DNA of 64,000 nt, taken from NCBI GenBank assembly GCA_016180645.1, contig JACPAV010000017.1, positions 1 through 64,000 of the forward strand, written 5' to 3'. The DNA is from Nitrospirota bacterium (GTDB lineage: Bacteria; JACPQY01). The notes beneath the pieces were generated by a model. The model had not been told where the DNA came from. It was given only the letters and a program-made list of their open reading frames with translations, and did not search any database. Of the stretch, positions 1 through 64,000 are shown in pieces. The first letter of the stretch is position 1. Each line of letters starts with the position of its first letter. The translations under genes were made by a program, and so were the position numbers.

Positions 1-9
1 ATGCCGATT

Positions 10-70
10 CGTAGGGGAGCATCTTCAGATGCTCCCTCTTGTCGGGAGGGTCTGAAGACCCTCCCCTACG
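10..70. repeat. REP/MITE-like compound palindromic element, family 1: GTAGGGGAG-hairpin-spacer-hairpin-CCCCTAC
   Basis: cgtaggggagcatcTTCAGatgctccctc ttgtc gggagggtcTGAAgaccctcccctacg. Two GC-rich stems with T/A loops, flanked by inverted GTAGG/CCTAC ends. Near-identical architecture to the element at 58154-58239. Confidence 0.7.
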
Positions 71-388
71 CATAATGACCAACATAAACCTTTCAAAAAT
101 GGCAAAAGTCGAGCTAAGTCTTTACAACAGTGTGGGCTGGTATCGGACGAACCGCCCCACGCCGAGCTGGACCATCGTCATTGGCACCCGGTCGAGGTTG
201 AAGTGCACAGTGAGAATCACTGGATCGGACGGTTGAAGCGGGCAACGGTCCCATCGACTGCGCTTTATCTCAAGCAATGCTTGAATTCTCGCTCGCGGGC
301 GTTCCGGTGAATCCGGGCGGAATCGAGTCGTGCGCTGCGCCGCTGCCTCGAAATCAGGGGGGGGGGGTGCGGCTGCTTCTTTCCGAAG

Positions 389-2020
389 TCACGGCGTTCG
401 CCCCATGCTTGCGAGGGCTGTTTGTTCCGGCGGTGTTTGGCTTCCCAGAACCTGGCTGAGCGTTTCAGTGAGGTCTATCGGGGAGAACGGTTTGGCAAGA
501 ATCATGTTCGTGAGGCTGGATAGAAATCCCCTCGTTTCATCAGACACAATGTCCCCGGTGGAGAAAATAACGCGATCTCTAAGCTTCGGCCGGTGGGTGG
601 CGATCCACGCGTAGATTTCCACACCCCCGACACTGCCCGGCATGGTTAGGTCCGTAATCACCGCATCGAAATCTTTCGAATCCAGCGCGACCAGAGCGGC
701 TTGGCCATCCGAGGCCGTTACCACTTCGTGCTGGTCCTTCAAAATGCGTTTCGTGATCTGCAGGATCATGGTCTCATTGTCCACAACGAGGATGTGGCCC
801 CGTCGGGTCACCTTGGCCGGCTTGGGCTGCTTGGGCTTGGCCTGCGTCATGGTTATGGATTCCACCGACGGCAGCCAAATGCTGATCCGTGCGCCTCCCT
901 CCGCGCGATTGGCGGCGATCATCGTGCCTTCGTGCTCCTTGATGATTCCGTAGCTGACACTGAGCCCGAGCCCCGTTCCGGAGCCCACGGGCTTGGTTGT
1001 GTAAAAGGGTTCGAAAGCTCTGGACAGATCCTTGAACCCCGGCCCGTCGTCCTCAAAATCGATTCGGATCCTGCCGTCCTCTGCCTTCGTTCGTATCGCT
1101 AGAGTTCCCCCCTTGTTCTTTTCCCGCATCGCGTCGTAGGCATTGCCGATCAGGTTCAGGAAAACCTGAGATATCTGGCAGGGATCTCCCGCCGTGGTGG
1201 GGAGAGAAGCATCGTACTCGGGAAGGAGTTTCACGTCGTGGACCGCAAACTCGTATTGGCGGAGCGTGAGGGTTTGGTCGAGAAGCTGGTTCATGTCGAC
1301 GGGAGTTTTCCTGGGCGGCTCATTGCGCACGAAGCGCAGCAGGTTCTGCACGATCCTCCGACAGCGATGGGCGGCTTGGAGGATGCTGTCCAGCATGTCG
1401 TGTGCATCTTCAATCGAGTCAGTCTTCATGAGCAGTTCCGCATTCCCCAGGATGACGGTGAGCGGATTGTTGAGCTCATGGGCCGTGCCGGACATCAGCT
1501 CTCCCACGGCAGAGAGTTTCTCGGCTTGTCGCAGTTGCTCCTCAACCTCCTTGCGGCGGGTCACGTCGATGACGAGGAGGAGGAGGCGCTCCTCCTCTGC
1601 ACTCGAAACAGCGACCGCACACACTTCCATGGGGTAGCCCCGGTACTTGCACAATTGGTATTTCACGGTCTCCCGAGACCGGGCTGCATCGGTGATGAAA
1701 CCGACGACCGACGCCCCTTCAGCGCCCGGGAACACTTCCCGGATGTTCTTTCCGAAGAGAAAGTCCTTGGCATGCCCGAAGAGTTCACGGAAGGAAGAGC
1801 TTGTGGAAACGACGCGCAAGTCCGCATCGAGTACGACCAGCGCGAAAGGGATGGACGTCATGATGTCGCACGTGAGTTGTTTGGCCCTCAGGATCTCGGC
1901 TTCACGGCTTCGAGTACGGTTGGTCACAGCCGATATTCTCAATGGGTCCATTTGGGAAGTGTCCGTCTCACCTCGGACGCAGCTCAGGGTGAGCCTCCGG
2001 AGGAGGTTGTGTCGGCACAA
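389..2020 (-). CDS. Hybrid sensor histidine kinase (PAS - HisKA - HATPase_c - C-terminal REC receiver)
   Basis: H-box AHELNNPLTVILGNAELL; N/G boxes NLIGNAYDAM, DDGPGF, GSGTGLGLSV; C-terminal receiver ILVVDNE...DAVITDLTMPG...AKPF. True start may be the internal Met near 1951, because the ORF-table start overlaps the gvpJ-like gene. Confidence 0.85.
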   Translation of the reverse strand: MCRHNLLRRLTLSCVRGETDTSQMDPLRISAVTNRTRSREAEILRAKQLTCDIMTSIPFALVVLDADLRVVSTSSSFRELFGHAKDFLFGKNIREVFPGAEGASVVGFITDAARSRETVKYQLCKYRGYPMEVCAVAVSSAEEERLLLLVIDVTRRKEVEEQLRQAEKLSAVGELMSGTAHELNNPLTVILGNAELLMKTDSIEDAHDMLDSILQAAHRCRRIVQNLLRFVRNEPPRKTPVDMNQLLDQTLTLRQYEFAVHDVKLLPEYDASLPTTAGDPCQISQVFLNLIGNAYDAMREKNKGGTLAIRTKAEDGRIRIDFEDDGPGFKDLSRAFEPFYTTKPVGSGTGLGLSVSYGIIKEHEGTMIAANRAEGGARISIWLPSVESITMTQAKPKQPKPAKVTRRGHILVVDNETMILQITKRILKDQHEVVTASDGQAALVALDSKDFDAVITDLTMPGSVGGVEIYAWIATHRPKLRDRVIFSTGDIVSDETRGFLSSLTNMILAKPFSPIDLTETLSQVLGSQTPPEQTALASMGRTP

Positions 2021-2207
2021 TCAGCTCGCGCATCATCCCATACTTTGACATCGTCTCCACGCTCGCGATGGCCGCGCGTAGCGATACGGCAATCAGAGGG
2101 ACACCGGCAAGGGAAACGATTAAATCGGCATTGAGAAGGAGCCCCTTGTCCAGGACCCTGTCCAGAAGGTCTATGAGGGTTGCTTGTTCGGCACGAGTAG
2201 GTTCCAT
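1968..2207 (-). CDS. Gas vesicle protein, GvpA family (GvpJ/GvpS-like)
   Basis: GvpA-family core LIDLLDRVLDKGLLLNADLIVSLAGVPLIAVSLRAAIASVET. The six-frame ORF has a long spurious N-terminal extension; the internal Met at 2207 gives a ~79 aa product. Confidence 0.75.
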   Translation of the reverse strand: MEPTRAEQATLIDLLDRVLDKGLLLNADLIVSLAGVPLIAVSLRAAIASVETMSKYGMMRELIVPTQPPPEAHPELRPR

Positions 2208-2214
2208 GCCAATC

Positions 2215-3132
2215 TCATAGGTTGACAAAACTGTAAGGAGGCCACGGTCCCGTAAAGCGGAGAAAGAACCCCTCGATCCTGCCGATCTTCTCGAGTTCAT
2301 TTCCCAGGCCCGAGGCGTCTCCCTTCGGCATGAGGCAGGAAAAGTTGGCCAGCATCTGGCGGGGAGGCTGCTCCCTCCTTGCCTTTTCGACCTGGACCTC
2401 AAGCGAACACGCCTTGATCCTTTGATAGAATTCCTTGAAATAGATGTCCGCTCCTGCCTCCAGTCTCCTGCGCACAAGGCCCTCAAGTTTTTGCTTCAAG
2501 AGATAGGCCGCGCCGGGAGTTTTCCCCTGAATCTCCTGTTCAAGCTTTTGGATCTCCGCGTCGTTCTTTGTCAATCTCGGCCCCACGATCATTGGATCCC
2601 AGGAGACTTGGACCCCGTACTCGGCCTTTCCTCTAAGCTTCGCCATCTTTCCCCTGAGGGATTCCGCCTCCAACGCCAACCATTCCCGCAGGTTCTCCTC
2701 GGCCGATTTCCCGTCCTTTGGAACAACGACCGCCCCAAAGCTGGAGGGAACCACCGCGCTGCATTTCTCCCACATGGACTCAACCACCGTCTGATGCACC
2801 ATGACCCACTCGGAAACGCGCCTCGCATCCTCCGTTGGAAGGGGCGCGTCACACTCCTGTACGATGGCCGAAAGGCCTTGAGCGGAAAGAGAGAAAACGG
2901 AACCTCCCTCGATTCCCTTGAGGCCCGGGTCGATCTCCTGCGACCCTTCGGCCACACAGTAGACATAGAGTCCTTTTTCACCCCGCACCAATCCTCTCGG
3001 CGGCGATTCGATCGCCAACACGTGGAGCCGACAGGCGACTTCGTCGCCCCTGTGTTCGCATGCCGGAGCGCCTTGTTCGGGATTGGTGCGGGGTTCACCC
3101 ATGGGCCGGACTCCCTTCCTGCATCGAGACAC
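2215..3132 (-). CDS. Gas vesicle protein GvpF/GvpL family (paralog 4)
   Basis: N-terminal GLYVYCV motif and C-terminal FTGPWPPYSFVNL, both typical of GvpL_GvpF (PF06386). Confidence 0.8.
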   Translation of the reverse strand: MSRCRKGVRPMGEPRTNPEQGAPACEHRGDEVACRLHVLAIESPPRGLVRGEKGLYVYCVAEGSQEIDPGLKGIEGGSVFSLSAQGLSAIVQECDAPLPTEDARRVSEWVMVHQTVVESMWEKCSAVVPSSFGAVVVPKDGKSAEENLREWLALEAESLRGKMAKLRGKAEYGVQVSWDPMIVGPRLTKNDAEIQKLEQEIQGKTPGAAYLLKQKLEGLVRRRLEAGADIYFKEFYQRIKACSLEVQVEKARREQPPRQMLANFSCLMPKGDASGLGNELEKIGRIEGFFLRFTGPWPPYSFVNL

Positions 3133-3421
3133 GGCCGGGGTCCGAAACGGTGTGGATCATCCGTGCCACAATGTCGTCCAATCCATCCCGGACGGATCGC
3201 ACCGCTTCGGAAACCCCCTGTTCCTCCTTGATCGAGTCGATGGCGCGGTCAAGCTCGATCAGGGCGTTGCCCAACCTCTCGATCTCCCGGTCCGTCAGAT
3301 GCCCTGCATCCATCCGTTTCACCGCTTGGATCTTGAGCGTGTCACGGACCACTTCGACCACCGCAAGAACAAGACCCAGGAGCCCATGTTTGAGCTCCTG
3401 ATCGTCCATCTCGATCTTCAC
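3095..3421 (-). CDS. gvpK: Gas vesicle protein GvpK
   Basis: LLGLVLAVVEVVRDTLKIQAVKRMDAGHLTDREIERLGNAL matches the GvpK coiled-coil signature. Confidence 0.75.
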   Translation of the reverse strand: MKIEMDDQELKHGLLGLVLAVVEVVRDTLKIQAVKRMDAGHLTDREIERLGNALIELDRAIDSIKEEQGVSEAVRSVRDGLDDIVARMIHTVSDPGRVSMQEGSPAHG

Positions 3422-3436
3422 CCCCCACCTCCCCGG

Positions 3437-3466
3437 ATCTCAAATTTGAAATTTGAAATCTCAAAT
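3437..3466. promoter_or_regulatory. AT-rich AAATTTG tandem/palindromic island immediately upstream of the gvpK start
   Basis: tcAAATTTGAAATTTGAAATcTCAAATTg. A 30 nt, nearly pure A/T block in a >60% GC genome. It contains the palindrome CAAATTTG twice and lies 16-45 nt upstream of the gvpK ATG. Confidence 0.4.
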
Positions 3467-3488
3467 TGCGTGGAAAGGTGGCGGGGGG

Positions 3489-3674
3489 TCATGTCTTGAC
3501 CCGCCCGAATCTCCGCTCAATTTTCTTCCGAATCTCCTTGATCCGGGGACCGAAGGTTCCGGATTTTTCTGCTTTCTTGAAAAAGCCGTGGAATCCGGGG
3601 ATGATCTTGTCCACGGCGCCGAGGATCTGATCGGAGACTCGTTCCGGTGCGCCCTTTTTTCCTTCTTCCTTCAT
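3489..3674 (-). CDS. Small basic hypothetical protein (61 aa) inside the gvp operon
   Basis: ATG preceded by GGAGGA at -5 on the minus strand. Lysine/arginine rich. No recognisable family. Confidence 0.45.
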   Translation of the reverse strand: MKEEGKKGAPERVSDQILGAVDKIIPGFHGFFKKAEKSGTFGPRIKEIRKKIERRFGRVKT

Positions 3675-3686
3675 AAGTCCTCCTTC

Positions 3687-3914
3687 TCATTTCACCGCTT
3701 CCACGGGGGTCCCCATGCGCATATCCGAAGGGAAGGCGAGCCCCCACTTCGCCGCCGTCTCGAATGAGGCCAGTGCGGCCCGGAGCTTGATGGAGAGGAG
3801 TTCCGTCTTACATAGAGAAATGACGATATCGGCATTGATCACCAGCCCCTTGTCCAGAACCCGCTCGACCACGTCCGCGAGACTCTCGCCGTGCGTTGCA
3901 TGTTGGACCGGCAT
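3687..3914 (-). CDS. Gas vesicle structural protein, GvpA family (second copy, GvpJ/M-like)
   Basis: LADVVERVLDKGLVINADIVISLCKTELLSIKLRAALASFETAAKWG. Canonical GvpA-family hydrophobic core. Confidence 0.8.
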   Translation of the reverse strand: MPVQHATHGESLADVVERVLDKGLVINADIVISLCKTELLSIKLRAALASFETAAKWGLAFPSDMRMGTPVEAVK

Positions 3915-3935
3915 CTCCAGCTCCTTCCCGGAAAC

Positions 3936-4310
3936 CTAGATTTCCTCACGCTCTTCGGTCGCGTAGCTCCGTTCCCTTGAGGCGCTCAGAGCGAAACCCA
4001 CAACCGCAAGCCCTTCATCAAGCTGAATGCTGTAGATATTCCTGTCGAAGATCACGGGGTAGCCCAGTTTCTGCAAGTACTTGTTTTGCTCCGTCACCTC
4101 GACCCTTCCTTCCCAACCCTCCTCCGATCTTGAGAGCTTGATGAGCCGGAATTCCTCCCTTTCTTTTCCAAGCTCCGTGACAAGGAATTCCACCACTTTT
4201 TCCTGGACCTCATGTATCCCCGGCATGTCAATCACCTTCTTCCCGTTTCTGTATCTCGGCCAGCCGCTCCAGGAGCTCCTTCTCCCTCGCGTTGTATTCC
4301 TCCTCTCCAA
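3936..4310 (-). CDS. GvpO-like gas vesicle protein
   Basis: SRSEEGWEGRVEVTE ... YSIQLDEGLAVVGFA resembles GvpO (PF05800). The real start may be the internal Met (MPGIHEV) because the ORF overlaps gvpG. Confidence 0.5.
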   Translation of the reverse strand: MERRNTTRGRRSSWSGWPRYRNGKKVIDMPGIHEVQEKVVEFLVTELGKEREEFRLIKLSRSEEGWEGRVEVTEQNKYLQKLGYPVIFDRNIYSIQLDEGLAVVGFALSASRERSYATEEREEI

Positions 4311-4470
4311 TTTCCTCCATGTCGAGCTTTGCTTGGAGCGTCACGAGCTCTTCCTGGATCCTGTCCGGATCGTAAAGCTCCTTGTCGGCGAGATCTCGGA
4401 GCTTTTCGCCGACCCACGTGATCCCTTTGATGGGGGCGAGGAGGAGATCATCCAGGAGAAACATGTGCAA
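4228..4470 (-). CDS. gvpG: Gas vesicle protein GvpG
   Basis: N-terminus MFLLDDLLLAPIKG is the GvpG signature, followed by an acidic coiled coil. Confidence 0.7.
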   Translation of the reverse strand: MHMFLLDDLLLAPIKGITWVGEKLRDLADKELYDPDRIQEELVTLQAKLDMEEIGEEEYNAREKELLERLAEIQKREEGD

Positions 4471-5254
4471 CGTCCTCCAGGGCTTGTCCAGGATCCCTCT
4501 GCCATCGGATGGCGATTTCTACGAAATTGAACGGTGGAATAGGACCGAGGTACTTGAAATGCAGCGCGTCTCCATACTTCATCTCCAGTACCTCAACCTT
4601 TCCATCAAAAGCCTCCCGTTTTTCTTTTTCCACGAGAAACGCGGCGTTCAGGATCATCGCATCCCCGAGGGTCTTGTTTTGTTTCCTCTCCGCGGCGAGG
4701 GGCGAGAGCGCATCCATCAGCGCCCGGCCGACCGCCTCGTTTTTTGCCCGAGCCGCTTCCTGCACCAAGTGGCCGATGTCGATCAGGGCCATCCTCCTCG
4801 CTTCCTCGGGCAGGGAAGAAATCCACTCCTTCTTGTGTCGGATCTTCTCATCGTTCGCGCCGATCTCTCGATAAACCCCGTCCAGATCCTTCCACCGTAC
4901 TCGAAGCCCAACCTCCTCCTTGCCGGCTATCCGGGTGAAGCCTTCTTCAAATTCCCCCACCTTGGCGCGCAGAACCTCTTCGATGATCCTGTCTTGATCC
5001 TCCGCAAGGGTGGCGAACTTGACCGGCAGGAGCCGGTGAGTCTGCATCACCCTTTCATTCACGAGCTGATGGGCCATAAGAAAATCACGGACGAGGCGGT
5101 ACTTTCTCATCGGTTCCTCGGAGACGACGGCGGCAAAATCGCCGTCAGCCACCACAAAGACGGGCCTCGTCCCCTGAATCCCGAGGCAATCCCACTTCAT
5201 TTCCCCCCTGTTCTCAATGATACAATACATCCACAGGCCCATCCGTTCCGTCAT
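4448..5254 (-). CDS. Gas vesicle protein GvpF/GvpL family (paralog 3)
   Basis: MYCIIE start motif and C-terminal KYLGPIPPFNFVEI. The start codon overlaps the stop of the upstream paralog (ATGA). The ORF-table N-terminal 171 aa are rejected as an extension. Confidence 0.75.
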   Translation of the reverse strand: MTERMGLWMYCIIENRGEMKWDCLGIQGTRPVFVVADGDFAAVVSEEPMRKYRLVRDFLMAHQLVNERVMQTHRLLPVKFATLAEDQDRIIEEVLRAKVGEFEEGFTRIAGKEEVGLRVRWKDLDGVYREIGANDEKIRHKKEWISSLPEEARRMALIDIGHLVQEAARAKNEAVGRALMDALSPLAAERKQNKTLGDAMILNAAFLVEKEKREAFDGKVEVLEMKYGDALHFKYLGPIPPFNFVEIAIRWQRDPGQALEDVAHVSPG

Positions 5255-6006
5255 CGTCTTCCCCCATTCCAGTGCATTTGCACATTTACAAAACTGAACG
5301 GAGGCATGGGTCCTACGTATTTCACCGCCAACCTCCCGCCATGTTCCTCGCTGATCCGTTCTATCCGGGCATCGAACTCCTGAACCCAGTCCCGGTCCAG
5401 CAGGAACACAGCGTTCACGACCATGTTGTCCGTCCTCGATTCGTCTTCTTTGCATTCGACCGAGACCTTTTTGAGGGGCCGCAGGTACTCCCCTCCCTCC
5501 ACTGCCTTCTTTTCCTCCAAGGCCATCTCCACTAATTGACCCGCATGGGTCAGCGCCTGCTTGCTCCCGCCGGCCGCTCTTGCCTTGAGTTCCCGGATCT
5601 TCCGGTTTTCCCCGACAATCTCCTCGTATATCCCTTTCATGCCCTTCCAGAGGATCCGGATGCCGACTTCCACCTTTCCATCCATGTCTCTGAGGAGGTT
5701 TCTCAGCTCTCTGTTTCGATCTTCGAGAAGGGCCAGGATCTCGTCGGTGGATTTCGCAACCGTGCAAAACCGCATCGGAAGGATCGTGAATCGCTTCGCC
5801 ACGGTCTCGATGACCCGGACATGGTTGCTCACATTTTCCCTCGAAATCGCGGGACGATCGGATGATACATTGCTGAGGACCGCGGCAAGCCCACCGGCGC
5901 CGACGGTAACCACCTCATCCTGCGTCCCGCCGATTCCGATGGGCCCGAAGTTCATCGCCTCTTCTGTGGCGATGATCCCATAGATGTACTTTCCCTCGTT
6001 GTTCAC
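5251..6006 (-). CDS. Gas vesicle protein GvpF/GvpL family (paralog 2)
   Basis: KYIYGII start motif and C-terminal KYVGPMPPFSFVNV. A likely GTG start at 6006 overlaps the upstream stop (GTGA). Confidence 0.75.
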   Translation of the reverse strand: MNNEGKYIYGIIATEEAMNFGPIGIGGTQDEVVTVGAGGLAAVLSNVSSDRPAISRENVSNHVRVIETVAKRFTILPMRFCTVAKSTDEILALLEDRNRELRNLLRDMDGKVEVGIRILWKGMKGIYEEIVGENRKIRELKARAAGGSKQALTHAGQLVEMALEEKKAVEGGEYLRPLKKVSVECKEDESRTDNMVVNAVFLLDRDWVQEFDARIERISEEHGGRLAVKYVGPMPPFSFVNVQMHWNGGRR

Positions 6007-7028
6007 GGGGCCACGCCCCCCCTTTGGGCGTCCAACACTTGGAGGCGAACATGGTGTTCCACGGCTTCTTTTTCCAGGGACCGCGGCCCGTCCTTGCAGT
6101 AATCGCCGACGGACTGATAGGCCCTGTTCAGACGTTCGAAAAACACGGGTGAAAGATCGGGATGGGTGTCCGGGTGACACTGTCTGGAAAGCTCCTTGTA
6201 CGTCCTCTTGACTCCGCTCAGTTCAGCCGTCCCATTCAGATGGAGGATTCCCGCGGCCTCCTGAATCTTTGCGGGATCGAACCTCTTGATCGTCACGGTC
6301 CCGAAGCTATATGGCGGGAGGGGACCGATGCACTTGAAGTGGAGTCTACGGAAGATCGCGTCCATCCCTCCCAAGGCCCGGTCGAAGTCCTCCATCCGGT
6401 TTCGTCGAACAAGAAAAGAGGCGTTGAAAACCATTGCGTCGTCCAGCACGTCGTGTTCTACGATACCCTCCGCGATGGTCCCCAGCGCCGACGTAAGTTG
6501 CCCGCGCCACACCTTCGCTCGCCTTCTCAGGGCTTGCTGAAGGAGCATGCCGATTGCAGCCCGGTCGACGAACTCCCCTCGGGCCATTTTCCCCTTATAG
6601 GTGACGATCTGAGGGTCTTCATCCGAAATCTCGCGAAGGATCTCGGGAACCACCCACGTGGCGACGAGGTTGATTTCCGAACAGCCCTCCAGACGGTTGA
6701 TGAGGTCGCGCAGAAAGGGTCCGCCGTCGGAGAAGATCCGTTCAAGTTCGGAATCGTCCTTCAGCACCGTTCCGAACTTGAACGGAAGGATGAAGAATCT
6801 TTTCATCACCTCCTCGATCGTCGCCTGATGGGCGAGAAGAAAACGCACCAGCGCTTCCTTCGGTACTTGGGAGAATTCACGGAGAGGGGCCGGCCCGACC
6901 ACCGCGGCAAGCTCCCCATGAGGGATGGTCTTGACGCGTCCTCTTTCTCCCCCGATCGCTTCAAACCCGATCGGCCCAAAGTCCATCGCCTCCCGGTGAG
7001 GAATGACTCCGTATAGATAAAGACTCAT
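6003..7028 (-). CDS. GvpF/GvpL-family protein fused to a C-terminal DnaJ J-domain (paralog 1)
   Basis: MSLYLYGVIP start and KCIGPLPPYSFGTV GvpF/L end, then ILHLNGTAELSGVKRTYKELSRQCHPDTHPDLSPVFFERLNRAYQSVGDY. The HPD tripeptide and flanking helices fit the J-domain (PF00226). The start ATG overlaps the CDC48-like stop (ATGA). Confidence 0.7.
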   Translation of the reverse strand: MSLYLYGVIPHREAMDFGPIGFEAIGGERGRVKTIPHGELAAVVGPAPLREFSQVPKEALVRFLLAHQATIEEVMKRFFILPFKFGTVLKDDSELERIFSDGGPFLRDLINRLEGCSEINLVATWVVPEILREISDEDPQIVTYKGKMARGEFVDRAAIGMLLQQALRRRAKVWRGQLTSALGTIAEGIVEHDVLDDAMVFNASFLVRRNRMEDFDRALGGMDAIFRRLHFKCIGPLPPYSFGTVTIKRFDPAKIQEAAGILHLNGTAELSGVKRTYKELSRQCHPDTHPDLSPVFFERLNRAYQSVGDYCKDGPRSLEKEAVEHHVRLQVLDAQRGGVAP

Positions 7029-9223
7029 GCGGCGGCCTCCTTCTTCTGCATGTGGAGCGATTCCGTCATGACCCGTTCGATGGTTTCCTTCCGCAGGACG
7101 CACCTGTCCGCCATCTCGTTGGCTTTCTCTCCGTAACGTTCGATGAACTCCCGAACCGCCAGAGTCAGGGCCTGCCGGCAGATCGATTCGATGTCCGCCC
7201 CGCTTCGGCCTTCGCAGGCTCTCGCCAGTTCCTTCGGGGCGACCGCCTTTTCCACCGGGCGTCCGCGCAAGTGGATTCGGAAGATTTCCTCCCGTGTTGT
7301 CACGTCCGGAAGATCCACCTCGATCACGTGATCGAAGCGCCCCGGTCTGATCAGCGCAGGGTCGATCAGATCGCGCCGATTGGTTGCTCCGAGAACCACG
7401 ACCCCGCGGAGTTTTTCAAGACCGTCGATCTCGGTCAGGAACTGGCTGATGGTCCTGGCCATGACCCCGGAGTCTCCCTCACCCGCGTCCCTCCTCGGGG
7501 TCATCGAATCGATCTCGTCAAAGAAAAGGATACAGGGTGCGGCCGCCTTCGCCTTTTTGAAAACTTCCCGAACCCCTTTCTCGGTCTCCCCAACCCACTT
7601 CGAAACAAGCTCCGGACCCTTGATGGAAATGAAATTCACCTCTGACTCCGTCGCGACGGCCCTCGCGATGAGAGTCTTCCCCGTGCCCGGGGGGCCCGCG
7701 AGAAGAATCCCCTGGGTGGGTTTCAGACCGACTGTTTCAAGAAGCCTGCCATATCGGAGAGGCCATTCCACCGTTTCCCTCAGAATCTTCTTGGTGTCCT
7801 CCAGCCCTCCCACCTCCGACCAACGGACGTTCGGAGACTCGATCGACACCTCGCGGATCGCCGACGGCTCCACCTCGTTCATCGCCTGCATGAAGTGGCC
7901 CTGGGTCACCTCCAGCGTCTCGATGGCTTCATGGGGAACCTCGTCCAACGTAACCTCACCCCGCTCCATCGACTCGCGAAGACAAGTCATCGCCGCCTCT
8001 CGGGCGAGCGCCTCAAGGTCGGCGCCGACGTAGCCGTGCGTAATGCCGGCCAACTTCTCCAAACTCACGTCCTTCGCCAGGGGCATGCCCCGTGTGTGGA
8101 TCTCCAGGATCTTGAGCCGCCCGTTTCGCTCGGGGATTCCGATCGGGATCTCCCGGTCGAAACGGCCCGGACGTCTCAAAGCCGGGTCCAGAAGCTCCGG
8201 CATGTTCGTGGCGCCGATGACGATCAACTGACCGCGGTCTTTCAACCCATCCATGAGGGAAAGAAGCGTGGCCACGATTCTCTTCTCGACCTCCCCTTGA
8301 ACATTCGCTCTCTTGGGCGCAACGGAATCAATCTCATCGATGAAGATAATGGAGGGGGACTGCCTCGATGCCTCGTCAAAGATCCTGCGGAGGTGGGCTT
8401 CGCTCTCGCCGTAGAATTTGTGGACGATCTCGGGTCCGTTGACCGCAAAGAAGTTCGCCTCCGCTTCATGAGCCACCGCGCGGGCAATCAGCGTTTTTCC
8501 CGTTCCCGGCGGACCGTAGAGAAGAACCCCCTTGGGCGGATTGATTCCGAGACGGTCAAAGATCTCCGGGAACTTCAGCGGGAGTTCGATCATCTCCCGG
8601 ACGCGCTGGATCTCCCGGTTCAACCCGCCGATGTCCTCGTACGAGACGAATGGGCTTTTCGCCTCGCCCTTCTCCTGCGACTCCTCGATCCGGATCGTCG
8701 TCTGAGGCGTGATCAACACCAACCCCGTCGGCGAGGTCTGGACCACCGCATAGTCCCGGGTCCGGGTGCCGAACAACGTGACCCGCACCTTGTCCCCGGC
8801 CATTACGGGAAGACCCTCCACCGTCCGCCCGAGGGACCGTGTCTCGCCGGACCTGTTGACGGGACTGGCCGGCATGGCCCCGCCGGAAATGATCTTGAGA
8901 TCGATCAACCTGGCGGGACAGGAGACGGCCGGCGTGAGCTTGACCTTCTCGTCGATGCCGACCTTCGCGTTTTCTCGTATGATCCCGTCAATCTGGACCA
9001 AGCCCTTCCCCCGGTGTTCGGCAAATGTGGGCATGACTTTTGCCCCGGTCGCTCTTTTCCCCTCAACAAGGAGGATGTCGCCGATCTTGACTCCCAGTTT
9101 CTCCATCTCCTCCGGGTCCATCCGGGCAATGCCTCTGCCAACGTCCTTCGGATGGGCCTCGGAAGCCCGCTGGAAGACCGACGGCACGGTCGAACCGGCT
9201 GTTTCCTTCCTGGCCGGCATCAT
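7025..9223 (-). CDS. CDC48/VCP/p97-like two-ring AAA+ ATPase (N-domain + D1 + D2)
   Basis: CDC48 N-domain-like VKIGDILLVEGKRATGAKV. Two complete AAA modules: GPPGTGKTLIARAVA with IIFIDEIDS, and again AGPPGTGKTLIARAVA with ILFFDEIDS. The ORF-table N-terminal 86 aa extension is rejected. Confidence 0.85.
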   Translation of the reverse strand: MMPARKETAGSTVPSVFQRASEAHPKDVGRGIARMDPEEMEKLGVKIGDILLVEGKRATGAKVMPTFAEHRGKGLVQIDGIIRENAKVGIDEKVKLTPAVSCPARLIDLKIISGGAMPASPVNRSGETRSLGRTVEGLPVMAGDKVRVTLFGTRTRDYAVVQTSPTGLVLITPQTTIRIEESQEKGEAKSPFVSYEDIGGLNREIQRVREMIELPLKFPEIFDRLGINPPKGVLLYGPPGTGKTLIARAVAHEAEANFFAVNGPEIVHKFYGESEAHLRRIFDEASRQSPSIIFIDEIDSVAPKRANVQGEVEKRIVATLLSLMDGLKDRGQLIVIGATNMPELLDPALRRPGRFDREIPIGIPERNGRLKILEIHTRGMPLAKDVSLEKLAGITHGYVGADLEALAREAAMTCLRESMERGEVTLDEVPHEAIETLEVTQGHFMQAMNEVEPSAIREVSIESPNVRWSEVGGLEDTKKILRETVEWPLRYGRLLETVGLKPTQGILLAGPPGTGKTLIARAVATESEVNFISIKGPELVSKWVGETEKGVREVFKKAKAAAPCILFFDEIDSMTPRRDAGEGDSGVMARTISQFLTEIDGLEKLRGVVVLGATNRRDLIDPALIRPGRFDHVIEVDLPDVTTREEIFRIHLRGRPVEKAVAPKELARACEGRSGADIESICRQALTLAVREFIERYGEKANEMADRCVLRKETIERVMTESLHMQKKEAAA

Positions 9224-9224
9224 C

Positions 9225-9812
9225 TCATTTTGCTTTCTTGAGCTTGACCTCAAGAACGCCGTTCGTGTAGCTCCGCTCGATGCTCTTGGGGTCAACCTTG
9301 GCCGGGAGGAGGACCTCTTTGGAGTACGTCCGCTTCCCGGAGGTCGTGATCTGGATGACATCGTCACCCTGGACCTCGACGGACACATCCGCGTCGCCCA
9401 CGCCGGGAAGCTCGGCCACAAGTCGGATAAATCCTTCCTCATCGAAGAGATCGATGAGCGGCTCTCTTGCCTCTTCGACAACCGGCCCCTTCGATCGAGC
9501 CCGCGCCTTCACTTTGCCGATGTCCCCAAAGGGTTGAACGACAGGCCGCGAACCTCCCCCGGGTCCCGCCATGGTCCGGATGGAAAAGCCATAGACCCCG
9601 GTGACGTCCTTGTTTCCCTTGACGGAAAACTCGCCCGTCCTCTTGATTTCCCCCCCCTCCCGGGTCACCTTGTCTGCAAGATCAACCAGGGTGGAAAGCC
9701 CCTTGAAGAATCCTCCCAGGAGTCCTCTGCCGCCGATCTCGACGTCCACCTCCGGTTTCCTTCCGGCCTCCTTCTTTTCCTTCCCAGGATTAGGCACGGG
9801 GCTGTTCCTCAA
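9225..9812 (-). CDS. Hsp20/alpha-crystallin family small heat-shock protein (GvpH-like position)
   Basis: C-terminal alpha-crystallin domain FIRLVAELPGVGDADVSVEVQGDDVIQITT ... YTNGVLEVKLKK. Lies between gvpN and the CDC48-like gene. The start overlaps the upstream stop. Confidence 0.7.
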   Translation of the reverse strand: MRNSPVPNPGKEKKEAGRKPEVDVEIGGRGLLGGFFKGLSTLVDLADKVTREGGEIKRTGEFSVKGNKDVTGVYGFSIRTMAGPGGGSRPVVQPFGDIGKVKARARSKGPVVEEAREPLIDLFDEEGFIRLVAELPGVGDADVSVEVQGDDVIQITTSGKRTYSKEVLLPAKVDPKSIERSYTNGVLEVKLKKAK

Positions 9813-10141
9813 AACTTGAGGGAAACCGTGTTGACACGGCGGCCGTTGTCGTGACTCCGTTTGGACACCCTCCCCATTCTCCGGGCGCGGGGTCCTACGA
9901 GACCGGAGTACTTCCTCTCCGTATCTCCGATATCCCTCTCGATCCCCTGGAGTTGATCCTTGATCTGCGCAAGTTGAGCCTCGAGGGAACGCATCTTCTT
10001 GATCATGCTCTCGCGCCTCACGGTCAATATGTAGAGGCGGTTTGCCTGTTGGGCAACACCTCCCCCGATCGCAAAATGGGCGATGGCTGAAACCCCACGG
10101 GTTGCGGTGGACCCTCTCGGGGGTCCTGCGGGTATGGACAT
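9809..10141 (-). CDS. Hypothetical coiled-coil protein (~110 aa) in the gvp operon
   Basis: Heptad-like KKMRSLEAQLAQIKDQLQGIERDIGD. Starts 2 nt after the gvpN stop. No family recognised. Confidence 0.4.
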   Translation of the reverse strand: MSIPAGPPRGSTATRGVSAIAHFAIGGGVAQQANRLYILTVRRESMIKKMRSLEAQLAQIKDQLQGIERDIGDTERKYSGLVGPRARRMGRVSKRSHDNGRRVNTVSLKF

Positions 10142-10142
10142 C

Positions 10143-11096
10143 TTATCCCTCCTCCGACGGCCCGGCTCCATTGCCGGCGTATTTCTTGATCGCTTTTTTC
10201 ACCACTTCCGCCACCTTCGCGGAGGTGGCCAAGCTCCCTATCCGCGACGTCTCCGATGTCAGAACGTCCAGACAAATCCTGGAAAAAAGCGGGTCCGCGG
10301 ACTTGACGCGGGCCCCACTCCCATACTCGCGCACCGTCCTGGCAATCATGATGCAGGCGCGAATCGTGGGCGTGAATTCGTACTGCCCGTGTTCCCTCAG
10401 GTAACGCACGATTCTCACCACCTTTGTGGCTTCACCCACAGGTAGACCCGACTTCCTGGCGGTGATGAACCGCTCCGTCTCCTCGTCCAGCGACTGCAAG
10501 TCGAGGGTCACCATCCGGTCCCGCAGGGCGTCCTGGGAGCGGTGAACACCGGCATACTCCTCGGGATTCGATGTGAAGATCGCGCGGAAATCCGGATGGA
10601 CCTTGAGGTAGCCGGTCCGTTCTCCCTCGCGGTTCAAAGGGAGATCGAGGATCCCCTCTTGAAGGACGGAAAGGAGGACGTTGTTCGCCTCCGGCCGGGA
10701 GCGGGTGAATTCGTCATAGATCAGGCTGTAGCCGTTCTCGACGGCGACCGTCAGCCGGTTGTCAACCCACCGCTTCGAGCTCTCCTCTTCGATCTTCAGG
10801 ACGGAGGAAATGAAATTGTCCCGGACCTTTTTCATATGATAGCCGGTTTCTGCACCGACCAAGTCCGAGGTCGTGAACTCCTCGTCCCCATGGATCATGA
10901 GGACGGGCCGGCCTATCAGTTCAGCCAATCGGAGGGCGAGAGTCGTCTTTCCCGTCCCCGAGGCCCCCCGAAAATGGACCGGGAAACCGGCCTTCATGTA
11001 GTGCAACGCCCTTGCAACCGTTTCCTTTACAAAGGGGGTCTCCACAAACTCTTTGCCCGCCTGCGGTTGTATCACGGTTGCCTCATGTGCCTGCAT
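10143..11096 (-). CDS. gvpN: Gas vesicle protein GvpN (MoxR-like AAA+ ATPase)
   Basis: Walker A FRGASGTGKTTLALRLA and Walker B SLIYDEF. The single-AAA MoxR architecture is typical of GvpN. RBS GGAGGAG upstream of the ATG at 11096. Confidence 0.8.
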   Translation of the reverse strand: MQAHEATVIQPQAGKEFVETPFVKETVARALHYMKAGFPVHFRGASGTGKTTLALRLAELIGRPVLMIHGDEEFTTSDLVGAETGYHMKKVRDNFISSVLKIEEESSKRWVDNRLTVAVENGYSLIYDEFTRSRPEANNVLLSVLQEGILDLPLNREGERTGYLKVHPDFRAIFTSNPEEYAGVHRSQDALRDRMVTLDLQSLDEETERFITARKSGLPVGEATKVVRIVRYLREHGQYEFTPTIRACIMIARTVREYGSGARVKSADPLFSRICLDVLTSETSRIGSLATSAKVAEVVKKAIKKYAGNGAGPSEEG

Positions 11097-11158
11097 CTTC
11101 TCCTCCTTCTCCCAGGCAGACCCCCCCCCCCTTGCTCGAAAAGGGACCTGACTTTGGG

Positions 11159-11518
11159 CTAGTGCGCGCGAGCCGCTTTCTGCTTGGCTGCCGCGAAGGG
11201 TCCCTTGAAGTTCTGGCGCTTCGAGGCCATCGTCTTGGCCATTCTCTGCCACGCGAGGTGGGCCTCCTTGCGGTCCCTCTGGTTCTTCCGCCGCAGGCTG
11301 CCGACCGTTTCCCTCAGATCGTCGACAAAGGCGCCCAAGTCCACTTCGAGTTTCCTGGCCCGTGCCCTGCCCTGCTTGTGAAATCCCGCGAGCAACCTGT
11401 GCGTATCGACGATATGGTTCCGAGTATCGACACGATTCTTCCCAAGGAAGTTCACCCGCGCGTCGAAAGACGCGAGGAAATCATCCCCGAGATTTGTGAA
11501 CTGTTCTGCCAGTCCCAT
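11159..11518 (-). CDS. Hypothetical protein between gvpA and gvpN (candidate gas-vesicle accessory/scaffold protein)
   Basis: 119 aa, basic C-terminus, no TM. Positional analogue of gvpC/gvpV-type genes. No confident family. Confidence 0.4.
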   Translation of the reverse strand: MGLAEQFTNLGDDFLASFDARVNFLGKNRVDTRNHIVDTHRLLAGFHKQGRARARKLEVDLGAFVDDLRETVGSLRRKNQRDRKEAHLAWQRMAKTMASKRQNFKGPFAAAKQKAARAH

Positions 11519-11552
11519 CGTACTTGCCTCCTTCTTTGTTGGCGTTCAGTGG

Positions 11553-12131
11553 CTAGCCAACAGCCGACCTCTGAAGGTCGATGGCTGATGGCTCACTTAT
11601 TTGCAGTTGTGTTTCGAGATCCTGGATGACCCTTTTGAATTCCCGGACCGAGAGGGTTTCCTTCTTGGCCTCGAGACTCGCAAACGTCTCCCGGATCAGG
11701 TCCTGCTCATTCTGAAAAGAAACAATCTCGGCCTTCGCCGTCTCGATCGTCTTCTGAAGCTCTCGTGTGATCCGCTCCACCTCCTGAAGGATGCCGGCGT
11801 GGAGCGAGCGCCTCAGCCTTGCGGCGAGATCCCCTTGACGCGCCAGAAAGCCCTTGATGAACATCTTGATCTGACTTTCCCGCCGGCACTGAAAGTCAAG
11901 GACCCGTTCGGTGAAACCGTCGAAGTCCCTTCGCCGCAGGGAAGTCACGGATGCGAGCGACTCCCGGAGGCTCTCGCGGACCGCTTCATCCACTCTGCCA
12001 TGGCCGGCGAGGATGTCGATCCCCTTCTCAATCAAGCCGCCGACTTCCCCGATCCCCGCCCCGAACGAGGCAACAACGTCGCCTGTCAAATTTCTGATTT
12101 CACTGGATACGGACATTGTTTCTCCTTTCAA
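11553..12131 (-). CDS. Hypothetical coiled-coil protein downstream of gvpA (candidate GvpC-like outer scaffold)
   Basis: 192 aa, long predicted helices (LQKTIETAKAEIVSFQNEQDLIRETFASLEAKKETLS). Occupies the position that gvpC holds in many clusters. Confidence 0.4.
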   Translation of the reverse strand: MKGETMSVSSEIRNLTGDVVASFGAGIGEVGGLIEKGIDILAGHGRVDEAVRESLRESLASVTSLRRRDFDGFTERVLDFQCRRESQIKMFIKGFLARQGDLAARLRRSLHAGILQEVERITRELQKTIETAKAEIVSFQNEQDLIRETFASLEAKKETLSVREFKRVIQDLETQLQISEPSAIDLQRSAVG

Positions 12132-12203
12132 GAGTCAGACGGTTTGGCGAGAAGAGCTCTCTTCAAGGTCGCCTCGGCAAACCATCTCCAACCCGTTCCT
12201 TCC

Positions 12204-12422
12204 TTAGGAAGCCGGCTGAGCGGCTGATGTCGTGAGACCGATCGCTTCGGCGTATTTGAGATAGGTCTCAACGCCGGCGACCACGGCTCGCGCCTCCAAG
12301 GACAGGAATTCGATTCCGACGAGCGACACGCGCGCCCAGGCATCGATGACGATCCCCTTGTCGAGGATCCGGTCGATAACCTCAGCCAGCGATGAACTCG
12401 CCATGGATTTTTGAACGGCCAT
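12204..12422 (-). CDS. gvpA: Gas vesicle structural protein GvpA
   Basis: [63 protein letters not shown] is near-canonical GvpA. RBS GGAGGTG 6 nt upstream of the ATG at 12422. Confidence 0.92.
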
Positions 12423-12491
12423 TTTCAATCACCTCCTCTCTCTTCTGCTATTTTTCCTGTTTCCGTCTCTTTTCTTTGTTTCCTTCACAAC

Positions 12492-12506
12492 GCAGGAAGC
12501 ATGCCA
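12492..12506 (-). promoter_or_regulatory. Sigma-54 (-24/-12) promoter candidate for gvpA
   Basis: The minus strand reads TGGCAT-GCTTC-CTGC, matching TGGCAY-N5-YTGC with correct GG/GC spacing. It lies ~70-85 nt upstream of the gvpA ATG and downstream of an NtrC-family EBP gene. Confidence 0.6.
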
Positions 12507-12659
12507 TTCTCTGCGCGCGATGTTCGCCGGCCAGGATCGGAAGTTTGGGACGTGAAAAGACATCCGCCTTTCTCGATGAGGGCGGTTGGACGGACACGGG
12601 TGACCACCATGAATGGACAGGGTTCGGCCCGCGGGAGAATTACTGGTGTAATGGCGGGA

Positions 12660-12800
12660 AAAAGAGAGACGGGTCTCTGCCCATGGATCCTGAACCGGTC
12701 CACAAGTCGGCCCCAAGGTTCTTTCGAATGACTCCGTGTAATCCCGAGTAGCCTCGGAAACGGGTCTCTCAAATAGGAAGAGAGTTTCTCAAAACTCTCT
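12660..12800. promoter_or_regulatory. Candidate enhancer (UAS) palindromes for the NtrC-like activator
   Basis: Perfect palindrome AGAGAC-GG-GTCTCT (12664-12677). A second CGGGTCTCT copy at 12761-12769. Palindrome GAGTTTCTCAAAACTC (12782-12797). All lie ~170-300 nt upstream of the -24/-12 element. Confidence 0.4.
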
Positions 12801-12811
12801 GGGCTGACGGT

Positions 12812-14212
12812 TCAGGCCCCGGAGAACCCCGATCGAATTCCAAGCTCCTTTATTTTATTGTAGAGAGTCCTACGGGTGATCCCCAAGAGATCGGCCGCCT
12901 TGCCTTGATGCCCCTTCGTCTTTTGAAGGGCTTCCAGGATCAACTGCCTCTCAACCTGTTCGCTCGCCTTGCGGGCGACTTCCGTGAAGGGAAGGTCATG
13001 GGAGATGGGAAGACGGATCTCCGGCGCTAAATCCGATTTCCCGGGATTCCGGACTTCCGGCGGCAGATCCACGAGCTCGACGCAGCCTTCAGCCATCACC
13101 ATGGCCCTTTTCATGATGTTCCGCAGTTCCCGCACGTTTCCCGGGAAGGAATAGCGATGGAGCCTTTCGAGGGCCTCGGGGGCTATTTTCGAAACTTCCT
13201 TCCCCATCTCCGGTCCCATTTGGAGCAAGAACCTGTGGCAGAGGAACGGAATATCATCCCTTCTCTCTCGAAGCGGCGGGAGATGGATCATAAACTCATT
13301 CAGGCGATAGAAGAGATCCAGGCGGAAAAGATTCTCCCGCGAAGCTCGGGCCAGATCCGCGTTCGTCGCGGCGATCACGCGAACGGAGGTCCGGATTGTT
13401 CTCCTGCCGCCCACCCGCTCGATCTCGTGACTCTCCAGGAACCGAAGAAGCTTGGACTGCACCGGGCCCGGGATGTTCCCGATCTCATCCAGGAAGAGCG
13501 TGCCCCCGTCGGCCAGCTCACACTTTCCCTTCACGGTTGAGGTGGCGCCGGTAAAAGCGCCCTTTTCGTAGCCGAACAACTCGCTCTCGATCAGCGTCTC
13601 CGGGATTGCCGCACAATCGACCGGAATGAACGAACCTTCGTGCCCATTGGACAAGCGGTGGATGGCTCTCGCAACAAGCTCCTTCCCCGTTCCCGATTCA
13701 CCCAGGATGAGGACATTCACTTTCGTCGCGGCGACCGAGCGCGCGAGTCGAATCACCTGCTGTGTCTTTTCAGAAGCCCCCATCGACGCCTCAAGATCCC
13801 CCACCTCTCCCAAACGCGCCTGCAACCCTTCGATCTGCCGATGGAGACGCCGTTGCTCAATCGCCATTGCGATCAGGACGGTCATTTCCTCCCTGTTGAA
13901 CGGCTTGGTTGCATAGTGGAAAGCCCCCTTTTTCATGGCCTGCACGGCGGTTTCAACCGTCGGATACCCGGTGAGCATGATCACCGGCAGTCTACTGTCC
14001 CATTCCCTGATCTGGCTCAAGACGGTCATGCCGTCGGAATCACCCAGATGGCGATCAAGGAGGACACAAGACGGAGATTCCCGCTGAATAAGCGGAAGCG
14101 CCGAATCGGCTGCGGTTGTCCAAGCCGCTCGATATCCCTCTTGCGTGAGGAATTTCCCCAACATGCGGCAGACGTCCTCTTCGTCGTCAATGATGAATAT
14201 GGTTTCCATCAA
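12812..14212 (-). CDS. Sigma-54-dependent Fis-family response regulator (REC + AAA sigma-54 activator + HTH), GvrA-like
   Basis: Receiver DDEEDV...LLDRHLGDSDG...KPF. GESGTGKELVARAIH Walker A, GAFTGA motif, C-terminal Fis-type HTH. Confidence 0.9.
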   Translation of the reverse strand: MMETIFIIDDEEDVCRMLGKFLTQEGYRAAWTTAADSALPLIQRESPSCVLLDRHLGDSDGMTVLSQIREWDSRLPVIMLTGYPTVETAVQAMKKGAFHYATKPFNREEMTVLIAMAIEQRRLHRQIEGLQARLGEVGDLEASMGASEKTQQVIRLARSVAATKVNVLILGESGTGKELVARAIHRLSNGHEGSFIPVDCAAIPETLIESELFGYEKGAFTGATSTVKGKCELADGGTLFLDEIGNIPGPVQSKLLRFLESHEIERVGGRRTIRTSVRVIAATNADLARASRENLFRLDLFYRLNEFMIHLPPLRERRDDIPFLCHRFLLQMGPEMGKEVSKIAPEALERLHRYSFPGNVRELRNIMKRAMVMAEGCVELVDLPPEVRNPGKSDLAPEIRLPISHDLPFTEVARKASEQVERQLILEALQKTKGHQGKAADLLGITRRTLYNKIKELGIRSGFSGA

Positions 14213-14844
14213 GCCACTCGTTTCATTTCGTAGCTGCCGCGGAGTGGGAGGCGATGGATCAAATAACTGATTTCGACGTCCAAGGGTATGAGTTCATCCA
14301 CCTTGTGAAGGAGGCCTATGAAAAGGATGCCGATCTCTCCAGGTTGGAGCGTTGCAAGAATTCGGTCCCGGATGACCCGATCTCTTCCCTTCAAGAGTTC
14401 ACCCGCCTCCTTCTCAAATGCACGAATGAGCGTTTCCTTCTCTTGGTGAGTCCTCGCCTCCGCGATGTTCCTGAGATGGCCATATTCGCGCCTGAGTAGC
14501 CCGGGGTCTTCCGTCCCGACAAGGGTCGCCCCCTGACAGAGCAACCATTGAACCAGAACGTGGTTGAGACTTCCCCTCTTCGCGAGCTCATCGATGATCT
14601 CTTTTTCTTTCCCGCAAATGGGGAGGCCGTCTTGGTAAACCTTCACCTTCTTGAAGGGAAGATGGATGGCCTGGATTCGTTTCTTGATTCCTTCCCACAT
14701 CTCCTCGACCGCTTCAGCCCGCTGCCTCCATTTCTCCTCTCCCAATTTCTCTACATACGCCTTCCGCATCGATCCCGCCAAAGTTCCCATATCATTCTCC
14801 GTGTGCAGGACGGGAACATAGATCAGTTTTCTCCTATCTTGCAC
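14209..14844 (-). CDS. Hypothetical protein co-transcribed between the receiver and the NtrC-like regulator
   Basis: 211 aa, soluble, no recognisable domain. Overlaps both neighbours (4 nt and 11 nt), which implies one operon. Confidence 0.45.
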   Translation of the reverse strand: MQDRRKLIYVPVLHTENDMGTLAGSMRKAYVEKLGEEKWRQRAEAVEEMWEGIKKRIQAIHLPFKKVKVYQDGLPICGKEKEIIDELAKRGSLNHVLVQWLLCQGATLVGTEDPGLLRREYGHLRNIAEARTHQEKETLIRAFEKEAGELLKGRDRVIRDRILATLQPGEIGILFIGLLHKVDELIPLDVEISYLIHRLPLRGSYEMKRVA

Positions 14845-15211
14845 GCAGAGCTTCCTTTACCACCGCGTTGACGAGGTTGAGGTCGAACGGTTTTGCGAGG
14901 TAATCGACGGCCCCCAGCCGTATCGCCTCGCGGGCGGATGAGGGGCTGCCATGGCCGGTCATAATCACGACAGCCGGAAAGGGTCCCTTCTTTATCGCGC
15001 GGATTTTCTCAAGAACCTCAATCCCTCCCATATCGGGCATCTTGAGGTCGAGGAGGAGGAGCTGAACATCCCGTCTTTTGAGGATTGAAACGACTCTCCG
15101 GCCGCTCGTAGCAGTGGAAACCTTGTATCCCTCTCTGGTTAAGGCTTTCTTGAGGAGGTTGCAAATCCCGGGCTCATCATCCGCGACAAGGATTGAAGGA
15201 GCCTTCATCAT
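14834..15211 (-). CDS. Single-domain response regulator (CheY-like receiver)
   Basis: ILVADDEPGI ... LLLLDLKMPDMGG ... AKPF. Receiver domain only. Confidence 0.85.
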   Translation of the reverse strand: MMKAPSILVADDEPGICNLLKKALTREGYKVSTATSGRRVVSILKRRDVQLLLLDLKMPDMGGIEVLEKIRAIKKGPFPAVVIMTGHGSPSSAREAIRLGAVDYLAKPFDLNLVNAVVKEALRAR

Positions 15212-15799
15212 GGCGCGGGCATCTTACAACGCCGCTCCGCCCTCGATCAACCCCCATCTATCCTCGACCCTTCCAAGATCGATCCTTCCGGATCGTTTTC
15301 TCTTGGGGCGTGTGCATTCCGGTGATTGTGGTGGAATCGTGCGTGGTTGCATGCGTGGGTTGATCCCCGAACTGCGGCCATCCGGATCTTCACAGGTCGC
15401 TTTGACCTTGGCGTACGGCCAGGATCAAGTCAAAGCAGAAGCACGAAGGACAACATTTACATCAATCGACCCGTCTATCTCTCAGAATAGGGGCGTGACC
15501 ACAAGGACCACGTAAGTTCGAGGGTCTGAGGGCCAATAACCGTCATCCTCGGCCTTTCCAGAGCTCTGATTGGGTCGATCATCACCGTCAGTGTGTGCTG
15601 TGACCGAGGTTGTACCAGTGCCCATCGACTTCACTATTTCCAAGCGCCATTTAAGATTGTCGGATTTGGGGGGATTTGGGGGTCAGACCCGACATTCTGG
15701 TGTGGGTCGGGGGCGGGAGCCCGCGGACGCCTTCAGATTGTTGTGCCGGTCGATCCGCCAAGTCGTGATTGCGAGCCGGCTGATGAATGAAAGGGGGGG

Positions 15800-17581
15800 T
15801 CAGGGGTTCTTCCGAACGATGAAGTTTTCGAGGACGAGGGCGTCCATTCCGCTTCGGGAGAAGGTGCTGTAGGCTTCGGCGGGGGTGTTGACGATGGGTT
15901 CGCCCCTGAGGTTGTACGAGGTATTGAGGACGATCGGAACTCCCGTAGCCTGGCCGAACCGATCGATCAATTTCCAGTAGCGCGGACTGGCATCTTTGAA
16001 CACGGTCTGGAGCCGTCCCGTGCCGTCCACGTGGGTGACGGCGGGGATGATCTCATGTTTATCTTTTTTTACATCCGTAACGTAGAGCATGTAGCGGGCA
16101 GGATGGTGTTTTTCGACATTCGGGATTTCGAAATACTCGGAGGCTTTCTCGACGAGCACCGAAGGAGCGAACGGGCGATAGGGTTCGCGAAACTTGATCT
16201 TCGTATTGACGATGTCTTTCATGTTCTTCCGGCGAGGATCCGCCAGAATGCTTCGTGCTCCCAAAGCCCGAGGTCCCCACTCGAAGCCGCCGTGGAACCA
16301 ACCGACCACGGAACCCTTCGCCAGATCCGATACCACACGGTCCAGAAGGCCGTTTTCGTCCGCCACATATTCGTATCGGATCCCGGAATCCTCCAGGAAA
16401 CGCTGGATGGCGCTCTCCGAGTGCGATTCGCCCCAGTAGCAATGCTCGAACCTGAATTTCCGCGGCTGATTGAGGATGGAATGATACGCGAAGAGCGCCG
16501 CGCCGAGGGCCCCGCCGGCATCCCCTGCGGCGGGCTGGATGAAAGCTTCCTCGAATCCTGACTGCTGGATGATCTTCCAATTCGCCACGGAGTTGAGTGC
16601 CACCCCCCCCGCCAGGCAGACCTTCTTCAATCCCGTTTCCCTCTGGGCCGCCTTCGCAAGATTGATCACGGACTCTTCGAGGACCGCCTGGATGGAGGCC
16701 GCGATGTCGGCGTAGTACTGCTGAATCTTCGCCAGCTCCGTCATGTTTCCCGGCGGCTCACCGAAGTAGGACGGCCAGCCGGAATCCACGGTGAAGAAAT
16801 GAGAATTGGGATCGCGGGGTTGCCCGAAGAGATCGATGAACTTTTGACTGAAGGTCCGTTTCGTAGAGTGGTGGAATTCAAACCAATCCAGGTCCAGTTC
16901 GAAGGACCCGTCTGAATACAACCTGATCAGCTTCCGCACTTTGTCGGCGTAGTTCGGCTTTCCGTAGGGCGCCATGCCCATCACTTTGTATTCTCCTTCA
17001 TTGACCTCGAATCCGAGGAATGCCGTGAAGGCGGAGTAGAGCAGGCCAAGCGAGTGGGGGAAATGGATTTCCCTCAGGATCTTGATTTCCTGGCCGTGGC
17101 CGATACTCACGCTCGCTGTGGCCCATTCACCCACGCCATCCACCGTGAGGACGGCCGCCTCCTCATAAGGTGACGGGTAGAAAGCCGATGCGGCGTGAGA
17201 GAGGTGGTGCTCGGAAAACAGGAGCTTTGTGGGATCGATACCGAGCTTTCGTCGGAAGAGGTCCTTGATCCACAACTTGTCCATGAGCCACGTGACCATC
17301 GCCTCTCGGAAAACGCCGAGCGACGAGGGGGACGTCCAGAGGATGGTCTTGAGCAGGCGTTCGAACTTGAGGAACGGTTTCTCGTAGAAGACGACGTAGT
17401 CGAGATCGCGCGAGGTCAGCTTTCCCTGCCGAAGCACAAATTCGATGGCCCGTTCGGGGTACCCGAAATCGTGCTTCTTTCGGGAGAATCGCTCCTCCTC
17501 CGCCATGGCGACCGGCAGCCCATCCACGAGCAACGCCGCGGCGGCATCATGGTAGAAGCAGGAGATGCCGAGAATATTCAC
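15800..17581 (-). CDS. Carbamoyltransferase, NodU/CmcH family
   Basis: N-terminal ILGISCFYHDAAAAL and full-length similarity pattern (YRPFAPSVL near the C-terminus) typical of O-carbamoyltransferases. Confidence 0.85.
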   Translation of the reverse strand: MNILGISCFYHDAAAALLVDGLPVAMAEEERFSRKKHDFGYPERAIEFVLRQGKLTSRDLDYVVFYEKPFLKFERLLKTILWTSPSSLGVFREAMVTWLMDKLWIKDLFRRKLGIDPTKLLFSEHHLSHAASAFYPSPYEEAAVLTVDGVGEWATASVSIGHGQEIKILREIHFPHSLGLLYSAFTAFLGFEVNEGEYKVMGMAPYGKPNYADKVRKLIRLYSDGSFELDLDWFEFHHSTKRTFSQKFIDLFGQPRDPNSHFFTVDSGWPSYFGEPPGNMTELAKIQQYYADIAASIQAVLEESVINLAKAAQRETGLKKVCLAGGVALNSVANWKIIQQSGFEEAFIQPAAGDAGGALGAALFAYHSILNQPRKFRFEHCYWGESHSESAIQRFLEDSGIRYEYVADENGLLDRVVSDLAKGSVVGWFHGGFEWGPRALGARSILADPRRKNMKDIVNTKIKFREPYRPFAPSVLVEKASEYFEIPNVEKHHPARYMLYVTDVKKDKHEIIPAVTHVDGTGRLQTVFKDASPRYWKLIDRFGQATGVPIVLNTSYNLRGEPIVNTPAEAYSTFSRSGMDALVLENFIVRKNP

Positions 17582-17606
17582 GTGACCTGGCCGAGAGCCA
17601 TGCGGA

Positions 17607-17834
17607 TCAGAATTGTCGCCGATAGTCAGGTGCCGTTGCCGGGGGCTGCTTGGGGATCCAATTTGACGACTTGGATTTGAGGCGGAGGGGGTCGGACACC
17701 AGCCGATAGAGGAGTCCGGTCGGCAGAATAATCAAGAGGTAGATGAGAGTCAGGACAACTCGGGCATTGAAGTGTCCGATCTTTTCGGCAAGCGTCTTCC
17801 AAAGCGCCCAGGCGCGTTTCAGAGCGTCCAGCAT
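17607..17834 (-). CDS. Small membrane protein (75 aa) upstream of the carbamoyltransferase, SxtJ-like by position
   Basis: One predicted TM helix (VVLTLIYLLIILPTGLLY). Same strand, 23 nt gap to the carbamoyltransferase. Confidence 0.4.
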   Translation of the reverse strand: MLDALKRAWALWKTLAEKIGHFNARVVLTLIYLLIILPTGLLYRLVSDPLRLKSKSSNWIPKQPPATAPDYRRQF

Positions 17835-17844
17835 GGGGCGGAGG

Positions 17845-18081
17845 TCAAAACAGGGTGTAGATGAATGGAGCGACGGCGCTGCTTTGGGCGAAGATCATGA
17901 GGATGCCGAACAGCAGGATGACCGATACCATGGGGATCATCCACCAGAGTTTGTTTTCCCAGAAGAAAGTGAATAACTCCCCAATGATGGAAAATCGGTG
18001 TCGGTTCTTCCAAAGAAAGGCAAGAAGGAAAACGGCGACCAGTCCACCCATTCCCGCAACGAGGTACTTGAAGAAACTCAC
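17845..18081 (-). CDS. Small membrane protein (78 aa), SxtK/DUF5989-like by position
   Basis: Two hydrophobic helices (GGLVAVFLLAFLW, MIPMVSVILLFGILMIFA). Co-directional with the carbamoyltransferase. Confidence 0.4.
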   Translation of the reverse strand: MSFFKYLVAGMGGLVAVFLLAFLWKNRHRFSIIGELFTFFWENKLWWMIPMVSVILLFGILMIFAQSSAVAPFIYTLF

Positions 18082-18139
18082 GTCTTGAATCCTTGGGCCG
18101 GGGCCATGCTAGCTTACATCGTCAGCGTGCTGCAAGCTC

Positions 18140-18898
18140 CTACCCGAGAAGTCCCATCGCGTGGAGGGTCAGGATGAGGGCGATCTGAGTAGCGTACTCG
18201 CTTCGGAAGACATAGGGTCCGAGCGAAGCGCGGCGAAACCCGGCGGCCTCGGAAGCCGTGACATCCTCCTCCGAGAAACCTCCTTCGGGGCCCACGAGGA
18301 GAGCGATCCCATCCCCGACGTTCTTCGACTTCAACACTCCGGCCAGGGGTGGGGCGGATCCTTCCCAGAGAATGATTTTCGCGCATGGGCCCGACATCCG
18401 CGCGATGAGCGCCACAAGGGAAGTGGGGGCCGAGATGAACGGAGGCGTCACACCGGGCGAAATCTTGCACGCTTGGTTGGCGATCCGTTTCCAGCGTGAG
18501 AGTTTCTCGATACCTGGTGCCTGGGCTTGAGCCGCCACCGATCTCGTTGTGACGAATGGATGGATGCCGCGCACGCCCATGGAAGCTGCAAAGCGAATCA
18601 CTTCATCCAATTTGGATCCTTTGAGGAATCCCACACCCAGCTCGATCGCTGCACTTGCGGGCGGAGCTACGGGACCGGGCGAAAGGTCAAGGTGAGCCAC
18701 AGCCCGACGGTGGTCGACGGACCTGATCGTCGCGGTGCGGCTGTGTCCTTGTTCGTCATAGAGACTCACCACTTGTCCCGGTCGGGCGCGCAGCACTTTC
18801 ACGAGATGCCTCCCTTCAGGGCCGACCAGCTTCACCGTTGGGTGGGCAAGTTCGTCTGATGTCAGGAAGAAACGGCGTGGATTCGATCCCGAGGTCAT
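18140..18898 (-). CDS. rsmE: 16S rRNA (uracil1498-N3)-methyltransferase RsmE
   Basis: LLVGPEGGFSEEDV motif and RsmE length and organisation. Confidence 0.8.
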   Translation of the reverse strand: MTSGSNPRRFFLTSDELAHPTVKLVGPEGRHLVKVLRARPGQVVSLYDEQGHSRTATIRSVDHRRAVAHLDLSPGPVAPPASAAIELGVGFLKGSKLDEVIRFAASMGVRGIHPFVTTRSVAAQAQAPGIEKLSRWKRIANQACKISPGVTPPFISAPTSLVALIARMSGPCAKIILWEGSAPPLAGVLKSKNVGDGIALLVGPEGGFSEEDVTASEAAGFRRASLGPYVFRSEYATQIALILTLHAMGLLG

Positions 18899-19632
18899 GG
18901 GCGGAGGAAGTGGAGGAAGAATTCGCGATTGCCCTTGGGGCCGCGGAGAGAGGACTCCACTTGGTCCTTGCAGAAAAGACCGAGACCCTCCGCGTGCGTC
19001 CGGACCTTCTGCACGGCCTCCTGCTGAAGCGCGGCATCCCGAACAACACCCTTCCGATTATCCGCCGGCCGGAGTTCAAATTGTGGCTTGACGAGGATGA
19101 CGGCATGTCCGCTCTTCTTCAGAGTGGGGAGGACCGCGGGCAGCACGCGCGTGACCGAAATGAACGAGACATCCATGGTGAGCAGGTCGACCGGATGAGG
19201 GATCAATTTCAAATCGAAGTACCGTGCGTTGATGCCCTCGATGACCGTAATGCGGGAGTCGCTTCGAAGTGTTGGATCGATGACGTTGCGGCCGACATCC
19301 ACCGCGTAGATGTGTGCTGCTCCGTGCTGCAGGAGGCAGTCGGTGAAGCCGCCGGTCGAACTTCCGACATCCAGGCAGATCCATCCGTTGGGCCGCAGCC
19401 CGAACGCTTCCAAGGCGCCTCGGAGTTTGAGTCCCCCCCGGCTGACATAGGGGTTTGGATCTTCAAGAACCTGGACGGGCGTATCCCTTCCGACCATCAG
19501 CCCGGCTTTCGGCTGTGGGATACCCTCGACCTTCACGACTCCCGCCATGATCAAACTCTGGGCCCGCGATCGGGATGGAGCGAGTCCCTTCTCGACGAGC
19601 AGATTGTCCAGCCGCTCCCGTTTCGCACTCAC
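18895..19632 (-). CDS. tlyA: TlyA-family rRNA 2'-O-methyltransferase (S4 + FtsJ-like domains)
   Basis: N-terminal S4 RLDNLLVEKGLAPSRSRAQSLI, SAM-binding motif LDVGSSTGGFTDCLL. Confidence 0.85.
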   Translation of the reverse strand: MSAKRERLDNLLVEKGLAPSRSRAQSLIMAGVVKVEGIPQPKAGLMVGRDTPVQVLEDPNPYVSRGGLKLRGALEAFGLRPNGWICLDVGSSTGGFTDCLLQHGAAHIYAVDVGRNVIDPTLRSDSRITVIEGINARYFDLKLIPHPVDLLTMDVSFISVTRVLPAVLPTLKKSGHAVILVKPQFELRPADNRKGVVRDAALQQEAVQKVRTHAEGLGLFCKDQVESSLRGPKGNREFFLHFLRP

Positions 19633-21026
19633 CGCACGTAGATCGGATTCGAGTAGATCCAGACAAATTCTTTCTCCGAGAGATTTCGCGAATCGCCGAG
19701 GGCCGGGGCCAAATGGGAGGGAATGATCCGAATTTCAATCCGGTAGATCCCGGGCTGGTCGACCGGCCAGCTCACCTGCCGGCCCGGCCCACCGATATCG
19801 AGCACCGTCTCATGGCCGGCCGGGATGACGCGGAGGAGTCGTGCCCAGACCTCAGGCTGAGGCAAGGAAGAGGTCAACCCAAACACTTGGGGGATACGGA
19901 TGACAAGGTTCGGGGAGTGTGCAAACTCCACCTCGGAACCCATCTCCGTGGTCCCGTCCTCCGACTCCGCATGGAGATCGAATCCCACCGGCACTCCCAG
20001 TCCCTCGAAGGCGACATAGGCGCGTCCATCCTTCAGGGCCGACTTGATCTCATCGACCGTGATCGATTGGACGAGCACGTGGTTGCTGAACCATCCGAGC
20101 ACGCGACGATAGCTGTCCCCTCTCTCGCCGTCCTTCATTTCCGTGGGGATTGCGTTTTGGTGCGCATCGCTTCCGGCGATCGCGGTGACCGGTCGTTCGA
20201 GAAGCAAAGCCTCCCATTTTCCGAGCGCGTTTCGGTTCTCGTCGAAGAAGGCCAGAAACACGAGATCCGGATGGGGCGAGCCCGCGCCCGATCGCAGGAA
20301 GGGCAGGATGTCCGAAAAGAAACCGAGGGGGTCCAGCCCGAGATCCGGCCGGATTTTCGGATCGATATTGGCATGGAGGTTGTAAATCTCCATGCCCTCC
20401 ACGCGTGTTTCGCGCAGGAACTCCAGCGTCTTGGATTCCGTGTGGACTCCCATGACGAGGGCGCCTCTTTCCCTGTAGAGACCGGCAGATTCGGCATCGT
20501 CCCTGTTGTAGCGGGCCTTTCGAGCTTCCGGTGTAGACTCGGCATGTCCGCGCATCCCGATCGGCATCATGTCGAATTCTCCCCCCGCCGCCAGGAAAGG
20601 GTGAAACCCATCGCCGCAGTCGATTCGATTGGCGACAAGGGTCCCATCCTGCATGACCGGTTCGTCGCCTTCTCGCAGGAGATACACGTCCTCCCAATTC
20701 CGGTCGGTGAGGGAGGCGATGTGTTCCGTCAGGAACGCGAAATCCTGCTGGGTGACGCATAGTCCATGTCGAAGGTCCTGGAGGCACGGCTCGTTGGGAA
20801 TGCCCCCGGGCAGGGGATTGTTATCGCACGCATCGTGCGAGTGCACGGAATGGAGGTGAATGATTCCCCGCGCCTCGCGGTACCCGCGGCGTGTCCCGAG
20901 CTCCGCGGCGGCGACCGGTGTGCCCGGCTCCCATGCCGGGGGGGGGGAGGGGTTCGAGCTGCATCCGGCCCATAGGAGGGTCCCCGCCGCGACACGGGCG
21001 AAAGTGTTTCGTCTTCGAGATTCCAC
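19629..21026 (-). CDS. PHP-domain metal-dependent phosphoesterase, probable lipoprotein
   Basis: GIIHLHSVHSHDACDN PHP motif. Candidate GTG start gives a signal peptide with lipobox LWAGC. Confidence 0.55.
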   Translation of the reverse strand: MESRRRNTFARVAAGTLLWAGCSSNPSPPPAWEPGTPVAAAELGTRRGYREARGIIHLHSVHSHDACDNNPLPGGIPNEPCLQDLRHGLCVTQQDFAFLTEHIASLTDRNWEDVYLLREGDEPVMQDGTLVANRIDCGDGFHPFLAAGGEFDMMPIGMRGHAESTPEARKARYNRDDAESAGLYRERGALVMGVHTESKTLEFLRETRVEGMEIYNLHANIDPKIRPDLGLDPLGFFSDILPFLRSGAGSPHPDLVFLAFFDENRNALGKWEALLLERPVTAIAGSDAHQNAIPTEMKDGERGDSYRRVLGWFSNHVLVQSITVDEIKSALKDGRAYVAFEGLGVPVGFDLHAESEDGTTEMGSEVEFAHSPNLVIRIPQVFGLTSSLPQPEVWARLLRVIPAGHETVLDIGGPGRQVSWPVDQPGIYRIEIRIIPSHLAPALGDSRNLSEKEFVWIYSNPIYVR

Positions 21027-21117
21027 GATCGGTATTGTACTACATGGAGGATTCCCTTCCCATGAGGCCGCCGGAAACATTGCTTTTGAGGGTGCGGTGT
21101 GATACCGAAGGGCGACC

Positions 21118-22527
21118 GTGCGTTCCTCGAATTGTGCTCTCCTCATCATCGGCTTGGCACTGCCCATGGCTTTTCCACCCGGTCGGGCGGAGGCGGTAAC
21201 GGCGGATTTCAGCGGCTATTTTCGCTCGCGTGGATTCTTCTTCAGGGACCGCGATATCGACAACGATCGTGGCCCGAACACCACCGCCTTCATCGATCAG
21301 CGGCTAAAGCTCGACACCGAGTTCGCCCTTTCCGACGAAGTGAAAGCCGCGGTTCAACTCGACGTCCTGGACAATCTTGTCTGGGGCATCAATGGACCGG
21401 CATTGGTGGATCTTCCCGATCTGGCGCGTGCGGACCAAGCCGATCGGGAGGCCGGTGTCTCGGATGCTCTCTCCGTTCGCCGCGCGTGGGGCGAAATGGT
21501 TACGCCCCTCGGCGTACTGGTCGCCGGTCGCCAGCCGGTCCACTGGGGTTTGGGCGTATTTTACAACGACGGAAATTGCTTGAACTGCGACTTTGGGGAC
21601 ACCCAGGACCGGGTGTTCTTCTCGACCCGGGTCGGCCCCGTCGTGGTTTCCCCGTACTACGGCAAAGTGATCGAAGGCCGGGTGGAGACGCGCGCGGCCT
21701 CCGGTGTTCTACCCCAGGAGTTTCTGGACGATGGAAAAGTTTCTTTTCGCGACGCGGTGTCCATGGATGCCGATGCGTCCGATCTCGGGGTGGCCGTGCG
21801 GTATCAGCCGAAGGGTTACGAAGCGGGCTTCCTCATGAACGGCCGGTTCCAGCGGGTGAGTCCCTTCAAGGGCCGTCTGGTCATCATGGATGGTTATGGG
21901 AAAGCGGACCTCGCCTTCCTGCGCGCGGAGGGAGAGTTGGTTTTCATCAACGGCCGCGCGAGCAACGCGGCGTTGCCCACGCCGCAGAGGACGCGCGTGA
22001 CGCAGCTCGGGCTGTTCGGCTCGGCGTACTGGAACCGCCCTTACCTGCATTTTGGCGGCCAGTATGGTTTGGCGACCGGACCCGGCAAGGACGAATACGA
22101 TCCGTTCGATCCGGAGCGCTGGTTGGGCCGGCAGCAGAACGAGTTCAAGTTTGATCCCGATTTCAACGTGGACCTCCTGCTTTTCGAGGAGGTCGTGAAT
22201 CGCCGCGAGGTGCGGGAGAATTTCAGGAGCATCGGGGGCGGGCGGGTTCGGAATGCGCATCTGGCCAAGCTCTTCTGGTTCGGCGATTGGAGTTTCGCCA
22301 GACCCCGTGCTAGTATCGAAGCCGGCTTTGCAGCGGACCCCGTTGGGGGCAAGCGTTATCTGGGTGTGGAAGCGGACATGGAGTGCACGTTCAGACTACA
22401 AGGGGGGTTTGAGACCCTGGCCCAGGTGGGCATGCTGATTCCGGGGACCGCGGCCCAGGCCATACTCGAATCCCAGCGAAAAAGTCCGGCCTTCGCAGTT
22501 CGGCTGGGCGGATTTTTCAGGTTCTGA
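21118..22527 (+). CDS. Outer-membrane beta-barrel protein (hypothetical porin-like)
   Basis: N-terminal signal peptide, alternating amphipathic strands, C-terminal aromatic terminus GGFFRF typical of OMPs. Confidence 0.55.
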   Translation: MRSSNCALLIIGLALPMAFPPGRAEAVTADFSGYFRSRGFFFRDRDIDNDRGPNTTAFIDQRLKLDTEFALSDEVKAAVQLDVLDNLVWGINGPALVDLPDLARADQADREAGVSDALSVRRAWGEMVTPLGVLVAGRQPVHWGLGVFYNDGNCLNCDFGDTQDRVFFSTRVGPVVVSPYYGKVIEGRVETRAASGVLPQEFLDDGKVSFRDAVSMDADASDLGVAVRYQPKGYEAGFLMNGRFQRVSPFKGRLVIMDGYGKADLAFLRAEGELVFINGRASNAALPTPQRTRVTQLGLFGSAYWNRPYLHFGGQYGLATGPGKDEYDPFDPERWLGRQQNEFKFDPDFNVDLLLFEEVVNRREVRENFRSIGGGRVRNAHLAKLFWFGDWSFARPRASIEAGFAADPVGGKRYLGVEADMECTFRLQGGFETLAQVGMLIPGTAAQAILESQRKSPAFAVRLGGFFRF

Positions 22528-22542
22528 AAGGACAGGTGCCGG

Positions 22543-23094
22543 GTGGCGGAATCGCAGGAAAAGCCGGGCGAAGGATTCAGAGTCGTCGATCGCCGATACA
22601 AGACTTTTGTGGACGAGGGCAAGTCGTTGGAAGAGGCCCCGAAACCCGCCCCGGCCATGCCTGTTTCGCGTCCCGCTGCCGTGGCCCCGAAATCGGATCC
22701 CGTGTCGGTGGTGCAAGCGGCTGCCCGAACGGAACCGGCGACCTCCAGGATGGGGGAAGTGCCGCGGGAGGGCAGGAGCCCGGAGCGGCCCGCGCAGGCG
22801 CCTGTGCCGTCGTCGGTTCAGACCCCCGGCTACAAGAGATCCCCCGAGATTACATTCGATGGCTTTGTTCGATCGCTCTACACCCAGATCATGATTCAGT
22901 TGGGGCTGGTGGAGAATCCCCTCTCCTCCGAGATGGAGGTTGACGTTGAAGGGGCGAAACAAACCATCGACATTTTGGATCTGCTGAAAGAGAAGACCAA
23001 GGGAAACCTGGCCCGACAGGAGGAGCAAGTGATTACGGAAGCATTGACCGCATCGAGATTGGCCTATGTGGAAACAACCAAGCGCCGCCGATAG
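22543..23094 (+). CDS. DUF1844-like hypothetical protein
   Basis: C-terminal FVRSLYTQIMIQLGLVENPLSSEMEVDVEGAKQTIDILDLLKEKTKGNL resembles the DUF1844 family. Confidence 0.5.
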   Translation: MAESQEKPGEGFRVVDRRYKTFVDEGKSLEEAPKPAPAMPVSRPAAVAPKSDPVSVVQAAARTEPATSRMGEVPREGRSPERPAQAPVPSSVQTPGYKRSPEITFDGFVRSLYTQIMIQLGLVENPLSSEMEVDVEGAKQTIDILDLLKEKTKGNLARQEEQVITEALTASRLAYVETTKRRR

Positions 23095-23098
23095 CCGA

Positions 23099-24682
23099 AT
23101 GCGGCCGGAAGGCAGAGGTTCTCGGCGGGTGGGCCATCGCGCCCTCGTGGGCGCCCTGGTCAGTCTCATTTCGTTCGGCGCCTTTACTTCCTGCAAAGAC
23201 GCCGGATTCCAAAAGGATTTCTGGCCGAAATTCTTGAAACGGGACGGACAGGCGGAACGGCCCTCGTACCTCCCCAAGTCGGAGGCTCGGGCGGAATCGC
23301 CGTCCTCGGGGTCCGCAGCGGCTCTGACACTCCCCGATTTTGTGAAGCTGGCCGAAGCACTCGATCCCTGCGTGGTCAATATCAGCAGCACCACGACTGC
23401 CAAAGGCGGTCGGAAGCAGTTCCGGTTTCAGGTCCCCGAAAACGATCCGTTCCACGATTTCATGGAGCGCTATTTCAACATGCCGGACATGCCGCCTGAA
23501 CAACAGAAATCCCAATCGCTCGGCAGCGGGATCATCATCAGCGAGGAGGGATACATCCTGACCAACAATCACGTGGTCGATGGCGCCGACAAGATCCGCG
23601 TGCGGCGAAGTGACAATGAGAAGGAAGTGGAGGCGATGGTCAAAGGAACGGACCCCAAGACGGACATCGCGCTTCTCAAGATCGAGGGGAACGGGTATTC
23701 GGTTTGTCCGCTCGGGGACTCCACCGGCATGAAAGTGGGCGAATGGGTGATGGCGATCGGCAATCCGTTCGGATTCAGCCATACCGTCACGGTGGGTGTC
23801 GTGAGCGCCTTGGGTCGCCACAATCTGGATCTGTCGGGATCGGCGCCCACCTATCAGAACTTCATCCAGACCGACGCGGCGATCAATCCAGGAAATTCCG
23901 GCGGTCCGCTGATCAACACACACGGCGAAGTCGTCGGATTGAACACCGCCATTTACACCCGGTCGGGCGGAAGCATGGGCATTGGTTTCGCCATCCCCAT
24001 CAACATGGCCAAGCAGGTCATTCCCCAGCTTCGAGAGAAAGGGAAGGTGGTTCGGGCGTGGCTGGGGGTTCTCATCCAGCGCGTGACTCCCGAAATCGCG
24101 GAGAGCCTTGGGTTGGACAGGCCCGAGGGCGCGCTCGTGTCCAAGGTGATGGACGGCAGTCCCGCCGCGAAGGCGGGAATCCAGCGTCAGGATGTCATCG
24201 TCGAGTTTGAGCACGATCGAATCAAGGAGTGGAACGAGCTCCCCAACCGAGTGGCGATGATGGAGGTGGGCAAGAGCGTGTCCGTGCGGGTCGTGCGGAA
24301 CAAGCGCGAGAAGGATTTCCAGGTGAAATTGGCGGAATTGCCGGATGCCGCACCGGTGGCGGCCCCCGAGGAGGGGAAACCCGAATCGATGCTCGGCCTT
24401 CAGGTCGAGCAAATTACGCCCGAGAGCGCTCAGGAGTATGGGTTGGAAGCCGAAGAATCGGGAGTCGGCGTGTTGGAGGTGGAACCGGGCAGTGTGGCCG
24501 ACGAGGCAGGCCTGCGAAAAGGCGACGTGATTGTGGAGGTCGGCCGTCGAGACATCAAGACCGTGTCCGACCTCAAGCGCGCATTCGATGAGGCCCAGAA
24601 ATCGGGCAAACCCGCTTTGGTCCTGGTTCGACGCGGAGAGGCTACGCTCTATCTGACGCTGGAGGCCAGGAAGAAGAAATAG
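23099..24682 (+). CDS. htrA: Periplasmic serine endoprotease DegP/HtrA (trypsin domain + two PDZ)
   Basis: [21 protein letters not shown] catalytic-serine motif, HVVDGAD histidine motif, two PDZ segments. Confidence 0.9.
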
Positions 24683-24698
24683 TCCGACGCGGGCGACC

Positions 24699-27323
24699 AT
24701 GCGTTTTGAGAAACTGACGCTCAAGTCGCAGGAGGCCTTGGCTTCGGCGCGCGAGGTTGCCGAGAGGCACGACCACCAGGAGATCGACGTCGAGCACCTC
24801 CTCGACGCGCTCATCGCTCAGAAGGAAGGACTCGTTCTCCCCGTCCTCCGCCAACTCGAAATCGATCCCGACGCCATCCTGGGCGACCTCGAGGGGCATC
24901 TCCGAGGGCGGCCGAAAGTGAAAGGCGCCGGCGCGGAGACCTTCATTTCCCAGCGGATGGGGCAGGTTCTCAACGGCGCTCAGCGCGAGGCGGAAAGACT
25001 GAAAGATGAGTTCGTCTCCACCGAGCACCTCCTCATCGCCATCGCGGAGGATGCGGGATTCGCGGGCGACCTGCTGCGCCGCCGCCGGGCGAACAAGGAA
25101 GTCATCTACCAGGCCCTCACGAAGCTTCGGGGCTCCCAGCGAGTGACGGATGCGAGTCCCGAGGAGAAATATGCGCCTTTGGAGCGCTACGCGCGGGACC
25201 TGACCATGGCGGCGGGTCGTGGCAAACTCGATCCCGTCATCGGCCGGGACGAGGAAATTCGCCGGGTCATTCAGGTCTTGTCGCGGCGGACGAAGAACAA
25301 TCCCGTGCTGATCGGGGAGCCGGGGGTCGGCAAGACCGCCATCGTGGAGGGACTGGCGCAGCGGATCGTGTCAGGCGACGTACCTGAGAGTCTTCGCGAC
25401 AAGCGCATCCTCGCCCTTGACCTCGGGGCGTTGGTGGCCGGCGCGAAATACAGAGGCGAATTCGAGGATCGTCTGAAGGCGTTGCTGAAAGCGATCGAGG
25501 AGGCCTCGGGGAAGATCGTTCTCTTCATCGACGAGCTGCACACGCTGGTCGGCGCAGGGGCGGCCGAAGGGGCGATCGACGCTTCCAACATGCTGAAGCC
25601 CATGCTGGCCCGCGGGGAATTGCACTGCATCGGTGCCACGACACTCGATGAATATCGAAAGCATGTCGAGAAGGATGCGGCGCTTGAGCGACGGTTTCAG
25701 CCGGTTCACGTGGGCGAGCCGGGCGTGGACGATACGATAGGCATCCTTCGGGGGCTGAAGGAAAAGTATGAAATCCACCACGGCGTCAAGATCACGGACG
25801 CGGCGTTGGTGGCTGCGGCCCAACTCTCCCATCGATACATCGCCGACCGTTTTCTCCCCGACAAGGCGATCGACTTGATCGATGAAGCGGCCAGCCGACT
25901 CAAGATGGAAATCGACAGCATGCCCACGGAGATCGACGAACTTCAACGGAAGATCAATCAGTGGGAGGTCGAACGCCAGGCCCTCAAGAGGGACAAGGAT
26001 GCGGATGCGAAAGGGAAGCTCTCCCGGATCGAGAAGGAACTCCAAAAGGCTCAGAAGGAGGTGGGCCGTCTCAAGAAGCACTGGGAGGAGGAAAAAAGGT
26101 TCATCTCGGAGATCCGCGGGGCGAAGGAGAAGATGGAGTCCCTCAAAACCGATGCGCAGAAAGCGGAACGGGAAGGGGATTGGAATAAAGCCGCTGAAAT
26201 CCGGTACGGCCGGCTCACCGAACTTGCCAAGCAACTTGAAACCTCAACGCAGAAACTCACCGAGCTCCAAAAGAGCGGCCGCATGCTGAAGGAGGAGGTG
26301 GACCCGGAGGACGTTTCACAGGTTATTGCCAAATGGACGGGGATACCGGTGACCCGGCTGATGGAGACTGAGAAAGAGAAGTTGCTCCGCATGGAGGATC
26401 GACTCCGGGAGAGGGTGGTGGGGCAGGATGAGGCACTGGGTGCGGTGGCGGCCTCGATCCGGCGGGCGCGCGCCGGTTTGAAGGACCCGAATCGTCCCAT
26501 CGGTTCGTTCCTGTTTCTAGGACCGACGGGCGTGGGGAAAACAGAGACCGCCCGCGCACTGGCCGAATTCCTGTTCGACTCCGAGCAGGCCATGGTGCGG
26601 CTGGACATGTCCGAGTACATGGAGAAACACACCGTGGCAAGACTCATCGGCGCTCCGCCCGGCTACGTGGGCTACGAGGAGGGAGGCCAACTCACCGAGG
26701 CCGTTCGCCGCCGGCCCTACTCCGTGATCCTTCTGGATGAGATTGAGAAGGCGCATGCGGACGTGTTCAATGTCCTTCTTCAAGTGCTGGACGACGGGAG
26801 GTTGACCGACGGCCAGGGCCGCACGGTCGATTTCCGGAACGCCGTCGTCATCATGACCTCCAATATCGCCAGCCAGGAGATCGCTGATCTTCACGGTCGG
26901 GATCAGGAGTTGCGGAATGCCGTGCAGGTTGCCTTGAAAAACCATTTCCGTCCGGAGTTCCTCAACAGGGTGGATGACGTCGTCACCTATCACGGTCTTG
27001 AGCGAAAGGACCTTGAGCGGATCGTCGACATCCAGTTGAGGTCGTTGGGACGGGTGCTCCGACCGAAGGCGATAACAATTGAGTTGACACCCAGTGGGCG
27101 CGAACTTATCATGGCCCGAGGCTATGAACCCGCCTACGGAGCACGTCCTTTGAAGCGGGCCATTCAGAAGTGGCTCATGGATCCTTTGGCCGCCGGGCTC
27201 ATCTCCGGCGAAATCGAGGAGGGATCGGTGGTTCAGGTGGATGCCGATTCCCGACGGGAACGGCTTGTCTTCTCTGCGAAGAAGAAAGGTCGCGGGGGAT
27301 CTAAACCGGGGGTCGAGGAGTAA
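24699..27323 (+). CDS. clpB: Chaperone ClpB (Hsp100)
   Basis: Two NBDs ([15 protein letters not shown]; [15 protein letters not shown]) and a middle coiled-coil domain. 874 aa. Confidence 0.95.
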
Positions 27324-27328
27324 TCACC

Positions 27329-28000
27329 ATGGTCAGCCCTGAAGCCCTCGGCCGGATTCCCATCTTCAACAACCTCACCCGCGAGCATCTGACCCTGCTC
27401 GCCCCGAGCATCAAGGAGCAGGAATTCAAGAAAGGCCGGATCATCGTTCACCAGGATGAAAAGGGATCGATCTTTTTCGTCATGGAGTCCGGCCTGGCGA
27501 AAGTCACGATGACCGGCAAGGAGGGGAAGGAGATCACGCTCTCGTACATCAAGCCGGGAGAATTCTTCGGCGAGATGGCCCTCTTGGACGGCCGGCCGCG
27601 GTCGGCCAGCGTAGTTGCCGTTGAAGACTCGGTGGTCATGGTTCTCACCCGGGACGAATTCCTGGGCTATGTCCGGCAGAATCCCGAAATCGGGATCAAG
27701 ATGCTCGAAGTGCTGAGCGAACGGATCCGGTATGCCGACCAGAAGATCGGCCTCCTGACGCTTGCGGACGTGCAGTCAAAATTGGTTCACTACTTCATTC
27801 ATTTGGCGAGCCGGTTGGGAGTCCCCACCGTGGATGGGATCCTGATCGAGAACCGCCCCACACATGAAGCGATGGCGGCTGAATTGGGAACGACTCGCGA
27901 GACCATCACCCGCGTGCTGGGGGATTTGAAGCGGAACGGCTACCTCAAGATCTCCCGCAAGACACTCCTCCTCTCCAACCGCCTCTTCATCAAGAAGTGA
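27329..28000 (+). CDS. Crp/Fnr-family transcriptional regulator
   Basis: cNMP-binding domain GEFFGEMALLDGRPRSASV plus C-terminal HTH TRETITRVLGDLKRNGYL. Confidence 0.85.
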   Translation: MVSPEALGRIPIFNNLTREHLTLLAPSIKEQEFKKGRIIVHQDEKGSIFFVMESGLAKVTMTGKEGKEITLSYIKPGEFFGEMALLDGRPRSASVVAVEDSVVMVLTRDEFLGYVRQNPEIGIKMLEVLSERIRYADQKIGLLTLADVQSKLVHYFIHLASRLGVPTVDGILIENRPTHEAMAAELGTTRETITRVLGDLKRNGYLKISRKTLLLSNRLFIKK

Positions 28001-28045
28001 TCCGCCGCAGGCGCCGTCATCCTGAGCTGGGCGAAGGATCTCAGA

Positions 28046-28585
28046 CTACCCCTGCGGACCGCCCTCCAAGAGTTTCTTCAGGTTTGCCAACCCTTCATCG
28101 AAATCCTTCGCGATCATTCTCGGCATGAGAAGCGCGAAATACTTTCCAATCGGATTCTTCCCCACGTCGCCTTCATCCCGCCAAGTCACGGTTGTTCCTT
28201 CTCCTCCGGGGGTGAGCGTGAAGGAGCCTTTCATCCGATATTTTCCCTCTGAAATATCGAGGTCATAAACGACCTTCTGGGGCGGAACGGATTCCGTGAG
28301 CGTCATCGTTCCTTTTCCCATTTTCGGACTGTCCCACCGGGTGGCGGCGCCGACACCCTCCTCGGGTCCCTCGTAGGACATCGTCATCTGCGGGTCTTTT
28401 CCTTCCCAGGGCGACCACGCCTTCCAATTCTTGAAACTGTTGAGGTGGACGAAAATCGCCTCCGGCGGTGCCTTGATGACCGAGCTCCGTTCGACGCTCC
28501 ACTGAGATGGAAGGAAGAAAGAGACGACGAAAAGGATGGCGACCAGCACGATGATACCCGTTGCGATTCGACGAACGGCATTCAT
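28046..28585 (-). CDS. SRPBCC-family protein with N-terminal membrane anchor
   Basis: N-terminal TM helix, then a polyketide-cyclase/AHSA1-like fold pattern. Confidence 0.5.
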   Translation of the reverse strand: MNAVRRIATGIIVLVAILFVVSFFLPSQWSVERSSVIKAPPEAIFVHLNSFKNWKAWSPWEGKDPQMTMSYEGPEEGVGAATRWDSPKMGKGTMTLTESVPPQKVVYDLDISEGKYRMKGSFTLTPGGEGTTVTWRDEGDVGKNPIGKYFALLMPRMIAKDFDEGLANLKKLLEGGPQG

Positions 28586-28602
28586 ATGGACCTCCCATAA
28601 GC

Positions 28603-29051
28603 TTATTCGAACGGCACTTTGGACCTTTTCCGCAGACCGTCAGTCCGCGATGGGGGCCAATTGCCCGTTTTGGACATTCTTGACACAGCGCGGGAGGGTG
28701 TCAACTGAGAATTCGGATAAATTCCCCAACCATTCCGAGATCCTGAAACAAGTTCAGCTGACCTTCTCCCTTTGTTTGGTCCGGTTCGGTGAGCCCATTC
28801 GTCCAGCGCCTGGCTGATGAACTCCGGACCGTTGTCGGAAACGATGAAACGGGGTAGAGGTCGGGAGTGGGCGATTTCATCGAGAACGCGGGCGACCCGG
28901 TGCCGCCGATCGAGAAATCGACCTCGATCCGGGGGCACTCCCGCGTGAAGTCATCGCCCCGCGTCAGCATCTTGACCCGCTTGTGCGTAGTGAGCACGTC
29001 GGCCACGAAGTCCATAGGCTGCCTCAGACGTTTGGCCTCCGACACCGTCAT
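28603..29051 (-). pseudogene. Degraded DDE transposase (integrase-core) remnants, frameshifted into two ORFs
   Basis: MDFVADVLTTHKRVKMLTRGDDFTRECPRIEVDFSI and RFIVSDNGPEFISQALDEWA are conserved rve-domain segments of IS3/IS481-type transposases, in two different frames. Lies on the 3' side of the tRNA. Confidence 0.65.
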
Positions 29052-29135
29052 CCCCTTATACTTCTTGCGCCAGGAATAAAAGGACCACCCCAGGTCGGAG
29101 TGATGAGCGAAACTCCTAACTCTCTGAAATCACCG

Positions 29136-29208
29136 TGCCAGGGGACGGAATCGAACCGCCGACGCACGCCTTTTCAGGGCGTCGCTCTACCATCTGAGCT
29201 ACCCCGGC
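29136..29208 (-). tRNA. tRNA-Phe (anticodon GAA)
   Basis: Minus strand GCCGGGG-TA-GCTCAGATGGTAGAGC-G-ACGCC-CTGAAAA-GGCGT-GCGTC-GGCGG-TTCGATT-CCGTC-CCCTGGC-A. 7 bp acceptor, D-arm, anticodon loop CUGAAAA, T-loop GGTTCGATTCC. Confidence 0.85.
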
Positions 29209-29821
29209 ACCGCAGTAATTCCCGCAACTTAGCCTATTTCTCTCGCTGTGGCCGACTCCGGCACGGAGTAATTGCGGAGTACTTCGCGCACCAGTTATAC
29301 CTGACCGGGGGGCCTTTTCAAGACCCTTCCGTCACGAATTATCAGTGGCATCAGCCCGGTGTGTATGACTCGAAGTGGCAAATCGATTTGACTTCCCCGT
29401 CGCACCAAGCGGTCATTGGCGGCATGAAGCGCGAGGTCGAGAACTCAGAAGCGAAACTGCCGGAGCGGGTTCGATTCGTAGCTTTCACCGACCCCCACGT
29501 TTCGGTGGAGTCTGCCCCGAAGATCGTGGTGCCGGCTCGGGAGCGCAAGGACGAATCCCTCGTCTGCGCCGGCGACTTCAGCCAAGAACTCAACAACTGG
29601 GATCCCCGCGCCAGGGTACAGGGCAAATTCCGCGACTCAATCTCCACCCAGGGACCCCGGCGAGTCATCCACCATTGCCGAGTGCGATCAGGTGGGGGTG
29701 CTCAGCCGCGGGGAACTCGTAAAGAACATGACGGGCGAGGAGTTCCGTCGCCAACTCCCGGATGGCCGGGAAAATCGGCTTTCCATGCCGACCCCGGGCG
29801 CGTAGAATACGCGTCCTCCCC

Positions 29822-31159
29822 ATGAACATCATCGTTGCCGGACTGGGCGAGGTGGGATTCCACCTCGTGAGGCGGTTGTACAAGCAGGGGCACAATATCA
29901 GCGCGGTGGACGCCGATGAGGAAAAGACCCGCCGCGTAACCGCCGAGATGGACGTTAAGATCGTCCGCGGCCATGCCGCGAGCGCAAAGACGCTCCAACA
30001 GGCGGGATGCGCCCAGGCGGATCTTCTCCTCGCGGTCACGGACCACGATGAAGTCAACCTGGTCACCTGCTTCCATGGGAAGCATCTGGGTGCGAAAAAG
30101 AGCGTGGCGAGGGTCAAACGCATGGACCGCCTTCTCTCACGCCGAAATACCTATCGGGAAGAAATGGGCATCGATCTCTTGGTCAGCCCGTCGGGACTGA
30201 CGGTGACCGAAATTCTCAAAATCATCCGCGACCCGGCGGCGGTCGCCGTGGAAAATTTCGCCGAGGGAAAGATCACGGTCCGTCGTTTCAAACTTCCGGA
30301 GGATTCGGCGTGGGCCTCCCGGAGGCTGCAGGACATTCAGGAGTTCCGGGACACCATCGTGGCCCTGGTGACCCGGAGCGGGAAGAGTTTCGTCCCGACC
30401 GGAACGGATACGTTGAAGGCCGCGGACTACGCCTGCATCGTATCCACCCCGGCCCGGATGCAGGAGCTTGAGAAAGAAGTGGGCTTCAAGAATGGCGGCC
30501 CGAACCGGGTGATGATCGTCGGGGGGGGGACGATCGGGGTGGGACTGGCCATGGGGCTGGAGGCCCTCGATGCGCGCGTCAAACTGATCGACAACCAGAA
30601 ATCCCAGTGCGAAAAAGTTCTGGAGCGGGTCAAGCGCACGGAGGTGATTCACGGGGACGGCCTGGACCTCAGTCTGCTGAAAGAGGAAAACGTCGGATCC
30701 ATGAATGTATTCGTGGCCTCTACGTCCAAGGATGAGACGAACCTCATGGCGTCCCTTCTCGCGAAACAATATGGCGTGCCCCGGGTGGTGGCCATCCTCC
30801 AATCGGTGGACAATGCTGTCATGGGTGAGAAACTGGGAATCGATTGTGCCTTCACACCCGCCGTTCTGGCGGCCGACCGCCTGTATCAATACATCATGCG
30901 CGCCCAGGTCCATGGGGTGACGTCCATCGCGGAAGGGGAGGCGGAAGTCCTCGAAATGCAGGTTCCGCCCCGATCCCCGGCCACGCATCATCCGCTCTCG
31001 AAGGTGAATTTCCCGAAGGGAAGTCTCGTGGGGGCGGTCATCCGTCACGGCGACGTAATCCTGCCCGGCGGGAGCACCCAGCTTGCCGAGGGAGATACGG
31101 TCATTCTTTTTGCCCTCACCGATGTCGCCGAGAAGGCCGAAAAGCTGATCCACGGGTAG
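29822..31159 (+). CDS. trkA: Trk potassium uptake protein TrkA (two NAD-binding + two TrkA-C domains)
   Basis: MNIIVAGLGEVG and MIVGGGTIGVG Rossmann motifs. Confidence 0.9.
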   Translation: MNIIVAGLGEVGFHLVRRLYKQGHNISAVDADEEKTRRVTAEMDVKIVRGHAASAKTLQQAGCAQADLLLAVTDHDEVNLVTCFHGKHLGAKKSVARVKRMDRLLSRRNTYREEMGIDLLVSPSGLTVTEILKIIRDPAAVAVENFAEGKITVRRFKLPEDSAWASRRLQDIQEFRDTIVALVTRSGKSFVPTGTDTLKAADYACIVSTPARMQELEKEVGFKNGGPNRVMIVGGGTIGVGLAMGLEALDARVKLIDNQKSQCEKVLERVKRTEVIHGDGLDLSLLKEENVGSMNVFVASTSKDETNLMASLLAKQYGVPRVVAILQSVDNAVMGEKLGIDCAFTPAVLAADRLYQYIMRAQVHGVTSIAEGEAEVLEMQVPPRSPATHHPLSKVNFPKGSLVGAVIRHGDVILPGGSTQLAEGDTVILFALTDVAEKAEKLIHG

Positions 31160-31182
31160 CCCCCGCTCTGTAGCTTGACCCC

Positions 31183-32637
31183 ATGAATATTTGGGCGGTA
31201 AGCCACCATATCGGAATTCTCCTGGTGGGATTCTGTGTGTTGCCGGCCGCAGGGTTCATTTTCGCGCTTGCGAAAGGTGAGCCGACGGTCGCCCGCGCGT
31301 TCGCGCTGACCGGCGCGCTCTCGGCGGGGATCGGCGGGCTTTTGTATCTGCTCTCGCGCCGCCCGGCGGGAAATGAGCCTCTTCGCCGGCGGGAGGCGCT
31401 CGCCCTGGTGCCGCTGGCATGGCTGGCAGGCTCCCTCCTCGCCGCGGTGCCTTTCGTGGCCTCCGGGCACACGGGATGGGTGGATGCAATCTTCGAAACG
31501 GTGAGCGGATTCACCACCACCGGGGCGAGCATTTTCCGCGATGTGGAAATCCTGCCCTCCGGCATCCTTCTCTGGCGGGCGTTGCTCCAATGGGTCGGGG
31601 GCATCGGGATCGTCGTCTTGTTCGTCGCGGTTTTTCCCGGCCTGGGTGTCGGCGGGAAGCATATGTTTCTTGCGGAGGCTCCCGGACCCGAGCAGGAAGG
31701 GTTCCTTCCGCGCATTCGTTCAACGGCGATACGTGTGGGGTGGGTCTACCTGGCCATCAGCGTACTCGGGGTGTTCGGCCTCTGGATGGCCGGAATGGGC
31801 GTGTTCGATGCGATCTGTCACATGATGGCCACACTCTCGACCGGCGGATACTCGACGCGGAACGCCAGTATCGGCGGGTTCCCAGGACCGTGGATTCCCT
31901 GGGTCACCATCCTGATCATGGCAGCCGGGGGAACCAACCTGGGTCTCTTCTATCGTATGGCCACTGGCGCCAAGCGGGTCTTCGCCGGCAATTCTGAGTT
32001 CAAATGGTACTTGGGAATCCTTATCACGGCCTCTCTTCTTCTCGCGGGCGACAACTGGCTCAAGGGGCACAACGACGGATTTGGGAGCGCACTGACGGAC
32101 GGAGTCTTCACCGCCGTGTCCATCCAGACCACATCCGGATTCGCCACAAGCGACTTCCACCTCTGGTCCTCCTTCGGGAAGTGCATTCTCCTGGTGCTCA
32201 TGTTCATCGGGGCCTGCTCCGGTTCGACGGGCGGCGGGTTCAAGGTGCTGCGCTTGGCCGTGGTGGTCAAGGCCGCATTTCATGAAACCCTCCGCTCCCT
32301 GAATCCCAACAAGGTGACTCTCGTCAAGATTGATGACCACGGCATCAGCCCCGAAATCCGTGAGGCCGTCCTTGGGGTGCTTGTTTTCTACCTTGGCACA
32401 GTCGCGCTGTCGATGCTCCTGGTCTCGGCGGCCGGCCTCGACCTGGAATCTGCCATCAGCGGCACGTTCGCCACGGTCGGAAATGTGGGCCCGGGTTTCG
32501 CCGTGATCGGACCTGCGTCAAACTATGCCGACGTGCCGGTGGCGGCCAAGCTGGTCTTTATTGTGGACATGCTGCTGGGTCGATTGGAATTCTATCCCCT
32601 GCTGGTTCTTTTCCACCCGGCGCTCTGGAGGAAATGA
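31183..32637 (+). CDS. trkH: Trk potassium transporter TrkH
   Basis: Multi-TM protein with TrkH/KtrB selectivity-loop-like GFTTTGAS and GFATSDF motifs. Confidence 0.9.
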   Translation: MNIWAVSHHIGILLVGFCVLPAAGFIFALAKGEPTVARAFALTGALSAGIGGLLYLLSRRPAGNEPLRRREALALVPLAWLAGSLLAAVPFVASGHTGWVDAIFETVSGFTTTGASIFRDVEILPSGILLWRALLQWVGGIGIVVLFVAVFPGLGVGGKHMFLAEAPGPEQEGFLPRIRSTAIRVGWVYLAISVLGVFGLWMAGMGVFDAICHMMATLSTGGYSTRNASIGGFPGPWIPWVTILIMAAGGTNLGLFYRMATGAKRVFAGNSEFKWYLGILITASLLLAGDNWLKGHNDGFGSALTDGVFTAVSIQTTSGFATSDFHLWSSFGKCILLVLMFIGACSGSTGGGFKVLRLAVVVKAAFHETLRSLNPNKVTLVKIDDHGISPEIREAVLGVLVFYLGTVALSMLLVSAAGLDLESAISGTFATVGNVGPGFAVIGPASNYADVPVAAKLVFIVDMLLGRLEFYPLLVLFHPALWRK

Positions 32638-32726
32638 CCTGCCGGCGGCAGGCGAGTCATTCTGAGCGCAGCGAAGGATCGCGTATCATTTGGTCAACGG
32701 AGTGCGACGGGAGTAGAATCGCCCGC

Positions 32727-33014
32727 ATGTCGGATTCAGGCTGCTACCAATGCGGAGAAGCGCTCGACCCGGATCGCACGGGCCGGCTTGAGACATGCGG
32801 CAAATGCCACGCCCACGTCCGGGTCTGCTACAACTGCCGATTCTACGGCCGTGCGGCGGCGAACGAATGCGCGGAACCGGCGGCCGAGCCGGTACACCGG
32901 AAGGACAAGCCCAACAACTGTGATTTCTTCAGGCTCAGCGGGGGGAAAGCGTCTTCCGGAATATCCGAGGCCGCGGCCCGGGAACAGTTGAAGAACCTCT
33001 TTAAGAACTTCTGA
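32727..33014 (+). CDS. Small cysteine-rich zinc-ribbon protein (hypothetical)
   Basis: CYQCGE ... CGKCH ... CYNCRF ... C pairs. ~95 aa from the internal Met. Confidence 0.4.
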   Translation: MSDSGCYQCGEALDPDRTGRLETCGKCHAHVRVCYNCRFYGRAAANECAEPAAEPVHRKDKPNNCDFFRLSGGKASSGISEAAAREQLKNLFKNF

Positions 33015-33024
33015 TCCCTGAACC

Positions 33025-35862
33025 ATGGCGACGAAAGTAGACTACAAGTCCACGCTCAACCTCCCGAAAACGGAATTCCCGATGAAGGCGAATCTCCGCG
33101 AGCGGGAGCCCGTGATGCTCAAGGAGTGGGACGGCAACCGGATCTATGAAAAGGCCGTCGCGGCGGGGGAGGGGAAGCCGCGTTTTGTCCTTCACGACGG
33201 GCCGCCCTACGCCAACGGCCACATCCACATGGGTCACGCCCTCAACAAAATCCTGAAGGACATCGTGGTGAAGAGCAAGCTCCTGTCGGGTTTTCAGGCC
33301 CCCTACGTGCCCGGTTGGGACTGCCACGGACTACCTATCGAGCTTCAGGTTGAGCAGGAACTCGGTGAAGCCGCCAAGAAGAACCGGTCGGAGTTTGTAC
33401 GTCAATGCAGGGAATACGCCCGGAAGTTCATCGAGATCCAGAAGGATGAATTCCGAAGATTGGGGGTATTCGGCGCATGGGAACGGCTCTACCAAACGAT
33501 GGACCCTAAGTACGAAGCGCAGATCATCCGGGAATTCGCCGTCCTCGTGGAAAAGGGTTTCGTATCGCAACATTTGAAACCGGTCTATTGGTGCATTTCA
33601 TGCCGGACGGCTCTAGCCGATGCCGAGGTGGAATACGCGGACAAGACATCTTCGTCCATCTTCGTGAAGTTTCCCATGGTTTCTTCTCCTGAACCTGAAA
33701 GGCTGGGTCTGAGTGGGGGTGCCTATGCCATTGTGTGGACGACGACCCCATGGACGCTTCCGGCCAACGTGGCGTTGTGCTTCCATCCTGACAAGGACTA
33801 CTCCAGCGTCGCTGTGGGTGGAGAGGCATGGATCATCGCGACGGACCGTACTGCTTCATTGCAAACCACGCTGGGGGTCAAGGATTGGGATGCCGTTGCT
33901 GGAACCATTGAGAAGTTCCGAGGGAGTGAGTTGATGGGTACTTCATTCCGGACTCCCTTGCGGGATGAGAATGTGCCGATTGTGTTTGACGATTCAGTGA
34001 GCATGGAGGAGGGGACGGGCATAGTTCATATTGCACCGGGTCACGGAGAGGAGGACTACCGAATCGGCCGGAAACCGGAAAATCGGCTGCCGATCCTGTC
34101 TCCCGTCAACGAAGCCGGAATATTTACTGCTGACGCCGGTGAATTCGCCGGGAAGCAGGTCTTCAAGGCGAATGGTGACATCGTGGAGCGATTGAAATCA
34201 AAAGGCCTCCTGGTCCATGGCGGAAGCATCACGCATTCCTATCCGCACTGCTGGCGATGCCACCAGCCCGTGATCTTCCGGGCCAGCAAGCAGTGGTTCA
34301 TGAGTCTTGAGCAGGACGGTCTCAGGGAGAAAGCCGGTTCGTGGATTCATGGAAAAGTGAAATGGATTCCTTCCTGGGGGGAGGATCGAATCGGAAACAT
34401 GGTCAAGACGCGGCCGGACTGGTGTCTTTCGCGGCAACGCCTTTGGGGTGTGCCCATCGTGGCCTTGGTCTGCCCTGAGTGTCCGGGCTACTACCTCGAT
34501 GCCGATTTCGCTCGAAAAGTGGCGAGCGAGGTCGAGCAACATGGACTGGAAATTTGGTTTGATCGCCCCGTAGAGCACTGGTTCGGCGGGCCGAAGGTAT
34601 GCGAGGTATGCCGGAAGGGTCACCTCCGCAAGGTGGACGACATTCTGGACGTGTGGGTCGATTCCGGCCTCAGCTACGCGGCGGTGCTCGAAAAGCGCAA
34701 GGAATTGGCGTTTCCGGCCGATCTCTACCTCGAAGGGAGCGATCAACATCGCGGGTGGTTCCACAGCGCACTTCTCCTATCGCTCGCCACGCGCGGGAAG
34801 GAGCCTTACAAGAGCGTGCTCACCCACGGATTCGTGGTGGACGGCGAAGGGAAGAAAATGAGCAAGTCGGCGGGCAATGTGATGGCGCCGCAGAAAATCA
34901 TCGACCGATACGGAGCGGAGATCATCCGGCTGTGGGTGGCCTCGGAGGACTACTCGGAAGATATCCGTTTGTCTGAGGAAATCCTGAGCCGACTCGCGGA
35001 CGCGTATCGACGCATCCGGAACACCTGCCGGTTCATGCTGGGCAATCTGTACGATTTCTCGCCGGATGGGCCGGGAGTGAAAGAGAGCGACCTGACGGAG
35101 CTGGATCGCTGGGCGCTCCATCGGACGGCGGAATTGTCGGCGCAGCTCCGGGAAGCCTACGCATCCTACTCGTTCCATACCGTCTACCACGCCCTCCACA
35201 ACTTCTGCGTTGTGGATTTGTCGGCGATCTACCTCGATGTGCTCAAGGATCGCCTTTATTCCGACGCCCCGACGGGACGCGTCCGGCGATCCGCACAACG
35301 GGCGCTCTTCGAAATCGTGCGGTCGCTTTCCCGGCAGATGGCGCCCGTGCTCTCATTCCTCGCGGATGAAGTATGGCGGCACCTCCCGGCGTGGAGCGGC
35401 AAGCCGGAAAGCGTTTTTCTCTCGGGGGCCGACGATCCTGTTGTGGCCTACCGCGACGATTCACTGGGGCGACGCTGGGAGAACCTGATCGCTCTGCGAA
35501 AGGAGGTCATGAAGGCCTTGGAGGCGAAACGGGCCGCCAAGGTGATCGGGAGCGCCCAGGAAGCGCAGCTTCGTTTGTGCCTCCCCGGTCAACCGGCGCT
35601 CGATCCCTCACACGCCTCGGAATCGTTTCTCGCTTCCCTTTTCATCGTGAGCGGGGTTACATTGGAGACCGAAATGGGGCCGGGGCCGGACGTGTTTGAG
35701 GGAACCGAGTCCTTCAAGGGCGTCAAGGTGCGGGTGGATCGCGCGACGGGGCAGAAATGCGTTCGTTGCTGGCGGTGGACCGAAGATGTCCGTGCCTCAT
35801 CCGGCCTGTGCGGTCGATGTGAAATAGTTCTCCAGGAGCGAGGAGGTTCCATTGGGAATTGA
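33025..35862 (+). CDS. ileS: Isoleucine--tRNA ligase
   Basis: HIGH-type [19 protein letters not shown]-terminal zinc finger CVRCWRW...CGRCE. Confidence 0.95.
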
Positions 35863-36199
35863 AAAACGCAGACATCCGCGGGTGGACGTGGATTGGCCCG
35901 TCACCTACAGCGTTGAGGCGCAATTCGTCGAGAAGATCACCAACATCAGCGCGGGCGGGGCCTACATCCAGTCCCATCGGCCGTTGTGGGCCGATACGGT
36001 GATCCACATGGCGTTCACGCTTCCGGGGCAGTCCACGCCCATCCCGGTGAAAGCCAAGGTGATGTGGGTGGTGGAGACTTCCATCGATGACAACGGGGAC
36101 ATCGTGCCCGGCGGCATCGGCGTGCAGTTCCTTGAAGTCCTCGAAAAAGACCGGAAGGCGATCGAGGACTTCGTGGAAAAGTCGGACAACAAGAGCTAG
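35852..36199 (+). CDS. PilZ-domain protein
   Basis: RRHPRVDV ... NISAGGAYI c-di-GMP-binding PilZ motifs. Overlaps the ileS stop by 11 nt. Confidence 0.7.
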
Positions 36200-36205
36200 T
36201 CGAGC

Positions 36206-36703
36206 ATGCGTCTCCGCCCATTGGGGGTTGTCATCGCGCTCGCAGCAAGCGTGTTCGCATGCGATCAGGTGACGAAGAAGTCGGTTCAGCGGAACATGGA
36301 GCACCTGTCGGCCACTCCCGTGGTTTCATGCTGTCTGAATCTCACCCACGTCCACAATCGGGGAGGGGCCTTTGGGATGTTCTCGGAGACTCGCACCCGA
36401 TGGGGTCGCCTGGCGTTCACCGCATCCTCCTTTCTCGCGCTCGGCTTCCTGCTCTACCTGCTCGCCGTGGCCCCCGCTGAGGCTCGGTTCCAGCGCGTTG
36501 CGCTCTCGATCATCCTTGGGGGAGCGGTGGGAAACCTCTACGATCGGATGGTACAGGGGTTTGTGGTGGATTTTGTCGATGCCCATTGGCGCCACTACCA
36601 TTGGCCGGCCTTCAACGTGGCCGACATGGCCATTACCGTGGGAATCCTGGCCATCCTGGGTGAAATGGTGCTGCAGAAGAGAAGCCCGAAGGCGGCGGGT
36701 TGA
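36206..36703 (+). CDS. lspA: Lipoprotein signal peptidase II
   Basis: [16 protein letters not shown] and NVADMAI motifs, conserved ileS-lspA linkage. Confidence 0.9.
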
Positions 36704-37437
36704 AGCTGAAGGGAAAAGTTGCGCTGGTTACCGGTGCAAGCCGGGGGATCGGCCGAGCCATCGCCGAGGCGTACCTGCGTGAGGGCGCCGAAGTTTTTGC
36801 GTGCGCTCGCGGAGAATTGGACCTGACCTCCGCGGTGCGGGAGATGAGTCGAGAGGGAACGATTCGCTCGCGGGCGGCGGATGTAAGTCAACCGGACCAA
36901 GTGGGACGATTACTGGAAGAGGTGAGCCGTGCGGCGGGTCGATTGGACGTGGTGGTCAACAATGCGGGGGCGGCCGGCGTTCGAGTGCCCATCGAACGGT
37001 ATCCTGCGGACGTTTGGGAAGAGGTGGTCCGGGTGAATGTGATGTCGGTGTTTCTGGTGTCGCGTGAAGCCCTGCCGTTGATGCGGAAATCCGGGGGGGG
37101 GTCGATCATCAATGTGAGCTCTGGCGTGGGGCGCAAAGGCAAGGCGCTCTGGGGAGCCTATGCCGTATCCAAATTCGCAGTCGAAGGGTTTACGCAGACG
37201 CTGGCCGAAGAGATAAAACCCGACGGCATCCGGGTCAACTCCGTCAATCCCGGCGCCACCCGTACCCGAATGCGCGCCCAGTCCTATCCGAACGAGGACC
37301 CCATGACCCTCCCCACGCCGGAATCGTTGGCGCCGATGTTCGTCTATCTCGCGTCCGACGACAGCCGGGAGACGGGCCAGTACTTCGAGGCGCGCGAGTG
37401 GCTGCTCACACACGGCCCTTCGGCCCACGCCGCCTGA
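36700..37437 (+). CDS. SDR-family short-chain dehydrogenase/reductase
   Basis: TGASRGIG glycine motif, NNAG, catalytic YAVSK. Confidence 0.85.
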
Positions 37438-37450
37438 TGGAAGGGCCGGC

Positions 37451-38845
37451 TTGAAAAGCTACGGACGATCGACGCTGTGGGGTGGGGTGAGCCGCAAAGC
37501 GGTGCTGCGCGAGGTGGCGAAGTTCGCCAACTCCTTTTCGTTCGATTCCGTTCTCCTCCCGCAGGATCTTGCCCTGAATCGGGCATGGGCCGAAGCCCTC
37601 CGAAACATCGGCATCCTTTCGCGGACGGAAGAACAGAAAATCGTCCGGGGCTTGGATCGAATCGGACGAGCCGGTCGTTCCGGGCGTGCCGCCCACTCCG
37701 GCGATTGGGAAGACGTCCACAGCTACGTGGAGATTACGCTGCACAAGCTTATCGGTGACGCCGCGAAAAAACTTCACACGGGCAAGAGCCGCAACGATCA
37801 GGTGGCAACCGACCTTCGAATGTACGTCATAGATCGCCTCACCGTGTTGGACAGGGCCTTGAGTGGGGCGATGCGGAGCCTGTTGGTCCTGGCTGATCGA
37901 AACGTGAAGGTCATTTTTCCTTCCTACACTCACCTTCGTCAAGCCCAGCCGGTTCTTTTCGCCCATATTGCCCTCGCGTACTTCTCCATGCTCAAGCGTG
38001 ATCGGACGGGTCTCGGAAATGTGTTTTGCCTCGCGGATGAACTGCCTCTCGGTTCGGCCGCCGTGGGGGGAACGGCCTATGCCGTGGACCGTAAGCTGTT
38101 GGCGCGCCGTCTTGGATTCAGCCGAATCAGCTCGAACAGTATCGATGCCGTGGGCGACCGCGATTTTGTCATTCAATTCCACGCGTGGGGAGCGCAGCTC
38201 ATGGCCCACCTGTCACGAATATCGGAGGACCTGATTTTGTGGTCGTCGGACGAATGGGGGTTCATCCAGCTTCCTGCTGAATACTGCACGGGTTCGAGCC
38301 TGCTTCCGCAGAAACTGAATCCGGACGTCCTCGAACTGATCCGGGGGAAAACGGCGCGCGTCGTGGGCAATGCCGTCCAGTCACTGGCGCTCGTTAAGGG
38401 CCTCCCCACGTCCTACAGCCGCGACTTGCAGGAGGACAAGGAGAGTCTGTTCAGTACGGCCGAAACGGTCGAATCGTGTTTGAAACTGATCTCGGGACTT
38501 CTCGGTGGACTCCGGGTGGATGCCCGGCGTTCAGTGGCCGCGATGAGCAAAGGTTTTGTGCTGGCAACGGATCTGGCTGACGCCTTGGTGGAAAGGGGCG
38601 TCCCCTTCCGCGAGGCGCATGGCGCCGTCAGCGCCATGGTCAGGTGGTGCATCGAGAACGATCGCGGAATGAAGGAGGTCCCCGAGGCGGTCCTTCGGGA
38701 GATTTCAACCCGGCTCGATCGACGTCTTGTACAAGGCCTGTCTCTGGAAGCGTCCGTCAGACGCCGTTCCAATATCGGCGGAACGTCACCCTCGGAGGTT
38801 CGCAGACAGATCCGCGAGGCACGAAAGGATCTTCTGAAGGGATGA
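37451..38845 (+). CDS. argH: Argininosuccinate lyase
   Basis: LWGG start region, fumarate-lyase signature GSSLLPQKLNPD. Confidence 0.9.
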   Translation: MKSYGRSTLWGGVSRKAVLREVAKFANSFSFDSVLLPQDLALNRAWAEALRNIGILSRTEEQKIVRGLDRIGRAGRSGRAAHSGDWEDVHSYVEITLHKLIGDAAKKLHTGKSRNDQVATDLRMYVIDRLTVLDRALSGAMRSLLVLADRNVKVIFPSYTHLRQAQPVLFAHIALAYFSMLKRDRTGLGNVFCLADELPLGSAAVGGTAYAVDRKLLARRLGFSRISSNSIDAVGDRDFVIQFHAWGAQLMAHLSRISEDLILWSSDEWGFIQLPAEYCTGSSLLPQKLNPDVLELIRGKTARVVGNAVQSLALVKGLPTSYSRDLQEDKESLFSTAETVESCLKLISGLLGGLRVDARRSVAAMSKGFVLATDLADALVERGVPFREAHGAVSAMVRWCIENDRGMKEVPEAVLREISTRLDRRLVQGLSLEASVRRRSNIGGTSPSEVRRQIREARKDLLKG

Positions 38846-38894
38846 CCCCCTCACCCTTCGACGCGCTCAGGGTGAGCGGTCTACTGCACCGTTC

Positions 38895-39395
38895 GTGGTG
38901 AGCCTGTCGAACCATGAACGGGGGCCGGTTGCCTCTCACTTTCTTGACAAGACCGCTGTCTTCCTCGCAACCGGCTGCGGTGTAGGCTTCATTCCCTGGG
39001 CGCCGGGAACGTGGGGGACGTTCGCCGCCGCCGCACTTTTCGGATTCCTCCTCCGTGGACTGTCGAATGGGGCCTATGTGGGTCTTGTGGCCGGCCTCTT
39101 CGCGGCTTCCATCTGGATCAGCCAACGGGCGGCGCTGGCGATGGGGAGAATCGACCCGAAGGAAGTGGTTATTGACGAGTTTGTCGGGTTCTACGTGACC
39201 ATGTTCTTTCTTCCCAGCGATTGGATGACCATTGCGGCGGGAGTCCTGTTCTTCCGAATCTTCGACATCACGAAAGTGTTTCCGGCCCGTCCGCTCGACA
39301 AGAAACTTCCGGGCGGCTGGGGGATCGTCGTCGACGACGTCGTGGCAGGCGTCTACGCCAACCTCAGTGTGCGCCTCATCCTCGCGATAACGTGA
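38895..39395 (+). CDS. pgpA: Phosphatidylglycerophosphatase A
   Basis: GCGVGFIPWAPGTWGT motif of PgpA. Confidence 0.8.
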   Translation: MVSLSNHERGPVASHFLDKTAVFLATGCGVGFIPWAPGTWGTFAAAALFGFLLRGLSNGAYVGLVAGLFAASIWISQRAALAMGRIDPKEVVIDEFVGFYVTMFFLPSDWMTIAAGVLFFRIFDITKVFPARPLDKKLPGGWGIVVDDVVAGVYANLSVRLILAIT

Positions 39396-40639
39396 TCCGA
39401 ACGATCCTGCTCCACATCGGCAACGAACTCCTTCGCGGAGAAACGATCAACACCAACGCCTCGACGATCTCACGAATTCTCTTCGAGTCGGGGTATCCGG
39501 TCCTGCGGCAGCTCGTGGTGAGCGACACCCCGTACGACATCCAGAAGGCGCTGCTCGATTCCTGCGCCGAGGCGGATTTCGTGATCTGCACGGGAGGGCT
39601 GGGCCCGACGACGGACGACTTGACGGCGGAGGCCGCGGCGCAGGCCTTCGGGATGCCGCTGAAAGAAAATCCGAAGGCGTGGAAGATGGTGCAGGACCGT
39701 TTCGCGTTTCTGGGGCGGGATCCCACCGGCAAGGATCGGAAGCAGGCGTTGCTCCCTGAAGGGTCTGTCGTGCTGGAAAACGCCTGGGGCACGGCTCCCG
39801 GTTTCTACGTGCGGCACAAATCGGCCACGGCCTTCTTTCTCCCGGGCGTTCCCCGCGAGATGGAACCGATGTTGAACATGCACGTCCTTTCGGTCATGCG
39901 GACGAGCAAACCGCCGAAGGAGGAGATTCATTCCCTTTCCTTGCTGGTATTCGGGATTCGCGAAGCGCGGATGAATGAGATCCTCGATCCGGTCATTCGG
40001 GAATTCTCGGATCTCCAGGTCGCCTTTCTGCCTCGCTATCCGGATATCACCTTGAGATTGACGGGTATCGGTGTTCCGCCGGAGCGAATCAAGACGGCGG
40101 CGGACGGCATTCGAAAACGCCTGGGAACGCACATCGTCGGGGAGGGGGAGACAACGATTGAGGGTACCGTGGCGAAACTCCTCAGGGAGAAGGGACTGAC
40201 GATGGCGGTGGCGGAATCCTGCACGGGCGGTCTGATCGCAAAACGGCTGACCGACATCCCGGGCAGTTCGGAATACTTCGAACGCGGTATCGTCAGCTAC
40301 AGCAACGAATCCAAGATCAAGGCTTTGGGAGTCTCGGCGGACATTCTGGCTGAGCACGGCTCGGTCAGTCGCGAGACCGCCTCCGAAATGGCCCGGCGAA
40401 TCCGATTTCTGTCGGGGACGCGCATCGGCCTTTCCGTGACGGGCATCGCAGGACCGACGGGTGGATCACCCGAGAAGCCCTTGGGGCTGGTGTACATCGG
40501 CCTGTGCACGGGCGATGAGCCGAGTGTCGTCGAACACCGGCTCAAGGGCACGCGGGAGCAGATCCGGCTGCTTGCCTCCAGCCTGGCGTTGGACCTGCTT
40601 CGGAGGTACCTCCTCGGAAGTGGGGATGTGGTGAAGTAA
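39392..40639 (+). CDS. cinA: CinA-family protein (competence/damage-inducible; C-terminal NMN deamidase PncC-like)
   Basis: MocF-like N-domain and C-terminal CinA domain (AVAESCTGGLIA). GTG start overlaps the pgpA stop (GTGA). Confidence 0.8.
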   Translation: MIRTILLHIGNELLRGETINTNASTISRILFESGYPVLRQLVVSDTPYDIQKALLDSCAEADFVICTGGLGPTTDDLTAEAAAQAFGMPLKENPKAWKMVQDRFAFLGRDPTGKDRKQALLPEGSVVLENAWGTAPGFYVRHKSATAFFLPGVPREMEPMLNMHVLSVMRTSKPPKEEIHSLSLLVFGIREARMNEILDPVIREFSDLQVAFLPRYPDITLRLTGIGVPPERIKTAADGIRKRLGTHIVGEGETTIEGTVAKLLREKGLTMAVAESCTGGLIAKRLTDIPGSSEYFERGIVSYSNESKIKALGVSADILAEHGSVSRETASEMARRIRFLSGTRIGLSVTGIAGPTGGSPEKPLGLVYIGLCTGDEPSVVEHRLKGTREQIRLLASSLALDLLRRYLLGSGDVVK

Positions 40640-40725
40640 TCATGTAGCCATGTGGGAGGATCAAGCCCCGTGCGCTTTGCTCCTGATGACCCGATGACTA
40701 TATGGCTACTTGATTACATTCCCCC

Positions 40726-41295
40726 ATGCGCTGCTTCATTGCCATCGAGATTGACGCCGCCGTCCGCGAGCGCCTTGCCGCAGCCCAGGACGACCTCCGG
40801 CCGCACGTGTCGGGAGTGAGCTGGACGAAGCCGGACAATATCCACCTGACGCTGAAGTTTCTCGGAGAGATCGAAGACAAACGCGCCAATCGCGCCATGC
40901 GCGTGCTGACGGAGCTTGCGCTGCGTCTCACGGGGGGAAACGTCGAATCGAAAGGGGTGGGCTGTTTCCCCAATTTGAAAAATCCCCGGGTCATCTGGGC
41001 CGGACTGGCGGACGAGGCGGGTCTCCTCCATTCCACGGCCCAGGCCATCGAGGGTGAACTCTCAAAAATCGGGTTCCCGCGCGAGCGCCGGCCCTTTCGT
41101 GCCCATCTGACGTTGGGTCGCGTCCGTGAGAGCTTTCGTGCGCCGGATTTCCCGAACCAACTCGCGCGTAATGGCAACCGGCCGTTCGGCCCGACCGTTG
41201 TCCGCGAGCTCACCTTCTTCCAAAGCCGGCTCGATCCCAAGGGTTCCATCTACACCCCCCTCGGCCGGTTTCCGCTCCAAAGGAATCCTGGATGA
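40726..41295 (+). CDS. thpR: RNA 2',3'-cyclic phosphodiesterase (2H family, ThpR/LigT)
   Basis: Two H-x-T/S-x motifs (HLTLKF, HLTLGR). Confidence 0.8.
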   Translation: MRCFIAIEIDAAVRERLAAAQDDLRPHVSGVSWTKPDNIHLTLKFLGEIEDKRANRAMRVLTELALRLTGGNVESKGVGCFPNLKNPRVIWAGLADEAGLLHSTAQAIEGELSKIGFPRERRPFRAHLTLGRVRESFRAPDFPNQLARNGNRPFGPTVVRELTFFQSRLDPKGSIYTPLGRFPLQRNPG

Positions 41296-41310
41296 AAAGC
41301 TGTCCCAACG

Positions 41311-41359
41311 GGAGTATAATCGGTGACAGTATACTCTATTACGACTAATTAGAGTATAC
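41311..41359. repeat. Perfect 19-bp inverted repeat with 11-nt loop (AT-rich) between convergent genes
   Basis: TCGGTGACAGTATACTCTA ttacgactaat TAGAGTATACTGTCACCGA. Lies between the thpR stop and the MFS stop. Candidate bidirectional terminator or protein-binding/MITE-like site. Confidence 0.5.
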
Positions 41360-41371
41360 TGTCACCGAATA

Positions 41372-42922
41372 CTAGCGGCCGGCGCCGGTCACGCTGTTGG
41401 GGTTGACGAGTTGGCTCGCCTTGCCCTTCGGTACCATCCAGGGAGAGGGGAGGGCGAGGAGTGACGCGATGAAAGCGATCCAGAACACGCCGTGGAGGGC
41501 ATAGCTGAGGGCGCCCTTCAACCGTTCGCGGGCTTCCGGTGGAAGCGAGGACTCGCCATTTCCGTTGTGTGAAAGAATCAACTGAAGCTCATGGAGGTTG
41601 GCCCCCTGCATGGCAGGGTCCTTGGAGGTCAGCCGTTCGTTCATCACGGCTCCCATGATCGAGAGACCGATCGTGGCGCCGACGTTTCGGAAAAAGACGA
41701 TACCCGAAGTGGCGATCCCGAGTTCACTCCGCACCACTCCGCTCTGAACCGCGATCAGCATCGGAACGAATCCGAAACCCATGCCGGTCCCGGCCACCGC
41801 GAGACTGCCAACCACCTCCTTCTTTGTTGTTCTGGTGTCCATCCCGCGAAGGGACAGGAAGCCGACGGCGAGGAGTGCCACGCCGGCAATGAGGACTTTC
41901 CGATACCCGACCGAAAGGATGAGCCGCGCGCTGATCACGGATGAAAAAACCCACGTCAGGATGAACGGCGTCAGGAGTTGCCCCGCCTGCATGGCCGTGG
42001 TTTTCATCACGCCCTGGGCGAACAGCGGAACGAACGAGAGCGAGCCGAACATCGCCATGGCTGAGAAAAAGCCATGGAAAATCGCCGCCCGGAAGATGCG
42101 GTTCCTCCACAGTCCGAGAGGGATCAATGGAGAGGCGCTCCGGCGTTCCGAGCGTACGAAGAGGACAAGCAGGCCCGCCGAAATCACCGGCATACCCCAC
42201 AGAAGCCGCCTGACGCCGCCGCCGTGGGCGCCGTACTGCAGCAAAAAACCGACCAAGAGCGTAATCGATGCCGCGAAGAGAAAAAGATTCCGGAGGTCGA
42301 GTCTCGGTCGTCCCACGGGAGCAGCGGATCCCCTCCACGTGGCCACGATTACGGCGGCCGAGAGCGCGCCCAGCGGAATGTTGATGAAAAAAGCCCAACG
42401 CCAGAGTCCCAGATCGGCGAGTGTCCCGCCGATGATCGGTCCCACGAGGCTGGCCAGGCCCCAGATTCCGCTGATGATGCCTTGGAGGCGCGCGCGTTGT
42501 TCGAGCGGGAAGGTCTCACCGACCATCGTCATCCCGATCGGCATGAGCCCGCCACCTCCCAGGCCCTGAAGGAATCGGAACACGCAGAGTTGCACCATCG
42601 TCGTCGCGAAACCGCACAGGGCGGATCCGGTGATGAAGATGGCAATCGCAAACAAGTAGAAACGTCCCTTGCCATACAGATCGGATAGCCGGCCCCACAC
42701 CGGTCCGGCGAGCGTGGCGGAGAGGACGTACGCGGAGAAGACCCAGCTGAACAGATCGATTCGGTGAAGCGATGCGATGGCTGTGGGCATGGAAGTGCTG
42801 ATGACCGTCGATTCCATCGCCATCAGGAAAATACCGAGCGACACGCCGACCATCAGGGTGGTCTTTTGCCTCCGCGTCATGACTTCCAGGGACGACGCCA
42901 GGACTTCTGCGTTAGCCGACAT
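41372..42922 (-). CDS. MFS transporter, DHA2-like (14 TMS) drug/metabolite efflux
   Basis: MFS motifs GRLSDLYGKGRF and LQGLGGGGLMP. ~14 hydrophobic segments. Confidence 0.85.
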   Translation of the reverse strand: MSANAEVLASSLEVMTRRQKTTLMVGVSLGIFLMAMESTVISTSMPTAIASLHRIDLFSWVFSAYVLSATLAGPVWGRLSDLYGKGRFYLFAIAIFITGSALCGFATTMVQLCVFRFLQGLGGGGLMPIGMTMVGETFPLEQRARLQGIISGIWGLASLVGPIIGGTLADLGLWRWAFFINIPLGALSAAVIVATWRGSAAPVGRPRLDLRNLFLFAASITLLVGFLLQYGAHGGGVRRLLWGMPVISAGLLVLFVRSERRSASPLIPLGLWRNRIFRAAIFHGFFSAMAMFGSLSFVPLFAQGVMKTTAMQAGQLLTPFILTWVFSSVISARLILSVGYRKVLIAGVALLAVGFLSLRGMDTRTTKKEVVGSLAVAGTGMGFGFVPMLIAVQSGVVRSELGIATSGIVFFRNVGATIGLSIMGAVMNERLTSKDPAMQGANLHELQLILSHNGNGESSLPPEARERLKGALSYALHGVFWIAFIASLLALPSPWMVPKGKASQLVNPNSVTGAGR

Positions 42923-43913
42923 GTTTCAAGACGGTATCGTACAGCTTCTGCTCTCGGTCCGCCTGCGCGCGTACTCGTCCGGCGATCGATTCGAACGCAT
43001 CCGGCCGCTCCTTCTCACTCTCCTGCTTGAGGAGTTGGGAGATATCGCTCCACTCCTGACCGATCTCCTGCATCAGGGCGGACAGACGCAGGGGCCGCAG
43101 CGCGGGGAGGATCCGCTCCGCCTCGCGGAGGAATTCGGCGTACAGGAGTCGAAAAGCTCCGCCGCCCGTCCCACGCTTCTCGATGATCTGATAGGTAAAT
43201 CGGGCACACCACTTCCAATCGGCGACTTCGCCCCAGCCCGGGAGATTGTCCGCCAGGGTCCGAATGGCGGCGACCCCCTTGTTCGCGGGGAACTGGCTGT
43301 CTTCCAGCATGTCCGATGCCTGCTTGCGGAGTGCGGGGGCGATCCAATCGACGGGGCCGCCTTGGAGCGAATCCACCCGTCCACGGAACCAGTTGTAGGC
43401 GACCGGCATCGGGAAGGCCTGGGAGCTTCGGGCCTTGGCCATGTCGTCGAACGAAACTTCCTGGAGTCCGGGAAACTGTGTGTCGCCGACGTAACAAAGC
43501 CGTTTTTCGTCGTCGAACCCCCACAACACGATGACATGACCGGAAAATGAAGTCTGCGTCTTGTAGTAGTGGAGATATTTCAGATCGCACTGGATGAGCA
43601 ATGGCACACCGGCGGATATTTCACGTCGCATGATGTCGAAGGCGGTCTCGCGCCCCTCTTCGATGTTCCAGACAAACGGCTGCCCGATGGCGTGGAAGAA
43701 GTTCGGTTCGAGGCCCGCACTGCGCGTGGCGACCATCCGTGAAGGGCTGAGCCCGTCCATGGGGATGAAGAAAAACCCGAGTCCCGATCCCAATCCGAAA
43801 CAGAACGCTTCGGAAAAGGGGTGCCCGCTGAATGTCATCAGATCCGAAAGCGAGGTCGATCCGCAGTGCCGCCCCGGATTGTGGACCCATCCGGGAATGA
43901 TGTTGGAGGGCAT
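42912..43913 (-). CDS. BtrH_N / DUF4872-family protein (papain-like fold, hypothetical)
   Basis: HCGSTSLSDLMTFSGHPFSEAFCFGLGSGLGF resembles the BtrH N-terminal domain. Overlaps the MFS start by 11 nt. Confidence 0.5.
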   Translation of the reverse strand: MPSNIIPGWVHNPGRHCGSTSLSDLMTFSGHPFSEAFCFGLGSGLGFFFIPMDGLSPSRMVATRSAGLEPNFFHAIGQPFVWNIEEGRETAFDIMRREISAGVPLLIQCDLKYLHYYKTQTSFSGHVIVLWGFDDEKRLCYVGDTQFPGLQEVSFDDMAKARSSQAFPMPVAYNWFRGRVDSLQGGPVDWIAPALRKQASDMLEDSQFPANKGVAAIRTLADNLPGWGEVADWKWCARFTYQIIEKRGTGGGAFRLLYAEFLREAERILPALRPLRLSALMQEIGQEWSDISQLLKQESEKERPDAFESIAGRVRAQADREQKLYDTVLKHVG

Positions 43914-44012
43914 GAAGCTAACGCGGTTCGACCATGAAGATCATCGCCGGCCGACTCTCCCGCCCCTCGACTCGGAAACGCGGGAGTGTTCAGCCGGCAA
44001 GGTGAAAGCGAA

Positions 44013-44333
44013 TCAGACTTTGCCCTGGAGGAGGAACGTGACGACGAAGGAAAGCAGGACGAGCGATTCGACGAAGGCGATGCCGAGAATGAATGGGACG
44101 AACATTTGCCCGGAGGCGGCGGGGTTCCGCGAAATGCCTTCGAGGGCGGAGCCGGCCACCTTGCCCTGTCCCAGAGCGCCGCCGAACGAGGCCAACGCCA
44201 CGCCGATCCCCGCGCCGAGAGCGATCAAGCCTCGACCCGGCGTGGCAGCGCCGGCTTCCTCCGCCATTGCGAGTGCGGGAATCATCCAGACGGCCGCAGC
44301 CACCATCGTTTGACCCAGAATCCGTTTCACCAT
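44013..44333 (-). CDS. atpE: F0F1 ATP synthase subunit c, with ~30 aa N-terminal extension
   Basis: GLIALGAGIGVALASFGGALGQGKVAGSALEGISRNPAASGQMFVPFILGIAFVESLVL. Conserved c-subunit helical hairpin with the proton-binding Glu. Confidence 0.8.
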   Translation of the reverse strand: MVKRILGQTMVAAAVWMIPALAMAEEAGAATPGRGLIALGAGIGVALASFGGALGQGKVAGSALEGISRNPAASGQMFVPFILGIAFVESLVLLSFVVTFLLQGKV

Positions 44334-44358
44334 GTTGTTCCTTCCTTTCGGTTGAAGC

Positions 44359-45054
44359 CTAGTGCTCGTGCGATACGGCAAGGCCGATGTATACAGCAGA
44401 AAGCAGGGCGAACACAAATGCCTGAATGATCGAAACCAGCGTCCCGAGCAGGAGCATGGCCACGGGCAGGACGAGGGGCACCAGCCCCGAAATCGTTTCG
44501 AAGGCCATGTGATCGGCCGTCATGTTGGCCATGAGACGAATGGTCAGCGTCACCGGACGGACCCCGTGGCTGAAGGCCTCGATGATGAGCATGAGCGGGG
44601 CGATGTAGATGACCGGCCCCATGAACTGTTTGACGTATTTCCAGCCGTGGGCACGGATCCCCACGGCGTTGTAGTAGATGAAGGAGATCAGCGCGAGTCC
44701 CATGTTGGTCGCGAAGATGCGTGTGGGAGGGAGAAAGCCGGGGATCAGTCCCAGCAGATTCGAAACCAGGATGGCGAGGAAGAGCGAACCGATAAAGGGG
44801 ACATATCGGTCTCCGTCGTGCCCGATCAGCCCGCGGAGAAAATTCCGCAAGGCCCGCACGGCAAGAAGGACAATATGGGCGAGGGTGCCCGCCTTCTTGG
44901 GATTGCCATTGACGTGGGCGATTTCGGATTTGATCCACACCCCTGCAAGAACCAGAAGACAGACGACGATGCCGAATGTAACCGTGTTTTCGGGGAAGTC
45001 CTTCAGCAGGGGGATGTGCTCGACGTAGGTGAATGGCTTGTGCTCGGCGGTCAT
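44359..45054 (-). CDS. atpB: F0F1 ATP synthase subunit a
   Basis: Conserved a-subunit TM4-5 region (LTIRLMANMTADHM with the essential Arg). Confidence 0.85.
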   Translation of the reverse strand: MTAEHKPFTYVEHIPLLKDFPENTVTFGIVVCLLVLAGVWIKSEIAHVNGNPKKAGTLAHIVLLAVRALRNFLRGLIGHDGDRYVPFIGSLFLAILVSNLLGLIPGFLPPTRIFATNMGLALISFIYYNAVGIRAHGWKYVKQFMGPVIYIAPLMLIIEAFSHGVRPVTLTIRLMANMTADHMAFETISGLVPLVLPVAMLLLGTLVSIIQAFVFALLSAVYIGLAVSHEH

Positions 45055-45500
45055 TCCTGAACCTTCCTCCCGTACAGGCATGCGGCCACCGTCAGGGATG
45101 CCGGAAGAGTCAGGAACCCTGCTGCGAAGGAGAGGGGCTCAAGCCGGAGCCCTCTCATGCAAGCCCACACGATGCCGAAGAAAACCAGCGGTTTGACCAG
45201 AATGAGCGCCCTCGCGACCATGACGCGCCGGCGGGTCGACTCCGAGGGAGCCACGAAGAGTGGATAGGCGGCCCGCAGGAGAGCCCAGAAGAAAAAGGCG
45301 CCCAGCGCCCCGCCGCAGAGAAGGGAGAAGGCCGCATCCGTGGAGAGCGCGACCGTGCCCAGAACGGTGGCGGCAAGACCCAAGGCGTGCGTTCGTTGAA
45401 ATCGGCGGGAGATGAGTGTGAAGGAATCGGCGGTCATCCCGCCACCTGCGACAGGCGCGAAAGCGCCTCGTTCCGAGTCGGTCGCAGGTGGTGGGATCAT
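45051..45500 (-). CDS. atpI: ATP synthase protein I-like hydrophobic protein
   Basis: Small polytopic membrane protein between atpZ and atpB, as in atpZ-I-B-E operons. Confidence 0.5.
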   Translation of the reverse strand: MIPPPATDSERGAFAPVAGGGMTADSFTLISRRFQRTHALGLAATVLGTVALSTDAAFSLLCGGALGAFFFWALLRAAYPLFVAPSESTRRRVMVARALILVKPLVFFGIVWACMRGLRLEPLSFAAGFLTLPASLTVAACLYGRKVQE

Positions 45501-45742
45501 GTTTCGGACCTAAATTTCTTGTTCAACCTGAAGAGATTCAATAGACTGACGGCGAACCCCGCGACCACCCCCAGCATCAGCCCCCACGGGGAGATCGAGG
45601 TTGAGCGGTCGATCCACATTCCACCCAGGGCGCCGGCCAGGATGGGCAACGTCGACTCGATGGCCATCGCGTAGTAATAGGTCCAATTCTTCCATGGTCC
45701 GCTTCCCGGGTCCGGTTTCGGTGGTTCCTCTAACATAGGCAC
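45497..45742 (-). CDS. atpZ: AtpZ-family (ATPase gene1) small membrane protein
   Basis: 81 aa with two TM helices. First gene of the atp F0 block. Confidence 0.55.
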   Translation of the reverse strand: MPMLEEPPKPDPGSGPWKNWTYYYAMAIESTLPILAGALGGMWIDRSTSISPWGLMLGVVAGFAVSLLNLFRLNKKFRSET

Positions 45743-45878
45743 GGCGAGAAATCAAAACAGCGCATTGCGGAATTATACGGCAAGGGAAGGATCTTCTCGA
45801 CTTGTCCGGCGATTGTCTCTACAATCGGGCGGCCTGTTGTCCCGGCCATCCGGGAAGATGACCCGAAGGAGGTTTGGC

Positions 45879-46415
45879 ATGAAACTCATTGCACGAACAA
45901 CGGCTCTGGCCCTCGTAATTTTCCCCGCCCTGGCGGCATCGGCCGACGCGAAGGACATCAAGATCGGATACGTGGATCTGCAACAGATTCTGTTCAATTC
46001 CGAGCGGGGAAAACAGGCGAAGGAGGCGCTCTCTTCCGAGTACGAAGAGCGCAAGACGCTGCTGAAAAAGCACTACGACGAAATTCAGCAGATGGAAGAG
46101 GACATCCAGAGCAAAGGCTCGCTTCTCTCGGAGGATGCGAAGAAGAAAAAGGAAGAGGCCTACTGGGACAAACGCCGCGATTTTCAGAGCCAGACGGAGA
46201 AGCATGAAACCGAGCTTCGGAAGAAAGACATGGAACTGACGCAGAAGATTCTTGTTGAAGTTCAGGCGTTGCTTCAGGATCTGGCGAAGAAGAAGGGCTA
46301 CACGCTCGTGATCGAGAAGAATGAAGGCGCGGTGCTGTATGCGGCGGACAGCGAGGATCTGACGAAGGACGTCCTCGGCGTGTACGACGCGGCGGGCAAG
46401 AAGCCGAAGAAATAG
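45879..46415 (+). CDS. skp: Periplasmic chaperone Skp/OmpH
   Basis: Signal peptide MKLIARTTALALVIFPALAASA. OmpH-like IGYVDLQQILFNSERGKQAKE and a long charged coiled coil. Followed directly by lpxD. Confidence 0.85.
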   Translation: MKLIARTTALALVIFPALAASADAKDIKIGYVDLQQILFNSERGKQAKEALSSEYEERKTLLKKHYDEIQQMEEDIQSKGSLLSEDAKKKKEEAYWDKRRDFQSQTEKHETELRKKDMELTQKILVEVQALLQDLAKKKGYTLVIEKNEGAVLYAADSEDLTKDVLGVYDAAGKKPKK

Positions 46416-46417
46416 TC

Positions 46418-47521
46418 TTGGGCGGGCACACGCTCGAGGAGTTGGCGCGGCACGTCGGAGGCCGCGTGGTGGGGGACGGATCTTTCGTTGTCCGCGGCGT
46501 AGCGCCGATCGACGAAGCGGGTGGGGGCGACCTGACGTTCATCGCCAATCCGAAGTATCGCAAGCATGCGGAGACCACCTCCGCGGGAGCCCTGGTCGTG
46601 CATTCCGCTGAGGAGGCGGCCGGTCGAAACGCGATTGTGATCGACAATCCGTATCTGGCCCTCGCCAAGATCCTGGAGATCCTGATTCCCGAGACCCGGC
46701 CCACGGCGGGGATTTCGTCCATGGCCTACGTGGATCGAACGGCAACGGTCGCCGAAGACGCGTGCGTTTTCCCCTTTGCCTACGTCGGTCCGGGCGCGCA
46801 GGTGGGGCATCGGTCGGCCTTGTACCCCTTCGTGTTCGTGGGTGAGGGGGCCTCCGTGGGTGATGACAGTGTGTTATATGCGGGCGTTTGCATTCAGCAC
46901 GGATGCAAAGTGGGGAATCGGGTGATTCTTCAACCGGGTGTGGTGATCGGGGGAGATGGATTTGGATATGCGCCGGATGGGGTGCATTACCGGAAGGTTC
47001 CTCAGGTGGGGCGGGTGGTGGTCGATGATGACGCGGAGATCGGCTCGAATACGACGGTGGATCGGGGAAGCGTGGGGCACTCAAGAATCGGAAAAGGAGT
47101 CAAGATCGACAATCTTGTCCAGGTCGGCCACAACGTCGAAGTGGGGGATGACACCGTGATTGTGGCCCAGACGGCGATTGCAGGCAGTACCAAACTAGGC
47201 CGCTCGGTTCAGGTCGGAGGGCAGGCGGCGTTCGTCGGACATCTGAAGATCGGGGATCGGGCGCGCATTGCGGCGCGGGCGGGCGTGTCGAGCGATCTCG
47301 AGGAGGGGGTCACCGTGGGGGGGAGCCCGCATCAGCCGCACGCCCAATGGCTGCGGTCGTGCATCGTCTTTAGCCGCCTTCCGGAGATTCAGAGCGCTTT
47401 TCGTGAACTTCAGAAGAAAGTCGAAGCGCTGGAGAAACGAACTCCCGTGCCCAACGGGCCGAAGCGCGGATCAACCGTTCGCCCTCGGCACGCGCGGAGA
47501 AAACAAGCAAAGAGGAGGTAG
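46418..47521 (+). CDS. lpxD: UDP-3-O-acylglucosamine N-acyltransferase
   Basis: Left-handed beta-helix hexapeptide repeats and LpxD N-terminal region. skp-lpxD-fabZ-lpxA synteny. Confidence 0.9.
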   Translation: MGGHTLEELARHVGGRVVGDGSFVVRGVAPIDEAGGGDLTFIANPKYRKHAETTSAGALVVHSAEEAAGRNAIVIDNPYLALAKILEILIPETRPTAGISSMAYVDRTATVAEDACVFPFAYVGPGAQVGHRSALYPFVFVGEGASVGDDSVLYAGVCIQHGCKVGNRVILQPGVVIGGDGFGYAPDGVHYRKVPQVGRVVVDDDAEIGSNTTVDRGSVGHSRIGKGVKIDNLVQVGHNVEVGDDTVIVAQTAIAGSTKLGRSVQVGGQAAFVGHLKIGDRARIAARAGVSSDLEEGVTVGGSPHQPHAQWLRSCIVFSRLPEIQSAFRELQKKVEALEKRTPVPNGPKRGSTVRPRHARRKQAKRR

Positions 47522-47523
47522 CG

Positions 47524-47961
47524 GTGGATAGCGTCGACATCCTGGGAATTCTGAAGCGGTTGCCGCATCGCTATCCCTTTCTTCTCATCGATCGGGTGGT
47601 GGAATTGGAGAAGGGCAAGCGGGCAGTGGCGATCAAGAATGTGACGGTGAACGAACCGATCTTTACCGGCCACTTCCCGGCGGAACCGATCTTTCCCGGA
47701 GTCCTTATCGTCGAGGCGACGGCCCAAGTGTGCGGGATTGTGGCCTCGGAGGACGGTTTCAGGAAATTCTACCTCGTGGGCGTGGACGGCTGGCGGTTCC
47801 GACGGCCGGTGCGGCCCGGCGACCAGATCCGCATTGAAGTCCATCTGGAGAGGCACAAAGGCAAGATGTACAAGTTCAGGGGCGCCGCGACGGTGGATGG
47901 AGAAACGGCGGCGGAAGGCGAAATTCTGGCGGTGACGGCCGACGACGAGCCGGCCGCCTGA
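47524..47961 (+). CDS. fabZ: 3-hydroxyacyl-ACP dehydratase FabZ
   Basis: LPHRYPFLLIDRV ... GHFP...PIFPGVL hot-dog fold motifs. Confidence 0.95.
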   Translation: MDSVDILGILKRLPHRYPFLLIDRVVELEKGKRAVAIKNVTVNEPIFTGHFPAEPIFPGVLIVEATAQVCGIVASEDGFRKFYLVGVDGWRFRRPVRPGDQIRIEVHLERHKGKMYKFRGAATVDGETAAEGEILAVTADDEPAA

Positions 47962-47973
47962 GGAGACAAGACC

Positions 47974-48749
47974 GTGGCGAAGATCCATCCGACTTCCATC
48001 GTTCACCCGAAAGCGCGCCTGTCCGAGGACGTCGATGTCGGTCCGTTCTGCACCATCGGTGAGAAAGTCGAACTGGGCGCCGGCACGCGGCTCATCTCGC
48101 ACGTGGTGGTGGACGGCCCGGCCACGCTGGGAAAGAACAACGTGATCTTCCCCTTTGCATCGGTGGGACTGATTCCGCAGGACCTGAAGTTTGCGGGCGA
48201 AGAGACCCGCCTGATCATCGGCGATGGAAACCGAATCCGGGAGGCCGTCACCATTCACCGGGGAACGGCCGGGGGGGGGGGGTGACCACGGTGGGCGATG
48301 AATGCCTGTTCATGGCCACAAGTCATGTCGCGCACGATTGTCACGTGGGGTCGCGCGTCGTCATGGCGAACGGCACGGCGCTGGCCGGTCACGTGACTCT
48401 GGGTGATGGATGCATCCTGGGCGGCCTCGTGGGCATCCATCAGTTTGTGAAGGTGGGCCGCCTGGCCTTCATCGGAGCCGGCGCGATGGTGGCGCAGGAC
48501 GTGCCCCCGTTCATGATGGCCGTGGGGGACCGCGCGCGTCTGATCGGTGTGAACACGCTCGGACTGGAACGGGTGGGATTGAACGTTGATCAGATACGCG
48601 TTCTGAAGACGGTCTATAAGCTCCTCTGCCTGAGCGATCTCAAGTTGGTTGAGGCCCTGGACAAGATTTCGACTGAGCATGGCGACACCGCGGAAGCGCG
48701 CGAGGTGCTCGAATTCGTCCGCGCCTCCGAGAGGGGCATCTGCCGGTAG
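47974..48749 (+). pseudogene. lpxA: UDP-N-acetylglucosamine O-acyltransferase LpxA, interrupted by a frameshift in a G12 homopolymer (48271-48282)
   Basis: The N-part ends ...[11 protein letters not shown] and the C-part resumes [20 protein letters not shown] in the +1 frame. 13 G would restore a contiguous LpxA. The cause is either a homopolymer sequencing error or a genuine slip-strand tract. Confidence 0.8.
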
Positions 48750-48754
48750 CCGGC

Positions 48755-49750
48755 GTGAATCCGCATCGCCGGACTGATCGCCGTCCCCGAAGCGAAGCGG
48801 AGCGGGGAAAAGTGGTCCGGGTTGGGTTGGTGGGCGCGGGCACATGGGGGGCGAACCACCTTGAGAAGTTGAGGCAACTGCCCGACGTCCAGTTGGTCGG
48901 CATTCGCGATACGGATGAAACAAGGGCCAGGGAACTTTGCGCTCGATTTCGCCTGGCTGCCCTGGAGCAGGGCCCGCTGACGGCGAAATCCCTGGATGCT
49001 GTGGTGGTGGCGACTCCCACGGCGGCCCACCATGGTGTCGCGGCGGAATGCCTCCGGAACGGAATCCACGTCTTCGTGGAGAAACCGATGGCGGCCACTC
49101 CGGAGGAGGCCGAGGAACTCGTCGATCTTGCGCGCAAGGCCGGCTGCGTCTGCCAGGTGGGTCACATCGAGCGGTTCAACCCAGCCTGGAGGAACGTGGA
49201 GCCGAAACTGAACCGGCCCATGTACGTGGAGGGTCAAAGACTCGCGCCGTTCCGGGAGAGGGGGACGGATGTGGACGTGGTTCTCGATCTGATGATTCAT
49301 GATGTGGACCTGGTGCTCGCTGCGGCAGGGGCTGAGCCGGTGCGGGTGGATGCGGTGGGAGTGCCTGTGCTCAGCCGGGAAGTGGACATGGTGAACGTCC
49401 GCCTGGAATTCAAAAGCGGCATGGTATGCAATCTGACCGCCAGTCGAGTCTCCCCGGAAACCGTACGCAAGCTCAGACTTTTCCAGCGGGACGGCTATTT
49501 TTCAGTCGACCTTCTGACGGGAAGCGTTCGCCTCTGCAACCTCGGTCCGGACGCTGAAGAGAAGCGGATCTACGAAATGAAGGAGAGTGTCGAGGGGAGC
49601 GATCCGCTTAGGTCCGAGCTGGAGGAGTTTCTGGCCGCCATTCGGGAGAATCGGCCACCCAAGGTGACAGCGGAGGACGGATTGAGATCCCTCCGCGTGG
49701 CGATCCGGATCAAGGAGAAGGTGGGCGAGTTTATGAAACGTCTGGTCTGA
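48755..49750 (+). CDS. Gfo/Idh/MocA-family NAD-dependent oxidoreductase (GnnA-like position in the lpx cluster)
   Basis: Rossmann VGLVGAGTWG. EKP motif FVEKPMA. Located between lpxA and lpxB. Confidence 0.75.
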   Translation: MNPHRRTDRRPRSEAERGKVVRVGLVGAGTWGANHLEKLRQLPDVQLVGIRDTDETRARELCARFRLAALEQGPLTAKSLDAVVVATPTAAHHGVAAECLRNGIHVFVEKPMAATPEEAEELVDLARKAGCVCQVGHIERFNPAWRNVEPKLNRPMYVEGQRLAPFRERGTDVDVVLDLMIHDVDLVLAAAGAEPVRVDAVGVPVLSREVDMVNVRLEFKSGMVCNLTASRVSPETVRKLRLFQRDGYFSVDLLTGSVRLCNLGPDAEEKRIYEMKESVEGSDPLRSELEEFLAAIRENRPPKVTAEDGLRSLRVAIRIKEKVGEFMKRLV

Positions 49751-49762
49751 CCCCCGACCGGT

Positions 49763-50923
49763 TTGGACGCCAAAGAGATCCTTATTGTTGCAGGTGAATC
49801 GTCGGCCGACGGGCACGCCGCCGCACTGGTCCGGGAACTTCAGGCCACTCATCCCCAGTGGAAGTTCTACGGCGTGGGCGGCCCGCGGCTTCGGGAGGCC
49901 GGCGCCGACATCGTTGTTCCGATGAGCCAAGTCACCTTGATGGGCTTCGGCGAGGTGATTCCCAAGCTCAAAGCGGTAAGGGATGCGATGCAATTGCTGG
50001 CGGAGAGCGTTCTCCGGAGACTCCCCGATGCGGCCATCCTCCTCGATTTCCCGGACTTCAATCTTCGGCTGGCGAAACGGTTGAGGAAATTCCCGATTCC
50101 GATCCTGTACTACATCAGCCCCCAGTTGTGGGCGTGGAGGGAAAGTCGGGTCGAACTCGTCCGACGACGGGTGGACAAGATGCTGGTGATTCTGCCGTTC
50201 GAAAAGGAGTTCTACGCGATGCACGGAATTGAGGCCGAATACGTCGGCCACCCGCTGCTGGATCAGGTCGCGGGGTTCCCCCCGGCTCTCTCCTTCCCCG
50301 TGAAGAGGGAGGGGGCTGTCATTGCGAGCGGAGCGAAGCAATCTACGCCCCTCCTCGCCCTCCTCCCCGGCAGCCGCCTGCAAGAGGTGCATCGATGCCT
50401 CCCTGTCATGCTGAACGCAGTGGAATTGTTACAGTCGCGAGGAATCCGGTTGGAACCCTGCGTCTGCCTGGCCGATGCGGTTCGAGAGTCCGCGGAAGGC
50501 GTCTGCGCCGCGCGCGGGATGAAGACGGCTTCTCAAGACCGGATTGGGGAGGTACTATCCCGAGCGGAGGCGGCCCTCGTGGTTTCGGGCACGGCCACGC
50601 TCCATTGCGCTCTATATGATGTACCGATGGTCATCCTTTACAAGACGTCATGGCTCAACTATGCCATCGCGCGGATGTTCGTGCATGTTCCGAATATCGG
50701 CCTGGTGAATCTCGTGGCCGGTCGGACCGTGGTGCCGGAACGGATCCAGAACGAGGCAAGTCCGGCGCGCGTGGCGGATGCGATGGAGCCGATCCTCCGC
50801 TCCTCGGACCTTCGCAGGGAGATCCGCTCAAAGCTTGCTGAAGTCCGGGGAAAACTCGGCCCTGCCGGCGCGAGCCGCCGCGCCGCCGAGTCCATTTCAG
50901 GCTTCCTCACTCGCGGGGGCTGA
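49763..50923 (+). CDS. lpxB: Lipid-A-disaccharide synthase
   Basis: ILIVAGESSADGHAAALV N-terminus and GT-B fold pattern of LpxB. Confidence 0.9.
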   Translation: MDAKEILIVAGESSADGHAAALVRELQATHPQWKFYGVGGPRLREAGADIVVPMSQVTLMGFGEVIPKLKAVRDAMQLLAESVLRRLPDAAILLDFPDFNLRLAKRLRKFPIPILYYISPQLWAWRESRVELVRRRVDKMLVILPFEKEFYAMHGIEAEYVGHPLLDQVAGFPPALSFPVKREGAVIASGAKQSTPLLALLPGSRLQEVHRCLPVMLNAVELLQSRGIRLEPCVCLADAVRESAEGVCAARGMKTASQDRIGEVLSRAEAALVVSGTATLHCALYDVPMVILYKTSWLNYAIARMFVHVPNIGLVNLVAGRTVVPERIQNEASPARVADAMEPILRSSDLRREIRSKLAEVRGKLGPAGASRRAAESISGFLTRGG

Positions 50924-50926
50924 GGG

Positions 50927-52672
50927 ATGAACGAAATACGGTGGCTGCTGGGATATGTCCGCGTCCAGGCAAGGCCTATTACGTTGGGTCTGACCGCTGC
51001 TGCGCTGATCTCCCCCATCCCCGGAATCATGGCGTGGCTCGTGAGGCCATTCATGGACGGCGTCGTCATCAGCCGCAGCACCCAGCTTCTCGTGACAATT
51101 CCTTTGATTCTTGTAGGGCTGGCGATCTTCAAAAGTCTTATGACCTATTATTACAGTTATTCATTAAATGCAGCCGGGCAAAGACTGGTGGCGGAAATCC
51201 GCAACGATCTCGCCGGCCATTACCACCGGTCATCGATGAGTTTTTTCGACCGAAGCATGTCAGGCGAACTTCTTTCGAGGGTCAGCTATGACGTTTCGCT
51301 GATCGAACGGATCGTCCCGGCCCTGGTGGACCTCATCGCCGCGCCTCTCACCGTTTTCTGGCTGCTCGGGGTGGCGTTCTGGCAGGACTGGAGAATTACG
51401 GCGTTTTCTTTGATCGTGTTTCCCGTGGTTGGATGGGGACTGGCCGTGGCGGCGAAGAAGGTGAAGGCCCGAAGCGGCGTGATCCAGACCAAGGTGGGCG
51501 AACTTCTCAGTCTCCTGGACGAAACGGTGGTGGGGGCGCGGATCGTGAAAGCTTTCAACATGGAACGCGAAGAGACAGATCGGTTTCGCGCGAAAAACGA
51601 AGAAGTCCTGGGTTCCGGCCTCCGAGCTTTGCGCATCGGGGTGCTGACTTCGCCGGCGGCGGAGCTTCTGGGCACGGCGGGTTTCGTGCTCGCCTTGGCA
51701 TTCGGAGCTTGGCGCGTGATCGAAGGGGCGACCACGCCAGGGGCGTTCTCATCCTGCATCACGGCTTTGGCCCTTGTCTACCAGCCGCTCAAGAAGGCCA
51801 GCCGGCTGAACAACGTATTCCCGCCGGCGTTCGCGGCCGCGTCGAGAATTGAGAAATTCCTGAAGATCGAGCCGGAGGTGAAGGAACGGCCCGACCCCGT
51901 CGAGAAGCGAAGTTTCGACCGGGAAATCGTTTTCGAGAACGTTTCCTTCCGGTACGGGGAGCAATGGGCGCTTCAGGACTTCAACCTCAGGATTCGGAAG
52001 GGAGAAGTCGTGGCGCTGGTCGGGTCGAGCGGCGCCGGAAAATCGACGATGGTGAATCTACTTCTCCGATTTTACGACCCGACGCAGGGTCGGATTCTTT
52101 TGGACGACACCGACCTCCGCGATCTCTCGTTCGGATCCCTCCGGGCCCTCGTGTCCCTCGTGACGCAGGATCCGTTCCTCTTCAACACGACCATCGCCAA
52201 GAACGTCTTGTACGGCAGTCCGTCGAAATCAGAGGCCGATCTCCTTGAAGCTTCGAAAGTTGCGCAGTCGCATGGGTTTATCGAAAAACTCCAGAGAGGC
52301 TATGAGACCCTGGCCGGCGAGCGGGGCGGCCGACTCTCCGGCGGAGAACGCCAGAGGATCTCGGTGGCCCGGGCGATCGTGAAGGGTTCGCCCGTTCTTG
52401 TGATGGACGAGGCGACTTCCTCGGTCGATCTCGAAGTTGAGTCCGAAATCCAAAGATCCCTTGCGCCCGTTTTGGAGAGCCGGACAGCGATCATCATCGC
52501 ACACCGGCTCTACTCCCTGCGGAATGTCGGTCGGATCATCGTTCTCGATCACGGGCGGCTCGCAGAGCAGGGATCGCACGAGGAACTCATGGCCCGACAA
52601 GGAGTCTACTTCCGTCTCTACCGTTCCCAACTCGCGGAGGACGAGCGCCTCACGCTCTTCCAGCCCCGGTAA
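50927..52672 (+). CDS. msbA: Lipid A export ABC transporter MsbA (TMD-NBD fusion)
   Basis: Six TM helices plus NBD with GSSGAGKST, LSGGERQRISVARA, VLVMDEATS. Immediately downstream of lpxB. Confidence 0.85.
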   Translation: MNEIRWLLGYVRVQARPITLGLTAAALISPIPGIMAWLVRPFMDGVVISRSTQLLVTIPLILVGLAIFKSLMTYYYSYSLNAAGQRLVAEIRNDLAGHYHRSSMSFFDRSMSGELLSRVSYDVSLIERIVPALVDLIAAPLTVFWLLGVAFWQDWRITAFSLIVFPVVGWGLAVAAKKVKARSGVIQTKVGELLSLLDETVVGARIVKAFNMEREETDRFRAKNEEVLGSGLRALRIGVLTSPAAELLGTAGFVLALAFGAWRVIEGATTPGAFSSCITALALVYQPLKKASRLNNVFPPAFAAASRIEKFLKIEPEVKERPDPVEKRSFDREIVFENVSFRYGEQWALQDFNLRIRKGEVVALVGSSGAGKSTMVNLLLRFYDPTQGRILLDDTDLRDLSFGSLRALVSLVTQDPFLFNTTIAKNVLYGSPSKSEADLLEASKVAQSHGFIEKLQRGYETLAGERGGRLSGGERQRISVARAIVKGSPVLVMDEATSSVDLEVESEIQRSLAPVLESRTAIIIAHRLYSLRNVGRIIVLDHGRLAEQGSHEELMARQGVYFRLYRSQLAEDERLTLFQPR

Positions 52673-52698
52673 ACCTTCCTACCCGGCCCGCTCGTCAA

Positions 52699-52772
52699 GA
52701 CGCAGGCTGAAGCCTGCGGCTACCGGCGATGTGAATCCTCGGTAGGCGCGGGCTTTAGCCCGCGGAAGACGC
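52699..52772. repeat. REP/MITE-like palindromic element, family 2 (split copy) in the msbA - giant-gene intergenic region
   Basis: GACGCAGGCtgaaGCCTGCGGCTACC, then a 16 nt spacer, then GGTAGGCGCGGGCtttaGCCCGCGgaagacgc. The same hairpins and GGTAG/CTACC ends as the intragenic copies at 53345 and 54538. Confidence 0.65.
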
Positions 52773-52929
52773 TCACCGGTTGCCGATGATGCTCCAAGAT
52801 TCATGATGTTCGCGCCGACGATTGTGGACTCCTGCCGTTCACCATGTGCCGCCTCAATGCGGCGGGAAAAGCCGACTGTGATTTAGGTCACAGACAGCCT
52901 TTGACAACCCGTGTAGATTTCACCACACT

Positions 52930-55900
52930 ATGCGCATGACCCCGAATCGCCTCTCGCCTTTCTTTCTGCTCACGACTTGCCTCTCGCTACTCATCATTCT
53001 TTCCTCCTGCTACCGCAAGTCCTCCGACCTGCCTCCCCGCAAGAGTGCCGGGATCTCCACTTTGGTTCCCCTGGACATTGCCGTTCCGCTCTCGCCCGAG
53101 GTGGCGGCGGCCCTCAACGGGGTGGCGGACGTGGACGGACTGGCGGCGAACGTAACGGTGAACGGTTCGCCCATGGCGGAGGGAGTGCGCGGAGGTGTGC
53201 GAGGTGGAGTTCGCGGCGCCGAGCAGGGCGGGGTGCGCGGCGGAGTGAGAGGCGGCGTTCGAGGAGCGGAACAAGGGGGTGTGCGGGGAGGCGTCCGCGG
53301 CGGAGTAAGGGGGGTGCCGGAGAGGGTTGACGCGGTAGCCGCACCCTTTACGGGTGCGTCCTCGGACGCGGGCATAAAGCCCGCGCCTACCAAGAAATCC
53401 CGTCACGTAGCCAAACGTCAGGCGTCGGGCGCTCCCGAACTCGAATATTTCTTCGAAGTGTCGATTGACATCCCGCCCGAGGGCTTCCTGGATGGCAAGA
53501 ACGATTTCAAGACCACGATCCGTCCGGCGAGCGAGGACGTGCCGCTCGTGGAAGTCAGCACGCCGGTAACGATCAAGATTCCCGCGCCCTCCGAGGATGG
53601 TGCCCCTCCTGCCGCGGGTGGGGGTGGTTTCCCTCTCGAGGTTGAGGAGACCCCCATCGCCGCCAAGGACATCCAGCTTCCCAAGTCCGAGGGATCGACG
53701 GTCTCGACGCTGGTGAAGGTCTCGGTGGCCATCCAAGAGGCGAAGGCGAGCGGGGCGACGGGGAAGGACCTCTTTTCCCAGGCAATCACCAAGACGAAGG
53801 ACGTGAGTTACAAGCCCTCTGAGGAGCAGGTGAAGGCCACGTTCAAGACCCTCGCCCAGGACCTCAAGGCGACGGTGATCGCGCAGATCAAGGCGGAGAT
53901 GGCGGAGCTTGAGGCGCTGGGAGTCGAAGGCTATACGTTCTCCGTCGAAGAGCTGGAGTCTGTCGAGATCGACGTGGAGGTGGACCTGACGGCGCCCGAG
54001 ACCATCGCCTCCATCAGTCCCGACGCCGCCGAGGAGGGGGTTCCCATCACCCTCACCGCCTCCTGTTTTGACTCCTCCGAGATTCAGTCCGTAGGGGCGC
54101 GGCATGCCGCGCCCGTCCACCGCCAGGCTGAGACGGACGAGTCCTGCACCTTTGTATGTTCGGTGAACGGCGAACCCTTCGAGTACTGCGCCTCCGGCGA
54201 GTCGGTGACGCTGCCGGCGGGAACCTACACCCTTCTTGTGGCCGCGGAGGACGAGCTGGGGAACCGGGACGAATCGCCCGTCGAGATCACCTTCACCGTG
54301 GTTCCGGGAGGCTCCTTCACCTGCGGGAACGACCTCTGCGAGCCGGGCGAGAGCGAGACGACCTGTCCCGCCGACTGCCTGGCCGTCTGTGGGGATTCCA
54401 TCTGCGAGGACGACGAGACGGTGGAGACCTGTCCCCAAGATTGCGACGTGACCGCCCCTGAGACGGAGATTACCGTGAAGCCCTTCCTGATCTCGAACTC
54501 CACCTCCGCCGCCTTCGAGTTTACCTGCGCTGACGCGGTAGGCGCACCCTTTACGGGTGCGTCTTCGGACGCAGGCGTAAAGCCTGCGGCTACCTGCGTT
54601 TTCTTCTGCCAACTCGACATCGGCACCCCCGAACCGTGCACCTCGCCCTTCAGCGCCACCGTCGGCGAGGGATTCCACACCTTCGCCGTCTACGCCGAGG
54701 ACGAATCGGGCAACGCGGACGACTCCTGGGCGTACTACGACTGGACGGTGGACCTCACCGCGTCCGACACCCAGATCCTCACCGGTCCCGCCGGTTACAC
54801 GGACGAGACGACGGCCACGTTCACGTTCAAGAGCGCGGACACAGGCGTCATCGGTTTCGAGTGCTCGTTGGACGGGGGCGCCTGGCAGGGCTGTTCCTCG
54901 CCGTACACCGCCCCGTACTCCCTCGATGCGGGGGAGCACACGTTCTTCGTTCGTGCCTACGACTCGGCGAACAACCCGGATGCCTCCCCGGCGGGGTACG
55001 CGTGGACCATCGATCTGACGCCCCCCGGCGTCTTCTTCTACAGCGGTCCCGATACGGTCACGAACGCGAGCACGGCCACGTTCGACTTCGATTCGACGGA
55101 TACAAGCGTGGAGTTCTTCACCTGCTCCCTCGACGACGGTCCCGAGATCGACTGCGATGCGCCCTACACCGTTCCGGTGACGCTCACCGAGGGCCTCCAC
55201 TGGTTCATCCTGATCGGGTACGACGTGGCGGGCAACCCGTCGTCCGCCGTGGGCTACCTCTGGATCGTGGACCAGACCCCGCCCGGCGCCGTGATCGGCT
55301 ACCCCGCGAACGCCGGGAGCTACGCCTCGGCCTCCGTCACCTCCATCACCGGCACGGCGAGCGACACGGACTCCAGCGTCCTCTTTGTCGAGATCAGCCT
55401 CAAGAGCTCAGACAACTATTACTTCGATGGATCGAGCTGGGTGACCCCCGAAACGTGGCTGATGGCGGACATCACGCCCGACCCGTCTGGGACGGATACC
55501 TGGTCCTACGACCTCCTCAGTTCGCTCTCGCCCGACAGCTACACCCTCAAGGCCGTCGCCACGGACGAGGCGTACAACGAGCAGGCCACTCCGGATCAGA
55601 TCACCTTCACCATCAGCGGGGGAGGGGATACCACCGCGCCGACCTTCGCCGGCCTCGATTCCACCAGCACCGTTTCATCGACCGAGCTCAATCTTGCGTG
55701 GATCGCCGCGTCGGACGCCGTGAGTCTTCCGGGCAACATCAGCTACGACATCTGCGAATCCACCACGCAGGGCGCCTGCGTCAGCACCTTCACGGTGAAC
55801 GCCAGCGTCGTCGGCGTCACCACCACCAACCGCACTGGATTGACCCCTTCGACCACCTACTACTACGTCGTCCGCGCCCGCGACGAGGCAGCCAACACCG

Positions 55901-58134
55901 ACACGAACGTCGTCGAACTGGGCGCCGTCACCGCCGCCGGAGGCCCGCCCACCGGCGTCGCCGTGGCGATCACCAACCACCTTGGCGACCACACCTGTAG
56001 CCTATCCGCCTCAGGCGGAGTCCAATGCTGGGGACTCAACGGTAATGGTCAGCTCGGGGACGGGACAGTGGTCAACAAGTCGACTCCGGTGGCTGTGTCC
56101 ACGCTGACCGCGGCCGCCGCCGTCGCGGCTGGGCAATATCACACCTGCGCGCTGGGATCGGACGGCACGGTCCAATGCTGGGGATTCAATACTTCGGGTC
56201 AGTTAGGGGACGGGACGACGCTGAACAAGACAACCCCCGTGGCTGTCTCGACGCTCAGCGGTGTCGTCGCCTTGGCGGGAGGGAACGCTCACACTTGCGC
56301 GCTCGGCTCGGATGGCACGGTCAAATGCTGGGGATACAACACCTATGGTGGGCTAGGGGACGGAACGACGGTGAACAAATCCACGCCCGTGGCTGTGAGC
56401 CCAGTCACGAACACCTTGGCCGTCGCCCTCGCGTGCGGGAACACCCACACCTGCGCGCTCGGCTCGGACGGGACGGTCCGATGCTGGGGATACAATGGCA
56501 ACGGTCAGATTGGGGACGGGACGACAGGCGATAAATTGACTCCCGTGGACGTCTCCTCGCTCAGCGGTGCCATCGCCGTCGTGGGAGCGGACTTTCACAC
56601 TTGCGCGCTCGGCTCGGACGGCACGGTCAAGTGCTGGGGTTTCAATGGTTCGGGTCAGCTAGGGGATGGGACGACGGGCGACAAATCGACTCCCGTGGCC
56701 GTGTCCACACTGAGCGCGGCTGTCGCCGTCGCGGCAGGGGGCAATCACACCTGCGCGCTCGGCTCGGACGGCACGGTCAAGTGCTGGGGATTGAATATGG
56801 ATGGTCAGCTTGGCGACGGGACGAACGCCGATTCATCCACCCCCGTGGCCGTGTCGACGCTCAGCGATGCGATTGCCATCGCGGGGGGCCACGATCACAC
56901 CTGTTCCCTTCTTTCCGACGGCACGGTGAAGTGCTGGGGGTACAATGCCAGTGGTCAGCTCGGGGACGGGACGTCGGCGGATAAGTTCACTCCCGTCGCC
57001 GTCACCTCCCTCACCGGCACGGTCGGCGTCAAGCGCCCCGCTCCCGCCGAGGGCGGCGGGACAGGCCGGCCCTTCCGCGAAGGGATCTCGGGGCGGCACG
57101 GCTATCACGCCTGCGCACTTCTGTCGGATGGCACGGTCAAATGCTGGGGCAATACCAGTAACATCTTGGGTTATCTCGGAGACGGCACCACCGTGGGCAA
57201 CGTGACGCCGGTAGCCGTCAGCTCCTTGTCCAACGCCGTTGCCGTGGCGGCTGGATATGACCAAAGCTGCGCACTTCTGTCGGACGGCACGATCAAATGC
57301 TGGGGGCATGGCGGGTACGGCCAACTCGGGGACGGGACAACGGCGGATCAAGTGACGCCGGTAGCTGTAGCCTCAATCTCGACCGCGATCGCCGTTGCGA
57401 CGGGGGATAGCTTCGCGTGCTCGCTCCTGTCGGACGGGACGGTTAAGTGCTGGGGGTGGAACGCCTACGGCCAGCTAGGGGACGGTACGACAACCGACAA
57501 GACAACTCCAGTCGCCGTAACCTCTCTCTCGGATGCCGTGGCCATCGCGGCTGGAGGCTATTTCCACTGTTCGCTCCTTGCGGACGGAACCGTCAAGTGC
57601 TGGGGCTACAATGCCACCGGTCAGCTTGGCGATGGGACGAACACGGATGCGTCCATTCCCGTCACCGTCAGCACCCTCACAAATGCCGTGGCCGTGTCGG
57701 CCGGCTACGACCACGCCTGCGCACTCCTCTCGGACGGGACAGCCAGGTGCTGGGGCCTCAACCTGCAAGGCAGACTTGGGGATGGTACAACCATCGACAA
57801 GTCCACCCCCGTAGCCGTCAGTTCGCTGTCGAATGCCGTAGCCGTAGACGCAGGGGGCGGTCACACATGCGCGCTCCTCTCGGACGGGACGGTGAACTGC
57901 TGGGGGTACAACGGCAGCGGCACTCTCGGGGATGGGACGAGCGCGAGTAAGTCCACCCCCGTCGCCGTCAGCACCCTTACGAATGTCGTGGCCGTCATGG
58001 CGGGAGGCTACAATACCTGTTCCATTCTCTCTGACGGAACGGCTCGATGCTGGGGCCGCAACCAAGACGGCCAACTTGGCGACGGCACCACCACCAACGC
58101 CCTCACCCCCGTCCCGGTCACGAATCTTCCGTGA
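52930..58134 (+). CDS. Giant surface lipoprotein (~1734 aa): GGVR tandem repeats, multiple Ig-like domains, cysteine-rich module, ~17 RCC1 repeats
   Basis: Signal peptide with lipobox LSSCY. The 48 nt tandem repeat (GGVRGGVRGGVRGAEQ) shows synonymous variation between copies. Repeated ~90 aa domains ATFxFxSxD...CSLDGG...GxHTFxVxAxDxxGN. From ~55980 on, ~17 repeats of DGTVKCWGxNxxGQLGDGTT...TPVAV (RCC1/beta-propeller blades). Confidence 0.8.
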   Translation: MRMTPNRLSPFFLLTTCLSLLIILSSCYRKSSDLPPRKSAGISTLVPLDIAVPLSPEVAAALNGVADVDGLAANVTVNGSPMAEGVRGGVRGGVRGAEQGGVRGGVRGGVRGAEQGGVRGGVRGGVRGVPERVDAVAAPFTGASSDAGIKPAPTKKSRHVAKRQASGAPELEYFFEVSIDIPPEGFLDGKNDFKTTIRPASEDVPLVEVSTPVTIKIPAPSEDGAPPAAGGGGFPLEVEETPIAAKDIQLPKSEGSTVSTLVKVSVAIQEAKASGATGKDLFSQAITKTKDVSYKPSEEQVKATFKTLAQDLKATVIAQIKAEMAELEALGVEGYTFSVEELESVEIDVEVDLTAPETIASISPDAAEEGVPITLTASCFDSSEIQSVGARHAAPVHRQAETDESCTFVCSVNGEPFEYCASGESVTLPAGTYTLLVAAEDELGNRDESPVEITFTVVPGGSFTCGNDLCEPGESETTCPADCLAVCGDSICEDDETVETCPQDCDVTAPETEITVKPFLISNSTSAAFEFTCADAVGAPFTGASSDAGVKPAATCVFFCQLDIGTPEPCTSPFSATVGEGFHTFAVYAEDESGNADDSWAYYDWTVDLTASDTQILTGPAGYTDETTATFTFKSADTGVIGFECSLDGGAWQGCSSPYTAPYSLDAGEHTFFVRAYDSANNPDASPAGYAWTIDLTPPGVFFYSGPDTVTNASTATFDFDSTDTSVEFFTCSLDDGPEIDCDAPYTVPVTLTEGLHWFILIGYDVAGNPSSAVGYLWIVDQTPPGAVIGYPANAGSYASASVTSITGTASDTDSSVLFVEISLKSSDNYYFDGSSWVTPETWLMADITPDPSGTDTWSYDLLSSLSPDSYTLKAVATDEAYNEQATPDQITFTISGGGDTTAPTFAGLDSTSTVSSTELNLAWIAASDAVSLPGNISYDICESTTQGACVSTFTVNASVVGVTTTNRTGLTPSTTYYYVVRARDEAANTDTNVVELGAVTAAGGPPTGVAVAITNHLGDHTCSLSASGGVQCWGLNGNGQLGDGTVVNKSTPVAVSTLTAAAAVAAGQYHTCALGSDGTVQCWGFNTSGQLGDGTTLNKTTPVAVSTLSGVVALAGGNAHTCALGSDGTVKCWGYNTYGGLGDGTTVNKSTPVAVSPVTNTLAVALACGNTHTCALGSDGTVRCWGYNGNGQIGDGTTGDKLTPVDVSSLSGAIAVVGADFHTCALGSDGTVKCWGFNGSGQLGDGTTGDKSTPVAVSTLSAAVAVAAGGNHTCALGSDGTVKCWGLNMDGQLGDGTNADSSTPVAVSTLSDAIAIAGGHDHTCSLLSDGTVKCWGYNASGQLGDGTSADKFTPVAVTSLTGTVGVKRPAPAEGGGTGRPFREGISGRHGYHACALLSDGTVKCWGNTSNILGYLGDGTTVGNVTPVAVSSLSNAVAVAAGYDQSCALLSDGTIKCWGHGGYGQLGDGTTADQVTPVAVASISTAIAVATGDSFACSLLSDGTVKCWGWNAYGQLGDGTTTDKTTPVAVTSLSDAVAIAAGGYFHCSLLADGTVKCWGYNATGQLGDGTNTDASIPVTVSTLTNAVAVSAGYDHACALLSDGTARCWGLNLQGRLGDGTTIDKSTPVAVSSLSNAVAVDAGGGHTCALLSDGTVNCWGYNGSGTLGDGTSASKSTPVAVSTLTNVVAVMAGGYNTCSILSDGTARCWGRNQDGQLGDGTTTNALTPVPVTNLP
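53345..53402 (+). repeat. REP/MITE-like family 2 element inserted in-frame inside the giant gene (copy A)
   Basis: GGTAGCCGCACCCtttaCGGGTGCGTCctcgGACGCGGGCataaaGCCCGCGCCTACC. Translated as AVAAPFTGASSDAGIKPAPT. Confidence 0.7.
54538..54595 (+). repeat. REP/MITE-like family 2 element inserted in-frame inside the giant gene (copy B)
   Basis: GGTAGGCGCACCCtttaCGGGTGCGTCttcgGACGCAGGCgtaaaGCCTGCGGCTACC. Translated as AVGAPFTGASSDAGVKPAAT. Sits between two Ig-like domain repeats. Same flanking tgacgc as copy A. Confidence 0.75.
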
Positions 58135-58153
58135 ACCTGCGATCGGACGAGCC

Positions 58154-58239
58154 TTCGTAGGGGAGACTTCGTAGGGGAGCAGCTTTAGCTGCTCCCTCCT
58201 CTTGGGAGGACTTGGGAGGACCTAAAGGTCCTCCCCTAC
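58154..58239. repeat. REP/MITE-like family 1 element (with internal short duplications) immediately after the giant-gene stop
   Basis: cttcgtaggggaga + cttcGTAGGGGAGCAGCtttaGCTGCTCCCtcctcttgggaggacttGGGAGGACCtaaaGGTCCTCCCCTAC. Homologous to the element at 10-70. Confidence 0.7.
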
Positions 58240-58254
58240 AATTCATCCGCTTCG

Positions 58255-58554
58255 TTGCACTACACCTGTTCCCTTCTCTCCGACGGCACCGTCAACTGCT
58301 GGGGGTCCAATCTGTACGGCCAACTCGGCGATCGCGCTGAGCGCGACTCGCGCCCCGCTCAGCGGGACGACGGCGAACAGATTGACACCGGTTCCGGTGC
58401 CCAATCTTCCGTGACCCGTGGTCCGTTCTTCGTAGCGTCCGGTTTCATACCGGACGATCTTCCGCCCCGTGTAGAACGGGGCGCTACGAGTTCTTCTTGC
58501 GCGCCACTGGCCACGTCCTCCCTCACCCCGGTCTCCGCAACAAGCTTGCCCTGA
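58255..58554 (+). pseudogene. Diverged duplicate of the giant gene's terminal RCC1 repeat and C-terminus, disrupted by a 34-nt palindromic insert
   Basis: Begins HYTCSLLSDGTVNCWGSNLYGQLGD, a complete RCC1 blade. After the insert CGCGCTGAGCGCGactcgcgcccCGCTCAGCGGG the alternate frame reads ANRLTPVPVPNLP*, matching the real C-terminus TNALTPVPVTNLP* at 58134. Confidence 0.65.
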
Positions 58555-58580
58555 CCGGGCGGCGAGAGTAAGATCAAACC

Positions 58581-58835
58581 ATGGATACAAAGAACGGGCG
58601 TCGGATCACCGACCACCAACTCATCACGGTTTTCAAGGGCATCGATTCCAGACTGCGCAAGCTGGAGGTGCTTCCCGGCCAGGTCCAGCAACTTCACAAG
58701 CAAATGGGGCTTGTGGTTGACCGCCTGGATCGGCTCATTGAGGAAGTTGTCCGCTCCCGGACCTTCGATGCCGGCAAATCCCAGCAATTGGAGAGACGAG
58801 TCGAAGCTCTCGAGAAAAGAGCATCGGATTCCTGA
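58581..58835 (+). CDS. Small hypothetical coiled-coil protein
   Basis: 84 aa, helical heptads (LERRVEALEKRASDS). No family recognised. Confidence 0.3.
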   Translation: MDTKNGRRITDHQLITVFKGIDSRLRKLEVLPGQVQQLHKQMGLVVDRLDRLIEEVVRSRTFDAGKSQQLERRVEALEKRASDS

Positions 58836-58865
58836 GAAGCGCCCTCCCAGCCCACCGTACTCTCG

Positions 58866-60233
58866 CTACTGAATCTCAATCTTCTCCATCGCCTGCGGCA
58901 CATGGCAGACCCAGCCGAGCGTGTCCCGCAGCTTCATTCTCAGGGTGTCCGAAGCCTGCGGTTCTCCGTGGACGATGAGCGTTTGCCGCGGCGGTCTCTT
59001 GAACCCGCGCAGCCAGCGGAGAATCTCCTCCTGATCCGCATGGGCGGACAAAGCGGTCATCTCGCGGACCTCCGCGGCGACGGGGTAGTACTCACCGTGC
59101 ATCTTGATCTCGGGGGCGCCTTCGCGGAGGAGGCGTCCACGCGTTCCCGCCGCCTGGTATCCCGTTAGCAAGATACAATTCCGCCGGTCTCCAAGCCGCT
59201 CTTCCAAGTGGCGAAGCACCCGACCCCCGGTGAGCATTCCGCTGCCGGCGATCACGATCGAGCTCTTCCTCTTGTGCAGGACTTCTTCCGATTGCTGCGC
59301 GCTCCGGACCATCACGGCGGCTGAATCCAACGCCCGGCATTCGGCAGGAGAAAGTCGGTGCCACGAGGAGTGGCTCAGGAAGATTTCCGTGGCCTGGATC
59401 GCCATCGGGCTGTCGAGGTAAATCGGCAGATTGGGTATCCGATTCATCCGTTTGAGTTGGGACAGAAGGTAGAGCAGCTCCTGCGCGCGCCCGACGGCGA
59501 AGCTGGGGATGATGAGATGGCCTCGGCGCCCGGTAACCTCGTCCACCACGCGGGCTAGCGTATGAAGCGGGAGTTCCCGAACATGCCGGCGGTCGCCGTA
59601 GGTGGATTCGATCACCAGTGTGTCCGCGCGGTCCACGGTTTCGGGTGGAGGATAGATGAGAGGTTTCTGGCGTCCCAAGTCACCGGTGAAGAGGATGCGG
59701 TGTCCTTCCACATCGAGTTCGACGAGGGCGGAACCGAGGATGTGGCCGGAGGGGCGGAGCCGGAATCGAATGCCCTCGCCGATCTCCTTCCACATTCCGA
59801 GCTGCAGGGTGGCGGCCTGTTTCAGCGCCGCGCGCGCCTCCTTTTCCGTGAAGAGAGGCCGGGCGGGTCGATGCTTGGAGTACCCCATCTCGTTGGCGGT
59901 GGCCGCCTCTTCCTCCTCGATCCGGGCCGCATCGACGAGCACGAGCCGGGCGAGATCGGCCGTCGGCGGCGTGCAAAAGATGGGACCGTCGAAGCCGCCC
60001 CGGGCCAGCAGGGGCAGGGCGCCGCAATGGTCGAGGTGCGCGTGAGTCAAGATGAGGGCATGGATTGAAGGAGGGTCGACGGGGAAATCCGCCCAATTCC
60101 GCAGTCGAAGCTCCTTCAGGCCCTGGAAGAGGCCGCAATCGATCAGGACTCGTCGTCTGCCCGCGTCGACGAGGAATTTGGAGCCGGTGACGGTTCCGGC
60201 CCCGCCGAGGAAGTAAATCGAAATGCGAGCCAT
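58866..60233 (-). CDS. MBL-fold metallo-hydrolase of the beta-CASP family (RNA-metabolising, RNase J/CPSF-like)
   Basis: HAHLDHCG metal-binding motif, beta-CASP segments (motifs A-C), C-terminal MBL-RNA-binding-like region. Confidence 0.8.
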   Translation of the reverse strand: MARISIYFLGGAGTVTGSKFLVDAGRRRVLIDCGLFQGLKELRLRNWADFPVDPPSIHALILTHAHLDHCGALPLLARGGFDGPIFCTPPTADLARLVLVDAARIEEEEAATANEMGYSKHRPARPLFTEKEARAALKQAATLQLGMWKEIGEGIRFRLRPSGHILGSALVELDVEGHRILFTGDLGRQKPLIYPPPETVDRADTLVIESTYGDRRHVRELPLHTLARVVDEVTGRRGHLIIPSFAVGRAQELLYLLSQLKRMNRIPNLPIYLDSPMAIQATEIFLSHSSWHRLSPAECRALDSAAVMVRSAQQSEEVLHKRKSSIVIAGSGMLTGGRVLRHLEERLGDRRNCILLTGYQAAGTRGRLLREGAPEIKMHGEYYPVAAEVREMTALSAHADQEEILRWLRGFKRPPRQTLIVHGEPQASDTLRMKLRDTLGWVCHVPQAMEKIEIQ

Positions 60234-60341
60234 TGAACGGGGATCAGAATGATCGGAAATTCCGGACGATGCAACCCGCCCTCGAGGTCGAGCCCCGTGC
60301 CAAGCATAGTCCGAAGTTCGGCCTCCAAGATTACGGCCTGC

Positions 60342-61256
60342 CTACCGGGAGGAACGCGTGCTTTGAAATCGCATGGGGAGGATGGAGGCGCCGCGCGGAT
60401 CCTCTCGGGCGGGAGGTCCCTTGCGTTTTCGCAGATAGAGATCCCGGTCCGCTTCATGAATCAGCATTTCGGGAGTCGACCGTTTTCCGGGAGGAACCAC
60501 TCCCTGGCCGATCGTTACAGAGACCGGGGCATCGAGTGTCAGGTTCGGCTGAGCGGAATCCCGAATGGCGTTGGACATACGTTCCTTGAATTCCTCGATG
60601 CCGCTGTCGGTGGTTTCCGGAAGGAGGACAACAAACTCGTCCCCCCCGAACCGGAAAACGCTGTCCGTTCGTCGGATGGCTTCACGAAGCGCGGCCCCTA
60701 CCTGGGCAAGGACATCGTCGCCCGCGGCATGCCCGTACCGGTCATTGATCGCTTTGAAGCCGTTGAGATCCAGTAGCAGCAGGGCGAGTGAGCGATCATA
60801 GCGCTGCGCCCGCGCCAGCTCCTCCTCCAGTCTCTGTTCACAGTAGCGGCGGTTGCCGAGTCCGGTCAGAGGATCGGTGACGGAAAGTTTCTGGAGTTTG
60901 CGGTTGGCGCGGACCAATTCGGCGCGCTGCCTCCGCAGGCGATCCAAGGCGGTTCCCAGCACGAATCCGAAAAAAGAAAACGCCGCGAGGCTGCAAAGGG
61001 TAAGGTAAAGGTAGAGCGAGCTGGAGTTCTGGAGTTCGTGGGCAAGCCAGCCGCCGGTCTTGGCCCACCCTTCATGCTCTTCTACGAATCGGAGCAGCAG
61101 CCAACCCGTGGGTGCTCCCAGGCCGAGGAGTACCCCGGCCATGCCCAGACGGACGCGAAGGGACAGGGCCCGCGCGAAGCTGCGTCCCCTTGAGAAGGCA
61201 TACCCCCAGTCCACCATCCTCAGTCTCATGAACCAAAGTCTACACCCCGGCGGCAA
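60342..61256 (-). CDS. Membrane-anchored GGDEF diguanylate cyclase
   Basis: Two N-terminal TM helices, then a GGDEF domain with RFGGDEFVVLLP and an I-site-like RxxD. Confidence 0.85.
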   Translation of the reverse strand: MPPGCRLWFMRLRMVDWGYAFSRGRSFARALSLRVRLGMAGVLLGLGAPTGWLLLRFVEEHEGWAKTGGWLAHELQNSSSLYLYLTLCSLAAFSFFGFVLGTALDRLRRQRAELVRANRKLQKLSVTDPLTGLGNRRYCEQRLEEELARAQRYDRSLALLLLDLNGFKAINDRYGHAAGDDVLAQVGAALREAIRRTDSVFRFGGDEFVVLLPETTDSGIEEFKERMSNAIRDSAQPNLTLDAPVSVTIGQGVVPPGKRSTPEMLIHEADRDLYLRKRKGPPAREDPRGASILPMRFQSTRSSR

Positions 61257-61328
61257 AGAGCGGGATGATGGGGGTCACTCTTAGGGACTGATCCCGCGGC
61301 GTGTGGCGCCACGGGATCCTCGCTCCTT

Positions 61329-61375
61329 GTAGGCGCAGCCTTCAGGCTGCGTCCGCATCGCGGGCTAAAGCCCCA
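61329..61375. repeat. REP-like family 2 element (inverted orientation, lacks one terminus) in the GGDEF - acyl-CoA dehydrogenase intergenic region
   Basis: GTAGGCGCAGCCttcaGGCTGCGTC cgcatc GCGGGCtaaaGCCCC. The reverse complement aligns with 52699-52724 and 52741-52765. Confidence 0.6.
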
Positions 61376-61466
61376 TGCCACGGAGGGTATGGGACCATGA
61401 TATGTCGCCGCACCACGGATGGTGCGGCATGGAACATGGCCCGCGGCTACCGAATGTCCGAGGATT

Positions 61467-63239
61467 CTACTCGAAAATGCGGCCCTGAGTCTCGACGAGG
61501 AGTTGTGAGATCTGGGTCTTGAGGTTGATCGTGCGAATGGGAACGATGGGGACGAGCCGCCGGATCACCGCGAGGTGTTTCTGATACTCATCGTCGTCGC
61601 ACTCGTTGGCCATCAGGCGCTTGGCGCTGCCGTTGATGCGCTCATTCGCCGAAGCCACGAAGGAGTAGCACATTTGAGAATGCAGCCGGGCCTTTTCCGG
61701 TCCTTTTTCCTGGAGGACGCGGGACGTGCGGGTGGCGGCGCAGTCCATGGCAAAAAGGTCCATGATCATGTTGCTCCAGACCATGAGCTGTTGCTGTTTG
61801 TCCTTCAAGTCGGCGAGGTTCTTCTGAACGAGAACATTCCCCACGTAGACGATGAGGCGCTTGGCCATCTCCACGGCGTGGCGTTCCCTCGCAAGCGGGC
61901 CGTTGGTCATGGCGGGGATCTTGGAGCCGTCCAACTCATCCTGCACCTGCTGCACGAAGGGCATGAGAGGGATCTTCCCTTCCATCGCCCGTTTCAGCAC
62001 CGTGCTCGGAATGATGAGCCGGTTGATTTCGTTCGTGCCTTCGAAAATTCGGTTGATGCGGGCATCGCGGTAGTGGCGCTCGATGGGATAGTCTTTGAGA
62101 AAACCGTATCCGCCGAGGACTTGGAGCGCCTCATCGGCCACGTAATCGAGAGTTTCCGTTCCGAAAACCTTGGAGATCGAGCACTCCACGGTGTATTCCT
62201 CGATGGCCGCCGCCGCTTCCTTGTAGTAGGTGGGGCTGTTCTTGTCGAGGTCCTTCAAGGCGGCATCGACAAAACCCGCGCTGCGATAGTTGATGCTGTC
62301 CGCCACGAAAATCCGCGTCGCCATGTCGGCCAGCTTCTGCTGGATCGCGCCGAACTCGGCAATGGGCCGGTTGAACTGCTTGCGCTCGGATGCGTATTTC
62401 ACGGCCGTTTCGAGGCACTCCTTGGCCGTGCCCACGGAGCCGCCGCCCAGTTTGAGGCGACCCACGTTCAGGATGTTGAACGCGATCTTGTGCCCGCGGC
62501 CGCGTTCCCCCAGGAGCCTGTCCGCGGGAATCCGGGCATCCTCCAGGATCAACGGCCGGGTGGAGGAGCCGTGAAGGCCGAGTTTGTGTTCTTCGGCGCC
62601 GACGGAGACGCCGGGGTCCGTCTTCTCCACCAGGAAGGCGGTGAATTCCCGGCCGTCGATCTTGGCGAAGACGGTGAAGAGGTCGGCGAAGCCGGCGTTG
62701 GTGATGAACTGCTTTACGCCGTTAAGGACATAGTGCTTGCCGTCCGGCTGGAGGACGGCCGTGGTTTTGGCGGCGAGGGCGTCTGAACCGGCCTGCGGCT
62801 CGGTCAGCGCATAGGCGGCGAGAATCTCGCCGGTGCCCAGCTTCGAGAGGTACTTCTTCCGCTGCTCTGCGTTGCCGTAGTACACGATAGGGAGGGTGCC
62901 GATGCCGGTTTGCGCTCCGAGGGTGACCGCGAAGGAGGCATCCTTCGCGAATTCTTCGGAGAGCCGCATGGCCATGGACTTCGAGAGGGCGAGACCACCG
63001 TACGCCTCTGGCAGTTCGACGGCCAGGAATCCATTCTGGCCCGCCTTCTTCAGAAGCTGGACGATCAGCCCTTCCTGCTTCTGATCGAGCTCCTCCTTGC
63101 GGGGAAGGACTTCCTGGAGCATGAAATCCCGGGCCGCTTGGACGAGGGCCCGATCCTCGGCGGTGAAATCCTCGGGCGTGAAAATCGAGACCGATCCGAA
63201 CGGTTCGGTGATAAATGCGCAACCTTTCATGACGGCCAT
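61467..63239 (-). CDS. Long-chain acyl-CoA dehydrogenase (ACAD with N- and C-terminal extensions)
   Basis: ACAD N/M/C domain pattern (LTEPQAGSD, GxKxFIT, YRDARINRIFEGTNEI). 590 aa. Confidence 0.85.
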   Translation of the reverse strand: MAVMKGCAFITEPFGSVSIFTPEDFTAEDRALVQAARDFMLQEVLPRKEELDQKQEGLIVQLLKKAGQNGFLAVELPEAYGGLALSKSMAMRLSEEFAKDASFAVTLGAQTGIGTLPIVYYGNAEQRKKYLSKLGTGEILAAYALTEPQAGSDALAAKTTAVLQPDGKHYVLNGVKQFITNAGFADLFTVFAKIDGREFTAFLVEKTDPGVSVGAEEHKLGLHGSSTRPLILEDARIPADRLLGERGRGHKIAFNILNVGRLKLGGGSVGTAKECLETAVKYASERKQFNRPIAEFGAIQQKLADMATRIFVADSINYRSAGFVDAALKDLDKNSPTYYKEAAAAIEEYTVECSISKVFGTETLDYVADEALQVLGGYGFLKDYPIERHYRDARINRIFEGTNEINRLIIPSTVLKRAMEGKIPLMPFVQQVQDELDGSKIPAMTNGPLARERHAVEMAKRLIVYVGNVLVQKNLADLKDKQQQLMVWSNMIMDLFAMDCAATRTSRVLQEKGPEKARLHSQMCYSFVASANERINGSAKRLMANECDDDEYQKHLAVIRRLVPIVPIRTINLKTQISQLLVETQGRIFE

Positions 63240-63398
63240 GCTGACAGCGATAATGTCAGACCTGTATGACCGCGGTCAACCCCGCAATCCCGCGAGCCGC
63301 GGTCGCAGAGGGTGGGTTGGAGCCGAAGACGGATTCGGCTGAAAGGGGATCGCTGGTGTCAGATCCTCGCCGGAATAGGTGTGGGGACAGCCCACCAC

Positions 63399-63884
63399 TC
63401 AGGCCGCGTCTCCGGCGGCCTTCTCAAGCTGCTGGTAAAGGGCGGGTTGTTCCTCGCGAATCCGCTGGAGGGCGGTGCGGCCGACAAACGTGAGGGCCAC
63501 TTCGCTCTCCGCCCGCGCGGAGAACGGAAGGCCCACGTCGGCCATCAGAACCTGGAACCCCAGGACACACGGATCGGCGCACTCGCGCACCTTCCGCCGT
63601 CCCTTCAGGAAGGCGATCTTCCCGGACTCATGCACATAGACGCCGAGAGGACGGTGGCCTTCGTAGAACACGACCTGCCCCCGCTGGTACGCCTGCTGTG
63701 TTCCCCGCGTCTTGAGTTGATCCAATGACTCGGTATCAAGCTTGAGCGCAAGGGGTTTCTGAACTCTTCGACCCTTCGCCAAGGGCAGGGGGATGGGAAT
63801 GGCGCGTTCGCCCGATTCCGCCTGTGCATCTTTCATCGGTCCATTGTCCTTCGCCGGGTCTCTCCTGAACATGATGTGGGTCAA
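63399..63884 (-). CDS. Cyclic-nucleotide-binding domain protein
   Basis: GQVVFYEGHRPLGVYVHESGKIAF ... ARAESEVALTFV, typical of a cNMP-binding beta-roll. Confidence 0.55.
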   Translation of the reverse strand: MTHIMFRRDPAKDNGPMKDAQAESGERAIPIPLPLAKGRRVQKPLALKLDTESLDQLKTRGTQQAYQRGQVVFYEGHRPLGVYVHESGKIAFLKGRRKVRECADPCVLGFQVLMADVGLPFSARAESEVALTFVGRTALQRIREEQPALYQQLEKAAGDAA

Positions 63885-63909
63885 CTTCCTCCCCGTTCCA
63901 TGGGCCGGC

Positions 63910-64000
63910 TAGGCCTCCGAGTCCACCAACTCATCGATTTTGCGCGGATTGAGAACCGTGATTTGGCGGCCTTTGAGGCGAATGAACCCGCGGTCTTCCA
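63910..64000 (-). CDS. C-terminal fragment of a protein continuing beyond the window end (hypothetical)
   Basis: Open frame ...EDRGFIRLKGRQITVLNPRKIDELVDSEA* ends with TAG at 63910-63912 and has no start within the window. Confidence 0.3.

Follow-up and report, generated by a model that had tools for sequence, protein, structure and literature searches.

We have studied a gas-vesicle (gvp) cluster of 15 genes, placed at about 1968–12428 on the minus strand of the window, which is the whole stretch of DNA analysed (64,000 nucleotides of a Nitrospirota bacterium). Three tightly packed genes inside it are of the chaperone type: they code for a small heat-shock protein (Hsp20), a CDC48/VAT-type AAA+ ATPase with two rings and a GvpL/GvpF protein fused to a J-domain. 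Comparative genomics makes it rather probable that these three genes form a dedicated system, with holdase, Hsp70-recruiting and unfoldase components, for the aggregation-prone proteins of the GvpA family.

The central problem in understanding how gas vesicles are assembled is the very hydrophobic GvpA: what keeps it in solution, and how it is delivered and inserted. Its handling is also the main obstacle when foreign hosts are made to express gas vesicles as acoustic reporters, since GvpA aggregates there and is lethal to the cells (PMC12848028). A chaperone module may explain how the cell handles such a sticky shell protein; it yields directly testable hypotheses on assembly and its genes are candidate helpers for a better heterologous production of gas vesicles. 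It also offers a possible physiological client for the bacterial Cdc48-like ATPases, of which few roles are known to us. The presence of Hsp20/GvpH genes in gvp clusters has been documented before (PMC2963123, PMC7325909, PMC6107691). The original prediction considered a J-domain fused to a Gvp protein and a CDC48 in a gvp operon as undescribed, and in the literature we searched no paper was found which describes either of them.

Organization of the cluster

Genes of the cluster and the junctions of the three chaperone-type genes are given here in the order of transcription:

12204..12422, minus strand: gvpA (PF00741, 58.8 bits; ATG at 12422, preceded by a GGAGG motif)
10143..11096, minus strand: gvpN (TIGR02640, 324 bits, cut-off 266.8)
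9809..10141, minus strand: small ORF, 110 aa long, which follows gvpN and precedes the Hsp20 gene
9225..9812, minus strand: GvpH-like small heat-shock protein (PF00011, 30.9 bits, gathering threshold 20.8)
9223..9227, minus strand: stop TGA of Hsp20 (9225–9227), a gap of one base and ATG of CDC48 (9223); adjacent, no overlap
7025..9223, minus strand: CDC48/VAT-type two-ring AAA+ ATPase, 732 aa (TIGR01243, 878.1 bits, cut-off 802.65)
7025..7028, minus strand: overlap of the CDC48 stop and the fusion start, ATGA
6003..7028, minus strand: GvpL/GvpF–J-domain fusion, 341 aa (PF06386, 176.6 bits; PF00226, 26.5–26.7 bits)
6003..6006, minus strand: GTGA overlap, in which the fusion ends and the GvpF/L gene behind it starts
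5251..6006, minus strand: GvpF/L paralogue, next after the fusion (PF06386, 193 bits)
4448..5254, minus strand: GvpF/L paralogue (PF06386, 194.6 bits); its start, taken from the ORF translation, overlaps the preceding stop, ATGA
4228..4470, minus strand: gvpG (PF05120, 80.8 bits)
3687..3914, minus strand: GvpA-family protein, GvpJ-like (PF00741, 59.4 bits)
3095..3421, minus strand: gvpK (PF05121, 67.3 bits)
2215..3132, minus strand: fourth GvpF/L paralogue (PF06386, 185 bits); the coordinates are those of the ORF, and translation probably begins at a site further downstream
1968..2207, minus strand: GvpA-family protein, GvpS/M-like, final gene of the cluster (PF00741, 53.6 bits)

The three genes had been described as consecutive and overlapping. 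They are indeed consecutive and the CDC48 gene overlaps the fusion, but between Hsp20 and CDC48 there is a spacer of one nucleotide. Since gvp genes are found on both flanks, it is correct to say that the three genes are embedded in the gvp operon. Such close packing, in which neighbours overlap by ATGA or GTGA or are one nucleotide apart, is consistent with co-translation. Terminator-like sites are not commoner than chance: 14 were found, while 12.3 are expected from shuffled sequence. Sequence and synteny suggest that the three genes are co-expressed with the structural genes of the cluster, as a module for protein handling dedicated to the gas vesicle.

The GvpL/F–J-domain fusion

The fusion is 100% identical to the protein 'MAG: GvpL/GvpF family gas vesicle protein [Nitrospirae bacterium]'. 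It has three parts:

6303..7022, minus strand: GvpF/L fold, residues 3–242 (Foldseek to the GvpF crystal structures 6L5D and 4QSG)
6099..6275, minus strand: J-domain, residues 252–310 (family profile, AlphaFold2, Foldseek)
6024..6098, minus strand: conserved C-terminal tail past the J-domain, residues 311–335 (alignment and AlphaFold2)

Its identity as a GvpF/L paralogue is borne out by the PF06386 match, which covers positions 2–243 of the 245 in the profile, and by the similarity of the model to the GvpF structures 6L5D and 4QSG (E = 1e-15, TM-score 0.75–0.82, target-normalised). The C-terminal region is a J-domain. Taken alone, the J-domain of the window (PF00226, E = 6e-6) falls 1.1–1.3 bits under the gathering threshold of 27.8, so that its identification needs evidence from the whole family, and this evidence settles the question. 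All 34 aligned homologues match PF00226 (best E = 1.2e-14) and the HPD motif (H285-P286-D287) is invariant in every one of them, down to 27% identity with the window protein. A family profile of the J-region, compared with the PDB, finds the J-domain of E. coli DnaJ (1BQZ, E = 4.7e-15); there are 77 PDB matches and, among those listed, 60 out of 60 are J-domain proteins. By the Pfam threshold, the description of this J-domain as clear does not hold for the single sequence.

The AlphaFold2 model of the fusion (pLDDT 93.1, pTM 0.83) has the GvpF/L fold followed by the hairpin helix II – HPD – helix III which is expected in a J-domain, with pLDDT of about 93–97 over residues 252–310, and a local Foldseek match to the J-domain of DnaJA1 (2M6Y, probability 0.99). 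Helix I spans residues 252–261, helix II 270–284, HPD 285–287 and helix III 294–310. The peptide YKELSRQCHPDTHPD is present in the fusion, with HPD at positions 6168–6176. Other conserved features are the basic residues of helix II (K271, R272, K275 and R279) and a F and an AY in helix III. In the model the canonical helix IV is absent and a family-specific tail is found in its place: a predicted short helix and a strand (327–331), modelled at high confidence. To judge from the high pLDDT and pTM, it is probable that the tail lies packed on the other parts of the protein.

The J-domain would stimulate the ATPase of an Hsp70 partner, for which the DnaK-type genes near the fusion in related loci (see below) give indirect support. 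Class C J-domain proteins such as HscB and auxilin are client-specific: the J-domain is tethered to a domain for one client or lattice and directs Hsp70 there. The fusion has the same design, but its targeting domain is a GvpF/L fold. With its J-domain tied to a fold which would bind Gvp proteins, the fusion would be a client-specific J-domain protein of class C. GvpA binds primarily to GvpF, a chaperone-like partner, and GvpL serves as a scaffold to which GvpJ, K, M and S bind (PMC7688916, PMC11445434).

The CDC48-type ATPase

This protein has the N-D1-D2 architecture of archaeal VAT/Cdc48 and actinobacterial Cpa:

8669..9166, minus strand: N-domain (double-psi barrel and beta-clam), residues about 20–185 (PF02359, 82.8 bits; PF02933, 39.3 bits); coordinates converted from the numbering of an 818-aa ORF
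7946..8527, minus strand: D1 AAA module and lid, residues about 233–426 (Pfam match and motifs)
7124..7708, minus strand: D2 AAA module and lid, residues about 506–700, approximate (Pfam match and motifs)

The original prediction of a full two-ring CDC48 with an N-domain is confirmed by the TIGR01243 score and by the domains detected. The scores of CDC48_N (PF02359) and CDC48_2 (PF02933) both exceed the Pfam thresholds, and there are two PF00004 (AAA) and two PF17862 (lid) matches. A single-ring AAA family is ruled out by the two AAA and two lid domains, together with TIGR01243. D1 has Walker A GPPGTGKT at 237, pore loop KFYGESE at 269 and Walker B IIFIDE at 292; in D2 they are GPPGTGKT at 510, KWVGETE at 542 and ILFFDE at 565. 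The nearest solved structure is Thermoplasma VAT (5G4F, 714 bits); the start of the gene is set by the alignment, from VAT residue 7 on, and by the Hsp20 stop. The aromatic pore loops KFYGESE and KWVGETE are conserved across the CDC48 clade in both rings, as in archaeal VAT, and suggest a hexameric unfoldase which would thread its substrate through the pore.

Differences with the archaeal and actinobacterial proteins are also apparent. The HbYX motif for proteasome docking is absent at the C-terminus (...HMQKKEAAA) and the tails of the homologues are short, basic and variable; this motif is a feature of the archaeal CDC48 members linked to the proteasome, not of the whole family. The neighbours are gas-vesicle genes instead of proteasome genes, and the clade is bacterial and extends across many phyla. 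Membership of the ClpB/Hsp104 family was considered and rejected, as CDC48_N and CDC48_2 are found and there is no M-domain. A canonical ClpB is encoded separately at 24699–27323, 12 kb away: the CDC48 is therefore an addition and not a substitute for an absent general disaggregase.

GvpN is also an ATPase of gvp clusters, encoded here as well, but it has a single module of the MoxR/AAA_5 type, whereas CDC48 is a two-ring classical AAA with an N-domain for substrate or adaptor binding. It had been stated that GvpN is normally the only AAA+ protein of these clusters. This applies to the model clusters of Halobacterium, Anabaena, Bacillus megaterium and Serratia, in which we know of no CDC48, J-domain or Hsp70, but not to the widespread type of cluster found here.

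The small heat-shock protein

The Hsp20 gene has two possible starts: TTG at 9812, which gives 195 aa and a TTGA overlap with the upstream stop, and GTG at 9797, which gives 190 aa and is preceded by the better Shine-Dalgarno sequence of the two. An alpha-crystallin domain occupies the C-terminal part (PF00011, residues 129–194). The score with the NCBIfam model 'archaeal Hsp20' (NF041800), 120.8 bits, lies under the cut-off of 140. Its best annotated relatives belong to gvp clusters: the Hsp20 of the gvp plasmid of Octadecabacter arcticus (35.7% identity) and the RefSeq 'gvpH' of the Methylosinus sp. C49 plasmid (30.5%, E = 3e-8). Canonical oligomeric small heat-shock proteins use a C-terminal I-x-I tail. 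In our protein, which ends in ...GVLEVKLKKAK, the I-x-I/V anchoring motif is absent, and 48 of 49 gvp-linked relatives likewise end about 5 residues past the last strand of the domain without I-x-I.

Haloarchaeal GvpH and the Hsp20 of bacterial gvp clusters are also proteins of this type encoded within the cluster, with the presumed task of holding hydrophobic Gvp proteins in solution (PMC6107691, PMC2963123, PMC7325909). GvpH keeps GvpM soluble (PMC6107691). Our Hsp20 differs in being paired with CDC48 and a J-protein and in having no I-x-I tail of the canonical kind.

Distribution in other genomes

The family of J-fused GvpL/F proteins is large: when clustered at 50% identity it gives about 300 clusters or more, with roughly 20 phylum-level labels. 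Among species-representative genomes, the J-domain is present in each of the 80 best GvpL/F relatives. The order gvpA-x-x-gvpN-small ORF-Hsp20-CDC48-(GvpL/F-J)-GvpF-GvpF-GvpG recurs in other MAGs, labelled Deltaproteobacteria, Gammaproteobacteria, Actinomycetes, Chlamydiae and Eisenbacteria. A search for gvp clusters with CDC48 in other genomes, annotated by tblastn and our own HMM and in many cases incomplete MAG contigs, gave 59 informative species-representative loci: CDC48 is immediately upstream of the J-fusion in 35, elsewhere within 10 kb in 13, and 11 have the fusion without CDC48. When there are at least 8 kb on each side, CDC48 is present in 27 of 32 loci. Hsp20 is just upstream of CDC48 in 37 of 53. 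Conversely, five out of five sampled CDC48 homologues (about 60–68% identity) are found in gvp clusters. These data support the three genes as a conserved part of gvp clusters across many phyla, and not as an unrelated cassette inserted here. CDC48 is found without the J-fusion in Hyalangium gracile and in the Methylosinus sp. C49 plasmid; the two genes are separable, so that their products need not act at the same step.

The set of three genes is common among mostly uncultured bacteria. Our survey indicates that many natural gvp clusters, those of the cultured Ktedonobacter, Dictyobacter, Hyalangium and Methylosinus among them, have chaperones of their own: a small heat-shock protein, a J-domain fused to GvpL/F, often CDC48 and in some cases also DnaK and a Get3-like ATPase. 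A DnaK-type Hsp70 gene is present within 10 kb and on the same strand in 25 of the 80 related loci; in eight loci of the class Anaerolineae, seven of them labelled Anaerolineales, it is directly upstream of the J-fusion. Four of the DnaK-type proteins were tested and all exceed the NF001413 cut-off of 648, with 758–910 bits; for two of these the score is under the cut-off of TIGR02350, which is stricter, a result to be expected of paralogues that have diverged. Many related loci have ArsA/Get3-like ATPase genes together with CDC48 and the J-fusion. These are also a case of recruitment of an extra ATPase plus Hsp20 by gvp clusters (Castillo and Saier 2010, PMC2963123), but their fold and mechanism are different: a dimeric targeting factor of the Get3 type for hydrophobic segments. 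The 64-kb window has neither an Hsp70 gene nor an ArsA/Get3-like one.

Possible function of the chaperone genes

We propose that the GvpH-like protein would be a holdase which needs no ATP and has as its clients the very hydrophobic subunits of the GvpA family (GvpA, J, S/M). The GvpF/L fold of the fusion would bind these subunits or an early assembly complex, and its HPD J-domain would activate the ATPase of DnaK/Hsp70. In this bacterium the housekeeping DnaK would be its partner; in many relatives a DnaK gene is found inside the gvp cluster or next to it. The CDC48/VAT-like hexamer, in which both rings would be active and carry aromatic pore loops, would then thread and unfold its substrates and so bring them back into the pool fit for assembly. 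These substrates are probably Gvp subunits that have aggregated or been wrongly assembled, or else accessory proteins which need to be stripped off the growing shell. GvpA that is produced with too few assembly factors aggregates and is proteotoxic (PMC12848028).

The logic of this triad, a small heat-shock holdase, a J-driven Hsp70 and a two-ring AAA+ threading motor, is that of IbpAB – DnaK/DnaJ/GrpE – ClpB. The likeness is functional: the parts are different and tied to a single organelle. The J-domain is on a client-specific GvpF/L fold, not on zinc-finger and C-terminal domains as in DnaJ, and the CDC48/VAT-type motor has no M-domain, through which ClpB docks DnaK; we know of no means by which CDC48 could do so. 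Further points against the proposal are the score of the window's J-domain under the Pfam threshold, the lack of an Hsp70 gene in the 64 kb, the separate occurrence of CDC48 and the J-fusion in some loci and the missing I-x-I tail of the small heat-shock protein. By analogy the module may act like the ClpB system, though it has no member of that family. A more ambitious reading, which we offer tentatively and hold to be rather doubtful, is that this might be the first organelle-dedicated Hsp70/J-protein/Cdc48 machine in prokaryotes: a Cdc48-type unfoldase with a defined client, the amyloid-like shell proteins of the GvpA family, which would cooperate with DnaK through the J-domain of an assembly factor and with a tail-less small heat-shock protein to nucleate shells, proof-read them or recycle them after collapse.

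Other explanations can be weighed against a chaperone module. CDC48 could be a machine for turnover or regulation, which unfolds Gvp proteins or a gvp regulator for a partner protease and controls in this way the amount or removal of gas vesicles; the outcome would be analogous to that of haloarchaeal GvpD, which lowers the levels of GvpE. VAT and its CDC48 relatives, including the nearest structure 5G4F, feed proteasomes, the aromatic loops of both rings indicate processive threading, and CDC48 and the J-fusion are each found without the other. However a docking motif, HbYX or another, is not conserved at the C-terminus within the clade, the gvp clusters examined share no protease gene, and the CDC48 gene lies between those of a small heat-shock protein and an assembly factor, not beside regulators; we consider such a role unlikely. 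It is likewise improbable that CDC48 is a second assembly motor, which with GvpN or like it would deliver or insert GvpA or release accessory proteins, instead of rescuing aggregates. The established activity of the CDC48 family is unfolding and extraction, we know of no CDC48 which inserts subunits into a lattice, and the pairing with a small heat-shock protein and a J-protein points to the handling of non-native proteins. Such a motor would nevertheless fit the position of CDC48, always downstream of gvpN in this type of cluster, and the second copy of gvpN in some loci which lack CDC48 (L008, L027, L033). The ArsA/Get3-like ATPase of other gvp clusters (PMC2963123), a different extra ATPase, suggests a general need for additional energy input.

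The J-domain itself might be a structural remnant or bind a partner other than Hsp70, so that the fusion would be just another GvpL/F paralogue, as its score under the Pfam threshold and the replacement of helix IV by a family-specific tail could indicate. This is very unlikely: HPD does not vary among homologues of as little as 27% identity, a purifying selection which is hard to account for without Hsp70; the basic residues of helix II and the F and AY of helix III are also conserved, and DnaK genes adjoin the fusion in several lineages. Finally, small heat-shock proteins and AAA+ chaperones are common stress genes, and hsp20 beside gvp genes was once proposed to reflect heat-shock control (PMC7325909). 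A general stress cassette which arrived in the cluster by chance or hitch-hiking is nevertheless scarcely credible, and the comparative data go a long way to refute it: over many phyla the genes keep their place inside the operon, the linkage is reciprocal, the junctions overlap and a Gvp protein carries the J-domain in the same polypeptide.

The small ORF which precedes the Hsp20 gene did not match any family in profile searches. Its position is conserved: in related loci (L001-L003, L084, L086, L088) the same slot is filled by ORFs of 84–121 aa.

Layout of the gvp cluster

The window holds a type of gvp cluster with a built-in chaperone network, which is also found beyond this window. It is not categorically new. 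Hsp20/GvpH proteins are already known in gvp clusters (PMC2963123, PMC7325909, PMC6107691), and public databases list the proteins of the module with generic names ('GvpL/GvpF family', 'CDC48 family AAA ATPase'); searches of the openly accessible full-text literature turned up no account of a gvp cluster with a CDC48 or a J-domain. The main text of the Candidatus Hakubella paper mentions hsp20 only. The cluster is compact and spans approximately positions 12428 to 1968 of the minus strand.

Genes of the gvp cluster, assigned with Pfam and NCBIfam
12204-12422, minus: gvpA, first gene of the cluster
11553-12131, minus: ORF without family match
11159-11518, minus: ORF without family match
10143-11096, minus: gvpN (TIGR02640, 324 bits)
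9809-10141, minus: 110-aa ORF without family match, between gvpN and the sHsp gene
9225-9812, minus: Hsp20 (sHsp), alpha-crystallin domain (Pfam 30.9 bits, threshold 20.8)
7025-9223, minus: CDC48-type AAA, 732 aa (TIGR01243, 878 bits, cut-off 802.65)
6003-7028, minus: GvpL/F-J fusion, 341 aa (PF06386, 176.6 bits, and a DnaJ-like segment)
5251-6006, minus: GvpF/L paralogue, after the J-fusion
4448-5254, minus: GvpF/L paralogue
4228-4470, minus: gvpG
3936-4310, minus: ORF without family match
3687-3914, minus: GvpA-family gene
3095-3421, minus: gvpK
2215-3132, minus: fourth GvpF/L paralogue
1968-2207, minus: GvpA-family gene, last of the cluster

The sHsp, CDC48 and J-fusion genes are tightly packed inside the operon. 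They had been predicted to overlap, which is true of CDC48 and the J-fusion, whose stop and start share ATGA, and not of the other pair: the Hsp20 stop is separated by 1 base from the ATG of CDC48, so that these two genes are adjacent and non-overlapping. The J-fusion stop overlaps the next GvpF start (GTGA). Terminator-like sites are not more frequent than in shuffled sequence. NCBIfam has no gvp-specific names for the three proteins. As for the ORFs without a family, tblastn finds relatives of the 192-aa one in 21 related loci from other genomes, and the 110-aa ORF has counterparts of 84-121 aa at the same position in other clusters, with a sequence which is little conserved.

The J-domain of the GvpL/F fusion

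A database entry from a Nitrospirae MAG matches the J-fusion at 100% identity, and the GvpL/GvpF portion of the fusion is full-length (PF06386). Its DnaJ-like segment scores 26.5-26.7 bits with PF00226, 1.1-1.3 bits below the Pfam gathering threshold of 27.8. For this reason the Pfam threshold alone was used neither for nor against a J-domain, and we relied on tests at the level of the family. PF00226 matches all 34 homologues, with identities to the window protein down to 27% (best E = 1.2e-14), and H285-P286-D287 is unchanged in every one of them. A profile of the J-region matched 77 sequences in the PDB: all 60 among the matches listed are J-domain proteins, with E. coli DnaJ (1BQZ, E = 4.7e-15) at the top.

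The AlphaFold2 model (pLDDT 93.1, pTM 0.83) has a GvpF fold, matching GvpF crystal structures at E = 1e-15, and after it helix I, helix II, HPD, helix III and a confidently modelled tail; there is no canonical helix IV. A Foldseek search with the whole model is dominated by the GvpF part, which leaves the J-domains far down the ranking (E = 0.22); the one informative figure is the probability of the local match, 0.99. The J-domain is therefore real. The original prediction of a C-terminal J-domain holds on the family-level tests; taken alone, the fusion protein falls under the Pfam threshold.

The CDC48-type ATPase and the small heat-shock protein

The AAA gene was claimed to encode a two-ring protein of the CDC48 family, and this has been confirmed. 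CDC48_N, CDC48_2, two AAA modules and two lids are detected, both rings have intact Walker A and B motifs, and the pore loops are aromatic in both (KFYGESE and KWVGETE). The nearest solved structure is the Thermoplasma unfoldase VAT (5G4F, 714 bits). To our knowledge, the extra ATPases discussed so far in gvp clusters are GvpN and ArsA-like proteins. A proteasome-linked role through an HbYX tail was rejected, as the motif is absent. Replacement of a missing ClpB was also rejected: a canonical ClpB (Clp_N, AAA, AAA_2, ClpB_D2-small) is encoded at 24699-27323 on the plus strand, 12 kb from the gvp cluster, so CDC48 is an addition to the normal disaggregase. A close homologue of 1215 aa (P0160) has the intein-type Pfam domains PF14890 and PF14528; its gene is probably interrupted by an intein.

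The Hsp20 assignment is also correct, the alpha-crystallin domain being above its Pfam threshold. The sHsp of the window and 48 of 49 gvp-linked relatives have a long Gly-rich N-terminal region and stop about 5 residues past the last alpha-crystallin strand. All of these lack the I-x-I tail of canonical sHsps.

Distribution and gvp linkage

In a word-indexed protein search, 83 protein clusters (90% identity) share the architecture PF06386 plus PF00226. With the last 113 residues of the J-fusion, phmmer gave 343 matches at E <= 0.001 among 1.84 billion representative proteins; most of the 150 listed have 330-360 aa and match at their C-terminus. A scan of one genome per species gave 459 GvpL/F relatives. 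The best 80 of these 459 loci carry roughly 20 phylum-level labels, the cultured Ktedonobacter and Dictyobacter among them, and all 80 have the J-domain, as detected by an HMM built from the homologue alignment. The scan started from one peptide pattern, and of its 459 matches the best 80 were analysed, so that percentages describe clusters which bear a J-fusion, not all gvp clusters. Related loci were annotated by tblastn and our own HMM instead of curated gene calls. Truncated MAG contigs are common among them, and mis-binning is possible in a few: a 3.6-kb contig binned as the archaeon Candidatus Methanoperedens (L029) has CDC48 and J-GvpL, which could be due to horizontal transfer or to mis-binning.

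The recurrent order is gvpA, two ORFs, gvpN, a small ORF, an sHsp of about 190 aa, CDC48, J-fusion, GvpF, GvpF and GvpG. The window shares this order with MAGs labelled Deltaproteobacteria, Gammaproteobacteria, Actinomycetes, Chlamydiae and Eisenbacteria. Of the 59 loci whose sequence extends 3 kb or more upstream of the J-fusion, 35 have CDC48 directly upstream, 13 have it elsewhere within 10 kb and 11 lack it. The sHsp gene is immediately 5' of CDC48 in 37 of 53 loci. When at least 8 kb are available on both sides (32 loci), CDC48 is found in 27 and the sHsp in 28. In the reverse direction we took five CDC48 homologues of about 60-68% identity. They belong to different lineages, namely Chlamydiae and Eisenbacteria MAGs, Hyalangium gracile (a cultured myxobacterium), Candidatus Hakubella and a 907-kb contig. 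Each of the five sits within a gvp cluster, and a J-fusion follows four of them. The conserved order, the adjacency counts and this reverse test demonstrate that the cassette is widespread and specifically gvp-linked, and the linkage is reciprocal. The three genes are thus part of the gvp system, as originally predicted; the comparison came out opposite to a widespread unrelated cassette.

CDC48 and the J-fusion are separable elements, since two cultured organisms have a gvp CDC48 with no J-domain on the neighbouring GvpL/F: Hyalangium gracile (L085, 8001-10990) and Methylosinus sp. C49 (L089, plasmid pMSC49b, 10550-13838). In the RefSeq plasmid of the latter the gvp cluster ends with 'gvpH' and 'CDC48 family AAA ATPase'. 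Both are tractable organisms. A Dehalococcoidia MAG (L080, 10001-11062) has a J-domain GvpL/F alone: no further gene recognisable as gvp, CDC48, Hsp20 or Hsp70 is present in the 10 kb to its left and right.

Hsp70 and ArsA genes beside gvp clusters

The related loci were screened for Hsp70 with signature motifs and tblastn. A DnaK-type gene on the same strand lies within 10 kb of the J-fusion in 25 of 80 loci. Eight loci of the Anaerolineae class (seven labelled Anaerolineales) have it immediately 5' of the J-fusion, in the position held by CDC48 in the window. In many Dehalococcoidia, Desulfobacteraceae and Chloroflexia loci it comes after the last gvp gene, often with more sHsp genes. Some clusters, such as L082, contain J-GvpL, DnaK, sHsp and CDC48 together.

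DnaK-type genes in or beside gvp clusters of related loci
L014: 6263-8236
L042, L043, L076: about 8070-9960
L082: 14373-16217
L046: 17198-19000
L057: 17111-19132

Four DnaK-type genes were tested against the DnaK model NF001413 and reach 758-910 bits; a pair of them is under the stricter TIGR02350 cut-off, as expected of diverged paralogues. No description of gvp-adjacent DnaK genes was found in accessible papers. The DnaK neighbours are the strongest available evidence that the predicted J-domain acts as J-domains do. In L023 (1-3006) Hsp70 and J-GvpL seem to be joined in a single ORF, but this is an artefact: the two genes are separated by a run of N.

Motif search and tblastn found no Hsp70 or ArsA gene in the window, so that the housekeeping DnaK would have to serve. 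Of the complete related loci, about half have two-domain ArsA/Get3-like ATPases, and many gvp clusters combine these with CDC48 and the J-fusion, as in Candidatus Hakubella; the one in L087 (13109-15067) scores 499 bits with TIGR00345. Their presence in gvp clusters was already noted by Castillo and Saier (PMC2963123).

Possible mechanism

The roles which we propose derive from the published behaviour of Gvp proteins. The primary binder of GvpA is GvpF, which acts transiently and in the manner of a chaperone, and GvpL serves as scaffold for GvpJ/K/M/S (PMC7688916, PMC11445434); GvpM is kept soluble by GvpH (PMC6107691); GvpA without enough assembly factors aggregates and is toxic (PMC12848028). 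The tail-less sHsp would hold non-native GvpA-family subunits. GvpL/F-J would bind these subunits or the nucleation complex and, by switching on the ATPase of DnaK, pass them on to it. The VAT-like hexamer would unfold mis-assembled or aggregated subunits, or strip accessory proteins off the shell. The module would work like the IbpAB-DnaK/J-ClpB relay, although built from different parts.

This relay has weak points: we know of no contact between DnaK and CDC48, the J-fusion and CDC48 each occur without the other, and the sHsp, like 48 of 49 relatives, lacks the canonical I-x-I tail. CDC48 might instead be an unfoldase for turnover or regulation, which we consider unlikely, and we give the same low probability to its being a second assembly motor beside GvpN. 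That the J-domain is vestigial is very improbable; the HPD motif is under selection. A stress cassette hitch-hiking in the gvp cluster is essentially excluded by the comparative data. The relay remains our preferred reading.

Regulators and other neighbouring genes

Regulatory genes flank the gvp cluster, and the gvpA ATG is preceded, at a distance of about 70 nt, by a promoter-like site.

Regulatory features of the gvp cluster
12812-14212, minus: sigma-54 activator
14834-15211, minus: response regulator
389-2020, minus: hybrid PAS histidine kinase
12492-12506, minus: sigma-54-type promoter-like TGGCAT-N5-CTGC

The site has 2 mismatches to the consensus and was spotted on reading the sequence alone; with up to one mismatch allowed, a search for sigma-54 promoters gave no site near gvpA. 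Similar regulators also flank gvpA in L001 and L086. Together with the promoter-like site, they suggest that the whole gvp operon may be under two-component, sigma-54 control. Directly 5' of gvpA, an AbiEii-family gene and a small ORF are found in two unrelated MAGs, labelled Deltaproteobacteria (L001, 2724-4144) and Chlamydiae (L084, 2445-3627). The window also encodes, at 52930-58134 on the plus strand, a protein of 1734 aa with many RCC1 repeats and a bacterial Ig-like domain.

Follow-up and report, generated by a model that had tools for sequence, protein, structure and literature searches.

Two 58-nt palindromic repeats lie in frame within a single giant lipoprotein gene of an uncultured groundwater Nitrospirota MAG, in the 64-kb stretch of DNA that was analyzed here (hereinafter, the window; Table 1). 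Very probably, these elements are REP doublets (REPINs) of the GTAG type, which are associated with REP-associated tyrosine transposases (RAYTs) elsewhere, and which in this case landed in coding sequence and persist there as near-neutral passengers. The in-frame doublets in this MAG are a fresh example of a phenomenon described in other bacteria, and they add to the catalogue of selfish DNA in coding genes a host outside the 2013 genome survey.

Each doublet is an inverted pair of ~25-nt units, where a unit consists of a GGTAG head, one base, a 7-bp GC stem and a loop of 4-5 nt (5 nt in copies A and B); in both copies, the heads are located at the outer ends (GGTAGS...SCTACC). The layout of copy A is GGTAGC-CGCACCC-TTTAC-GGGTGCG-TCCTCGGA-CGCGGGC-ATAAA-GCCCGCG-CCTACC. 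The stems of the two copies all contain 7 perfect base pairs, the loops are TTTAC, ATAAA or GTAAA, and the two hairpins are separated by an 8-nt spacer, so that the 9-bp stems, 4-nt first loop and tcg spacer described in an earlier note on this DNA have to be corrected; the same note rightly recognized two copies of about 58 nt but placed copy A 11 nt, and copy B 1 nt, away from their actual positions. As also pointed out in that note, both copies are preceded by TGACGC, and together with these bases they form a 64-nt direct repeat, with 91% identity between A and B. The ORF translation confirms that the two copies are read in the single shared frame of ORF 52930-58134 and that each encodes a related peptide, AVAAPFTGASSDAGIKPAPT in the case of copy A (codons 53332-53391, residues 135-154) and AVGAPFTGASSDAGVKPAAT in the case of copy B (codons 54535-54594, residues 536-555). 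Neither copy introduces a stop codon, and the peptides are made of small residues (Ala, Gly, Ser, Pro, Thr); the element itself, from GGTAG to CTACC, has a length of 58 nt that is not a multiple of 3. When folded as single-stranded DNA, copies A and B reach -20.2 and -23.1 kcal/mol, respectively (z -4.8 and -6.5 compared to shuffles). The unit pattern, GGTAGSCGCRSSCTTN{2,3}GSSYGCG, has 6 matches in the window vs 0 in 100 dinucleotide-preserving shuffles, and the GGTAG head is present on all six exact units in the window and on every unit detected in other genomes, as the pattern requires.

Table 1. Positions in the window of the host gene and of the GTAG-type hairpin repeats
Feature	Coordinates	Strand	Location and remarks
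Intergenic REP unit pair	52701..52764	.	Flanked by the ABC-transporter gene and the giant gene
Host gene, 1734-codon lipoprotein	52930..58134	+	Contains copies A and B and the hairpin at 54091-54114
REP doublet (REPIN), copy A	53334..53391	+	In frame; low-complexity N-terminal part, following the GVRGG repeats
Single GTAG hairpin of a different family (GTAGGGGCGCGGCATGCCGCGCCC)	54091..54114	+	In frame; first Ig-like domain
REP doublet (REPIN), copy B	54537..54594	+	In frame; Cys-x4-Cys loop of the second Ig-like domain
Decayed intergenic copy	61328..61385	+	TGTAGGCGCAGCCTTCAGGCTGCGTC and a degenerate partner hairpin without the CTACC end

The REP unit of copies A and B was found at four places in the window, and the intergenic copies reported previously are genuine, one being an exact unit pair and the other a decayed copy. 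The pair consists of units 52701-52724 (minus strand, GGTAGCCGCAGGCTTCAGCCTGCG) and 52741-52764 (plus strand, GGTAGGCGCGGGCTTTAGCCCGCG), with 4-nt loops and with heads that face each other at a distance of 16 nt; the predicted fold has an energy of -26.7 kcal/mol (z -6.0). In the decayed copy, the head is TGTAG and the fold is weaker (z -2.0); its sequence is identical in an independent Logan assembly (L001). The single hairpin of the different family sits in the Cys-x4-Cys loop of its Ig-like domain, at a position equivalent to that of copy B, and this loop contains 26 residues compared to 4 in the paralogs. We also considered a 60-nt ‘insert’ in the RCC1 region (57033-57098), at first read as another palindromic insertion, and rejected it: this segment is located exactly between blades 7 and 8, is common to paralogs P0002 and P0018, and has no significant fold (z -1.2). 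It is read as a linker that joins two seven-bladed propellers.

MITEs are 70-300 bp long and are characterized by terminal inverted repeats of 15-30 bp and a target-site duplication. The term “MITE-like”, which had been applied to these repeats, is therefore inappropriate for a 58-nt element in which the complementary ends amount to GGTAG/CTACC and one variable base, and which has no flanking direct repeat.

The host lipoprotein combines a signal peptide including a lipobox, GVRGG repeats, Ig-like domains of the Big_13 type, an fn3 domain and 14 RCC1 blades. Domain alignment and the AlphaFold model both support the interpretation of the in-gene copies as in-frame additions to loops or linkers. 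At copy B, there are 22 residues between the neighbouring strands, vs 5-6 in 14 of the 18 homologous domains, and in the model the insert forms a coil (pLDDT 58-63) within a well-modelled beta-sandwich (90-97), so that it is predicted to be disordered or floppy. The corresponding site in paralog P0001 is a 10-residue loop without REP-like DNA. Site A is absent in P0001 and P0002 and present in P0004, a protein with a third site (C) between MopE-type repeats, of which the other copies lack the insert. P0001 and P0002 had been regarded as orthologues, an assignment that was dropped because locus tags and accession ranges place both in the same MAG, making them paralogs; the presence or absence of the insert is thus seen among paralogs and repeated domains, that is, at paralogous rather than orthologous sites. 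Right after the stop codon of P0001, there are two extragenic REP units (locus L002, probably from the same genome).

To survey other proteins, we used a profile of the insert peptide against a representative protein library, a search that is biased to the 5-nt-loop sub-type and to its frame. At least 8 in-frame copies, those beyond the window recognized at the peptide level, were detected in six proteins assigned to the source MAG by accession range. The proteins in which the profile finds the module include HYT87_14550, HYT87_18440 and MBI2060918 (twice), and MBI2059507 and MBI2061140 are likewise among the accessions with copies. In a GH77 4-alpha-glucanotransferase, the module precedes the catalytic domain, and in a CheA-like kinase, it is placed between the Hpt and dimerisation domains; judging from accession ranges, these two proteins and HYT87_14550, HYT87_18440 and MBI2060918 probably come from the source MAG. 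Given that the module also occurs in this cytoplasmic glucanotransferase and in the kinase, indiscriminate insertion combined with purifying selection fits better than a function in surface proteins, and the suggestion that the repeats contribute to antigenic variation finds no support. Outside this genome, a JGI metagenome encodes an unrelated FG-GAP propeller protein with two copies of the module, in which the DNA forms the same hairpins and the spacer is one codon shorter; where spacers are comparable, they differ by whole codons. The exact doublet sub-type had only one match in the JGI metagenomes, and this match is intergenic. A homology search with a 63-residue concatenation of the insert peptides yielded 56 word-sharing candidates, none with E <= 10. 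Three profile matches were discarded as no real host proteins: P0019 and P0023 are translations of tandem repeat arrays that include REP-like peptides, and P0034 resembles the translation of a CRISPR array.

A scan with one genome per species detected the unit in at least 120 stretches from at least 82 assemblies that represent many phyla. Among the matches listed, the arms are perfectly complementary in 145 of 153, even though the pattern does not demand this, and CGCGGGC and CGCAGGC each occur often as stem variants; the listed loci include 33 clear doublets, with spacers of variable length. Only 13.7% of the units fall in long open frames, compared to 69.9% for positions drawn at random from the same 120 listed loci, and the apparent in-frame exceptions that we inspected are located upstream of genes or within spurious GC-rich frames. 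The assignment to a REP-type family, proposed in the earlier note, is thus borne out by the GTAG head, the GC hairpin, the inverted doublets and the mostly extragenic location elsewhere. The 5-nt-loop sub-type makes up 21 of the 153 listed units, yet accounts for all intragenic copies seen, with the caveat that the peptide search favours this sub-type.

RAYTs are HUH/Y1 tyrosine transposases related to IS200. Clustering of the ORFs in the fetched loci gave one family, with four members of about 155-185 residues that contain the HUH and Tyr motifs. Each of these proteins matches both Pfam Y1_Tnp and NCBIfam NF047646 ‘REP-associated tyrosine transposase’ (NCBIfam E-values 1e-17 to 3e-28; two of the four reach the curated cutoff). 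A REP unit directly flanks the RAYT gene in three loci (L036, L071 and L079), and in L053 the distance between the two is 1.4 kb. Thus, a transposase of the cognate type adjoins the unit in other genomes, but no RAYT gene is encoded within the 64-kb window.

A full-text literature search with the repeat sequence returned a 12-mer in an unrelated DNAzyme biosensor as the sole match. By description, the closest known system is the super-family of GTAG-tagged REPs, in which a GTAG head is followed by a 6-9 bp GC stem with a short loop (Di Nocera, De Gregorio & Rocco 2013, BMC Genomics 14:522; PMC3733652). These REPs mostly form inverted pairs with variable spacers, are for the most part extragenic, often just past stop codons, and flank RAYT genes; a minority are wholly intra-ORF, of which more than half are dimers that encode 20-30 residues, sometimes twice per ORF (PMC3733652). 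Hence, repeats tolerated within coding sequence are not as uncommon as had been claimed, in-frame GTAG-REP dimers having been catalogued in 2013. The repeat family of the window shares these traits of anatomy, pairing and location, and in other genomes its unit also flanks RAYT genes, the likeness to the 24 numbered families being one of description. Furthermore, single units of Pseudomonas GTAG-1 encode AGKPAPT (PMC3733652), which resembles the DAGIKPAPT of the window elements. The differences concern the host, here the MAG of an uncultured Nitrospirota, and the target genes, which encode a family of giant lipoproteins, whereas the 2013 paper stresses DNA-repair genes; in addition, the present unit hardly varies among many phyla.

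In the REPIN/RAYT systems of Pseudomonas and Enterobacteria studied by Bertels & Rainey, it is the inverted doublet of REPs that replicates (PMC8049555, PMC5581495). Those systems resemble the present family in the REP-flanked RAYTs, seen here in other genomes, and in the populations of slightly differing copies with compensating stem variants. However, they are described as extragenic and genus- or species-specific, whereas copies A and B sit in translated sequence and the 24-nt unit spans phyla. The in-gene location is reminiscent of the Rickettsia palindromic elements (RPEs), which Ogata and colleagues reportedly described in 2000 as selfish palindromes located in frame within genes that stay functional. 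The window elements display the same kind of insertion, namely, an element within an intact ORF, with the frame kept and the peptide in a loop or linker, and they are similar to RPEs also in that the peptide is placed away from the protein core and that many genes of one genome are affected. Nevertheless, RPE-1 is longer, at about 100-150 nt, and the RPE hosts are obligate intracellular bacteria with reduced genomes, in contrast to the free-living host of the window elements. The shorter RPE-4 and RPE-6, which are intragenic in R. conorii, belong to the CGTC-tagged rather than the GTAG-tagged super-family (PMC3733652). By this comparison, it appears unlikely that the window element belongs to the RPE families.

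The route by which the doublets came to reside in the gene can be outlined as follows. Non-autonomous, hairpin-forming selfish repeats, presumably moved by a RAYT in the case of the in-gene copies in the window, would insert within genes, and the insertions that survive would be those that keep the frame, bring in no stop codon and encode a flexible peptide of small residues, at loops or linkers that could tolerate 18-20 extra residues. The host protein is presumably expressed with its inserts. Most likely, then, the in-gene copies are near-neutral passengers rather than adaptive components of the surface protein, although neutrality is inferred and there is a counterpoint to it: among three paralogs, the insert at site B is better conserved than its flanks, and the window copy has two perfect hairpins. 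Given that an old neutral passenger should have decayed, the conservation of site B suggests that selection or gene conversion has acted, or that the flanks evolve fast.

Repeated transposition need not account for every copy, and a scenario with one or two old insertions followed by gene duplication or conversion, including conversion between A and B, is a serious possibility, if somewhat short of probable. Site B is common to three RCC1-type paralogs, site A is found in both P0004 and the window gene, where the upstream flanks, VRG(V/T)P(E/S)RV, are homologous, and the extra TGACGC of A and B lies outside the family consensus and is absent from the L125 copies. However, site C of P0004, the sites in the glucanotransferase and the CheA-like kinase, and the two sites in the FG-GAP protein are independent, and such a history explains the multiplication among paralogs, not the nature of the element.

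We consider it unlikely that the elements were exapted, with the hairpins retained for a role in the mRNA, such as translational pausing or RNase protection or targeting, or as DNA crossover points for RAYT- or recombination-dependent shuffling of lipoprotein modules among paralogs. Such roles would agree with the 75-90% identity of the site-B insert among the three paralogs vs 55-59% for the flanking domain (one-sided Fisher p = 0.003 for one paralog pair), with the perfect stems of both window copies, in which the A/B differences (n=2) compensate each other at synonymous third positions, and with the homologous positions of copies in paralogs whose C-terminal propellers are not the same. Yet, both stem variants are common in the family, so the apparent compensation may reflect different source copies; the occurrence of the module in a cytoplasmic glucanotransferase and a chemotaxis kinase implies nothing surface-specific; and segment-by-segment similarity to each paralog reveals no clear mosaic switch at the REPINs. 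Neither is there a terminator-like context, with 2 terminator-like sites in the window vs 3.1 in shuffles, that is, without enrichment, and neither of them a REP hairpin, or an Rfam family, the only two Rfam matches in the window having E > 1 and scores far under the gathering thresholds. A stronger version, in which the 5-nt-loop REPIN sub-type is adapted to life within genes and is actively maintained as a recombination or regulatory site in giant lipoproteins, would explain both the intact hairpins and the conservation of the insert relative to the surrounding domain, and strikes us as quite improbable.

That the peptide is simply a functional motif of ordinary conserved coding sequence, with incidental palindromy of the DNA, is hardly credible: the site-B segment is indeed shared by the paralogs, but the 24-25 nt unit is found in non-coding DNA of the window, at L002 and in at least 82 assemblies, adjoining RAYT genes, whereas the insert is missing in most homologous domains, is predicted to be unstructured, and occurs in unrelated protein families. 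The test that the earlier note set for refuting a repeat origin thus does not overturn it. Equally remote is an artefact, be it mis-assembly at a repeat or a repeat-gathering pseudogene, since, although neither the exact 1734-residue product nor a version starting two codons later was found in the protein collection, and REPs abound at the 3' end of the locus, where the last RCC1 blade also has a frameshifted duplicate, a sequencing read is longer than 58 nt, copy B is flanked on either side by parts of one confidently modelled beta-sandwich domain, the ORF is open over 1734 codons with the frame kept by all three in-gene GTAG elements, and NCBI-annotated paralog proteins carry the same module.

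If the elements are REPINs carried as passengers, a practical rule for annotation follows: the sequence VAAPF(T/M)GAS.DAG.KPA.T in a MAG protein is to be taken as the mark of a REP doublet and not as a domain. As a separate observation, the 24-nt REP unit is near-invariant across many phyla, in hosts with a GC content of 33-73%, whereas identity among the flanked RAYTs is down to only 23-40%. For understanding how RAYT-REP pairs persist or spread, this contrast may matter more than the in-gene copies.

The gene encoding the giant lipoprotein (ORF 52930-58134) contains two copies, A and B, of a 58-nt element that, each with an upstream TGACGC, make up a 64-nt direct repeat with 91% identity. 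Each copy consists of two ~25-nt units in inverted orientation joined via an 8-nt spacer, and each unit carries a GGTAG head, a single variable position, a GC stem of 7 perfect base pairs and a loop of 5 nt (TTTAC; ATAAA or GTAAA). REP sequences are characterized by inverted pairs of units in which a GC hairpin follows GTAG. The single-unit pattern was detected 6 times in the window, compared to 0 matches in 100 shuffles, and the single-stranded DNA folds of copies A and B have energies of -20.2 and -23.1 kcal/mol (z-scores -4.8 and -6.5), respectively. The earlier note had recognized both elements and their common frame, but its coordinates are slightly off for both (copy A, for example, was placed at 53345-53402); the extragenic copies it proposed are real, one of them in decayed form.

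GTAG-headed hairpin elements in and around the giant lipoprotein gene
Feature	Coordinates	Strand	Context	Remarks
REP doublet, copy A	53334-53391		inside ORF 52930-58134	encodes residues 135-154, AVAAPFTGASSDAGIKPAPT
REP doublet, copy B	54537-54594		inside ORF 52930-58134	encodes residues 536-555, AVGAPFTGASSDAGVKPAAT
Family-2 unit	52701-52724	-	intergenic	4-nt loop; head faces unit at 52741-52764
Family-2 unit	52741-52764	+	intergenic	4-nt loop; head faces unit at 52701-52724
Decayed family-2 unit	61328-61385		intergenic	identical in independent Logan assembly of same DNA
GTAG hairpin of another family	54091-54114		in frame, inside enlarged loop of first Ig-like domain	

The giant protein has its best homologues in paralogs from the same MAG (locus tags HYT87_), not in orthologues: P0002 and P0018 correspond to HYT87_14550 and HYT87_18440, P0004 is on one contig with P0002, and the accession number of P0001 falls within the range that the HYT87 locus tags cover. 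All paralogs have the same N-terminal architecture (lipoprotein signal, GVRGG repeats, and Ig-like domains that contain paired cysteines), whereas their C-terminal propellers differ. The N-terminal region also contains imperfect tandem repeats, GVRGGVRGGVRGAEQ (53150-53320), a motif conserved in all paralogs (P0001-P0004, P0018).

Judged against paralogous sequences, copies A and B are insertions that the host protein tolerates. In the alignment, a short stretch of 5-6 residues links two strands in 14 of the 18 Ig-like domain copies (a Cys-x4-Cys loop in the Cys-paired domains), compared to 22 residues in the second Ig-like domain of the window protein, where copy B is located, and in the matching domains of P0002 and P0018; P0001 has 10 residues at this position, without REP-like DNA. 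AlphaFold, run with this alignment, predicts a confident beta-sandwich (pLDDT 90-97) from which the copy-B insert emerges as an unstructured excursion (pLDDT 58-63). The equivalent loop of the first Ig-like domain, which holds the hairpin of the other family, consists of 26 residues vs 4. Copy A lies in a low-complexity N-terminal region and has a counterpart at the homologous place in P0004, but was not found there in P0001, P0002 or P0003. P0004 contains an additional copy between MopE-type Cys repeats, and the sister repeats lack it.

A search of 1.84 billion representative proteins with the peptide profile yielded 26 matches, of which the credible ones are the paralogs, a GH77 4-alpha-glucanotransferase, which carries the insert upstream of its catalytic domain, and a CheA-like hybrid kinase, which has it between the Hpt and dimerisation domains; the latter two were assigned to the same MAG by accession range. 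A JGI metagenome contributes an unrelated protein, an FG-GAP propeller, with two further copies; in its DNA (L125) both hairpins recur, perfect in one copy and slightly decayed in the other, and the spacer is shorter by exactly one codon. The MAG itself probably encodes at least 8 translated doublets in 6 proteins, including cytoplasmic ones, and extragenic units of the family directly follow the stop codon of P0001. In the glucanotransferase and the kinase (P0020 and P0024), the REP peptide forms part of a longer common module, GEGM-VAAPFMGASSDAG(M/V)KPAPT-PSPSKGEG, which suggests a composite element with an additional putative outer hairpin (CCCTCCCC...GGGGAGGG).

Scanning one genome per bacterial species, we found the family-2 unit in at least 120 stretches from at least 82 assemblies. 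The matches listed come from Planctomycetota, Nitrospirota, Ignavibacteria/Kapaibacteria, Calditrichota, Acidobacteriota, Desulfobacterota, Omnitrophota, Aerophobetes, Cloacimonadota, Armatimonadota, Chloroflexota, Verrucomicrobiota and others, and the GC content of the hosts spans 33% to 73%. Among these listed matches, the arms are perfectly complementary in 145 of 153, although the pattern did not demand this, the dominant stem/loop variant is CGCAGGC/TTYA, the spacers of the 33 clear doublets vary in length, and long open frames hold only 13.7% of the units vs 69.9% of positions drawn at random from these loci. The seemingly intragenic exceptions that we inspected either precede genes or lie in GC-rich frames that are spurious. 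Rfam yielded no credible match to the element.

Clustering of all ORFs of the scanned loci produced a sole recurrent small family, with 4 members of ~155-185 residues containing an HUH motif and an NPVR...Y region. All four match Pfam Y1_Tnp and NCBIfam NF047646, “REP-associated tyrosine transposase” (RAYT), two of them above the latter's curated cutoff, and in L036, L071 and L079 a REP unit directly flanks the RAYT gene, which is the classical REPtron arrangement. The 24-nt unit GGTAGCCGCAGGCTT(T/C)AGCCTGCG, also present at 52701-52764 of the window, is almost invariant across at least 82 assemblies from many phyla with host GC of 33%-73%, and the RAYTs flanked by it share only 23-40% identity. 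Such constancy of one REP sequence across phyla is unusual.

Rickettsia palindromic elements (RPEs) are the classic case of in-frame insertion. The GTAG-tagged REP super-family was defined by Di Nocera et al. 2013 (PMC3733652), and RAYT genes flanked by GTAG-tagged repeats were reported there as well. The same paper lists intragenic REPs from several species; dimers that encode 20-30 residues account for over half, some ORFs have two, and the inserts are argued to occupy flexible linkers or loops (PMC3733652). Pseudomonas GTAG-1 single units encode AGKPAPT (PMC3733652), close to the DAGIKPAPT of the window element. Given that in-frame GTAG-REP dimers (PMC3733652) and RPEs have already been described, our finding belongs to a known kind; the host lineage and the host protein family are new. 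The earlier note was right on the observation itself and on its kind, an in-frame REP family that is probably mobile, but overstated its rarity, such dimers having been catalogued before (PMC3733652), and its function: with the same module in cytoplasmic enzymes, antigenic variation lacks support.

Most likely, these elements are a REPIN family of the type that RAYTs are thought to mobilise via single-stranded hairpins. Insertions into genes would normally be lost. The persisting ones stay in frame, avoiding the TAG of GTAG by reading G-GTA-G; their codons specify small residues, and their positions are in loops or linkers. In this genome, transposition was presumably RAYT-driven, and the inserts are probably neutral and expressed.

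Several features are hard to reconcile with a simple passenger. Among three paralogs, identity is 75-90% in the site-B insert vs 55-59% in the flanking domain, and the window copy has two perfect hairpins. Copies A and B differ at two stem positions; these changes are mutually compensatory and synonymous, although each variant is common in the family. The 58-nt length is not a multiple of three, and every intragenic copy seen belongs to the minority 5-nt-loop sub-type, towards which the protein search is biased. Finally, the common TGACGC (53328-53333 and 54531-54536) is found neither in the family consensus nor in the L125 copies; it might be a sign of gene conversion between sites A and B or of a larger mobile unit of 63 nt (21 codons). 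Three processes could each account for these misfits: gene conversion among copies, selection on the hairpin, or rapid evolution of the flanks.

Nearly all GTAG hairpins of the 64-kb window cluster in the 6 kb around the giant gene. A second GTAG family, GTAGGGG with a 9-bp hairpin (e.g. GTAGGGGAGCAGCTTTAGCTGCTCCC), forms doublets at 11-69 and 58155-58240, one of them directly 3' of the stop codon of the giant ORF; related hairpins follow the stop of P0001 (L002) and accompany family-2 units in Caldimicrobium loci L042, L084 and L089. A third doublet type, GTAGCGTCCGGTTTCATACCGGAC ... GTCCCCGTGTAGAACGGGGCGCTAC-like, is located in the same 3' region (58432-58487). Also 3' of the stop codon and REP doublet, the last RCC1 blade recurs at 58255-58412 with the end ...TPVPVPNLP*, shifted out of frame by a 31-nt double-hairpin insert (58331-58362; fold z -3.3); this second copy is apparently left over from a gene end that was duplicated or displaced. 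The 20-residue segment KRPAPAEGGGTGRPFREGISGRH (57033-57098) breaks the 150-nt RCC1 periodicity exactly between blades 7 and 8 and is also present in P0002 and P0018 (ARPFRKGLDGG, ARPFREGLSGG); we read it as a linker joining two seven-bladed propellers rather than a repeat insertion.

Follow-up and report, generated by a model that had tools for sequence, protein, structure and literature searches.

A truncated and frameshifted RCC1 gene end between two REP doublets, probably the relic of an anciently diverged gene, behind an intact RCC1 gene of a Nitrospirota bacterium

The 64-kb window considered here (the whole stretch of DNA that was analysed, 64,000 nucleotides long) contains, at positions 52930-58134 of the forward strand, an open reading frame whose translation is an RCC1 protein of 1734 aa. 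The reading frame closes with the stop codon TGA at 58132-58134, and the C-terminus of the protein reads ...GQLGDGTTTNALTPVPVTNLP, that is, ...LTPVPVTNLP. From a signal-like N-terminus the protein passes through Ig-like/fn3 domains into 14 RCC1 blades, recognised by Pfam as 14 RCC1 repeats (E = 3e-129) together with WD40_RLD, and it is a secreted protein, probably of the cell surface. The blades are grouped 7 + 7, as two propellers, with a linker between the groups at about 57022-57102. The last blade, which begins with GYNTC..., makes up with the C-terminal tail and the stop codon the segment 58006-58134 (+), and this segment is the closest counterpart of the fragment described below. The gene is preceded by genes for Skp, LpxD, LpxB and an MsbA-like ABC transporter, and it is followed by an 84-aa open reading frame, a beta-CASP metallo-beta-lactamase (MBL), a GGDEF protein and an acyl-CoA dehydrogenase, all of them ordinary genes of a chromosome. 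Elsewhere in the window, a tRNA gene at 29136-29208 (-) is the sole Rfam match that reaches the gathering score.

The nearest homologs of the 1734-aa protein, P0001 and P0002 of a Nitrospirae MAG, are 45-47% identical to it and match it in architecture, with seven blades past the linker and a short terminal tail that is alike (...IPTQVLNFP and ...TPVQVLYLP; another homolog ends in ...LTPVTVIGLP). The RCC1 gene is complete as it stands, because its homologs agree with it both in the number of blades that follow the linker and in the nature of the tail. When its C-terminal 150 aa were used as a query, the best match was 62% identical and no match came from the same organism; no exact-sequence record was found for the RCC1 protein, for the 99-aa open reading frame discussed below, or for P0001 and P0002. 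Two other features of the gene deserve mention. The linker (VGVKRPAPAEGGGTGRPFREGISGRHG) is GC-rich and can be folded as an outer stem with two hairpins, although this fold falls short of significance (z = -1.0). Linkers of a related kind (..ARPFR[K/E]GL..) are found in P0001 and P0002, and the segment may be an old, domesticated insertion of a hairpin element. In the N-terminal region, positions 53180-53320 encode degenerate tandem repeats of the type GVRGG(VRGG)n-AEQ, and runs of GVRGG/GIRGG are also present in P0001, P0002 and P0157.

Behind the stop codon of this gene, and in front of the next gene downstream (58581-58835, +; 84 aa, no Pfam family), which sets the right limit of the intergenic region, lies a second RCC1 gene end in two pieces. 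The first piece (58255-58331, +) reads LHYTCSLLSDGTVNCWGSNLYGQLGD and amounts to three quarters of one RCC1 blade. The second (58363-58414, +), which lies in a frame shifted by +1, reads GTTANRLTPVPVPNLP and is followed by the stop codon TGA at 58412-58414. The two are separated by an insert at 58332-58362, and the whole is bracketed by two doublets of repetitive extragenic palindromes (REPs), which we call REPIN-1 (58156-58240) and REPIN-2 (58430-58489). A junction spacer at 58241-58254 (AATTCATCCGCTTCG...), which resembles neither the blade nor the other flanks, joins REPIN-1 to the fragment and holds the left breakpoint of the latter. When the frame of the fragment is read further upstream it yields PTIHPLR, and it is closed by a TAG at 58186-58188. 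The original prediction had described these elements over the region 58135-58554, and all of them are present; its right limit, however, is the end of a frameshifted 99-aa open reading frame (58255-58554), while the fragment itself stops at 58412-58414, and REPIN-2, behind the fragment, had no place in that account.

The RCC1 nature of the fragment was assessed by looking for the core C..SDG..CWG.N..GQLGDG and by comparison with the profiles Pfam PF00415 and PF13540. The 99-aa open reading frame matches Pfam RCC1_2 with 27 bits against a cut-off of 22 (E = 3.8e-6), and the repaired fragment finds its best match in the window, by tblastn, at 58015-58131, with 77% amino acid identity and E = 6e-17, so that a diverged copy of the terminal repeat does lie behind the RCC1 gene, as had been proposed. 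When those columns are taken as conserved on which 11 or more of the 13 native blades agree, all 14 of them are identical in the fragment. Over the blade core, its best DNA match is blade 7 (80% over 70 nt). The proposal that the shifted frame past the palindrome reproduces a C-terminus of the native type is also borne out by 58363-58414, and the same type of tail is common to P0001, P0002 and P0036. Apart from the gene and the fragment, no RCC1 sequence was found in the 64-kb window. A homolog search with the repaired fragment returned one match, a gene end of 31 aa at the edge of a contig, with the same tail type. Between 57900 and 58900 there is no sigma-70-like promoter and no site resembling an intrinsic terminator, and the search of the same interval against Rfam gave only sub-threshold chance matches, with E of 0.5 or more.

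The insert that interrupts the fragment is a GC-rich nested palindrome with the 31-mer TCGCGCTGAGCGCGACTCGCGCCCCGCTCAG; it appears as a gap in the alignment with the blade and moves the frame by +1. It holds two mini hairpins, CGCGC-TGA-GCGCG and CCCGC-TCA-GCGGG, and the hairpin takes 4-5 nt from the blade on either side, a longer imperfect stem reaching into both blade flanks. The palindrome had been given a length of 34 nt, which is indeed the span of the palindromic stretch (58333-58366), but the net insertion relative to the blade is 31 nt. The insert together with its flanks (58322-58372) folds with z = -3.1. It has no GTAG head. Of the marks of a MITE or miniature insertion element, namely several copies, a target-site duplication and inverted repeats at the ends, the insert shows inverted arms; no target-site duplication is visible around it, and no second copy of it exists in the 64-kb window. 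It may have arisen through a replication error of the fold-back or template-switch kind, or it may be a copy of a tiny hairpin element. A footprint of hairpin repair, in which the insert would be built of inverted copies of its flanks, was considered and rejected: the left junction is a perfect GCGA|TCGC palindrome, and the other matches are too weak in such GC-rich sequence.

A REP consists, by definition, of a 5' tetranucleotide GT(A/G)G and a palindrome behind it (PMC3686654). REPIN-1 and REPIN-2 are made of such heads and palindromes and form closely spaced inverted doublets able to fold together, as published for REPs and REPINs. In REPIN-1 the inverted units are GTAGGGGAG-CAGCTTTAGCTG-CTCCC (+) and GTAGGGGAG-GACCTTTAGGTC-CTCCC (-), each with a GTAGGGGAG head and a 10-bp stem, at 58171(+) and 58239(-); the doublet is 86% identical to the one at 8-70, at the very start of the window, and thus belongs to the same family, in agreement with the claim that an element of "family 1" follows the stop at 58134. 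REPIN-2 consists of the inverted units GTAGCG-TCCGGTTTCATACCGGA-CG and GTAGCG-CCCCGTTCTACACGGGG-CG, with a GTAGCG head and an 8-bp stem each, at 58432(+) and 58487(-), and is of a different family. REPIN-1 starts 20 nt past the native stop and REPIN-2 15 nt past the stop of the fragment. As DNA, the first folds with z = -4.2 and the second with z = -6.9, and the 376-nt stretch as a whole, in what is a hot spot of REPs, is strongly structured (z = -5.2), chiefly owing to the REP hairpins. REPIN-1 is further marked by two internal duplications, one of 14 nt in tandem at a REP head (58149-58176, +; GAGCCTTCGTAGGG / GAGACTTCGTAGGG) and a perfect one of 10 nt at the start of its right-hand unit (58201-58220; CTTGGGAGGA twice), both of which look like slippage scars at hairpin borders. 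It is known from other systems that REPs can serve as 3' stem-loops, and by analogy the REPINs may act in this way for the RCC1 transcript. At present the fragment is probably no more than a part of what follows the RCC1 gene, a 3' untranslated or intergenic region that is rich in REPINs and highly structured.

Matches to the pattern of a GTAG head plus hairpin number 16 in the 64-kb window, mostly as inverted pairs, and ten of them lie inside the RCC1 gene or directly flank it. Counted by family, the GTAGGGGAG type is represented in the window by only two doublets, REPIN-1 and the one at 8-70, and the GTAGCG type by a single one. The genes adjoining REP sites in the window encode a histidine kinase, the ABC transporter, the RCC1 protein, the MBL/beta-CASP protein, the GGDEF protein and the acyl-CoA dehydrogenase; within the window, a Pfam scan of genes revealed no RAYT-like gene adjoining these sites. 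Besides the doublet at 8-70, other GTAG-headed units, of several sub-families, are a head-to-head pair at 52700-52765, just upstream of the start region of the RCC1 gene, a single unit at 54091-54114 inside that gene, and a single unit at 61329-61351, between the GGDEF and acyl-CoA dehydrogenase genes.

Two further doublets, at 53328-53391 and 54531-54594, are in frame within the RCC1 gene. They are 91% identical to each other. Their heads are of the GTAG type, their hairpins measure 7 bp, and their translation gives ..AAPFTGASSDAG[I/V]KPA.... The second lies in the loop of an Ig-like repeat, which reads FEFTCAD[AVGAPFTGASSDAGVKPAATCV]FFCQLD where sister repeats read TFTFKSADTGVIGFECSLD, and at the same place P0001, 45% identical overall, carries ..FEFSCTDPVAAPFMGASLDAGVKPAPTCSFFCQLD... 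A library-wide search with the 32-aa peptide of the in-frame doublet found one more member of the family, P0157, in which the peptide is present twice, once at a different site. These doublets recall the palindromic elements that Rickettsia carries in frame, and they may be of more interest than the gene-end fragment.

The age of the fragment can be approached by comparing it with the native gene end over 42 codons after removal of the 31-nt insert. The two are 0.69 identical in nucleotides and 0.71 in amino acids (74% in nucleotides in a local alignment), with pS of 0.64 (dS about 1.4; saturated), pN of 0.19 and dN/dS of about 0.16. These values place the pair within the range of the blade pairs of the native array, which have nucleotide identities of 0.52-0.79 and a mean pS of 0.64. 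There is a marked excess of synonymous over non-synonymous differences (Fisher p = 6e-6). Neutral decay since a local duplication would be expected to give a pN of at least 0.28-0.46, and the probability of the observed pN is 0.04 at the most conservative (lower) bound and 8e-8 at the direct (upper) bound, in a test that covers 42 codons with near-saturated synonymous sites and is marginal in its most conservative version (p = 0.04). As judged from this comparison, the separation of the fragment from the present gene end is old, and for most of that time the fragment was under purifying selection, inside a working gene. As to which of the two ends is the original one, both were set against the ends of P0001 and P0002 in an inspection by eye; out of 41 positions, P0002 agrees with the fragment at 26 and with the native end at 23, a difference too small to be decisive.

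Similarity between the two gene ends stops where the coding sequence stops. Past the two stop codons no similarity was detected, the flanks scoring 11 against 13 +/- 5 for shuffled sequence. The last 12 nt of the two ends are identical (AATCTTCCGTGA; 58401-58414 against 58121-58134), and the tail codons ahead of them differ at most third positions; this short identity may be due to chance (with a probability near 0.03 per position for sequences that are 74% identical), to a local constraint on the nucleotides or to exchange. With the insert removed, the fragment runs without an in-frame stop across the 42 codons. Since the insert is the only lesion besides the 5' truncation, and no in-frame stop has accumulated, the loss of function would be recent relative to the divergence.

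Taken together, these observations lead to the reading that we favour, with a probability of roughly 0.68, namely that the fragment is the relic of an anciently diverged RCC1 gene end, stranded by a single, relatively recent rearrangement. Its source would be either a paralog, once located here or elsewhere, or the earlier 3' end of the RCC1 gene itself, and the rearrangement would have taken away everything upstream of the last blade. It may have been the almost complete deletion of a tandem paralog downstream of the present gene; a paralogous terminus may have come in, together with its own stop codon and REPIN-1, and taken the place of the old one; or a rearrangement on a larger scale may have had one of its breakpoints within the last blade of a paralog. 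Each of these three single-event histories would account for the locus equally well. In all of them the new junction would be placed some 15 nt past the right end of REPIN-1, and the 31-nt hairpin-forming insertion would have broken the frame, either before or after the truncation. A participation of the REPs in the truncation is plausible, because the breakpoint is about 15 nt from REPIN-1 and REPIN-1 itself carries what look like slippage scars. The proposal of a recent, repeat-mediated rearrangement can thus be kept in one half: there is a disrupted partial gene end whose left breakpoint is close to a REP doublet, but the recent duplication that was part of the same proposal is at odds with a nucleotide identity of 0.69 and a pS of 0.64.

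A wider interpretation, which we regard as unlikely but worth stating, is that GTAG-headed REP doublets and small hairpin insertions actively remodel a family of giant RCC1 genes in this uncultured, Nitrospirota-like lineage. They would do so in two ways, through in-frame insertions into coding loops that are kept across species, and through breakage or deletion at gene ends, of which the truncation near REPIN-1 would be an example; the 31-nt palindrome would then be a further, previously undescribed hairpin insertion.

The possibility that the assembly itself is at fault has to be considered, given that REP doublets are, as a class, dispersed repeats. In this case the contig would have jumped at the repeated REPIN-1, and the fragment would belong to the end of another RCC1 gene elsewhere; the odd tandem duplications inside REPIN-1 could be taken in the same sense. 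Some guidance comes from a second assembly, made independently from short reads of this organism. The Logan contig SRR12113425_510248 (2.9 kb), which was reached from the MBL and 84-aa protein sequences and is the sole independent contig found, is 100% identical to positions 58478-61388 of the window, and it ends at 58478, inside the right-hand unit of REPIN-2. This end suggests that REPIN-2 is repeated or polymorphic in the sample, and it illustrates that REPs do fragment or confuse assemblies; the same contig confirms the sequence to the right of 58478 as far as 61388. The 64-kb contig, for its part, passes at least seven other REP sites without visible anomaly. The non-RCC1 sequence in front of the fragment (PTIHPLR), the in-frame stop that closes it and the frameshifting insert would make this a broken gene end at any locus. 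We therefore consider a chimera improbable. A mis-join of reads within the gene's own RCC1 array was also examined and discarded, the fragment being at most 80% identical to any blade. An orthologous locus was sought through the MBL/beta-CASP protein in genome and metagenome contigs, where full-length matches were at most 48-49% identical and showed no synteny; one partial match of 138 residues reached 62% identity.

Somewhat less probable still is that the gene end was duplicated on the spot in ancient times and that its downstream copy then decayed as non-coding DNA. In favour of this are the tandem layout on the same strand and the REP doublets behind the two stop codons, whose distances from them (20 and 15 nt) are much alike. 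Yet decay of this kind should have erased the RCC1 consensus and lifted pN to the neutral expectation of at least 0.28-0.46 in place of the 0.19 observed, and what is found is a fragment with 14 of 14 conserved columns intact, with no stop codon within it, and with no residual similarity behind its end. A variant in which the duplication reached into the downstream REPIN was dropped, as the flanks and the REPINs are unrelated.

The original prediction went further and saw in the fragment what looks like a recent local duplication of the gene end, brought about by the REPs or by recombination (unequal exchange) within the RCC1 array, that may drive length or phase variation of the protein. The arrangement does invite such a view, as the last blade and its tail occur twice, about 250 nt apart, in tandem orientation and without change of reading frame, and with repeat elements between and behind the copies. 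It is not a recent local duplication, because synonymous sites are saturated and the similarity halts at the stop codon. A recent tandem duplication is expected to leave near-identity through the non-coding flanks, which the fragment lacks; the non-coding flanks are unrelated, REPIN-1 and REPIN-2 belong to different sequence families, the copies are only 69-74% identical, and the fragment and the RCC1 gene share no exact match longer than 16 nt. As for recombination within the array, the stop codon, the spacer and the REPIN that part the blades cannot have come in through an unequal exchange. Finally, phase or length variation finds no support at this locus, where 58135-58554 contains no simple-sequence tract, a Pfam scan of the neighbouring genes reveals no invertase or other recombinase, and all that is available is a single frameshifted fragment. 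The chances of such a recent duplication are very slight.

Just as remote is the idea that the fragment serves as a silent donor cassette for gene conversion of the C-terminal blade, leading to antigenic variation in the manner of pilS/pilE: it repeats part of the 3' end of a probable surface-protein gene, has no promoter, sits beside the expressed gene and keeps all of its consensus residues, but it is one cassette only, it is frameshifted, its identity of 69-74% with exact matches of at most 16 nt makes it a poor substrate for homologous exchange, and no recombination-promoting sequence was seen at the locus.

We return, then, to a relic stranded by a single rearrangement. Described in these terms, the fragment is the non-functional remainder of a second RCC1 gene end, a conventional gene remnant that implies no new mechanism or function, and the value of the locus is mainly for annotation. 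The 99-aa open reading frame at 58255-58554 should be annotated as a pseudogene fragment and not as a gene. In addition, the locus shows REP doublets at a rearrangement junction in a little-known lineage, where they break short-read assemblies.

How the locus relates to known systems can be seen from four comparisons. With the intergenic gene remnants of other bacteria it shares the form of a 5'-truncated, frameshifted piece of coding sequence, lacking start codon and promoter and placed behind a complete gene, as well as the mark of past purifying selection that the fragment retains. It differs from them in being bracketed by two REP doublets and in carrying a palindromic insert.

Regarding the doublets, REP and REPIN elements are mobilised by RAYT transposases, as set out in Bertels and Rainey (2011; PMC3116915) and in Nunvar et al. 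(2013; PMC3686654). The doublets of this locus are alike in their GT(A/G)G heads and palindromes, in their close inverted arrangement and in their position just downstream of stop codons, and unlike in that several sub-families coexist within 64 kb, with no RAYT among the window genes scanned. The description of REPs has them almost exclusively intergenic (PMC3686654), in contrast to the doublets that lie in frame inside the RCC1 gene, and the host here appears to be a Nitrospirota-like uncultured bacterium and not a pseudomonad or an enterobacterium.

The pilS/pilE system of Neisseria is a case of antigenic variation by silent cassettes. Like a pilS cassette, the fragment lies near an expressed surface-protein gene, of whose end it is an incomplete copy that is not itself expressed. 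It departs from it in being single and frameshifted, with low DNA identity, without long identical tracts and without sign of exchange. The last comparison is with the palindromic elements of Rickettsia, which are inserted in frame in protein-coding genes, and it applies to the in-frame doublets of the RCC1 gene, outside 58135-58554. The repeat family, made of GTAG-headed REP doublets, and the lineage are different, but in both cases hairpin repeats have entered a gene in frame and are translated as part of its product.
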